A DNA stretch of 64,000 bases from Styela clava (GCF_964204865.1 NC_135264.1:9052001-9116000), one strand, 5' to 3'. Shown: positions 1-64,000, counted from the first letter of the stretch. The notes: generated by a model not told the origin, from the sequence alone. Made by a program: numbers and translations.

Positions 1-241
1 CATGAGGGAATCGCAGTGAAATTACTTTCATCTTAGTATATTGCTCATAAATTCCTATAATGTCATGTATAGGAGATGTTCACAAAAAAATGTTTATAAC
101 GAAATATTAACACCAACTTTATTCAAGTAAAGCCCCACTCGAGAAAATTGAACACCGCCCGACCTACTGATTGTATATATGGTAGGTATTAAAACAGCGA
201 TTTGTATTCCAGAATCATGTATATAATGATCTTCGATTTAC

Positions 242-340
242 CTTCTTTAAAATCAAGACTTTAGAAGCGCGGGTGAATGCGGAAGTTGTATTTAGATGTA
301 TGATGTAAATTAAAGCAATTAAGAAGATTTCGAGATTCAT
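242..340 (-). CDS. Probable first coding exon (signal peptide) of a neighbouring secreted-protein gene that runs out of the window
   Basis: ATG at 340 gives MNLEIFLIALIYIIHLNTTSA/FTRASKVLILKK: hydrophobic core, small residues at -3/-1, ending at AAG|GTAAAT (phase-0 donor at 241). No further exons seen. Confidence 0.4.
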
Positions 341-938
341 TTGTAATTTTGCAGTGCCTTCAAGAGTTTTTGAAACAAAGCCCAATGTAAACAAATTGCA
401 GGCGCTTTTCTGCATAAGTCAAAGTATGATATTATAGCGGCACATGAATATTTATTAGAATTTGGCTATTTAAAATGATTAAATTACTGAACCATGTAAA
501 CTTATTTACTCTCAGTGTTATAACGAACTAATCAATAGGCCTAAGTATTCATGTTATACTAAAAACCTATTAAAATGACTTGCGACAAAACGCTAATGAC
601 GAACTCTCCAACTTCAGCTGGAGAAGTTCAGCGAGATGCATTTCTATTACCGCGCGCCAATACAGGAGCGTCTCAAAAATGTTTCCCGCTTGTAAGAATC
701 TCACTTCGTATGAATACTCCAGCCTTCTGACATTGTATTATGAAAGAGTACACAGTGCACAATTTAATACTTGCTACAATACATTTATACTACTTATTTA
801 TTAAATGGTAGCGAGTACATAAGGATAGTTACTGTATGTTTCAATATTCTTCACCGCTTGTTATTAATAGTGCTGTGTGTAAAAAATGTTATTTGCCTGA
901 AACAAGGTCGTTGCTATAATTCCTTTATGATATATTTC

Positions 939-1400
939 CAGGCTTGTCCATGGGAAACCGGAATCCCAAGGGAAACGTCCCATGGGATAGTATGGGACAG
1001 CACACATTTGTACTTCCCATGGGACATGTGGGACAAGAAAACCTTTCGGGAAAATGATGATAATACATTTTGTTATAGATTTCGTGTCCTTATATTTGAA
1101 CATAGCTCTCTTGTTAGTTATAAAGAGCAAAATATATTCAGCATTAACAATATATTACTTCGTGAAGGGGCTGATGAACACATGTATAATAGTTATGAAT
1201 ATAAAGTTAACAATGTCCGTAAATTTTGTTGTTTTGTATGTCTATTCGTACATGTAGTCCTATTTAGTAGACGCTAAAACAAAATTTAGCAGTTTTTATT
1301 GAATTTTGTTCCAATGGGAATCCCATGGGATGGGGTGGGACAGGCATAATTGCTATGGGATGGCAATGGGACAGAAACATATGTCCCATGGACAAGCCTG
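939..1400. mobile_element. hAT-type MITE
   Basis: TIR CAGGCTTGTCCATGGGA...TCCCATGGACAAGCCTG. 8-bp flanks TATATTTC / TATATTAC (7/8 TSD). Many subterminal ATGGGA/TCCCAT motifs. Confidence 0.85.
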
Positions 1401-2183
1401 TATATTACATCGCTCAATGTTGCTCGTTGATTGTTCCTTGTTTGGTAGAAATTAGTATTCATCACACAAACTTGCTAAGGTTTTAAGTGTGATTCGTTAT
1501 CTGTTATTTGGATCAATTCGATTGTGCAACTTTAAAATATACGAACATTGGATATTACAATACATGTGTGCTTATTGACCTCTGAAGGAGTCTAGACCGG
1601 AGTTACACTCTGTTAACGTGTGTTCAATAACACGGTAATAACACGAGTGTGTGGACACGCAGATAGGGTCAATTTCCCCTAGCCTATACCCCATATTGAT
1701 ACAGAAGTGCATTTTTTGCTTTTTCATTTCTACCCATTAATATTTGAATCAAACAACATTGATTTATTTTCAAGGATGAACAAATAATTTCAAAAATTAG
1801 GACGTAGGTTTTTTGAATTCACTTTTATCTTGGATTCTGTCTATTTTAAACCGCTCATTTGTGAGATCATGTATATGCTTACTACATGGTATTTTCTGGC
1901 TAGCTTTTTTCTGAACAGAAATCAAACATAGTAAACAATTCAGCTCTCTCCAGAGTCTAGTCTAGTGGCGTTGTGCTAGACTTCATTATACCATGCCAGT
2001 CGCCAGCAAGAAAATATCACTGCTTGACTATCCAGTGTATCATTATGAAATATTTTACTATTAACATTCGATCCGCTGTCCCACACCATCTTTTTTACGT
2101 AAATGACAAAATTGAGTATGTGTGAGTGGATCACCTTAACAAGAAAATTACATTGCATAAGAAGCCAAAGTATCGCTACGACG

Positions 2184-2291
2184 GTGCTGCCGTAGTATTC
2201 GTACCTAGATGGCGCACAACCTGAACACAGTATGTGTACCAGGTTTGGGTTAGCAGGTTGTGCGCCATCTTGCTACAACTACGGGAGCGCC
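2184..2291. mobile_element. Short/deleted copy of the GGTAC-CGTAGTATG MITE family
   Basis: GGTGCTGCCGTAGTA...AGATGGCGCACAACCTG and its inverted partner CAGGTTGTGCGCCATCT...ACTACGGGAGCGCC. Same motifs as 8100-8335. Confidence 0.65.
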
Positions 2292-3636
2292 GTTACGACT
2301 ATACGGATCACGATTACCAGAAAAGCAACTGCAATGATCTGCTTTTTGGGGATTTCTTTTTTGAACTGAAAAACAGAGAGTTTGTTTTAAACTCTGCCAT
2401 GGTAACCAAAATTTGAACATAAAAAATAAAAATTCAGAGGTAGCAATAACTTCGAATGAGATTTAAAATGTGACATAAAAATAAAGCATAGGTAATCTGA
2501 CTTTTGTGCTGGTGCTACACACGATGGAAAGGGCAGCATTTGATAAATTCAACAAACAAGGCAAATTTTTTGTAAATGGCATCAAGTAAAAAATGATTTC
2601 GTTGTAGTTAAATAGGTAATTTCGATTTCATAATCAATATTATCATGGACACCCAACTAGAATGTTTCAATCGCCTATTAGGCCTATAACATGAGAATTT
2701 GGGTATTTAAAAGTTGGAAAAACCTATGTTAATGTGGATTGTTGCACTTGATGTGGCACGTACCTATTTCTATTACAAGTCACCTGTAAAATTCTGAACC
2801 GCCAACGGTTGAGTGTGGAATATATCCAATTAACCGGGAAATATTACTGCACATGAATTATGTATTGCCGCCGTGCTATAATAAAATAATGCCAGTGTTG
2901 CTTTTTAACCGTACCAGTTTTCATTGTCCATCGCTTTTTTAACACTGTTAAACACGATATCCTAACTCAAAAGTTGTGATATAAGGGAAATACCGAAACT
3001 TCTTTCCAGTTACTTTTTTTTTTTTTATATATTAATAAAAACATCACTTTTTATCCACACGAACACAATTGCACTTTAAAAAAATGAGTTCATGATAACT
3101 TTCCACTTCTTAATGTGGTTCGACAGTTTACATTTTCTAGTTGCAATAATTTTTTCACAGTTAAATAAACTTTTTATCATATATAAAAATTCTTTCCAGT
3201 TACTTGAGTGGTAGATCTCAGGATATCCAAGTAGGAAACCACTGCTGCCGTGCCTTACCAGTCCCCGCGGGGTATCCTCCTCAGGGCCCTTGCTGTTACT
3301 GGTATTCATTATTGACCTCGTCCACTACTCTTCATTTTTCTCCAAATTATATGCTATGACACCAATCTTCTTGATAGTGATAAATTAAATAAGGGCTAAT
3401 GAGCTGACAAATCTAAAACTGTACCTATCTCACCACAAAACGTAAAATCAATATATTTCAATAATTCAGACAACACAACGTTAAAAAATGTCAATTTTTT
3501 TTTATATATTTGTATTATATATATGTATATGAATATCGACAAATAGAAATTTTAATGTGGTATTGTTACTTCTTAATCCCAGATCATTATTTCTTGATGG
3601 CTTTTTATCCAAAACAGCTTTCCAAGACAGAATAAT

Positions 3637-15349
<11,713 letters not shown>

Positions 15350-15520
15350 TTCTGTCGTAAATGGTCACGCCGCAATGGTATCGTATACTTGTAGGAAAAA
15401 CAAACGTCCAGCGGTGTTGAACCACCGTGTGGGATAGGATAACGAACAATATTCTAAAGTTTAAATTAATGCTAGTAATGAGACAGCTGAGACGTGTTTT
15501 CGTGGACGAGGTTTCTATAC
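15350..15520 (-). promoter_or_regulatory. Upstream/5' region of gene A conserved with gene C
   Basis: Minus-strand TATAGAAACCTCGTCCACGAAAACACG and GCTGGACGTTTGTTTTTCCTACAAG...GTGACCAT align with gene C 29789-29960. Confidence 0.5.
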
Positions 15521-18249
15521 GCAATGTTGCGACCTGACTCACTGCTGAAATGCCAGGCTCATACAGATAACACAAGTAATATGATCATCTGTACTTCGAT
15601 AAAGGTTTTTAAACTGTCTAAGTTATCGACGTCTGAAAGGGCATTCACGCAATCACTTATGACATCATATTGCATATTGCGACATGCGTGCAGCATTTGA
15701 AACTGAACGTGCTTCACAAATACAAACAATTACAGTGAAATCATTTTAGAAAAAAAATATTTTTATATTTAGTGGGTCATCTATATATAAATATAATATA
15801 TCGTCTTGTAGTGGACGGTGTCTCGTACTTCGTCTACGTTAACCAGACTGGCCTGTCAACTACCAGCGTCGTTTACTCCACTTTATCAGTAAGCTCGGCG
15901 ACTGTTTCTCTTCGTTTTTCTACAGACTGCATTGCCACAGGTCCAAGGCATGTCTGGAGTAGGTATTCTTTTTTACATTTGTACAAATTTTTCATCATCT
16001 CTGATTCATTCTATTAAAACCATTTTTTTTAAAACCTTGAATACTATTTTCAAATGAGCAAATACAATGAATCATAAAAATAAGTTTCATGCATATGCAT
16101 TCCAAACTTTTCAAATTATATTCTGATCGTAAAATGTTTGTCTAGTTTTAATTATTTGTAGAACGCATAGGTTTATCTACGTTGAAAACAAAATGTTACT
16201 GATTTTTCCATGATCTCTGTAGAAGTATGGATATGCTTATGAGGATGATTTTGATCTTTTTTATGGATCCACTGAATCTACCACGACATTATGGAAAGAC
16301 AATGAAGTGAATGGAAGATATCAGATCGGTTATGTTTACGATTATAATATATCATCTGGTGAGTTTCATTATATATTTATGTGTGTTAACAATTTGAGTT
16401 AAAATATTGTTAAATAACAGATTACGTTATGAAATAGATTTTTATTGGAAAGTTTGAAATTTCCTTTGGATTAAATTGTCTTGCAACATGTGAGATGAAA
16501 AGTGACTTGGTTGTAAGAAAAACTCCAACAAATTGTCATTGAATCAAGACTCATATTGTCTTTCATTTAGAACAAGACAGAGTAGCGATGATAGAAACAG
16601 TTGTCAAGATGGTCTCAGAAACCACATGTATTGATTTTGTACCAAAAACAAATGAAAGACATTATGTTAAGTTTGACACTACTGATGGATGTTCGTGAGC
16701 ATCAAATTGATTTTGAAGATTTGATTCTGTAATGTGCACAAAAGCTTTTTCATTCCCAAGTCATAAATTACTCTTGAGTTTCTCTGAATCATTTGTAAAT
16801 GTCTGCAATGCGCAAGTGACAATTTCCGAAGCGACGGTAATATGTAGGCCTACATTTTTTGTATTTCAGTTCTACCAGGCTCGTATTTTTTAAGGAGTAT
16901 GCTCAATGAAAGTCGGGTGTACACAGAAATGGAGCTACGTGCTGAAATGTCAAGATTACTGGGACTATATGGAATTATAATGCATTATTCAAAGTTAGGA
17001 AATATCGATTGATTCGAGGATCAAATTAGGTCATGTTAATACGATCAGCGAAAAAACTATGAGATAGTGAATTACACTCATCTGAAGTTCTTAGTAATCA
17101 AATTCTGGCATGGGTCATGATTGTCATACTGTTGGTTGAAAAAGCATTCTAAATGTATCCTCCAGATACTTCCTCAATTTTCTTACTCCAGGTCTTTAAT
17201 TGGAAAACAAGAAACGTACGAGAGCCCGCAGACTGTTTCGCTAGCAGGGGGGTGTGGCACCTTGAAGACTGTTCATCACGAGCTCAAGCATTTGCTTGGA
17301 TTCGAGCATGAACATGCAAGAGCTGATAGAGATGCATATATTACAGTAAAAAGAGAAAACATTCAAGAGGGTAAGGTTTCACCGAGTGTACGTAAAGAAT
17401 ATTTGCTTTTAAAACTAAAACTGAGAGTCAAGTTCAATATCTGATATATTCAGCTTGGGCATTTTTATCTGCAATACTTCATTTAAAATAAAAACAAATA
17501 TTAAATCTAAGCTCTTTCAAATAGATCTTATTAAGGCCGTAAAAAAGTTTGGACGAACCATTTTCAGGATTTTTGCTCGCGTCCCTTATTAACATCCCTT
17601 CACACTATCGCTTCAAACAAGACCACTGAAATATAATAGGCATGTACGAATAGGATGTACGACTAATAATGTTCAATTTTTCTATGTTGGCGTTTTAGAG
17701 TCAAGTTCGAAACTGTACTTTCACTTTAGCATTCTATCCAGATTGTTCTTATCCCTTGGCTTTTACTGAATTAGAATGATTTTTTGAAGCTTAATCGAAA
17801 GCTCAAATAAACAGTTTAAGTTGGAACTTGGAAAAATCTCACCATATGTAACGAAAAATATGTAAAAAGTTACAACATCGTGCAATATCGCAGGGAAATT
17901 AAATAAGGAAAATTACAATTTCTGCACAGCATAGATCACTTTGGCCAGTTCTACTTTATATTTTGTTCCAATTTCTAGGTATGGAATACAACTTTGTTAA
18001 AATAGAAAAAGGTAATGCCATAAAAATTGGAGTACCTTATGAACTTACATCAGTAATGCAATACACAAGTAATTCATTCATGAAACGACCGGGAAAATGT
18101 CCTTTAGTTGAATATGGAACGGAAAGAGAAATCAAGTTTAATAAAGATTATTCATTTACTGAATATGATGTATTTGAAGTTAACAAACTATATGACTGCC
18201 TGGATCCAGTTTTAACCGGTAAAAAATTTCAAATCAGATTGGTTCAGTT

Positions 18250-18842
18250 CAGGGGTTCTCAACTTTTCAGTTCGCGGACCAGTAAAATTTCAAAACAAAT
18301 TTTGCGGACCGGCGGACCTTCAAAATTACCCAAAAATGTCATGAATACAAAACATAATCGAAAGACTACAATTACGATCAAAGTAGGCGGTGAAAAAGAA
18401 GACAATCCAATTTGATGAGAAATTCCCTGATGTCCTTTTAATACGTGTTTAACCCGCTTCTAATGAAGTTCCTGCAAGGCGAAGTAGAGATCTTTGAACT
18501 AGTTACTATCAAACCTCGCTGAATTATAGGCCTACTGTTATATTACGGAACATGCGAACTGTGAAGTTCTCAATCTGGTACCGTACTATGTGCTATCAAA
18601 CTCCAATGTTTTGACGTTAGTCGCCGTTATGAGGTTACATACTTAACGAACATCCAGTCGTTCGGGGTCTAAATGGACAGAGGACCTCTCACCAAGTTTG
18701 GTTGTTAGGCAAATACATCAATGATAGTTAAAAGAAATCATAAAATGAATGGACATGCCGTCAATACTTAGCAATTTGCTTATAATATATTGGAATATAT
18801 TTGGCGGGCCGACAGCGAGGTTGCCGCGGACCGGCGGTTGAG
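18250..18842. mobile_element. Degenerate hAT-type non-autonomous element
   Basis: Starts CAGGGGTTCTCAACTTTT with GCGGACC subterminal repeats at both ends. Ends GCGGACCGGCGGTTGAG; right end eroded. Confidence 0.6.
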
Positions 18843-21800
18843 TTAGTTAATAGTAAGTACAGTCTGCTTGAGTTCTAGTTCCAAACTTCTGGCAAACTAA
18901 CATAGATAGAAAAAAATTCAGCCAAACATATGAACAGATATGTCTGGGATTGACGAATGGCAATCATATTAGAATTAGACTTCTTTCATTATATGATAAC
19001 AGCAGACGAGTGAAAAAAAACGACTAATTCCCTTGTGGGAAAACTTAATTTCGAATATAATATTCGATATCGCTGTTTGAATGATTTTTTTCGTTATTCA
19101 TTGAAATAATGAATTATATTGCTTAGCCATCTTTGCATACAAATTTTGTTACTGGTTGTGGTTTTTGTCCTTTTGTGCATAATATTTATTGTGCAATATT
19201 TGCATGTCGAACTATTCTTGTTTTGTTCTCCCAGAACTTTGTGTCATTTAAAATTTGCCCTCATTGATGATATCAGATATTTCAAGTGACGATCTTGCCA
19301 TACAATAAAGTTTTTTCTATTCATAATTCAAAATCACAACAGCAGTTCAAATTTATATAAATTGCTAATGCTTCATTGATCTTTAGCAACATGGACTGCA
19401 TGGGGTGATTGGTCACCTTGTGATGCAACTTGTGAAAGAGGAGAAAAATATAAATGTGAAAATGCTAAAGGAAAGCATGTCATTGAATGTTCTGATATTT
19501 CGTATGTTTGTAAATACCTATAAAATGCCAGGGTAGAGGGTAAACTTACCACTGGTTGAGAATGTTTGCACCAAACCAAAATTACCACACTGGAAGCTTT
19601 AAATGTATATAAATATATATATTCAATTGTTATGATGCTTAATTCCATTTGATCTCGTTAACGATCCTAATGTGGCAGAATGTAGCCAATTGTACTTTTC
19701 TTTCCACATTAACATCAACAAATTCGATCATTTTATGTTGTGTTTTAAACGTGAGCAAATTAGAAGTAATTAGAAACTACAGAATTAAAAAGATTTGACT
19801 AGTCTTTTCTACATGCTTTCATTCAGTTCCTAATATGTCTTACTGGTAATATGTTGCCTGATTTATTTATTCACAGGAGAACCATTTATGATTGAACCTT
19901 GCGAAGTTGGGACAATCTGTCCATCAACTGGTGTCTGGGCAGAATGGGGAGAGTGGGGTGAATGTACAAGCAAATATGGAGGATACTATCGAACTAGGTG
20001 TGGATGGTAACAAGCTCTGTTGATCTTGGGTTCGAAACTAGTGCCAACCTCCTATTTTATGCCACCGTGTTCTGAACTAGAAAAATAAAATTTGAAATTC
20101 ATAAATCATACCATCTCATTTACTCGCCAAGTATAGAAATTACCAAAAAAGTATAAAACTTGAACTATTCATTGTGATATAATATTAAGCAATGTATTAT
20201 ACACAGATGTTCAAAATAAATTTGTTATACAGTTCTTATGTAAAACACTATCTTGCGTCGTTGACTTAATTTACCATTTATCAAATACTTAGAAGTCTTA
20301 GATCATCCAAATGGAATAACTCAGACTCATTATCAATTAACCGGTTGGACTAAACTCAGTGATTGACTCCATTCAAAGCTCAAATGACCCATGATTTGTC
20401 TCGTTATGTGACTCAGGTTTAGCAGCTTATACCCAAAACTGCTATCTACAAGAATATTTGTCACAAGGATACTCGCTGAATAAACATGTCAGTGATCGCT
20501 TACAACTCAACAATTGATAATCTTAATCAAGGGCTCGAGCCCTTGCTTTCGTGTAACTTATATGAGCTATAATTTACAGTTTGGTATTTTTATCAGGACA
20601 AGAAAATGTGCTGTATATGGTGAATGCGATCCTTTGATGGCAAATAATATGGAGGACTGTCCTGTCGAAATTGAGCCTTCTAAAACTTGGGGACCTTGGA
20701 GTACATGTTCAGCTACATGCAATGGAAACAGAATAAGGTTGAATATATCTTGTATGTATTTCACTTCGAACATGCACCTATGAATCTTGTTGTTAAATTG
20801 TTGTCAAACAAAAATACATTTCTTCAACTACAGGACAATTAGCCTATTTCTTAAATTCATTGTACTTTAAGATGGAAGTGTTTCCCAAACAGCTTTTATT
20901 TGTTTGAACTTTATCTGAATTTTGCTTTATTAAAAAGGTTCCACTTTCCATTTAGAGTTGTCAAAAATGTATCGAATATTTGAATCAATTTAAAAATTGA
21001 CTATATTCAATAATTTAGATCAGATTTTTGCAACAGACGGCCGGCCCACAGGGCATTTAGTGTGTTTTAATTCATTTCTGAAAACTGTAAAAAATACAGA
21101 ACCAATCAAATCCTTTTCTATTGTAACTTTAATTTTCAAACTCAAACGCATTGAATATAGACATGTACTCGGTTGGAGATATCGCATTTTAGAATTGTGT
21201 CGATAATATAACATCGGCTTTGTGTCAATAAGGAATATAACTTATCTTCTATAACAGACAGAAACTATGCAATAGTCAAGCTTGTCCAGATGGAATACCT
21301 TACTATGGTCTTTGCAATACTGATTGTGGAGTTATAGCTCCATCCCAGCACACAACATGGAGTCAGTGGACGGAATGTTCTGAAACCTGTGATGGCATAC
21401 GCACCAGGTGATGTTTTTTTACTGCAGAATTCTTTTCTACCAGTTTTACTCAGATAAAAATTGCTCGGTAGTAACAAGATATAAATTGTTGGAAGCGTTG
21501 GTGCAAAATAAATAATAGCACTAATTTAATTTGATCTTCAGGCAAAGATTGTGTGGAAATGCTTTTTGTGAGACTTCGTCTCCTGTGAAAGAAGAATGCA
21601 ATATAGGAAGATGTGGAGATCCAAATTGGGTATGGAGTAATTGGCTTCAGTGCACTGCTACTTGTGAAGGAACTCAGACGAGGTGAGTGTCTTGATCTGG
21701 AATTGGATATGTTGATAAAGACAAGCTAATTATATGGTGAACCAGGGCTTCAAATCTAGTTTCAAGTCCAAGTCATGCATGTGAAAGTTAAGACAGTTGC

Positions 21801-22062
21801 GAGTTGCATGGACACCGAATTTGAAGAAAACAGCAACTAAATATGAGCATGTAAAATTGTAGCAAACTTGTTACAAATAAATACATTTTACATTTACATA
21901 AGACTTGGAACATACAGACTTGTAAACGAAATGGTCAGTTATGTGAAGGCCATATTATAATTCTTGTAAAAAACTGAGAACAAATCATTGTCTATCCTAA
22001 CTTTTCTGCATTTTGAACTGATTTGATATACATTGATTTCTAATACATAATTAAATAGATTA

Positions 22063-23211
22063 CCATATTTACCGGTGGATAAGTCGCTTTTCTAGACCCA
22101 AATTTTTGGCCTGATTTTTGGGGGGTCATCTTATTAGGTGAGTATCCTCATCAGGTCTGTTTAAATAAATCGGCATTCTCGCGCTGTGAATTTGGAATTT
22201 CAATGCTGTGATTATCATATTTGAGGTTGCCGCATTTGTGTGTGCATCGCGAGTAAGGGCTATTATCGATACACTTGGGATTGCAATTTGTGAAAATCTT
22301 CAATTGTTTTTGTCAGCGTGATGTCTTATTTAAGCCGTAAACATCTTTCATTTCAGCATTTATTCTCCCTAAGTCACAAATTTGCCGCGAGGAAATTTTA
22401 TTTTAGGATGGCCCCTGACAGATTAAAGATAATTTTTAGACATTGCAAATCACAAAAACACTTGTGTTCTACAATTACCGACAGGGCCTGACGCGACAAT
22501 GATATATGTATAATACCGTAATTACGGTATTGCTGACTTAAGGTGTTTTCCTATCGTGAAATCCTCAAAATAATGTGTTGCAGCAACAGCTCAGATATGT
22601 TTTTAAATTGCAAAAATACGCATCAAAACAACATATAATCGTACATGTTTATGTACACGGATTGCGTTGGTATTTTGGAGCAGTGATACTATTTATATTG
22701 TGCAATCGCAGATTAAATTGATCACAATTAAATCAATGAAGCAACCAACACATTTCGTTTTGTGGAGATTTCGAAGTGTTGAATATGTATGTTTCATATA
22801 TACACTTTATATGTATATTTATTTATAAAAACTAAATATATTCAGGTAGTTTATCTCACATTATTATGTCCGCAGATTGCTGTGTTATTTTAGATCGGTA
22901 ATGTATTTATATGGTGGACGCAATCGCGAGTCACGTTGAATACAACTAGATTGAAATTGAAAGACAGTTTGAATTCTCGTAGTTGTTATGAATTGAATAT
23001 TACTCTAAAAGAAAAGTCATTATAGGCTATTTTAACCAATGCACGGACGGGGCGACCGGTCAAAAGCCTTTGCAAGGTAATTTGAGATTTCGATGTTGAT
23101 GCGATTTTACTACCCCGTCTTATTGACAGGTCTATGCAAAAAGCCATTTTTCAGGCTTAAAAACGGGCTTCGTCTTATTTACCGGGTAGACTTATTCGCC
23201 AGGAAATACGG
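22063..23211. mobile_element. Tc1/mariner (pogo/Tigger-like) non-autonomous element
   Basis: TA|CCATATTTACCGGTGGATAAGTC ... GACTTATTCGCCAGGAAATACGG|TA: imperfect TIRs with TA duplication. Confidence 0.75.
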
Positions 23212-23479
23212 TATTTTAGAATGCATTTGAAATGCCAAATTATTCGGTTTTGGCCATCTCTGAATCTAGTCTATATATCACCTTTTTTAATTTTTTTTCC
23301 GATATCAAAAAAGTATATTTACAATCGAAGATTTGATTTAAGGAACATATCCCTATTATTTAAATTGATTTCTGACTGTTCTTGTTAAACAAGGTATAAA
23401 TTATGCGGCCAGGCACTTTGTTATGGCAAAGATCCTGCAACAAGAGAATGCAATACTAATCCATGTTCGGGCAGTGAAG

Positions 23480-23650
23480 GTTATTCATATTCATCAACAT
23501 TGTACACAACAACAACCACAGGATCGTATTTATCAACAATGTATACATCAACACCACCGGGATCGTATTTATCAACAATGTACACAACAACGACCCCGGG
23601 GCCATACTTATCAACATTGTACACAACAACGACAACAACAAACACGCCTG
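23480..23650 (+). repeat. Coding Thr-rich minisatellite, 4 units, gene B exon 14
   Basis: GSYLSTMYT..P-type units; exon 321 nt. Confidence 0.9.
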
Positions 23651-24864
23651 AAAATGCAAGAGATTGGGGGCTTTGGTCAAGCTGTTCAGCTACTTGTGAT
23701 GGCACGAGGGTCAGGTAAGTGAAATGATGTAAGTATAAATATTATATGTTGGTGTATATGTTGTATTATGTAAAGGTGAAATACTTGCTTCTTATGTAAA
23801 AATATGGATTATATACAGTACTACAAGTGCTGCATATTTTTTAATTGTATTTGCTTTCATTGTAACAAAATTTGGCATTGGGTTTGCTTCTATATAGATA
23901 AATATATAATACTGTATAAAAATATTTTTTCTAAACCTGTCAGATATTTGGGTGTTTTCATGAATTGTTACTCCTCTTAATGTAATTTTCATATTATATC
24001 GAATACAGGAAACAGCACTCTGATAAGTAGTCGGAATAAGCATAAATGCATTATGGGTACATGAATACATTTCATGTCTCTCAACAAATATGCTATTACT
24101 TTTTATGTTTTACCACAATGTATATAATAGGTTTAAAATCACTTGACAAAACATACTTTGAAAATGCAGAATTTGAAAGAATTTGAAATTTATCTCTCGT
24201 CAGATATTTCCAATTCAAGTGGTCGAGTTCCATAATTAGTTGCTCATTTATATCAGTTGGGACATATACAGGTACCTACCTAGTCGTTTAAATAGGGAAT
24301 TATTTCTGCTATGCAGGCAAAGAGCATGTAGGACATGCTGTTATAACCCTGAGACAGAAACAGAGAATTGTAATGTTGGATTGTGTAGCTCAGACAGAGG
24401 GGCAGATGGAACAGATGAGAGTGAGATTTATATTTAGTTTATTTGTATAAAAATATAGTGGAGTTTCAGGGTTTTAACTTGGTGATCGTAAATCCATTAA
24501 AAATATGTGAATTTCCATCCAGCAATATGGTATCTATTAAGAAAATATTCATTCCGCTCATAATCAGGGAGCTCAAGTCAACTGCAGTTACAATGACGTC
24601 AGTATGTACCGTGATAGCTATAAAATTTTATTGAGGAACTGTCAATTTTTTTGTTAATACCTATTGACTATTGTAAATACCTAGAGACCACCGAGCTTTT
24701 TATGCACGAAGTTACCATGAAGCACATTCAAATTCATCATTAACATTTATTTTATTGATATGCTTCGTAATTATGACTATGACTAAATGATTAAAGCCTA
24801 AATTTTCATGATATCCCGGCACAAAATGTCATGAAAAAGGGTCGATTAGGCTCACGCAATGAGC

Positions 24865-25680
24865 ATATATAGAATGAGTGGAAACTTGCAAAGATTTGCT
24901 CATTATGGCATTGTTCCCTGCATTTTTACGTCGTCCAGCTAAATGGTTCGTTGCATATTAGGAAAACGCATTGCTCGCTGCCAAAATCCCTTGCTTCAGC
25001 CGAGTCGGGTGCGAAATTGGCCGTATTAACTTGACTTGAGGTCTTTAATTCTTCAATACATATTTGATTTTGGGTTATGTATGGTACGCTGAAAGCATAC
25101 AACTATGAGCATATGCTTATTGGGAATGCATATCTATTAGACAGAAAACGTATCTACAGAACAGAATATGAACCAGTCGCCGAGAGGAGTGCGGTTATTT
25201 ATGTATTTATTAATTGATATAACATGGGATTTACATATTTATCCAAGGGGAGAGGAAAGCCGAAAAGAAGGCCTAAATATATGGCGAACCACGGCCTCTC
25301 TCAATCATAGCTCTGTGATCCATATGAATCACATGGCTCTGCGAGCTATTCGTTTACTTATTAAAAATACTGATTTTAACTATAAATTACTCTGGGATAT
25401 CTTGCCATTGAAAACAAAAGCCAGAAATTGGAAGAAAAGCAGGGAATGAAATGTGTGTATTATGTAATGGAGAACCTGAGTTTGTTTCACATATTTTCAT
25501 GTATTGTAAATTTACAAAAAATATTTATGAAGATTTTGTTTTAGATATATTAAAATTGATTAGAATACATTTTGTTATCAATATGATTCTTGTATATTAT
25601 TTAATTTTAACGATCCTCTATATAGTCGTATAGATACTGTTGATTTGGATGCAATTATACTTTTGTAACCAATAGTGAGA
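24865..25680 (+). repeat. Left arm of long inverted repeat (partner 28312-29121)
   Basis: Sequence and ORF-track peptides at 25168-25633(+) are near-identical to 28359-28824(-). Confidence 0.95.
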
Positions 25681-25689
25681 AATATTTCA

Positions 25690-26090
25690 TGACTGCTATT
25701 AACTATGTGAGCTATTTTTTCTGCAATGCAAAATATTTCCTTCGTCTGCTATTTACTATGTAAATTAATATTTCTGTAATGTAAAGTAATTCCATAACTG
25801 CTTTTACTATGTGGGCTGTTTTTTCGGTACTCTCGTAGTATGTGTACCAGGTTAGGTTACGATTCTCCTTATTTTTGTTCTATTAAAAGTTCGGGAATTG
25901 TCTGTGTTACACAAGTGAATATCCCCCTACCGATAGAATTTAGTCCATTTACACAACTTGATATAAAGTAGGCGAACGAAATCAGTTACCTTCATATTGG
26001 TACACATACTTCTGGAGCACCATTTTTTTTGTAATGTAAAATATTTAATATGTGAACTAATTTTTCTGTAATGCAAAATATTTTCTACAG
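25690..26090 (+). repeat. Degenerate ~50-bp tandem repeat interrupted by a MITE (25826-26022)
   Basis: Recurrent CTGCTATT(T/A)ACTATGTG..TTTTTCTG(C/T)AATG(C/T)AAAATATTT units. Confidence 0.6.
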
Positions 26091-26587
26091 CTTCTGTATT
26101 TTTTATATGTCACTTTTCATTTCATCGATAATACACATTGTTCATTCTTTGTGGAGTTTTTGGTAAATTTACAGATGGAATAAGACCGACATTCAGCTTT
26201 TTCTGTTTCACAACTGTAATACAAAAAGGTATTCTTGAAGTATGTAAACCCAGTTGGTAGCCACCGGAACCATGTGTACCAGGTTAGGGTCTACTACATA
26301 CAAACATTCCCAAACTTTTCAAGCCGCACCCCCTTTTTAGAATTTGTGAAATCTTGCGCCCCACCTCCAAAATAATTAGCTAACAATAATAAGCTACAAA
26401 TAACAGTAGTAAGGCGTAAGTATGTTTTATTGGAAAAACATGTGGAAAATACATGGATGGAACGAAATAAATGACAAGTTTTGATATGTATAAAATTAGC
26501 CAAGTCCAGAAGTCAGTATTTTAAACTAATAGAGAGAGAGAGAGATTTTTTTTCGTTCGTCAAACCATGAACATATATAAATTATAA

Positions 26588-26930
26588 TAGGATAGGATTT
26601 ACATATTTATCCCGGGGGAGAGGAAAGCCAATAAGACGGCTTATCCATATGGCGAACCACGGCCTCTCGTCCGGTTACCATTCCAAGTCGGGTATGAGAT
26701 TAGTTTTACTGTATTGTTTGTTTTCGGAAGCATGGACTTGGTGGTGGAGGAAGCCGTAACCGACCAGCGGTTACGTGAACCACCCAACGACGGCGAGGAG
26801 TCCAGCAATCCTCTAGCACATAACCATCCCTGCATGGGATTCGAACCTGCGAACCCACGCAGAGTAATTAGAGGTGCGGTGGCGAGCGTATTCCTAACGC
26901 TTAGCCCGTTAAGCCACACCGCCGCGCCGC
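26588..26930 (-). mobile_element. Near full-length tRNA-derived SINE
   Basis: Minus strand GGCGGTGTGGCTTAACGGGCTAAGCG (A box) ... GGTTCGAATCCC (B box), ~340 nt, (CCTAT)n tail. Many other copies in the window. Confidence 0.85.
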
Positions 26931-27277
26931 TCAAAACAGATGCTCAGGTGTTTGACTGGGAGACAACGTTACAACATTTCGGGTCATATACCAGTTTGGT
27001 GTTAAATTCTTCAATACCCCTCATATACCGTATTCACTATATACATTATTCACAAGAATTTTTGATTTGGAAAGTACTAAATAATCATGTTTTGTCCTAA
27101 GATCATCATTTATTCAGCTGATAAGTTGACATGTATTGCATATCAACTGCATAAAAATGGGTTAGCGAGGATACCTGTTATTTGGAAAATTTGTCTACTA
27201 AAAATGAATGTAATAGGACATGGATTAGGAAATAGCAATGATACCCAATAGGTTATTTTTAAATAAGTATTACCGGT

Positions 27278-27565
27278 ACTAAAAAATAAATAAAGTGCTC
27301 ATATACATATAGATATTTGGATACAGAGCAAGTATCATAGAATGAAATTTAAGGCAAAAAACTGATAAAACACTAGAATAGCGAGTATAATAAACATTAT
27401 GATACTTTTAAATGAAGTATTACTAAAAAATAAATGATGTGGTCATGTACATGGATATTTGGATACAGAGAAAGTGTCATAGAATGGAATTTAGGGCGAA
27501 ATATGGGTGCAAGTATGATAAACAATTTGATATTTTTATAAAAAGTGTTACTAAAAAATAAAATA
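27278..27565 (+). repeat. Imperfect ~140-bp tandem duplication
   Basis: TACTAAAAAATAAA...GATATTTGGATACAGAG..AAGT.TCATAGAATG.AATTTA.GGC.AAA occurs at 27278 and 27421, with a third start near 27550. Confidence 0.7.
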
Positions 27566-28139
27566 ATAGATTATGGAGTTTCAGCAAGTGTGCTCATAAC
27601 AAATAAAAAGATAGCAATTCATTTACCACAGTGAATTGAATTCATTACACGTTACTACTTGCTATAACACAGCGGGCACATGATACCCATCGTGTTTTAA
27701 ACTTTTTTAAAGGTTTTGCTCGCTCTCCAGAACTCTCCATTTTTTATTTGTTTGTATTGTCAGATTGTGGACTTTTCAAAATAAACTATCTTTATCTATA
27801 TCAATGAATACAATATCCCAGGTCCCCACTTGGCTGGTTCATATTCTGTTCTGTAGATAAGTTTTCTGCCTAATAGATGGTATGTATTCCCAATAAGCAT
27901 TACAGTATGCTCATTCGTTCACTCAATGAGTGATTTTAATTACGGTAAATATAAAATAATATATATAATATAAATAACTTCATATTCCATTTTGCATCCA
28001 TGATCCAGTATTTATTTTGTTCAATTCCAGTAGTAATCCATACCATAATTAGGTTATTTTAATAAATGCATTGATATAAAACAATTAAAATAAAATTAGT
28101 AAATATAAAATACATATCATAAACATATAATTTTCTTTT

Positions 28140-28660
28140 TAAAATAATGCTTTACATAAATTTTTCAATTCCCTCTCAAATGGGTTGTTTATTCTATAAT
28201 TCTCTATATTTTTCTACATATTATGGCCATTTTTATCTGCTTTTTGAGAAAGGCAAAATGTGGTGTTTTATTTTCGAATATAATAGAATTTCTCATGGTC
28301 AAAATTTTATATCTCACTATTGATTACAAAAGTATAATTGCATCCAAATCAACAGTATCTATATGACTAGATAAAGGATCGTTAAAATTAAATAATATGC
28401 AAGAATCATATTGATAACAAAATGTATTCTAATCAATTTTAATATATCTAAAACAAAATCTTCATAAATATTTTTTGTAAATTTACAATACATGAAAATA
28501 TGTGAAACAAACTCAGGTTTTCCATTACATAATACACACATTTCATTCCCTGCTATTCTTCCAATTTCTGGCTTTTGTTTTCAATGGCAAGATATCCCAG
28601 AGTAATTTATAGTTAAAATCAGTATTTTTAATAAGTAAACGAATAGCTCGCAGAGCCATA
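28140..28660 (-). mobile_element. L1/Tx1-type LINE ORF2 C-terminal (CCHC zinc-finger) remnant
   Basis: DFNYKLLWDILPLKTK..W....CVLCNGKPEFVSHIFMYCKF, followed by KILTMRNSIIFENK. Resembles the L1 ORF2 Cx2C-E-H-F-C and W..RN..F motifs; contains stops. Confidence 0.65.
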
Positions 28661-29121
28661 TGATTCACATGGAGCACAGAGCTATGATCGAGAGAAGCCG
28701 TGGTTCGCCATATATTTAGGCCTTCTTTTCGGCTTTCTTCTCCCCTTGGATAAATATGTAAATCCCATGTTATATCAATTGATAAATACATAAATAACCG
28801 CACTCCTCTCGGCGACTGGTTCATATTTTGTTCTGTAGATACGTTTTCTGTCTAATAGATATGCATTCCCAATAAGCATATGCTCATGGTTGTATGCTTT
28901 CAGCGTACCATACTTCGAAACCCAAAACTAAATATGTATTGAGGAATTAAAGACCTCAATACGGCCAATTTCGCACCCGACTCGGCTGAAGCAAGGGATT
29001 TTGGCAGCGAGCAATGCGTTTTCTTAATATGCAACGAACCATTTAGCTGGACGACGTAAAAAATGCAGGGAAAAATGCCATATTGAGCAAATCTTTGCAA
29101 GTTTCCACTCATTGTATATAT
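28312..29121 (-). repeat. Right arm of long inverted repeat (partner 24865-25680)
   Basis: Reverse complement of the left arm with only scattered substitutions and small indels. Confidence 0.95.
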
Positions 29122-29752
29122 CAGGGATGGCGAACCACTGACCCACGGGTCACATAGTGACCCACCACGTTTTATTCGTGACCCGCCAAGACACAAATAA
29201 AATACTAACTTATCAGTGATAAAAATTTGTTTGGTCTAGTTCGGAAGTGCATCCATCTTCAGACTGTTTCACGGGTTATACGAGAACCAGATGCTACTTT
29301 GCATTTTATTAGCTACTCGCTTACAATGTCGTTGAGAAAACAAAATCTTTCAGACTTTAAATAAAAACCTAGAGATCTGAAATAACAATGGAGCAGTGTG
29401 AGAGTGCCTTAAATGTGGTTGAAAGCTGATCGAAAAATATAACTTTATCAAAGTCGATTCCCTCCTAACTCTTTGTAACAGTAAAATAATTTGCCGTATC
29501 ATCCTGAACGTTTTGGTAATTCATATGCATGTTTTCGTACTCATAATTTCATAAAATCGAGTGCCATAAAAACTCCCTGATAGAAGTACTGCATAAGTAA
29601 AGCACAAAACTACACCAACAGAAGCTTATAGGATTTGTTTCAGAAGTTACCTATAGATAAAAACATAGACAAATATTCGTAACCCACTCTCTTCTGTTCC
29701 GCGATAAAAATATAATTTTTGACCCAATCACAGGAAAGGTTTGCCACCCCTA
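29122..29752. mobile_element. hAT-type MITE (internally deleted relative of 36945-37826)
   Basis: CAGGGATGGCGAACC...GGTTTGCCACCCCTA. Flanks GTATATAT/GTATAAGT. Body matches 36945-37826 in reverse. Confidence 0.85.
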
Positions 29753-29788
29753 GTATAAGTCATCAATGGTAGAACAGATATCATATTT

Positions 29789-29969
29789 CGCATAGAAACC
29801 TAGTTCATGAAAACGCGCATCGATTGTCTGCTTACCACTGGACATCGCCGTTATTCTGCTAGCCTAACATTGAGGTACGGTACGTAACTACGATTGTTGG
29901 ACATTGCTGGACGTCTGTTTTTCGTGTAGGCATATAATAACCATCGTGGTGTGACCATACACAAAAGCA
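29789..29969 (+). promoter_or_regulatory. Upstream/5' region of gene C conserved with gene A
   Basis: CATAGAAACCTAGTTCATGAAAACGCG, GCTGGACGTCTGTTTTTCGTGTAG and GTGACCAT blocks shared with gene A. Confidence 0.5.
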
Positions 29970-32900
29970 ATGGAAGAGCAGTCAAAGAAATCTGGTGCCG
30001 GTGAGTTATTTTATTAAGTTTTTGGCTTATGGTTAATTCTGTAAATCGACTGCCGTAACAAGGTAGGCTAGATTCGTGAAACAATACGTAGACTACCGGT
30101 ACGCAATGCGGCTAGAGCATGCTGTTAGTGTTATTTATAAGTGATGTAGTACTGTAGTGTACCGGTACCCCACTACCGGTACAATGTTGTCTTGTGGAAG
30201 GCACGAAGTTCAGCAAAAATTTCGGAAATGTCTTTTCAGGACACCCAATATATTATGGAAATTTGTCACTTGTCAATCTCAGCCATGAAAAGACTCGGCG
30301 GTGTTGCGCATTGTGCTAAGCGTTAGGAATACGCTCGCCACCGCATCTCTGATTACCCTTCATGGGATCGCAGGTTCGAATCCCATTCGGGGATGATCAT
30401 GTGCGAGAGGATTGCTGGACTCCTCGCAGGCGTAGGGTGGTTCACGTAACCGCTGGTCGCTGGTCACGTAACCTGGACTGGTAACCGGACGAGAGGCCGT
30501 GGTTTGCCATATGATTAAGTTGTCTTATCGGCTTTCCTCTCCCCCGGGATAAATATGTAAATCCTATCTATCATTTCAGTCTTACTAGTTGGATGTTTCA
30601 GTCGAATACTGTATTTTGTTTCATTGAGACGATTATCTGGCAATTTGAGTTCGATATTTTAAAAAATAATACCGATACCCTATCTCATTTTTCAGAGCAG
30701 AAGAAACTAATTGTTGCAGTTATTTTTCTCTTGATTGTGATTGGCATAGTCGTAGCCATACTTGCGCTCCTTATGCAAGGTAATTGTAGTATATTTAATC
30801 AAAGAAGATTTACCTCGAGAGCCGACCAGGGAAGTGATTCTTTATTCTGGATATCAAATATTTGCCTTAGTGACTGTCTTTTTGTGATTCATCGCTCATG
30901 CATCATAAGTTTGAAAACGAATATGTAACTTATATGGCAATATTTCGCATTGTTTGATTGAAAAATATATATACCGTAATTGATTTCTTAGGAGATGAAT
31001 CGATTGATCCAAGATATTTCCAAAAAGCATCATGTGAAGTTGAAAATCCATCACCAATAGAAACAAATGCTTGCTTGAGTAAGTTTCTTTATTATCCTGA
31101 ATATCGTTTTCCATGTCAGTCGTGTTTATAATCTCATATTTAGGTTATTTCTCTTCGTTGCACATATATTTACATCATTTGTTATTATATAAGCCCAGAT
31201 CATTAGTTACATTTTTTTAATACAAAAGTTGGCTTCATTGGACTTGGGTTGCAAAATACAGCAATTTGTAATTTGTATCCAGGGGTCAATTGTACGTTTG
31301 TTTCATCGGTTTGTGATACTTCTTGTCCATTCGACTATGAGACTGATCCTGTAACTAAATGTCAAATTAGCTGCGAATGTGCACCTTCAGGAATTTATCA
31401 AGGGGATATTAAGTTTGTTCCTCAGCAAGTCAAAGCCATGTCTGAAGTAGGTATTGTGTTGCACTTACGTACCAAATAAACAAACAGTAGCAGTTTGTTT
31501 GTATTCTCTCTCAATTTCCATATTTTTACTTTCTGTCGGAATTAGATGAACTAGTTGCATGTAATTTATCACACTCATTGTGTTCAAATAAAAAAAAACA
31601 ATAGCTTGCGATAAAATTTTTGTCCATCCGTTTGGAAAGAAAATTATTCTTAAGCTTACAAGTGGGCTAATTGATATACAAAATGGATGCTATCTTCAAA
31701 TGTGAATTCTCTATCGGGTATTTTTGAATTTGGATTGAACATTTTCCAACTGCAGTTAGCAATTCATAAGTGTAGGCATTTTATTACTTTTCAATTCAGG
31801 CATTGATGGCAGAATATTAAAGCGTCGAATTTTATTAATTTGTCGAGTTTATATGCTTATCTATGTTAATATTCAATGGTACTGATTGTCAAACAATTTC
31901 TGTAGAAGTACGGATATGTCGATGAGGACGATTTTGATCTTTTTTATGGATCCAGTAAATCTGATACTATATTATGGAAAGAAAATGAAGTTAATGGAAG
32001 ATATCAGATTGGATATGTTTACGATTCTACAATAAAGCCATGTGAGGTTTCATTATATTAATATATTATATTATATTATTCATTATATATATGTATCATC
32101 AATTTAAGCTATAATATTGAATTCGATTTTAACAATTTGAATTGCTATTGTATATTTTATGAAAGTTTTATTTTATAAAACAACAAGGTATTTATTTTAT
32201 AAAACTTGTATTGTGATAAATTTCACTCAGCAATATTTGGAACAAGTCAAGATTTTATTTTAAAAGGATTCTAATACATCTTAATTTTTTTTCTTTTTAA
32301 TTTGGATTGGCGTAATTAAACTGAATTGTTTCGATGCCTGAAAAACATATATATTTATTGTTGATGAGTTTCTATGCCGAAAACCATACAAGTCCTAAAA
32401 AGAAAATTATTTCAAATTGTATCTTGAAACAATGCTAATAAGTAAACACATTTAATATTTTGTGCAGTTACACATGGAAAACAGGACATGCAACCATGTT
32501 TTTTTACTCACAATCTCACATAATACCTTGTTGCGACATTTAGCCTTTTTATTTACCATAATTCAGTGAGTAGAAGCGCCTGATAATGCAATATATTTTT
32601 GAAACAATTGAAACTCCCCATTACATTTGGAATTGATTATGACCGTAAAAACTGAAAATTTCCACCGAGTTTGAAATGTCTTGCGACTTGTGATATATAA
32701 TTTGAATGTGCTGCCCAAGAAACTACTAAAACTTTTTATTGAATCAAACACTTCTTGTTTGTTGCATTTGGAACAAGCTGTGGCAAAGAACATAGAAAAA
32801 GCTATGAAGTTGATGGCAGAAAGTATATGTATTGATTTTGTGCCTCATACAAATCAAGAACATTACATTGAGTTTGACACTGCTGATGGATGTTCGTGAG

Positions 32901-35900
32901 TATCAATGAGATTTTGTCAGTAGCCAGTAATTTTCATCAATGCTTTGACATAGATGTTCTTATTCATAACTCATGAATTGTCACCAAACAACTTTTAAAT
33001 GCCTATGTGTTCATTCAGAAGTGAGGATAGTTTGTAGTCCAATATTTTTTTTGCTTTTCATCCTTACTTTAGATTCACAGTATATTTTTTTACAGAAATA
33101 GGAAGTTTGTTCAAAAGCAAAATCATGCACATGCAGAAATAAAAGAGATTTCTGTTAATCTCAATTTCTTCTATTTGTATATACTAAGTGATTTATTAAA
33201 ACGAGTATGCATTCTTTTATCCAGGTCTAATGTTGGATTAGTTAAAGACTCAGAGACCCCGCAGAAAGTTTCAATTGGTCATGGATGTGATGATTCGAGA
33301 ACTGTTCATCATGAGCTCAAGCATTTGCTTGGATTTGGGCATGAACATTGTAGAGCTGATAGAGATGCGTATATTACAGTGAAATTGGAAAATGTTAGAG
33401 AGGGTAAGGTTTCTCAAGTGTTTGTAGAATATTGAATATGCTCAGCATAGATTTTTTAATTGATAACACTTTATTCAGTACAGAAACGAATTTTAAATCA
33501 GAGCTTTTCTATACAGATCTGTTACAAGGTCATAACAGTTTTGCAAAAAAATTATCTTCTGGGTTTTATTCTCGGTCTCTTGACTGTTGTTTTGTGTTTA
33601 TCACCCTGTTCATCCTCCCCTTTAACTAAATCAAAAAAATTTCAAAATTGAACAGTACTACTTCAGAATGACTACCCTAATTTGTATTTTGTTCCAATTT
33701 TTAGGTATGGAAAACAACTTTGTTAAAATAAAAAAAGAAAATGCTGTAATAAGTGGAGTACCTTATGACATCACATCAGTGATGCAATACGAAAGTGGAT
33801 ATTTTATGAAAACCCTCGGAAGATATACAGTGGTGGAATATGGAACGGAATTACCACTCATTCTAGATATGGGGATAAGATATACCGAATATGATGCATT
33901 TGAAATTAACCAACTTTATGGCTGCCTGGATCCTGTAACAACCGGTAAAAAATTGAGAAAACAGGTTCATCATACAGAAAACAACACACACCTTCTGGTC
34001 TGCTTATGACTAGGGCTGGGCATTTTCGAATATCTGACGAATTCAGATTCGAATCGAATCTCGAATATTTGGAAGATATGAAATTGTATGTAACTTTCTT
34101 ATTATTTTTCTTATTATTTTACATAAATTACTGAAAACGTAGAATACATTACTAACAATAAAAAAAAACACGTTTTCATTAAACCCCCAATACAGAAAAG
34201 AGTCATATTACAGAATTGCGTTAAAAAATATGGCTTCAATGAAAAAAAATGAGAAATTTACCCCGACCATTGGCAGAAAGAAAAAAACAAGATGGCGGCG
34301 ATTAGAAAATTTGCTCTAAACCAATTCGAATAATTTACTATTCGATTCGAAATGCCCAGCTTTACTATGACCAACCATGATTCTATCAGTTTAGTTAGTT
34401 GATAGTCAGTACAATTCATTTCAATGTTTTGTCACCAACCAACCTGTGATATTGAAGGAGTTCAGCAATCTATCCATGCATAATCATTTCCCACGACGAT
34501 TCAATTTGTTCTTTTACACAGGATAGCCTATAAGACAGAATGATATGTTTTTAGTTTACTCACGTTTAGAATTAATGGCTGTGCAGACTGAAACATGCAT
34601 ATTTCACAATCACAACAGCAGTTCAAATTTGTATAAATTGCTGATGCTTCATTGATCTTTAGCAACATGGACTGAATGGGGTGATTGGTCACCTTGTGAT
34701 GCAACTTGTGAAAAAGGAGAAAAATATAAATATAGAAGATGTGAAAATGCTGAAGGAAAGCATGTCATTGGATGTCCTGGTATTTATAATTATGATAAAC
34801 TAGAAATTTTCTAGTCTAATAATACCAAAGCAAGCCATTTTTTCAGATTAGAATAGAGATAGACAAACATGTGTGATCAAATATCAGAGGATCATCTTAT
34901 CATTCAAAACCCTGACTCATTTTCTTGTAATATAAATTAGGGCTGGAAAGAAATATATATTAGGACACTGGTTTTCAACTTTCATATTCTTAGTTCTCCA
35001 TTTTTCTATACTGTATTTAAAATTAGAATAGGCTGAGGACAAAATGCTAAACAGGCTATCCTCAGTCTGCCTAATGCAGTGCAGCTGAAAGTTGAATGCG
35101 TGGTTTTGTTTGTTTCGTTGTTTTCCACCAACAATGTTATATTGTTAGCAGATAATTGCTACAATTTGTTATGTGTAAGCCCCCTACACCAAAAGGGTTC
35201 ATGTGAATGTTTTGGTCTGATTACTTTACCAGACACATGTAATCATTGTGCCATTACTTGTTGTTACTTAGTAATTATTACTTGTTTACATGTGGTGTGT
35301 GTGTGAGGGTGTTACTTTGGTGATGGTTCACTCTAGTTTTTGACAGGCCTGGATAAGGACCTGTATATGTGTATCTGCCTTGAGGGCAAATAAACTTTAC
35401 ACTTAACACTGACACTAACTCAAATTCCTTTCTATTTTTTGAACTGGAACCGATGAACTCTCGTTGACAATATGGTCAATGAATGGATGGTTTTAAACGT
35501 AGGCCCCTAATGTAAAATTGGTAAATTTAAAGTTAAGAAATCATAGCTATGGTCATTGGATGCGTCCCGCTTTGAGGTCACAAAAATATGGTAACCCTAG
35601 ATATACAGTATATCAATGTTTAATGAACAGGTTGTGTGACTTCTATTTTGTGTACATTTACGATCCCAGCACGCTGATTTTGTCACCTAATCTATTCATT
35701 CACAGGAGAACCTCTTATGATTGAACCTTGTTCTATACGGACATCTTGTCCACCAAATGATGTCTGGAAAGAATGGGGAGAGTGGGGTGAATGTGAAGTC
35801 TCAGAATTCCAAAGCTTTCGAATGAGGTGTATAAACACTTACAACTTACAAACTCTAGATATTGGGTTCAATACCTGTGCTAACCACCTATCTCACAGTG

Positions 35901-38900
35901 TAATATGTTGTACAGTCTATGCTGAACCAGAAAAAAAATTCAAAATTATTCTGAAGGTCATAAAATCGCTATATAATCGTGAGCAGTTTATTGTGGAATA
36001 ATTCAGACTATTCATCAACTATCGATTGACTCGATTTAAAACTCGTATGACCTGTGGTTCGGTTCATATGTGACTTATACTCAATACTATCTTCTAGCAT
36101 AAGAGTCACAAGGATGTACGTCAAATAAATTTTTCATCAATTCTGTGATCTTTTTCAACTTCCCGATTATTATTCTTAGTTAAGGTCTCAAGGCGGTGTT
36201 TTGATTCAACTTTTATGATGATAAAAATAATTTACAATTCCATGTCACATTTTTGATTAGGACACGAGCATGTGCTTCATTTGACGGATGTACTCAAGGG
36301 ATTGGAATTAATGTAGAAGATTGTCCTATGGAAATTGAGTCTACTAATACTTGGGGACCCTGGAGTGAATGCTCTAGTACTTGTAATGGACAAAGAGCAA
36401 GGTGAAATATTTTTTGTATATATCTCTTATCCTTAAACTTGGAGTACACTTTGCAAACAATCTGAAAAGTATTGATTTTTATCATAACTTTCCTGCATTT
36501 ACAAAGTCGAACACATTGAATATTTATGTATAATGTATATGTATGTTTTCTGTACGTGAACATGTTAGATTTTGATTTGTTAGGATAGGATTTACATATT
36601 TATCCCAGGGGAGAGAAAAGCCGAGAACACAGCTCAATGATATGGCGAACCACGGCCCCTCGTCCAGTTACCAGTCCATGTCGGGTATGGCATTAATTTG
36701 TCAGTTATTTGGTTTTGGAAGTATGGATTGATGGTGTAGGAAGCCGTAACCAAACTTCGGTTACATGAACCACCCTACGGAGGCTAGGAGTCCGGCTCTC
36801 GCACATAACTAATTCAAACTTGCGAACCCTTGCAGGGTAATCAAAGGTGAGCTTATTCTTGACGCTTTGCACGATGAGCCGCACCGCCGTGCCCGGGTGT
36901 TTTTCAGAAGGAATAGTGGATCCTTCTGTTTTGACCACCTACAGCAGGGATGGCGAACCTTTTTCAATGAATGGGTCAAAAATTTTATTTTCATCGCGGA
37001 ACTGAAGTGAGTGGGTCACAGATATTTAATCAATGTTTGTATCTATGAAAAACTTCTGAAATCCTATAAGCTTCTGTAGGTGGTGGTGTAGTTTTGTGCT
37101 TTACTTATGTAGGACTTCTATCAGAGACTTTTTATGGCACTGGATTTTATGAAATTAGAGTACGAAAACACGCATATGAATAAACAAAAACGTTTGGGAT
37201 GATGCGGCAAATTATTTTACGGTTACAAAGAGTTTCGAGGTAATTCAACTCTGATAGTTGTATATTTTTCAATCAGCTTTCAAGCACATTAAGGCACTTT
37301 TACACTGCCCGATTGTTATTTCAGATTTCTAGGTTTTTATTTCAAGTTTGGAAGATTTTGCTTTCTCAACGCCATTGTAGGCGAGAAACTAATAAAATGC
37401 AAAGTAACATCTAGTTCTCTTATAACCCCTAAAACAGTCTGCAGATGTACTTTCGAACGAGACAACACGTTGCGAGAAATGAACAGATCAATTGCATTGT
37501 TGTGTCATAAACGATGTCAGAGCCAATAGCTGAATAACGATACACAGCGATGCAAACATGCGTCCATACAACATTAGGCGTTTTGAAAACTACCATAACG
37601 GCACAGAAATTAACAATTTAAATGAGCGATCGCAGCCCTGACTGCCCAACTGACGGTACATTATAATAGTTTAGTTATTGTTAGATTACTTTAAGGCCGG
37701 TTTTATCAATTTTTATCACTGATATATTAGCAGTTTATTTTTAAATTTTATTCGTGCCTTGGCGGGTCACGAATAAAACGACATGGGTCACTTTGTGACC
37801 CGCGGGTCAGTGGTTCGCCATCCCTGTCCTACAGCATGACAATTTTGCAAAGTTTATACCCCAATAAATACAATACAATACACCTACAGTAAATATAGTC
37901 AGCAGTATTCATTCAATGTTCCATGATTTAGAGACATTCATAGGAATGTGGTCATTTTACAACTAATTGTATTTAAAAACGAGTTACAATAACATCCAAT
38001 AGGGTGTTGTGCATCATGCTAAGCGTTAGATATACGCTCTCAACCACACCTCTGGTTATCCTGCATGGGTACGAATCCCATGCAGGGATGATTGCTGGAC
38101 TCCTAACCGCCGTAGGGTGCAAAATAAAAGTACAAAAATAAAATAATTATCGTCGTTATCGTCACCCAAATTTGTGATTTAGAGAGATTAAACACCAGTG
38201 TAAGCGTGTTTACGGCCATAAATAACACGCTGATAAAACAATCTGCGGTTTTAGTAGAAGGCAATTGCACGCGTTATTGGTTACTTTTTCAGTTTTCACA
38301 ATTCCGTGCAAGTACAAAAATAAAATAATTATTATTGTTACCGTGCACAAATTTGTGGAAAATTTGTGATTTAGAGAGAATAAACACCAATGTAAAGGTG
38401 TTCACTTGCACGCGTTATCGGCGACTTTTCAGTTTTCAAAAAAGGGGTGGAGGGGGTTCCACCCCGAACCCCCCCCCTGGCTGCGCCACTGCCCACTTGG
38501 ACTGGTAACTGGACGACTGGACGAGAGGCCATGGTTCGCCATAGAATTAAGCTGTCTTATCCACTTTCCTCTCCCCTGGGATAAATATGTGAAACAATAT
38601 TTGAATGATTTTAAATAATAATTTATCTTCTGTATCAGACAAAAACTGTGTAATGGTGAACCTTGTCCTGGTGGAATACCGTACTATAGCTTTTGTAATA
38701 CTGATTGCGGAGTTCTACCTCCAGCCGAGCACGCAATATGGAGTCAGTGGACGGAATGTTCTGAAACCTGTGATGGTATACACAGCAGGTGATGTTTGTT
38801 TTTCTTTTGAAGTGAATTTTCTGAGGGCAATGTCATGTATACTCAGAGATACCACTCTGAACAATCGCTCAAGTGCTGTGAGCTAGGAAAACTAGGGTTA

Positions 38901-41900
38901 CTCGGCAGTATATGCCGATTGATATAAGACATGAACAAATACATCAGAATATTCTAAATATCAACTCCATTATGATAGTAGACATGATTCATATTGGAAC
39001 CTGTAATCAATATTTTCAACCTGTCCGATACTTTCCTATGTAAAAAGCATATATATATATATGTATTTCGCTATTTGATTAAGATACTCAATATTTAATT
39101 TAATTACTCTAATTATCTGTAACATACTCAACACATGAATATGCCGCTCAAAATAAAAAGCAAAAAATCTCAAGATCGCAAAACTGCATCAGAACCAACA
39201 AGCAATTCCAATCCACCGGATCCCGGTCTGTCACCAATAGTACCATCTTCACCTGGTTCATCTTCCTCATCCTACTCAGGTCGTAGAGCAGAGAAACAAC
39301 TGACACCACCTGTTTCCTCTTTATGCTTGACAAAGATTCAGGAAAATATTCAAAATAACATAGAAATTCAACTTCCAAGCATCATTGCTCGATGCATCTC
39401 TGAGAATTTTAACAACTCATCAGGGTATTTACCCTTGAGCCCAGTATTAAAAAATATTATGGACAATCAAAATCAGTCCTTGACGGGAATTAAAGATGAA
39501 CTATCTGTCATCAGAGAGTCGCAGGACTTGCAATCTAAAAAGTTTGATGACATATTAAAACATCATATAAATATGGATGACCAACTGAAATATCAAAATA
39601 AAAAAAGTTCAATGCTTAGAAGAATGCATCCTGAATCTTGAGGATCTTTGGTATTTATCTGAACACACTGAAGACCAGGAAAGGTGCTCCAGACTCGAAA
39701 ACCTGGAGTTTCATGGAGTCCCACCCTTAGCAAATGAAAACACCAACAAACTGGTTTTAGAGATTTTAAAACTCACCGAGGTGAATATCCAGCCAAGGGA
39801 TATTTCTTTTATACATCGCTTCCCTACAAAAAGTCCAAAAAAAAACACCCTCCTATTATTGCTCAATTTACTAACCGAAGAATTCGACATCAGATTTTCG
39901 AAAACAGCAAACGATTAAAGGCTGCTTCAAACACATCTAATATTAGGGACACGTCTAAAGTTTTCATTTCCGAAAACCTCACTAATAGGAGCAAAGATTC
40001 ATATTTTCAAGCAAAGGCGCTAAAAATAGATGCGGTTAGGCGTACCTATGCACCTTCAATGGAAAAGTCCGGATAAATAAAAACAGAATAACAGATACTC
40101 TTGAACCTTGGATGAAGATGATCTCCAAAAAATAAAATTGGTCAGACTTTTTTAATAACCTTCATTTTTCTTGTATAATTAGTATTTTCCATGTCTTTTG
40201 AACAAAAATATGTTCAATATGTCATTTTTTGTGCTAACCCAATTTTTTTATATGCTGCAATTTGTGTGACCTCAAATTTCATCCTAAATGTGTTGCCCCA
40301 TTGCTCCACACAACTTTAAACTATATTTGTGAAGTGTGCCTTGTTCCAAATTCTCATGCCTTAGCTTGGAGCAGTGGTTCCCAGACAGGCCAAAATCAGA
40401 ATCGGAGGGATGTTTGCGTGCCTGATGAGTGTAGCGCCCGAAAGTGCGCGGCGATTTAGCTGTGGTTCAATGGATCCACCATTGTTTCCAATAAAATGTC
40501 TGTTTATGGAATCTAGTTTCCGTTTGTGTTTTGATATCTCCAAGCTTTTTTATGTGGTTGATAACTAAATTACTTCCATATGTAATCCTAATACCGGTGT
40601 GTATAATTAATTGAATTGTTACAAAAAACACATGCCCAAACTGTGATAATCACGTAACACACTAGGACACAAACAAAATCTTTCGAACCCTATTCTCTCT
40701 GAGCTCGGCGGGCCATTTTAAATTGTTAAGCGGGCCGGAATTCGCCCCCGGAGGTGTTTGGATTTTTATACGCCATGATGTTTTATTTATTGAAATCATT
40801 GAGCTTAGACTCAACTTTCCCCATTGTGAAGATATATGGATCCAGATCAATGAATCCTCATTCGATAACCCCAAAGAGTTCATTGTTGGAGTTGTTTTCA
40901 AGCATCCTAGAAACAATCTTTCCGAATTCATGAAATCAATGAATTCACTGCATTCGGAATGCCCCTTTATGATCTTAGGGGACTTCAATATTAATTTACT
41001 ATCCAAAGATAATTGTGTATGCTTCTATCGCACCTAGCCGTTCCTATCATAACGCGCCCAACAAGAATACCCTCGACATCACATACATTAATTGATCATA
41101 TATACACGAATGCAACTGAACGCTGTTCCTCATCTTTCATTATAAAACATGATATATCCGATCACTTTCCTGGTAAGTCAACATTTTCTTTTCGAATACA
41201 ACTTTCCGCAAGACCAAACCTTGCATGAAAGAAAAAAATGTCCCATTTCCATGAAGAAACATTCAGAAATGATGCTCATGGAATTTTATTGACAGAATTG
41301 TTCACAGATAGCTTCAATGAGGTGTTCAACATTTTATGACCCCACTGGAACATTTCACTGGACCTATCTCCATTTTATCATGTCTGGCAATTGTCTTTGA
41401 GAAACATCTGTATTGCAGATTAGGTGATTTCTGTGATGAGAACAAACTAATAAATAAATGCCAATTTGGTTTCCAGAAAAATCACTCAACAAGTCATGCC
41501 ATAATTGACCTCATAGAATATATCTATGATAAATTTGAAAATGGAGGGGATGTCTGCTGCGCCTATTTAGACATGGAAAAGACCTTCGATACCGTTAGTC
41601 ATAGCATACTCCTTCGCAAACTTAGTCACTATGGAATTTGTGGTTGCGCGCGTGCCCTCATCAATGATTATCTGCAGGGCAGACTCCAATTTGTCAAAGT
41701 TGACTTTCACCGTTCCCAAGTTCTTCCAATGAAGCTGGAGTAATCCAGGGTCTTGCTTTGGCCCATTATCATTCGTACTTTTTATAAATGACATCTCTCA
41801 TTGCTCTGATTTGATGTCCAAATTATTTGCAGATGACACCGGTCTTCTCAGTAGTTCCCAATCTTCACTAAACCTCCAAAAAATGTCAACCTAGAAATGG

Positions 41901-44900
41901 AAAAAACTTATAATTGAATGCTATGTAACAAACTCACCATCAATATAAAAAAGTCTAAAGTAGTCCACATAAATAAGCCCAATCCCAACTACGACAAAAC
42001 TTTTCTAGAAATCAATGGAAACAAACTCGAGTCTGTGCCTTCATATAAATATCTAGGTTTAAACATAGACAATCGCCTACAGTGGGATGTGCACATCAAT
42101 GTAGTGCAAAAAAAAATTTCACGTTCGGTGGGCATCATGAGCAAACTTCAACATTACACAGACAGAAATACACTGAAGATAGTCTATTATTCTATTTTTC
42201 AAATATATATCCAATATGCAGTTGTTGCATGGGGTTCAGCCTCCAATTCAAAACTAAATCTTGTTGAAGTTTTACAGAACAGGGCTGTTAAAATTCTCAA
42301 TAGACCTACTGCTTATATTAACATATCATGTATCACGAAACTGGTCTCCTGAAGTATACCAATATTTATCATCTAGAAATTTGTAAATTGATGCACCAAT
42401 TCCACAATTGTTGCCTTCCAAAGGCATTCAATAACTACTTTGTCAAGCAAAGCAGTCTTCACAAATATGACACTAGATCAGCATCTACATCATCACTGCA
42501 TGTGCTTCGCCAGACTTACACTAAAACTCAAAATTCACCCAAATATATGGGTGTTATTATGTGGAATGCTCTCCGTGCCGAAGTACGAAGCATGTCGTAC
42601 CAACTTTTCAAATCAAATATGAAAAAGAATTTCTTGTCGACTTACTTCGAATGTTTGTAACAACCCGACCAAGATCTTTTGTTGTGGCTGATTTCATAAC
42701 ACCACCTGAAAAAATAACTTGTGAAAGGTTGTCGAACCACCGCACTGACCTACTGTAGTAGATGTTGTATAATTACAATAGCTAATATATTATGTCTGAT
42801 TTACTGCAACTAATTTTCTCATTTTCATAACACTTGTCTCTTTTTATGGAAAACGTTTATTACTGTATTTATTGGCCTTTAATCAGTGAATAAGTTCATA
42901 TTCGAATTCTGTAGTTGAAACAATGCCATGAGCAATGACACATGGTATTTATATGTTCAAAAGCAATTGAAACATGTACTATTAACAGCTGTTGGTCTAG
43001 CACAAAATATTGTTTTAATGAACCACATCTACATTGATGTACGGTATTTCTGTACGAGTGATTACCACTGCAGCAATGGGTACCGTACCAGTATCGGTAC
43101 TTCTGTACTGTATCTCGTTTAATTTAGTGCCACAGATATCTGGTCTTTTTATTTAATGCTATAAGATTTTATTACCTGTTTTCTCTATTATTTCCACATT
43201 CCTTTCAATATTTAGCGGCCAATACACCGCCTCTGGATCTAATTGAATGCCAGTGTTACGCCATCAGAATCTGACGTTTAATGCGCATCACAACACAGTG
43301 CAAGTGACTATAGTCACTTTGGATACAGTCCACTAATGCCATCTCCATGGTTACCAAGTTATTGGTGTTCGATGTCGTCTTTTGTTTTGTTGAAGCGAGC
43401 GACTGCTGATTATAGCAGATCGCCTCGAGATATTGTATGTATTTTTTTCTCAATTTACTTATACTTAGTGTGACTTTTTCTTTATAACATAGTTCTTAGA
43501 CTTATTTTATAGGTGCTGTTGCTCGATAACCAGTACTGGTTTCTCGCGTCTCCTATTTATAATTTGTATGTTTGTGCCTATTTTAAGTATGGTGAGATAT
43601 AAACTACTGATTACTGAGTGTTAGCAATCACGCTATCTCCAGCCATGTACACATATCAGCATTTCTAACTTTTGTTTACCCAGTTAATAGGAGAATACTC
43701 TACGAGTTGTCCGGTAGGATAGGATTTACGAACCGGTACATTTTATTCTGAAAACTCAACTTCCGAGCTTACAAATCAAATTAGATGGCGAACCTTGGGT
43801 GTCGCTGCTCGATAACCAGATTTGGTCCCCTGCGGCTTCCCTTCCCCAGTAAAAATGAGTGTTGAATTTTATTTATTTTTCAATTTTGTATGTTATTTTA
43901 TTTTTGCTGGTCGGAAAAAATTAATTGTTGTAATGAAATACAGTTTGTTTACCAGTTTGTCTCATATGTGCCGTCAATAACACTATTGAATGATTTTGGC
44001 AATGGGAAAATTTATTAAATTGTAACAAAAATGAATTTGGATGTGAAAAAGCGTGTGATAATAATAAGGGCGTGTCGTGGAATGGGAAAGGGCAAGCAAA
44101 ATCGAAGTGAGTGATCGGCAGTGTGTCTCATCTTTTACAATAACGTGAGGTGCTCCGAAGGCGCTCTTGTGTATCTTATTGTAAGAAAACAGTTATAATA
44201 TGAGAAACTATTAACCATTTGTTCGGGCTCAACACACTTTTCGGAAATGATAACTCTGTATGGCGGAAACAACATGTATTTGAATATAGACAAAGGGGGG
44301 CGACCCCAGGTCTCCGCGCCTGCTTGGTACAATATGCTAATCACTGCGACACATTAAATCAATATTTTCAAAATTTCATATATTTTTTTTGCAGGCAAAG
44401 ATTGTGTGGAGAAACGTTTTGTGAGGCGTCGTCTCCTGTGAAAGAAGAATGCAATGTAGGAAGATGTGGGTATAGCGATTGGATGTGGATGACTTGGACA
44501 GAGTGCTCTGCCACCTGTGAAGGAACCCAAACTAGGTTAGCATCAAATTCTGGTATTGGATAAGTTGACAGGCTAATTATATGGTGAACCATGTAGTCCA
44601 ATTCATGTGTGGTAAAGTGGCCAGTTGCATGGACAGTTATGTTTAAGGAAGCAGCACTCACTTGTGGTATGAGTTATCCTGCACCATTTTTCAACGAAGT
44701 TTTGACCTACAATAAGCTCCATGTATTTGGATAGGATTTTTATATTTATCCTGGGGAAGAGGAAAGCCGATAACATGGCTTAATCATATGGCGAACCACG
44801 GCTTCTCATCCGATTACAAGTCTACGTCAGTATGGGATTAGTTGTCCAGTTATTTGTTGAAGTCGTATGGAGAATAGTCCATATATAGGATAGCCGGCGA

Positions 44901-47900
44901 GGAATCCATCCATCCTCCACCACAGCGTTCTCAAACTTTTTTTGCACTGGAAAACCTACGCTTTTTAAATTAAAAGGTAAAATTGGTGGGTGGTTTCCAA
45001 AAAATTTAGCTTATGGTACCGTAAATTGAAAAGTTTACTGTAAACCAGAGTTGAAAAATTAGGCCGTTAGTTAACTGTTAACAGTCGGCTGTTTGTCGCT
45101 AGTTGGGAGAAAAATTAAGACCCAGAGACCAATTTAAAAGCAATTTCAATACCTGTACGACTGCGGAACACACTGAAGAAGCTGTTCCGTGGAAGACAGT
45201 TTGAGAAACATTGCTCTACCGCAAGATTATTCCCAAAGGATTTAAACCTATGAACCAATAGACAGTAATCAGGGGTGCAATGGCAGGTATATGTGCCAAA
45301 CGCCAAACCAACAGAGATCCAATATTTTCAATTATTTTTATGAATTAAGGCGTAAAGTATGCGACAGGGGGAGGAGATGTTCAGACGATGAAGAGTCAAA
45401 AGAATGTAATTCTAATCCATGCTCGGCAACTGCAGGTTCATCATATTCATCAACATTGTACACAACAACAACACCTGGGTCATATTCATCAGCATTGTAC
45501 ACAACGACAACAACACCTGGATCAAATCCATCAATGTTGTACACAACGACGACAACACCTGGATCATATCCATCAATATTGTACACAACAACAACCCCGG
45601 GATCATATTTATCAACATTATACACAACAATGACAACAACAACCCCACCTGAAAATGCAGGAGATTGGGGGCTTTGGTCAAGTTGTTCAGCTACTTGTGA
45701 TGGCACGAGGGTCAGGTAAGTGAAATAATAAAGTATAAATATTAAATGTTCTATATTGGAGTTTACACTGTTTATATAAAAAATATAGGAGCTGAAAGAA
45801 GTTAACATATTATATTTCTGTTTGCAGACAGGTGATAGTGAGCTATTTCTATAGTTAAGTTGTTGAGTTTTATATTTAAGATAAGGTAATGATTTATTTC
45901 AGAATATTTCATTAAATACATACATACAAGTAATGCAGTAAGTCTAAACAAACAACAATAATCATGAAATATAATCGAAAAGAGGCGGGCAAGACTTCAA
46001 GGTCGACCGACGCCTAAGTAGGGGTGGGCAAAATCGAATATTTTTTCGAATCGAATAATTCGAATATTTTTAACGAATACCGAATAGTAGAATAACGAAT
46101 ATTTTTTACACACAACGGGAAGTCCATACTCCCTTTGTAAATTATTGAGATACAAAGCGTTTTTTTACTGGTTAATTTCGTCATAATCGCTGATTGTTTT
46201 TGTCACCGTGACCGTTTTTTGCGGCTATATATAATCTATATTACCGTCCTTTCTGTTTTTTGCAAGTATTAATTCTTTCGGGTCGGCGCACATCGAAGTT
46301 TATATTTCGGGTTTACCCGTGCGTTCACGTCGACAACAGCTGTTAAAACCATTGAGGATTGATTTCAAACTCAAATTAATATTATTCTAATTTTTATCAT
46401 TTGCGTTGGCTTTCATATCACTTATCAACGTTTGTAAATTTACCGTCACAATATTAAGCGAACGGTAATTGTATTATCGATAACGGGATGCAGATATTTA
46501 TTAAGACAATACCGTAATTAAGTTTGCTATGCTTTTCTATGGTGTCTATGTTACTTTACAGATAAACCTCGCAAAGCTGCGATTGCGTCAATCCCGAATG
46601 TTGATTTAAAATAGTGACTAAATAATTCGACAATAAATTCATTTCTACATGGCCATACGACCAGATGACGTTAATAAACAGCGCTTCTTGAATAATTATT
46701 TACATATGCGACCTATTGCTGAAAAAAATTGCGCTTTCGTACTTTTGTGCCCAATAGATGGCCAGGCGCTAATTATAACTAACTCTTCCAAGTTCCGACG
46801 TTTTCTTTCAAGAAACCCCGCGATCATTATATCTAATATCGTTACCGAGTAATACAAAATTTTATTTACGGAATTTGCGAGTTCAATTTTACTTCTCTTG
46901 ACGATTTTGATAATGTCACGCCCTATTTATTGGTGCAAAAATTCTCAAAATATAACGAATGTAATCATTTCCGATGATACAACAATTCGTGAACGAGACA
47001 GTGCGCGTTGTTACATCGAAATTCACGATTGATTTTACGTTATACTCCAGTTCACAATTTGTACACTTCACCCGCCATGCATGCCCGAGTGAAAAGTTTA
47101 CATTTTCGAAACATTATAGCTAATATCGTAACCTAGTAATACAAAATTTTATTTACGGAATTTGCGAGTTCAATTTTACTGCTCTTGACGATTTTGATAA
47201 TGTCACGCCCTATTTTTTAGTGCAAAAATGCTCAAAATATAACGAATGTAATCATTTCCGATGATACAACAATTCGTGAACGAGACAGTGCGCGTTGTTA
47301 CATCGAAATTCACGATCGGTTTTACGTTGATTTCTACACTCCACCCGCCATGCATGTCCGAGTGAAATTTTTACATTTTCGAAACATTACTTGGTCAAGA
47401 ATGAAAGGGATCACTGAAGAATTAATTTGAAAGTACATTAAAAGCATTATGTCCTGCCATTTCTTTACTGGTCATAGCTTGTTCGTGTTATACTATGTAT
47501 GGTTTAATGCGAAAGTTATTTCAACTTTTAATTTTTGTTTAACAAATTTATGTTTGGTTCATGCATGAAACGGCAATCAGACGGAGTTTAAAATCTGGGA
47601 TATTTATTTTAAATACCTCATCTGATTGGACGTTTCTAAATTTAGGGAACGGTGTCGGTACCTTGTTTGCAAAATAGGGAATTGAAATGAACGATTGAAA
47701 CGCAAAGAAAACAAATAGCACCACAACGCGAAGACGATTTTTCAAATTTAGCGCTTTTGTCTGTTATCGAGCGTTGTAGGTGAATTCTCGCGCAATTCAC
47801 GATCGGTTCAGAGACGTTCTGTGTCTAAGGGAGGCGGCGCAGATCACGTGGTACCCGATATTCGAATAGTAAAATGCCATTCCAATAATTTAATATTCGT

Positions 47901-50555
47901 TCCGCTATTCGTTATTCGAATATTTTGCCCAGCCCTACCCCTAAGGAGAGTTTCTTGCAGGAGACGACACTCTTCTAGAACAGGCATCACAATTGCAGTA
48001 GGGAGAAAATAAATTCGAGTTTTAAGCCCGGTTGAGAGGCCTCAATAATCAATTTCCGAAAATACTATTGAAAATACTCCGGCATCATGAAATTTTGCCA
48101 CTTGAGTGAGAATATTTTTTTGAAAGCTAATCTATGTGATTTTTCATCCGAGACTATTCCCAAATATTTTATAGAACGGTACTTGTTCTCTCTAAACTAA
48201 TTGTGCCATTTCTAATTTAAAGTTTTCGAAACTTATTTTTTTTGCCAGACCCCAAATTTTTTTTTTCGAATAGATAAGCGACAATTTATTTAGTTTCAAC
48301 TTTCAATCAATGGTCGTCAATTTGCTTCATTTTCAAATTCATTGCATGTTGGAGATCTACATTATTTGTGGCAGAGTTAAGCAGAGCTGTATCATCAGCG
48401 GATGGCGTGGTATAAACGATGTAGACTAAAAATTATAGGGCGCCAAGAGTGCTACCTTGTGGGACTCCACGTGATACGTATGGGAAGATTTATAACCATT
48501 TGATTCAATGAATTGTTGGCGCTTTGTTAATTAAGATTTAATTCAATTGAGTAATCCATGTATGCTGTAATGGGACAATTTGTATACTAAAATATTGTGG
48601 TCAATATTCATTATCTGATAAATTTTCAATATTGATTCTTTCAGTTTGACAACAGCAAGTTCTGTAGAATGTGCAGTATTTAGTTCATAGTAATCTGATG
48701 ATTTATGAAGTAATGGGATATTTGTACTATGCAGACAAAGAGCATGTAGGACATTCTGTTATAACCCTGAGACAGAAACAGAGAATTGTAATGTTGGATT
48801 GTGTAGCTCAGACAGAGGGGCAGATGGAACAGATGAGAGTGAGATTTATGGGATAGAATTTACATATTTATCCAGGAGGAGAGGAACCACTCTCCGGTTT
48901 ATTGGTCCAGGCCGGGTATAGGATTAGTTAGCCAGTTATTTGTTTTCGCAATGGACTTGATGGTGGAGGAAGGCGTAACCGACCAGTGGTTACGTGAACC
49001 ACCCTACCTTATGTTATAAGTATAGTGGAGTCATAAGTTTTCACTTTGTGTTTATAAACCTGTTAGTAGTAGTTTGTGAATTAGTATTTTGTGAATTTCC
49101 ATGAAGCAAAATTGTATTTAATCAAGAAAATATTGGATCGTATTCAAGGCGCACAAGTCAGCTGTGTGCAAATGTTATAATACGTATCAGGTATAAAAAG
49201 AATTCGAGGATCTGTGAATATTTTGTTAATACTTATAGGTAATGCTAAGAGGCCGCAGTTTTTTGACAATTTTTGATCCGCATGCTTCGTAAGTATAACT
49301 TTGTATCACCCCCCCCCTCCATATTATAGATTGGACACCCCTGGTTTAAACTATTGGAATTGAGCTTCTTTGTGGTTTTAAAGGGGACTATATACAACGG
49401 TTCAGAAAATGATACATATATTGAATTGAAAGTCTCTCATTAACATATTGTCAATTTTTTTTTAGATACGAGTTTGTTTGATGTAAAGGAAGACAGTGTA
49501 CCAAACCTATGTGGTGGGGCAGGTAGTCGGTGGTATTTTGGTGATTTTAATGGGGATAGAAGAACTGATGCAGCTTGTATTGAATTAGACGGAAATGTGT
49601 AAATCCTCTTATTGTCTATTTTTATTTAATAAATTATCTAAATAAAAATCATACACACTCATTTATTCTCACAGCAGTAAAAAATTATTAAGAGCCCATT
49701 ACCATGATATTCGAAGACAATAGCCAACTGACTATTCTTCAAAAATGATGAAAGTTTTAAAATTAAGAAATTTGTGAATTTCACTTAACATGGATTCTTT
49801 TGTTGTCTGGTGTGTACACTGAATGAGGTCGTGTCACGCCTAACAAGTGTGATGACTGAAAACATTTTCTTCATTGCCACTTATTCCTAATTTATAAATT
49901 CTGCTCTGCACTGAAGTTTGTATGACGAATGATATAAGTTGTATCAGATTTTTCTACGGGTTGATAACACCACCTAATGTTTCAGTGCAATTGGACATAC
50001 AACAACTTCTGGTTTAATGACTAAACTACATTGGAAAAGTCGAATTTCTCCTTGTGCCAGTGCGGATATTTACTTGGGAGACGTTAATGGGGATGGAAAA
50101 GATGATTTTGTTTGTAAAGATAGCGCAAGAAGGTTATCATTATATCTTGTGTTTTTATCCTGTCAATTTTTTGGGCAAAAATGAGATTTCATAACCAATC
50201 GATTCTTGATTTCAGGAACAATTCAGAATATTTTCATCTAATAAGTTGCTCTTTAAACCTTTTGATAGCAAAGCATGTATGATTGTACTGTAATAGCTTT
50301 GGGTGTTGGCAAAGTTGCATGACATGCAATATGCGCTCATATCTTATTTTGTCCAACAGAAAGCTAATCATCAGATATACAACAGAAGCTGGCGTGTTCG
50401 GAGACAAAGAAGTTGATGGAGGAAGCTTCTGCACCGATCCTTCAGACAAATTATTTGCATTAGACATAGATGGAACGAAAACAATGGACCTACTCTGTCA
50501 TTTTGCAGATAATCATATAGAATTGAAGCTAAATACAAACTTTCGGCCTTACTAG
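29970..50555 (+). CDS. Gene C: type II membrane astacin/TSP1/FG-GAP metalloprotease (18 exons, ~884 aa)
   Basis: Exons: 29970-30000, 30696-30779, 30992-31078, 31283-31446, 31906-32041, 32778-32895 (shifted acceptor), 33225-33403, 33705-33944, 34663-34779, 35706-35826, 36261-36401, 38639-38788, 44395-44535, 45350-45715, 48735-48838, 49466-49598, 49986-50132, 50360-50555. Same lengths and phases as gene A except exons 6 and 14; total 2655 nt. Motifs [68 protein letters not shown]. Confidence 0.88.
30295..30571 (+). mobile_element. tRNA-derived SINE in gene C intron 1
   Basis: GGCGGTGTTGCGCATTGTGCTAAGCGTTAGG...GGTTCGAATCCC...GGGATAAATATGTAAATCCTATCTAT. Confidence 0.85.
31906..33944 (+). CDS. 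Gene C astacin catalytic domain (exons 5-8)
   Basis: Zinc motif in 33225-33403; Met-turn and QLYGC in 33705-33944. Confidence 0.9.
34011..34364. mobile_element. hAT-type MITE (TAGGGCTGGGCATTT family)
   Basis: TIR TAGGGCTGGGCATTT...AAATGCCCAGCTTTA with TTCGAA subterminal motifs. Second copy at 62476-62857. Confidence 0.8.
36580..36895 (-). mobile_element. tRNA-derived SINE
   Basis: TAGGATAGGATTTACATATTTATCCCAGGGGAGAG...CGCACCGCCG; same family as 26588-26930. Confidence 0.8.
36945..37826. mobile_element. hAT-type non-autonomous element
   Basis: Perfect 15-bp TIR CAGGGATGGCGAACC / GGTTCGCCATCCCTG. TSD ACCTACAG/TCCTACAG. Confidence 0.9.
38000..38592 (+). mobile_element. SINE split by a nested insertion that ends in a hAT-like TIR
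   Basis: SINE head 38000-38120. Insert with an internal duplication ending CCTGGCTGCGCCACTG (~38491). SINE 3' part resumes to GGGATAAATATGT. Confidence 0.6.
38965..43617 (+). mobile_element. Degraded near full-length CR1/L2-type non-LTR retrotransposon in gene C intron 12
   Basis: ORF1 remnants from 39135 (coiled coil; NLEFHGVP, PPIIAQF, VFISENLT). PHD-like Cys cluster ~40215-40345. APE motifs GGVWIF, ILGDFNINLL, TLIDHIYTN, SDHFP. RT motifs PISILSCLAIVFEK, QFGFQKNHST, LDMEKTFDTVSH, LFADDT. Many frameshifts. 3' end ATAAACTACTGATTACTGA. 5' boundary approximate. Confidence 0.9.
44730..45305 (-). mobile_element. SINE interrupted by a hAT-like MITE (~44921-45216), shared with gene D intron 13
   Basis: SINE 3' part at 44730-44915, MITE CACAGCGTTCTCAAACT...AGTTTGAGAAACATTGC, then SINE head. 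Homologous nest at 58780-59245. Confidence 0.7.
45435..45650 (+). repeat. Coding Thr-rich minisatellite, 5 units, gene C exon 14
   Basis: GSY(S/P/L)S(T/A/M/I)LYTn-P units; exon 366 nt. Confidence 0.9.
45935..48660 (-). mobile_element. 5'-truncated CR1/L2-type LINE remnant interrupted by a hAT element
   Basis: Minus-strand IDHNILVYKLSHY (~48600), GVPQGSTLGAL (~48440-48470) and ADDT (~48390). Sequence continues on both sides of the 46019-47937 insertion. Confidence 0.75.
46019..47937. mobile_element. 1.9-kb non-autonomous hAT element with internal ~287-bp tandem duplication
   Basis: TIR TAGGGGTGGGCAAAAT / ATTTTGCCCAGCCCTA. TSD CGCCTAAG/CCCCTAAG. TTCGAATA subterminal repeats. Duplication 46832-47118 / 47119-47389. 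Confidence 0.88.
48850..49010 (-). mobile_element. Truncated SINE
   Basis: GGATAGAATTTACATATTTATCCAGGAGGAGAGG...GGTTACGTGAACCACCCTAC. Confidence 0.75.
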
Positions 50556-51241
50556 ATTGTTCCGTATTGGAATGCTGTTAAAGATAAAAAGCCATTAGGA
50601 AATAATGATATGAGGTTATTTAGTAGCCATACTACTTCCGAACTTTTATATATCAATATATAATATTATTCAACAGTGGTTTTATTTTTCACTTTACCAA
50701 TCAAAAAAAAAGTTTTAACATTAAAACTTTTGGGTAACAAAAAAATGACAGCAGTTGGGAAGGACTGATTGCTCCATCATCGAGCTTACAACACCTCCAT
50801 ATAAGCGAAAAACAATGATAAATAAGGAACAAGCGATGTTAGCCAAATATTTGTTTTAGATGCATGAACTCAATGGTGGAGGAAGTCGTAACCGAACAGT
50901 GGTTATCACGCTACGGCGGTGAGAAATCCAGTCATGCTTCTCGTCGAACTCTTGAGTTGTGCTCGAACCTGGTTCTGAATCGCGTTAGAACTTGCATGAA
51001 GGAATCGTTGTTTTGTTTTAGATTTTTCCTGCTTTTAGTCACATGTGTGAAATAGATTCAAATACCAATCAGCTACATAAAACGACTCATTGTCTAACTT
51101 ATATCAATATGCAAAAACGAAGAAATGGTTGTTGTCAAATATAAAAACTATAGTGTTTCGCCTATAACAGGAATTTTACTTACTGGTTCGGTCTTTAGAT
51201 TTTTCTTCGCTCTGGCTCTCGTCATACCGTAGGCACAGCCC

Positions 51242-52744
51242 CAGGGGCGGATTAGGCCCCTTTGGTGCCCTAAGCACTTCGAGACTTTGGTGCCCGTTAT
51301 GTGTAATTTAAAATATAAATACAATACTGTATACCATATAAGTATATTATCCATCGAGAACAACACTAAAACATAGCGAACATTTTTTAGTATTCTAACA
51401 ATTTTTAAATTTTGATAGACAATTGATGAATTTTCTCAAATCCCGATAACTAAACGTAACACATCTTGTACATTACAATATGAACCACACGAACGTTAGT
51501 GGAAATGAAAACAAAACTAACAAAGAGCTAGTTAGAGACCACATGTGAATAAATACAATACTGTATACCATATAAGTATATTATCCATCGAGAACAACAC
51601 TAAAACATAGCGAACATTTTTTAGTATTCTAACAATTTTTAAATTTTGATAGACAATTGATGAATTTTCTCAAATCCCGATAACTAAACGTAACACATCT
51701 TGTACATTACAATATGAACCACACGAACGTTAGTGGAAATGAAAACAAAACTAACAAAGAGCTAGTTAGAGACCACATGTGAATGAAACTGCTGGAGCAC
51801 AGTTGAGAAATTACTGTCGAAATTCATTGAGTAAGCATCAATAAGTTTTTGAGAACACTGCTAATACCAGTCCTTGTCAACAGATAAAGAGACATTTGGT
51901 TCTAGCGGTACATCATTAAGTAAAAACATATCTCTGCAATTTTACTTTATATCAATCATCTTTTCTTCATCGCAGACACAAAATTATCAACAATTGCGTA
52001 AAATAAAGTGACAGGGAAATTTATCTGGGGCATTCAAATATAAATCTGCTGCATCTCCATCATAGAGCAAATTGTTTCTGATACGTTTACGAGTTGTAAC
52101 TGCCTTGCAATTCACACCTGGTAGCATTTCCTTTGCTGCTGCTTCACATCGTTCAAATTTATCTCATGGAATTTCACCTAATATGACACAGATATGCACA
52201 TGTTTGTTTTGAATTATTTTATGAAAGTTCATTCTAAAACGATAACATGAAAACAAATTCTAGCTCTTGCATATGTATTACCTGCAGTATTATTCGCACC
52301 TTTGTTTTTCCCTGTATATTTCAGTGCTTCTATAATTTTAAGAAAAATTTTTTAAAACTGCACACCATCTGGTATCAGTGAGGGATTTCAGCAAAAATCA
52401 ATTTCCAAACCAAAAAAATCTTCCATATCAAACCAATCCCGACTTTGTCGAACACTATAGATGTCCGAAATGCGATAGCGTAAATTTTGATGATGCCGTC
52501 AGTATAACTTCGGAGTGAAACCAAATCGCATTAGACCCCCAAAAAAATAAATAGCCTAGTTCTAGCGGAAACAACAATCTTTAGCCAACAAGCAATTGGT
52601 CCCATCGTTTTTAAGAGAATAACTGAGCCGCCTGACCAACACTGATGCACAATTGAAAATTGAGCTATAAATTTTTTGTGGTGCCCCATTGTGCTTGGTG
52701 CCCTAAGCACGTACTTATATTGTTTACTGGTTAATCCGGCGCTG
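51242..52744. mobile_element. Internally deleted hAT element
   Basis: TIR CAGGGGCGGATTA / TAATCCGGCGCTG with perfect TSD CACAGCCC. GGTGCCC(TAAGCAC) subterminal repeats at both ends. Confidence 0.88.
51317..51784 (+). repeat. Apparently perfect 234-bp tandem duplication
   Basis: 51317-51550 = 51551-51784 (AAATACAATACTG...GAGACCACATGTGAAT); no mismatch seen by eye. Confidence 0.92.
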
Positions 52745-53832
52745 CACAGCCCACAGCATTTATGAAAATTGCAGCCAAGAAGAAATTCTGAAATAAGAAT
52801 CCAATGTAAGTAATAATAAATCAATGCTCTATAGAAAATGCTTCGATTTCACGCGTAGATACGAAAAAAAAACTGCAGGCGTGAATCATTTAAGGACAAT
52901 GCCCGACTATTTCCAACAACCTCCCTCACCGGAATACCTGGAGTTGAATTAATAACTAAAATAATATATCAATCAAGTCGTTATCTGTGACAGCATAGTG
53001 ATCTGTTTCAATAAATTTACAATATTCCAAATACAAGTCGAAACCTTACTTCCGAGCTGTTCAAATACGGATCCGATGATCCCCAATTGCTCTCAAGACA
53101 AAATAATTTGAATTTAATTAACAATAATATTTATAACATTTTCTGAAATAAATATTAATTTACAGATTTTCACTCACCCGAAGCATAGTTTTGCAACGAA
53201 AAGAGTAATATAGCAAGGCAACCCAACCTTTAACTACAGCAACAATTCCACGAAGATCAATTTTGAATTGAAAGAAGAGAATATGTTTAAACATATCCGT
53301 GTAAAGTGGCCAAAAATTTACATGGCTCAGGAAATCGCATACTCTCGCTATTTAACTTCTTGATACAGCGTTGTGAGTTTCTATGTGACTATTGTCACTT
53401 TATGTACTCTGATACCATCCGTTTAAAAGCGAATATTACTTAAATAGTATGCACCTGGTCTAGGGGGATATTTATGTGCTAGATGGAGAATTATTGATCT
53501 CCTTGCGTTGTAGGGTGGTTTTTCTGCTTTCTCCAGCAATAAGTCCCTGCTTCTGAAACAAATTACTGGTAACTAATCCCATACCCGATGCAAATTTTTG
53601 ATGGCACTGTCATGTGTGAAAGTGTTTATACTTATCGCATAGATCTATTAATAAAGTACTCAGACTTTTTTATCAAGTTCCTCGTGAATTGTATTTAATA
53701 AATATCAGTCAACATTCGAATATTATATATATTGATATACAAAAACTCGGAAGTTCTATTGCTACTTAGTAATCTCATCATTATTTCATAAATGCCTTTT
53801 TCATCTTCAACAGAGTGCCAATACAGAATAAT

Positions 53833-56800
53833 CTAGAAAGGTCGAAAGTTCGAATTCAGTCTTAATTCTATATGACTATCTGCGAAATGGCAGAGTAGGT
53901 CCATTGTTCTCGTTCCATCTACGTCCAATGCAAATAGGTTATCTGAAGGATCGGTGCAGAAGCTTCCGCCATCAACCTCCTTGTCTCCAAACACGCCAGC
54001 TTCTGTTGTGTATCTGATGATTAGCTTTCTGTTGGAAAAAATAAGATATGAGCGCATATTGCGTGTCATGCAACTTTACAAACACCAAGCGATCTCATAA
54101 ACTGTGATATCAAAAGGTTTAAATAGCAGCTTTATGTTCCTGAAATTAAGAATTTACTATATTGATTATAATGTACTTTGTGTAGATTGGTTATGTTATA
54201 TCTCCAGCCAGATAATATCTTTTAATATGTTATTCATCTCCAGTTTTTGTGAATTTATGAAACCTAGAACTAGCTTGAATTTGAAAAGCTCATACAAAAC
54301 GACAGAATGAGCTTTTTATATTTAGGGTGAGAGGATAGTCAACTAAATCATATTATGAATCACTGACTCCTATATCGTCTTTGAGTTACATGGGAATAGT
54401 TAATTGGTTACTAGCTTAAGAGGTACGGACTTGAACCACTCCCCGACGATAGGAGCCAAACACTTATTGATTTAAACCTACGGATGGTAATGAGATGCTG
54501 AGCATGTTTCGAATGCTTCGCAACCTTTGCACAAGCTCATGGCTACAAAAGACCAACAATGCACATAAAAAAGATGATTACCGGTATGTGTGTCTATAGT
54601 CGCCATGCGTAGGTTAATTTGTGTTAGTACATATTAATAATTGGGACCTCCTGAAGTATGCGCACCAAGATGGCGCAAACTTTTGAGCTCGCGGCCCCTT
54701 TTATTAGTCGAAATATTTCGCGGCCCCTGTTCACCCTATGATACAGTGAATTTTCATCTTACAGTGGGCCTATAGATAACAAAAACAAACACGCATTTAT
54801 TCAAATGAACCTCACTCATCAGTGTGATGGGTGCGACTTCCTTTTGCCGCACAGCAAGTCCTGTCGTAGCTCGCTGTTTGTTGATGCAGGCCTCAATTAT
54901 AATGAATTACGATGTTTGGCCACCGACGGCATGGTCCTATTCCGGCATTGTTACTCACTTTTAATGATCAAATTTGGCATGAGACAACGATTCGTGTGGC
55001 GCGAAATTATCAGGAAAAAACTCACGACGCACTTACCCGAAAAAATGCTGCTTTCAAATAAAACACAATTTTGTGATCGTTAATGTGTACTTTAAGCCTT
55101 TTAAAGTTTATAAACATTTAGGCCTGAAGAATAAAGGCAAAAGGTTAACTTGTCTTCTTTATCACTACCTGGTTTTTCTTTAAAATAGTGAACAAAATCA
55201 CCCATGTTAGCTAAACTCGGTAAGAGCAAATGAATAAACTGCAGCCTACGAAATTGCAGCAATGGTTTACATCTATTGTTACGTCACAATATATCCTACG
55301 TGACAAAGGTAAAATGGGGCTATTGATTCATATACAGATCGTTTGAAATTGAACTATGTAAAATATTCAATCATAGATAAGTTAATATTTAACACGAATC
55401 TCTTAGTTTTCGTGCCCACTTTTAGCAATTTTTAAGTAAAAATTTAAATAAATATAGTACTTGTGTAGAATTGGTGTTCTCTTTGCGGCCCCTAAAATTC
55501 GTTTCCGGGGCCCTTGCGGGGCAGCGCCCCCTAGTTTTGGAAGCCCTGGGTTGGGGTATGCTCCTAAATAACAAATCTTTTTTAAATAAGTAGGTACTTC
55601 AAAAACCTAACTGTTTTTATTACAAATACTTGTTATACAGCGAAATGCTCTTGCGACGATTTTTCATGCTGCAATTTTTCCTATGCGGCAAAATTTTCTG
55701 CTGCGAGATTCCCTATGGCAAATTCCTTCAGCGAATTTTCCTAAAACCATAATGATCACCTTCTTACGCTGTCTTTACAAACAAAATCATCTCTTCTATC
55801 CCCATTAATGTCTCCGAAGTAAATATCTGCACTGGCACAAGGTGAAATTCGACCTTTCCAATGTAGTTCTGTCATGGAACCAGAAGTCGTTGTATGTCCA
55901 ATTGCACTGAAATATTAGGTGGTGTCATCAACCAATAAAAAATCTTATACAAGTGGATTTCATAAATTAGGATCAAATATCAATGAAGAAAAGGTTTCAG
56001 TCGTCACACTTGTTGGATGTGACGACCTTATTCAGTTATTGTCAGTGTACCAGCCAGACAACAAAAAATCTCAGTCTAGGAAATTCATCACCTTATCGAA
56101 GTTTTCTTGAATGCATTGAACGTTTTCAAGTCTCTCTTTTATCAGCACTTACTAAATCATAATGTTATGCAATAATTCTAAATAGTTTCAGTAGCCATTG
56201 ATATTCGCTCCAAGACTAACATCCTTTACTTCTGAGTACGCGTATGTAACTTAGCTTCAACAAATTCTCTTAAAAATAAAAAAAGTGGAAAGCTCAAATT
56301 TACAATCTGTAGCATTTTCACAATCTTTCACAAAGTTCTCAGTTTTAAAACTATGCTCGCTTCAGTTGTCTTCGAAAATTTTGTTAAAGTCTCCTAATAA
56401 TAATTTTTTCTACTGTGAGAATAAATAGGTGTGTGTGATCTTTTTTAGCCAATTTTATAAAATCAAGCAAGAATATGACTTACACATTTCCATCTAATTC
56501 AATACAAACTGCGTCAGTTCTTCCATCTCCATTAAAATCTCCGAAGTACCACTGACTGCCTGCCCCACCACATAAATTTGGTACACTGTCTTCCTTTACA
56601 TCAAATAAACTCGTATCTGAAAGGAATTTTGATATTATCTTAATAAAATACTCATAGATCAATATTTGGCCTTTTGTGAAGTTTGTATATAATCTTTTAT
56701 AAAACTTCAAAAAAGCTTAAATTCGATAGTTTTTACTTTAAAATGGTGAAACAGATCTCTGATTAAAACCAGTAGTTGAAACGAAGTTTTAATCGAGAAG

Positions 56801-59800
56801 TATCAAAGAACTGTAAACTGCAGTAAAGGTAGTATTATGAAAAAATTCACAAAATTCAGCAATAAGCAGCTAACTTGTTTCCTTTGATTAGCAGTATAAT
56901 TTTTTCTTTGTTAGATAAATAATCTAAAATAAATCCTCACTCTCATCTGTTCCATCTGCCCCTCTGTCTGAGCTACACAATCCAACGTTACAATCCTCTG
57001 TTTCTGTTTCAGGATTATAACAGAATGTCCTGCATGTTCTTTGCCTGGATTGCACAAATAATTCATTACTTGAATTTGTAACTGATATGTAATAAACAAC
57101 TAATTATGAAACTCAACCACTCAACATTAAAAATAACTTACTATCACCTGTTGGAAAACTGAGAGATATTTCATTTTTTTCCAGTCACTATATTTTCTAT
57201 ATCAGTGGTTCTCAACCGGGGGTCCGCGAAGCTTTTCCAGGGGGTCCACAATTAAATTAAGATTTTAGGAAATTATTTGCAGTTTAATATTGTATTTTTT
57301 GTAATATGCTCGGCCCGCTCGAACATATGCTGCCTATGACAATAGCCTACATAAAGTATTTTGATTTATCTCCGGTAGACCTATTGTGACAAATACGTGT
57401 TATGACATCACAATGATAAATACGAGAACGCAGCTGCTACAGTGATTTCGAGGGCATGTGGTCACTGGTCACATTTTCATTTGAAGCGAATTAGCTGGTT
57501 GTTCTACAGCCAACGTGTAACAAAGGAGATTGTGTTGCTTACTAAAACTTAACCAGCATGGCTAAATCAAGAAAGTACTCAGAAAGTTATCTTGAAAATG
57601 GGTTTACCTGAGTGTCAGAGGGTGGCAAGGAAAAACCGCAATGTGTTTTATGTTATGCTGTCCTCAGCAAAGAAGCAATGAAGCCATCAAAGCTTAAGCC
57701 TCACTTGCAGCAGACACGCCCAGAGAATACCGAAAAAGATTTGTCATTCTTCCAAAGACTTGAATTGTCTTTGAAAACTGGATGCTAGTGGTTATTTTCA
57801 ACAGCAAAGCACTGCAAGCATAGAGGCTTCTTTTGAAGTGTCAATACAAATTGCAAAGCAAAAAAAGCCTCATACGCTGGGAGAAACGATTGTTAAGCCT
57901 CGTGCTCTGAAGATGGTAAAGTGTCTTCATCTGAAAAATCACTTTCTAAGTTTTGGTGCGCCATTTTGCCGTCGTACCCAGAAGTATCGATGGAAGCATT
58001 ACGTGTTATTGTTCCATTTGCCTCCACTCACCTTTGTGAATGTGGATTTTCTGCTCTCGTTCATATCAAATCCAAGGCTCATAACCAACTACACATCGAA
58101 GACGATATGCGTTTATCGTTATGAAAAACACGACCACGTATTTCAAGACTTGTTTCTGATATGCAACAGCAGAAATACCATTAAGTGTATTCGATTTGAC
58201 AAAATAAATGAAAACTTCCACTAGTTTGGTGCTATTTTTGACTTGGTTAAATCTTCTGTATGGAACATTAGGTTGCTGTTTAAGCTATAAACTAAATTTC
58301 AAATAAAAAAATTTTGAGGGTACGGGACCGCTTTGAGAGCACCAGGAGGGTTTGCAAAGACAAAAAGGTTGAGAATCACTGTTCTATATGAACGGTGAAT
58401 ACTCCAATATAGAAGATTTATACTTTATTATTTTTCTTACCTGACCCTCGTGCCATCACAAGTAGCTGAACAACTCGCCCAAAGCCCCCAATCTCCTGCA
58501 TTTTCAGGTGTGGTTGTTGTTGTCGTTGTTGTGTACAATGTTGATAAATATGATTCCGGGGTTGTTGTTGTGTACAATATTGATGAATATGATCCAGGTG
58601 TTGTTGTTGTTGTGTACAATGTTGATGAATATGAAGAACCTTCAGTTGCCGAGCATGAATTAGAATTACATTCTCTTGATTCTTCGCCTGGGCATTCTCC
58701 CGATACACATATTTTACGCCTAGATTCATAAAAAAATATTGAAAATATTGGATCGCAATGGAATTGGCAGTTGTCACAGATGCTTGTCATTGCACTCCTG
58801 ATTTACTCTACACGGGTTCGCAAGTTTGAATCCTTTGGGGAATGAATAATCATGCGGTAGAGCAGCTTTTCTCAAACTGTGTTACGCGGAACAGCTTCTT
58901 CGGAGTGCAGGGATTAAAATGATTTCTCAATTGGTCCCAATGAAAATTTCGGCTGTACTTTGGCAAATCTGAGTCATAAATTTGTCTCCCAACTAGCGAC
59001 AAATAGGCCTTGCAATTTAAACAGACAGACAAGCCTAGTTCCAGTCTGGAAAGCGTGCCATTTGCGTTAACCGTTCAATAATGTTAACCTTCGGCTTAAT
59101 TTGTCATTTGAAATTTTTCAGCAAACTTTTTAATTTTACCACGGGCTAAATTTTTTTTGAAACCACCCACCAATTTTATCTTATAATTTCTTGGTGCTCT
59201 GCGAGAGGAGATAAAGACTTTCTTCCTCCACATGATAAATATAAAAATTTCATCTAAATATGAGAAGTTTATTGTAGTTCAAAACTTTGTTAGAAAACGA
59301 TGCAGGATAATTCATACCACAAGTGAGCGTTGCTTTCTTAAACATCACTGTCAATGCAACCGGCCAGTTTTATCACAAGTAAATCGGACTGCGTGATTCA
59401 CTATATATATATATATATAGCCTAACAACCTTATCTTATCCAATTTCAGAATCTGACACTAACCTGGTTTGCATTCCTTCACAGGTAGCAGAGCACTCAT
59501 TCCACTGACTCCACATCCAATTTCGATGCCCACATCTTCCTACACCGCATCCTTCATTCACAGGAGACGACCCTTCACAAAACGTATCTCCACACAATCT
59601 TTGCCTGCAAAAAAGATAAATCAGAACAAATATTGATTTAATGTGTCCCAGTGATTAGCATATTGTCCAAAGCAACACCAACATGGCAGTGTAAAAACCT
59701 TGGATGTAAGACTCACACTCACAATGAGTGAAAATATTCAAGCATGCTGAAATGGGGAAAATTGTAATCATTTTTACAAATATCTTCTTTCCAGGAACCA

Positions 59801-60317
59801 CTAGCTGCTTGTCAAAAGCTTCGTTCAGAAAAAGATATTGCACTTCTGGAAAAAATATAACCAAAACAGAAATCATGTCATAAAAGAGATAACCTTATTT
59901 TAAATGTAAATTAATATTATTACTTACTTTAATCATTATTGTTTATTTATCATATCTGTTATTTATAATGAAGTATATATAGTACTCTGTCAGATTATTA
60001 TGATGAATTTGTTCAAGTCTTACATCAATTGGTATAGACTGCTGAGTAACACACACCCTAGTTTTTTCTCTTAGCTCTCAGCAATTGAACAATCGCTTGA
60101 TGTAGTATCTCTGAGTGTACATGACATTGGTCCAAGGAAATTCACTTTAAATAAAAACAAACATCACCTGGTGCGTATACCATCACAGGTTTCAGTACAT
60201 TCCGTCCACTGACTCCATGTTGCTTTCCCAGTTGTAGGTAGAGCTCCACATTCAGTATTGCAGAAGCCATAGTGAGGTATTCCATCAGGACAAGGTTGAC
60301 CATTACATAGTTTTCCT
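53833..60317 (-). CDS. Gene D: 3' part (exons 12-18) of a fourth paralog; 5' exons lie beyond the window
   Basis: Exons 60317-60168, 59604-59464, 58719-58441, 57044-56941, 56616-56484, 55906-55760, 54028-53833. Lengths 150/141/279/104/133/147/196 and phases match A and C; no stops seen. 63230-63272 matches gene C intron 11 near its 5' end. Confidence 0.88.
54677..55549. mobile_element. Degenerate hAT-type element (GCGGCCCC subterminal family)
   Basis: AAACTTTTGAGCTCGCGGCCCC ... GCGCCCCCTAGTTTTGGAAGCCCTGG. A similar right end occurs at 61940-62004. Confidence 0.6.
57203..58381 (+). mobile_element. Internally deleted Buster/Charlie-type hAT transposon with transposase remnants
   Basis: TIR CAGTGGTTCTCAACC / GGTTGAGAATCACTG, perfect TSD TTCTATAT. 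N-terminal MAKSRKYSESYLENGF..KPQCVLCYAVLSKEAMKPSKLKPHL and IAKQKKPHTLGETIVKP are fused to C-terminal FWCAI..YPEVS.EALRVIVPFASTHLCECGFS...IKSK. Confidence 0.93.
58505..58640 (-). repeat. Coding Thr-rich minisatellite, 3 units, gene D exon 14
   Basis: GSSYSSTLYTTTTTP / GSYSSILYTTTTP / ESYLSTLYTTTTTTTTP; exon 279 nt. Confidence 0.9.
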
Positions 60318-62475
60318 CTGATGACAAAGATAAATTATTAATTATTAGTATGTTGTCTCATTTCTCGAAGAATTAAGGCCCAAATTCTCATTCCAGAATA
60401 CAAAGAAATATACGGTAAGTGTATTGTAGATTGTTGTATTTAATCTGTGACTAAATATAACTCGTTTTGAAATACAATTAGTTGTAAATTCACCACATTG
60501 CTATGAATGCCTGCATCTTAAAACATTGAATGAATGCTCTCGGATATACTAAATAGATTTATCATGCATAGGCCTACTATATCTTATCCCAACTGAGCCA
60601 TAGTGGAAGCTCACCCTTTATCGGGGGTTTAAACTTTGCGAAATTCGTCATGCAGAGTAATATAATCCGACCCGCGCTGCTTCACTGAATTATAGTAACA
60701 AAACAGCTGTTTTGACAAATATATACTTTACATGACAGAATTTATTGTGAGTAGACTAAATTATATTATAATCTAACAAGCTGAGTTGAGTAATGAGTAA
60801 TAATTTAATTCAATTAGACAAATGGCAACAAAACGCAGAAAAGTTGATGCTAAGTGCAAAGGGTTTGTAACAAATTTGCAATTTGACACTTTAAATCATC
60901 GAATATTACCCCAATTAATCTTAAAAACTTGACTTTCGACTTAGCACCTGTAAATTTCCTCGAACATAAAAAGATTCATACACATGGGACAATGAAATCA
61001 TCGCTATTTTTAAACCAAAACTGGGTCATTTCATAAACTTTACAAGATTTGACCTAAATAATAGTGCCTATAAAATAAGAAATTATGGTGCACATCCTAA
61101 ATTCCTCCTATCAAAAACAAGACAAACTAGAATTTGATTGGTTGAGGAAAAACCTTCTTCCCGAAAAAGTCCACTAAATTGAGAAACCCCCAATTCCATT
61201 TAAATAGACTGATCGGGACAAAGAAAATAGAGTGGTGGAAGAAAGGTTAGCTGTTCTAGTTAATTTTGCTGTTATCTTATGGACAATGCTATATAAGGTA
61301 CAATTTATATTTTATGATTTAAGTCGTGTTTTATAATTTCTTGTAATTGTCGATCGTAATTTGTTTAACCGGAGCAATAAAATAATACTAAAGGATGGAT
61401 ATTGAGTTAATCTGTTACATAAAATTAACAGGAGCTCCCAATTTGAGCACGTATAACTTCTGATTAATATAATTAATTTATATCGGAGTCTAGATAGTAG
61501 GAGCCCAATATATATCAAAGTAGTAAACTAGACAACATCAACTAACAAAGAAGATAGCCAACAGCAGCAACATGTTGCCGAAAATATTCAAATGGAATTT
61601 TTCGAAATGCAATGCAATGAGAAAATAAATCTATATTCTATTCGTGATTTTTATCACTGCTTCAATTTTATTATAAAAAGTATCATCCTTTCGGTTTTCA
61701 ACTTTGCGGAACGCCAATGACTCACAACCCTTAATTTTGATCCGCGAACGACAAAAGGTTGCCGACCTCTGTTGTACGTGGTCGCAACAGAAAAATCCCC
61801 TATTCCTTATGAAAAACACCCGGGCTCAGCGTTAGAAATAAGCTTAGCATCGCACTTCTGATTACCCTGAGTGAGATAGCAGATTTTGATCCCATGCAAG
61901 GATAGTTGTGTGTGAGACAATTGCTGGATTTAAATTTGTTTCGCGGCCCCTTGCAGGGCCGTGGCCCCTTGCAGGGCCGTGGCCCCTAGTTTGGGAAGCC
62001 CTGGTCTATACTAAAGTACTAAAAGGCATCACAAAAAGTTTTGAAAATACAGGGTGATCAGACCAAGTGTAGACAAATGTTTATAAAATATCTATGATAT
62101 AAATGTGAGAGAAGAAAAAAATTATTTTGCAGAAAATAGCAGTATGAAGATAAATAATAAAATTCATTGTTATTTTATGATATATCTTCCCTTTGCCTTC
62201 ACTACACGCCTCAATCTGGTTGGAACTTGACTGCACGAGGCACATATGGTTTCTTCTGAAATTTTGTCTCAACAAGTCATCAATCTGTGCCTTAGAGCAG
62301 TTGTTCTAAACCAGAGTTATGCGCAACAATTAACTTTTGTATTTGCTAAACGCTGTTTGTAGCGCTACTAGTTTTTGTCCTTTAAAGATTGCTCTCTTCT
62401 GTTACTGCCTACCTAATACGAAACAGGCATGTGTTGCCATTTTGCGTGTTACTTCACAATACATCTTATCATAAC

Positions 62476-62857
62476 TATTGCTGGGCATTTCAAATCGAAT
62501 AGTAAATTATTCGAATCAGTTTAGAGCAAAATTTCAAATCACCGCCATCTTTTTTTTTTTTCCGCCAATGGTCGAGGTAAATTTCTTATTTTTTTTTTAA
62601 TTTTTCAACGCAATTCTGACATACGACTCTTTTCTGTAGTGAATTATTGATGAAAACTTTTTTTTAATGTATGTAAACGCTCAGCAATATGTCTGAGTGA
62701 TATGTTCTACGTTTTCAGTAATTTATGTGTCTGGAGGACCTAATACAATAAGAAAGTTATATACAATTTTATATCTCCCAGGTATTTGAGATTCGATTTG
62801 AAAAAAATATTCGATCCGATTCTGAAATCATCAGGTATTCGTAAATGCCCAGCCCTA
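62476..62857. mobile_element. hAT-type MITE, same family as 34011-34364
   Basis: TATTGCTGGGCATTT...AAATGCCCAGCCCTA; TSD ATCATAAC/ATCAAAAC. Confidence 0.85.
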
Positions 62858-63274
62858 ATCAAAACCACTAAATTATCCAAAACCTCGGACGAATAAATTT
62901 TGATCAGTGCTAGCCGCTATTTTTTTACATTCCTATTGTAGATATTTCAATAAACATTTGTCTCTACAAACAGAGAAGTGTCATAGGAAAGTTTCCAAAA
63001 TAATTTTCTTCACCAACAGACAGAATTTCACATACAAATAATTGAAACATTTATATGATTGCTAGGCATGTGAGCTATATGCAATGAAATGGAAGTATTG
63101 GATATGAACTATTGTTGCTGCAAAGTACAAATCATTCACTCAACATACAAAAAAGGTAGTGAGGTTTATATACATTGTACTCAATTAACCCCATATGCTC
63201 AATAACCCCCCTCCCCCCCTACTATTCTAATCTCAAAATCTAACATGTTTAAGTACAGAAAACATACATATTAT

Positions 63275-64000
63275 TAGAGCTGTCCAAGCGAACCAAATAT
63301 TCGAAATCAAATCGAATCGCAAATTATTCGAATCGTTTTTGGCTAATTTTCGAATCATAAAGCGGAAACCACCTTTGCAGGACATTTTTTATCGGGCAAG
63401 CGGCGGCGCTTCGAGTTTAGACCACTCTCGCTCCTGGCTTAATTGGTTTCCCGATATTTCTCTCGCCTTCATTTTGTGATAAACATGTCATTCTAAATGC
63501 CCGCCCGTTGGCACGTGATTAGCCATTTCCTGCATGGTCATCATAACTTGACATAAGTTATCGGTAATGACGTTTTTGAGTGAGAACAAGGAGAAAAAGG
63601 CAATCTAGGAAACGATAATTCTATAAATAGAATCGATTTGAAGCTGTTAAGTTAGTTATCATAGGAACTTGGTACAGGCAACTCGAAGCTGAAACAGGCA
63701 ATACTGGCATTCTGGCAATACTGTATTATCCATCTATATACCAAGACAAATAATTGCACTCTTGAATTTTGATGACTGTTTTACACTAATAAGATTATGG
63801 TCTTCAAACTAGCTTCGAATTTGTTAAATGTAATTTTGAATTTGAGCAACAGTTTTATCTATATTAATGGTTGTTATTATTTTGCTAAAAATTACACAAA
63901 AAAAATATAACCCTAGTGAACAGGATTAAAATAGCATCTACAGGCTTTACATGTCCTTTTAAAACTGAATCCATCAGAATTGAGATTGCAATTTTTACTT
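63275..64000. mobile_element. Probable DNA-transposon insertion running off the window
   Basis: Homology to gene C intron 11 stops abruptly at TAGAGCTG..., followed by TTCGAA/ATCGAA subterminal motifs like the other TAGGG-type elements. Other end not visible. Confidence 0.45.

Follow-up and report, generated by a model that had tools for sequence, protein, structure and literature searches.

The reading that we favour, with modest confidence, is that the Tast-type duplicates of the tunicate Styela clava have kept their catalytic residues while the S1' loop was rewritten in each copy, that the copies are likely to cut at different sites, and that this divergence was probably driven by selection. 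The cluster can be considered as a variant of a known family, the members of which have probably diverged in specificity. It was found in a window of 64,000 nucleotides, meaning the whole stretch of DNA that was analysed, and it runs past the end of that window: self-comparison combined with exon-by-exon translation reveals five paralogs in about 82 kb, designated A (-), B (+), C (+), D (-) and E (+). They trace back to tandem and inverted duplication overlaid by patchy gene conversion, and four of them are intact. The genes within the window are the following:

3637..15349, - strand: gene A (LOC120333888), intact, 861 aa encoded by 18 exons; 10122-10361 is exon 8 and 3637-3832 is exon 18
15938..24420, + strand: gene B, truncated, head-to-head with A; exon 8 at 17979-18218
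29970..50555, + strand: gene C (LOC120333887), 18 exons, 884 aa
53833..64000, - strand: 3' part of gene D (LOC120333889); exons 12-18 inside the window, exons 1-11 past its end

Gene E (LOC120333891), positioned head-to-head with D, lies entirely outside the window. A, C, D and E each consist of 18 GT-AG exons, with open frames of 861, 884, 857 and 857 residues, and all four models are identical to S. clava RefSeq proteins (for C, XP_039257211.2). Gene B is reduced to exons 5-15 and the last part of exon 4, with exons 1-3, the bulk of exon 4 and exons 16-18 absent; its exon 9 has lost the donor and three codons, and it is annotated as fragments. Transcription-like evidence consists of spliced contigs from two sequencing runs, X5 and X10, which are guessed to be RNA. 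In these contigs, exons 2-3, 3-4, 7-8 and 9-10 of C are joined at GT..AG, and A- and D-type letters are present as well. Run X13 gave two short pieces only, and run X9, which carries another organism label but has contigs nearly identical to C, was excluded as an ortholog.

From its N-terminus onwards, the gene C product is made up of a putative membrane anchor (exon 2), a Cys-rich stalk and a propeptide with QGDI (exons 3-5) and an astacin domain (exons 5-8). These are followed in exons 9-15 by six TSP1 repeats, interrupted by a Thr-rich insert, and in exons 16-18 by an FG-GAP tail. The anchor, a hydrophobic helix at residues 11-37 behind a Lys-rich N-terminus, is predicted from the sequence and the structural model. 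Pfam recognizes four to five TSP_1 stretches; six WxxW repeats are seen on reading the sequence. At 45350-45715 of the window, exon 14 holds a Thr-rich, Tyr-containing repeat inside a TSP1 exon, of variable copy number and longest in C. The elements of gene C that matter here are:

33310..33345, + strand: zinc-binding motif in exon 7; three His and the catalytic Glu invariant in 5/5 copies
33705..33944, + strand: exon 8, coding for residues 268-346 in the lower subdomain of the astacin domain
33776..33790, + strand: Met-turn SVMQY (Met293, Tyr295), the same in A, B, C and E; SLMQY in D
33791..33823, + strand: post-Met-turn segment, residues 296-306; sites 296, 299 and 303 flagged by the site model
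33851..33883, + strand: S1' loop, residues 316-326; most divergent 11-residue window of the four intact paralogs
49466..50555, + strand: exons 16-18, three FG-GAP blades, residues 727-884, dN/dS 0.10

By motif, Pfam match and predicted fold, the copies can be assigned to the astacin family (M12A), with proteolytic activity predicted. The zinc motif, HELKHLLGF(E/G)HE across the five copies, conforms to HExxHxxGxxHE, and the Met-turn, in which Met293 and Tyr295 are invariant, conforms to SxMxY. PF01400 matches A, C and E with 150-167 bits (Pfam Astacin span 156-340). The AlphaFold2 model of gene C has a mean pLDDT of 76.6 and a pTM of 0.53, and in a Foldseek comparison its astacin fold reaches TM-scores of 0.84-0.88 to the solved structures 3vtg, 3lqb, 3edg and 1ast. 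With meprin alpha and beta, BMP1/tolloid, ZHE1, HCE-1 and crayfish astacin, the copies share HExxHxxGxxHE, the Met-turn with Tyr and the propeptide GD motif; the latter two have known roles in astacins. The four conserved cysteines of M12A members (185, 206, 228 and 340 here) are also in place, and the TM-score range holds over the solved catalytic domains. In contrast to these enzymes, the Styela copies have a predicted N-terminal type II anchor, Gln for His in the Met-turn and no S1' Arg.

Within this family, the sequence features identify the locus as a Tast-type gene cluster: its origin is tunicate, the astacin domain is followed by at least two TSP1 repeats, and homology to named Tasts extends across domains. 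The CiTast2b cluster is among the matches (E=1.2e-71), with stalk, catalytic, TSP1 and tail regions all aligning. Tasts are described (PMC6353882, PMC11673157) as type II membrane astacins on Ciona sperm that are vitelline-coat lysin candidates and are also required at metamorphosis; they form tandem clusters without clear between-genera orthology and are transcribed in Halocynthia testis and ovary (PMC11673157). The Styela genes resemble Ciona Tasts in their single N-terminal membrane helix (predicted here), astacin domain, TSP1 repeats and tandem clustering. They differ in having six TSP1 repeats and a Thr-rich insert instead of two or three repeats, and in that CiTast2b has TQK at the GQR place, while the Styela copies each replace GQR differently; in a tree, they are not orthologs of CiTast2b. 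CiTast2b also has an FG-GAP tail (39% identity), a feature unmentioned in the accessible parts of the Tast papers. A literature search, which left most subscription papers outside its scope, listed no publication dealing with this cluster, with Tasts under selection or with the tail.

The element that is rewritten from copy to copy is the S1' loop. The initial annotation had equated the second of its two variable segments with this loop, and the assignment is borne out by an alignment to meprin beta, in which GQR corresponds to residues 321-323 of C, Ser212 to 296, Thr214 to 298, Arg184 to 268 and Arg146 to 230. It is further backed by a majority of G (39/69), Q (36/66) and R (39/70) at residues 321-323 in about 70 distant homologs, which indicates that the motif is normally constrained. 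The GQR or GQK of acid-preferring astacins is found in none of the copies: the triplets are TED, NKD, DMG (at 33866-33874 in gene C) and FSG in A-D, and ENK in E, which has a Lys without the motif. At residue 323, which is meprin beta Arg238 by alignment, the GQR Arg has become Asp in A and B, Gly in C and D, and Lys in E. Residue 296 is F, T, E, P and P in A-E; its meprin beta counterpart Ser212 contacts a prime-side inhibitor group. The five non-catalytic cleft positions taken from two meprin papers (230, 268, 296, 298 and 323 of C) all vary among A, C, D and E, against a background of 84 variable positions out of 185 in the catalytic domain (permutation p=0.009, or 0.03 when the background is limited to positions that vary in the family). 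Their omega is 2.2 (p=0.03 versus 1), and that of a wider, structure-guided set of 34 cleft residues is 1.17, not different from 1. In these comparisons, the pocket was mapped through sequence alignment instead of model coordinates, and a one-codon insertion loosens the register of D.

According to PMC3186203, an Arg or Lys at S1' occurs in more than 80% of 765 astacins and confers a preference for Asp at P1', and astacins without Arg or Lys prefer small residues. In most astacins, it is the GQR Arg that directs the enzyme to Asp or Glu at P1'. By analogy, A would disfavour an acidic P1' residue and may accept a basic one, C and D would take small or hydrophobic residues, and E may retain the acidic preference. 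It is therefore likely, judging from these residues, that the copies have diverged in cleavage specificity, a claim that is independent of positive selection. A parallel exists in the fish hatching enzymes HCE and LCE. These are duplicated astacins with cleft-edge substitutions including loss of the conserved Arg183, and four such substitutions alter the egg-envelope specificity of LCE (PMC3819744). They are, however, secreted single-domain proteins with a measured specificity, in contrast to five multidomain copies known from sequence.

How exceptional this divergence is depends on the scale at which it is viewed. The initial annotation had counted about 31 of 80 residues different between A and C in exon 8 and 5 of 65 in exon 18; the stretch at 33705-33944 coincides with exon 8 of gene C to the base, with AG/GT borders and phase 1/1, and the counts hold at 31/80 and 5/64 (5/65 with the split codon; Fisher p=1.4e-5). 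All six peptides that it quoted are found in the sequence, although one of the quoted copies is the truncated B. Its clustering of differences within exon 8 beats chance as well (best 10-residue window, permutation p=0.00025). The description of a hypervariable cleft stands for the S1' segment, which is the peak of the protein, but not for exon 8 as a whole. Between A and C, exons 6, 10, 11 and 12 differ at 19/40, 20/41, 22/47 and 20/50 residues (40-49%), and exon 8 is indistinguishable from pooled exons 6, 7 and 10-13 (p=0.90). When the four intact genes are compared along the entire protein, residues 316-326 come first of all 11-residue windows, with a mean pairwise difference of 0.80, ahead of a runner-up at 0.67 in the indel-rich exon 14; the post-Met-turn segment 296-306 ranks ninth of the 14 non-overlapping windows listed. 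Together, the two segments (22 residues) are more divergent than the remainder of the catalytic domain in nine of ten paralog pairs (p<0.01), B-E being at p=0.063. For D and E, the exon 8 of which lies outside the window and had not been available to the initial annotation, 11/22 residues differ in the segments versus 24/163 elsewhere (p=0.0004).

Positive selection on exon 8 is plausible but unproven on the codon data, and we put it at a little better than even. The tests used GY94 site models (F3x4, own implementation) with naive empirical Bayes on four to five sequences, for which gene conversion makes trees differ by exon. In the four intact genes, M2a is preferred over M1a (p=0.00017; omega2 8.4 on 13% of codons) and M8 over M8a (p=1.3e-5), with codons 270, 296, 299, 303, 321, 322 and 324 flagged in exon 8; all five flagged sites of the catalytic domain fall in this exon. 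The statistic was reached by none of 64 null simulations, and the signal is found on three of three trees, with B added (p=1.3e-5), with the D indel zone masked (p=0.003) and with residues 316-325 removed (p=0.002). Among the 16 exon groups tested, only exons 8 and 14 survive a 16-fold correction, exons 11 (p=0.04) and 10 (p=0.07) failing. The strongest site-model result, that of exon 14 (p=5e-8), was dropped as an alignment artefact, as it sits on indels and the Thr-rich repeat. The diversifying selection expected by the initial annotation is thus favoured by site models that point to its segments, but the outcome is model-dependent and TSP1 exons 10-13 are also fast. Also against positive selection, dN/dS averaged over the exon stays below 1 in every pair shown (0.47-0.90; M0 0.54).

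The main competitor of this reading is relaxed constraint. Once the GQR Arg had been lost, the S1' loop and the post-Met-turn segment would drift neutrally, block mutations, one indel and conversion would mimic an omega above 1, and the copies would be kept for dosage with broadly the same substrates. In line with this, the signal fades under richer models: when double and triple substitutions are allowed, exon 8 gives p=0.006 with four genes and 0.051 with five; with codon-wide rate variation, p=0.18 with the four intact genes and 0.028 with five; and when the shape parameter of this variation is set to 1, close to the 0.7-1.15 of other exons, p=0.089 and 0.013. The omega of 1.17 for the 34-residue cleft set agrees with neutrality, one copy has decayed, and GQR was already absent in the closest outside paralog (LOC120345409, in a cluster on contig C9), which has DNH in its place and SRVQY replacing the Met of the Met-turn. 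Conversion does occur: between B and C, exon 9 has 5/108 bases different and exon 15 only 1/102, versus 358/1542 in the other nine shared exons. These recent conversion-like tracts lie at 19387-19494 and 24317-24420 in B and at 34663-34779 and 48735-48838 in C (exons 9 and 15). Against a neutral drift, silent differences in the hot segments are not clearly raised (9/41 versus 50/279 pair-codons), and the replacement rate of the loop is about two to three times the silent rate of exon 8 in C-E and D-E; within the loop, C and E differ at 14/25.6 replacement sites versus 1/7.4 silent ones. Furthermore, two assemblies show 25 allelic replacements, not one of which lies in exon 8, where 2.3 would be expected (P=0.086); this is in the wrong direction for relaxation, though weak. 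On this evidence, we regard relaxed constraint as rather unlikely.

Selection on the cleft could also be real but serve another end, such as evading an inhibitor or acting on a target unrelated to gametes (in hatching, metamorphosis, remodelling of the tunic or defence), TSP1 repeats 2-3 being the true recognition surface and the cleft following. TSP1 exons 10-11 have an omega of 1.08 and a site test at p=0.003, and as they are equally fast, the cleft is not the only rapidly changing part. In Ciona, Tasts are active at metamorphosis, the stage at which knockouts fail (PMC6353882), HrTasts are transcribed in ovary besides testis (PMC11673157), and fetuin-type inhibitors bind astacin clefts, to go by the titles of structures. 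However, allowing rate variation weakens the TSP1 signal too (p=0.07 and 0.86), the flagged catalytic sites sit on the classic specificity loop and no inhibitor is known for these copies. This explanation seems improbable to us.

For the catalytic domain, no close ortholog from another species was found: word-index searches gave only S. clava copies and one weak match (29%), and a representative search added only distant Tast-like proteins.

The C-terminus was initially described as near-invariant. This applies to the few changes between A and C, but a dN/dS of 0.10 is ordinary purifying selection, and the homolog P0015 is identical to the C tail at only 107 of 158 positions. In nine of nine other Tast-like pairs (non-independent, catalytic identity at least 40%), conservation is lower in the tail than in the catalytic domain; in C-A the order is reversed, with 91% tail versus 61% catalytic identity. 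On these sequence comparisons, what stands out is the rapid change in the middle of the protein and not the tail. That the contrast between exons 8 and 18 is an artefact of 3' gene conversion homogenising the tail finds some sympathy in the grouping of A with D in exons 17-18 (12 informative sites versus 1; 17 log-likelihood units for exons 16-18) and in the A-C fourfold differences (12/55 in exons 16-18 versus 20/54 in exons 5-8, p=0.095), but it is contradicted as main cause and highly improbable beyond a minor contribution, since exon 18 dS is as high as that of exon 8 (A-C 0.62 versus 0.59, A-E 0.72 versus 0.62, D-E 0.64 versus 0.19) with a dN of only 0.03-0.05. The low dS by which the initial annotation would have recognized such conversion was thus not found. 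For A-C, dN is 0.33 in exon 8 versus 0.03 in exon 18, and on the four-gene tree exon 8 and tail have omegas of 0.54 versus 0.10 and dS of 0.93 versus 0.79. High dS combined with low dN implies that purifying selection, and not 3' conversion, keeps the tails alike.

The binding module that the initial annotation supposed the paralogs to share is hypothetical; structural modelling predicts that the tail is a half beta-propeller that pairs with itself. The homologous tail domain of P0015 was modelled as three four-stranded blades (pLDDT 79.8), and its best structural match is the fungal lectin PVL (Z 14.4, rmsd 2.3, 142 aligned residues, 15% identity), the next match having a Z of 11.4. Foldseek agrees with the propeller assignment; a sequence search of the tail against solved structures returned nothing, so only fold comparison gave a match. 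Blade fold and DxNGD loops are shared with the PVL, PAL and AAL2 lectins, the UmbA4 lectin domain and integrin alpha propellers. Unlike these propellers, the Styela tail has only three blades per chain, and it is not classed as a lectin. Two copies of C 727-884 are predicted to pair head-to-tail, blade 1 against blade 3, with a score of 0.68 versus 0.00 for the best of three controls; the runs agree in at least 65% of contacts, pLDDT is at least 78 and no alignment was used. In benchmarks, the mark for a dimer was reached by 21 of 30 solved microbial homodimers and none of 23 monomers, and by 17 of 29 eukaryotic homodimers (animals 7/16; 1/7 without an older solved relative) and none of 30 monomers. 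The pass of the tail may reflect its likeness to solved propellers. The predicted interface is no better conserved than the rest (9/44 versus 14/114 variable positions, p=0.21), and the idea of a constraint on the tail for heterodimer compatibility was rejected as unsupported by this conservation.

Taken along the life of the protein, selection-driven divergence of the S1' loop would fit the following course of events. By homology to astacins and to the HrTast2c model in PMC11673157, the copies would be made as type II membrane zymogens, and cleavage after the QGDI propeptide, near G137-S138, would activate the catalytic part and release it from the anchor. The tails would pair head-to-tail into a six-bladed propeller linking two protease heads, a structural role that fits the ordinary purifying selection there, and the TSP1 repeats would act as a stalk. 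To judge from Ciona and Halocynthia only, the substrate would be an extracellular coat, most likely the egg vitelline coat at sperm passage, of which the copies would cut different bonds. A bolder extension is a combinatorial egg-coat lysin, in which positively selected sperm-surface paralogs with S1' pockets of opposite charge (Asp, Gly and Lys) would pair through interchangeable three-bladed tails into six-bladed, possibly glycan-binding homo- and heterodimers, each ring carrying two specificities; we consider it a long shot.

Tasts are the leading ascidian egg-coat lysin candidates, and their substrates, their specificity and the reason for multiple copies are given as open questions in PMC6353882. 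In this cluster, nature supplies a set of four intact enzymes with different residues (Asp, Gly, Gly and Lys) at a textbook specificity position, and the predicted C-terminal half-propeller is a Tast feature unmentioned in the accessible parts of the Tast papers. That reproductive proteases diverge quickly after duplication is well known, which makes the surprise moderate.

Several minor observations concern the organization of the locus. The start codons of D and E are 491 bases apart (D exon 1 at 71366-71396 and E exon 1 at 71888-71918, in coordinates of the extended window, some 7.4-7.9 kb past the window end on contig C19), a spacing that suggests a shared bidirectional promoter. A and B are arranged in the same manner (window 15349-15938), with the first exons of B missing. 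The RefSeq isoform X2 of gene E (P0155, P0156), annotated in both assemblies, skips exon 2 and is left without the membrane anchor. At 33295-34098 of the window, a run X5 contig is spliced from exon 7 to exon 8 and then reads into intron 8 without mismatch, and represents either a precursor that is not yet fully spliced or a shortened form that stops behind the catalytic domain; intron 8 of C has an in-frame stop 25 codons in. C, D and E no longer have the exon 6 acceptor of A and B; their splice site is an AG located six bases further downstream, and they have two codons fewer (window 32772-32778 and matching places).

Beyond the window, contig C9 carries at least three more distant paralogs with the exon layout common to the window genes; at 6.74-6.80 Mb of C9 (L017-L023) four or more astacin genes of this layout form a second cluster, and one of them retains an AQR-type S1' motif. 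Repeats are found at several places in the window. An inverted pair of about 820 bases (24865-25684 and 28308-29121; 95% identity) sits where exons 16-18 of B would be, each member having a degenerate Cys/His-rich frame that we take to be retroelement-like. Intron 8 of C contains a high-copy mobile repeat (34001-34360) that is covered at great depth in each of the three informative runs; D carries another copy of it (62480-62867). Local tandem duplications occur in an intron of C (46825-47389; about 290 bases, 90%) and downstream of the gene (51315-51787; 239 bases, 99.6%).
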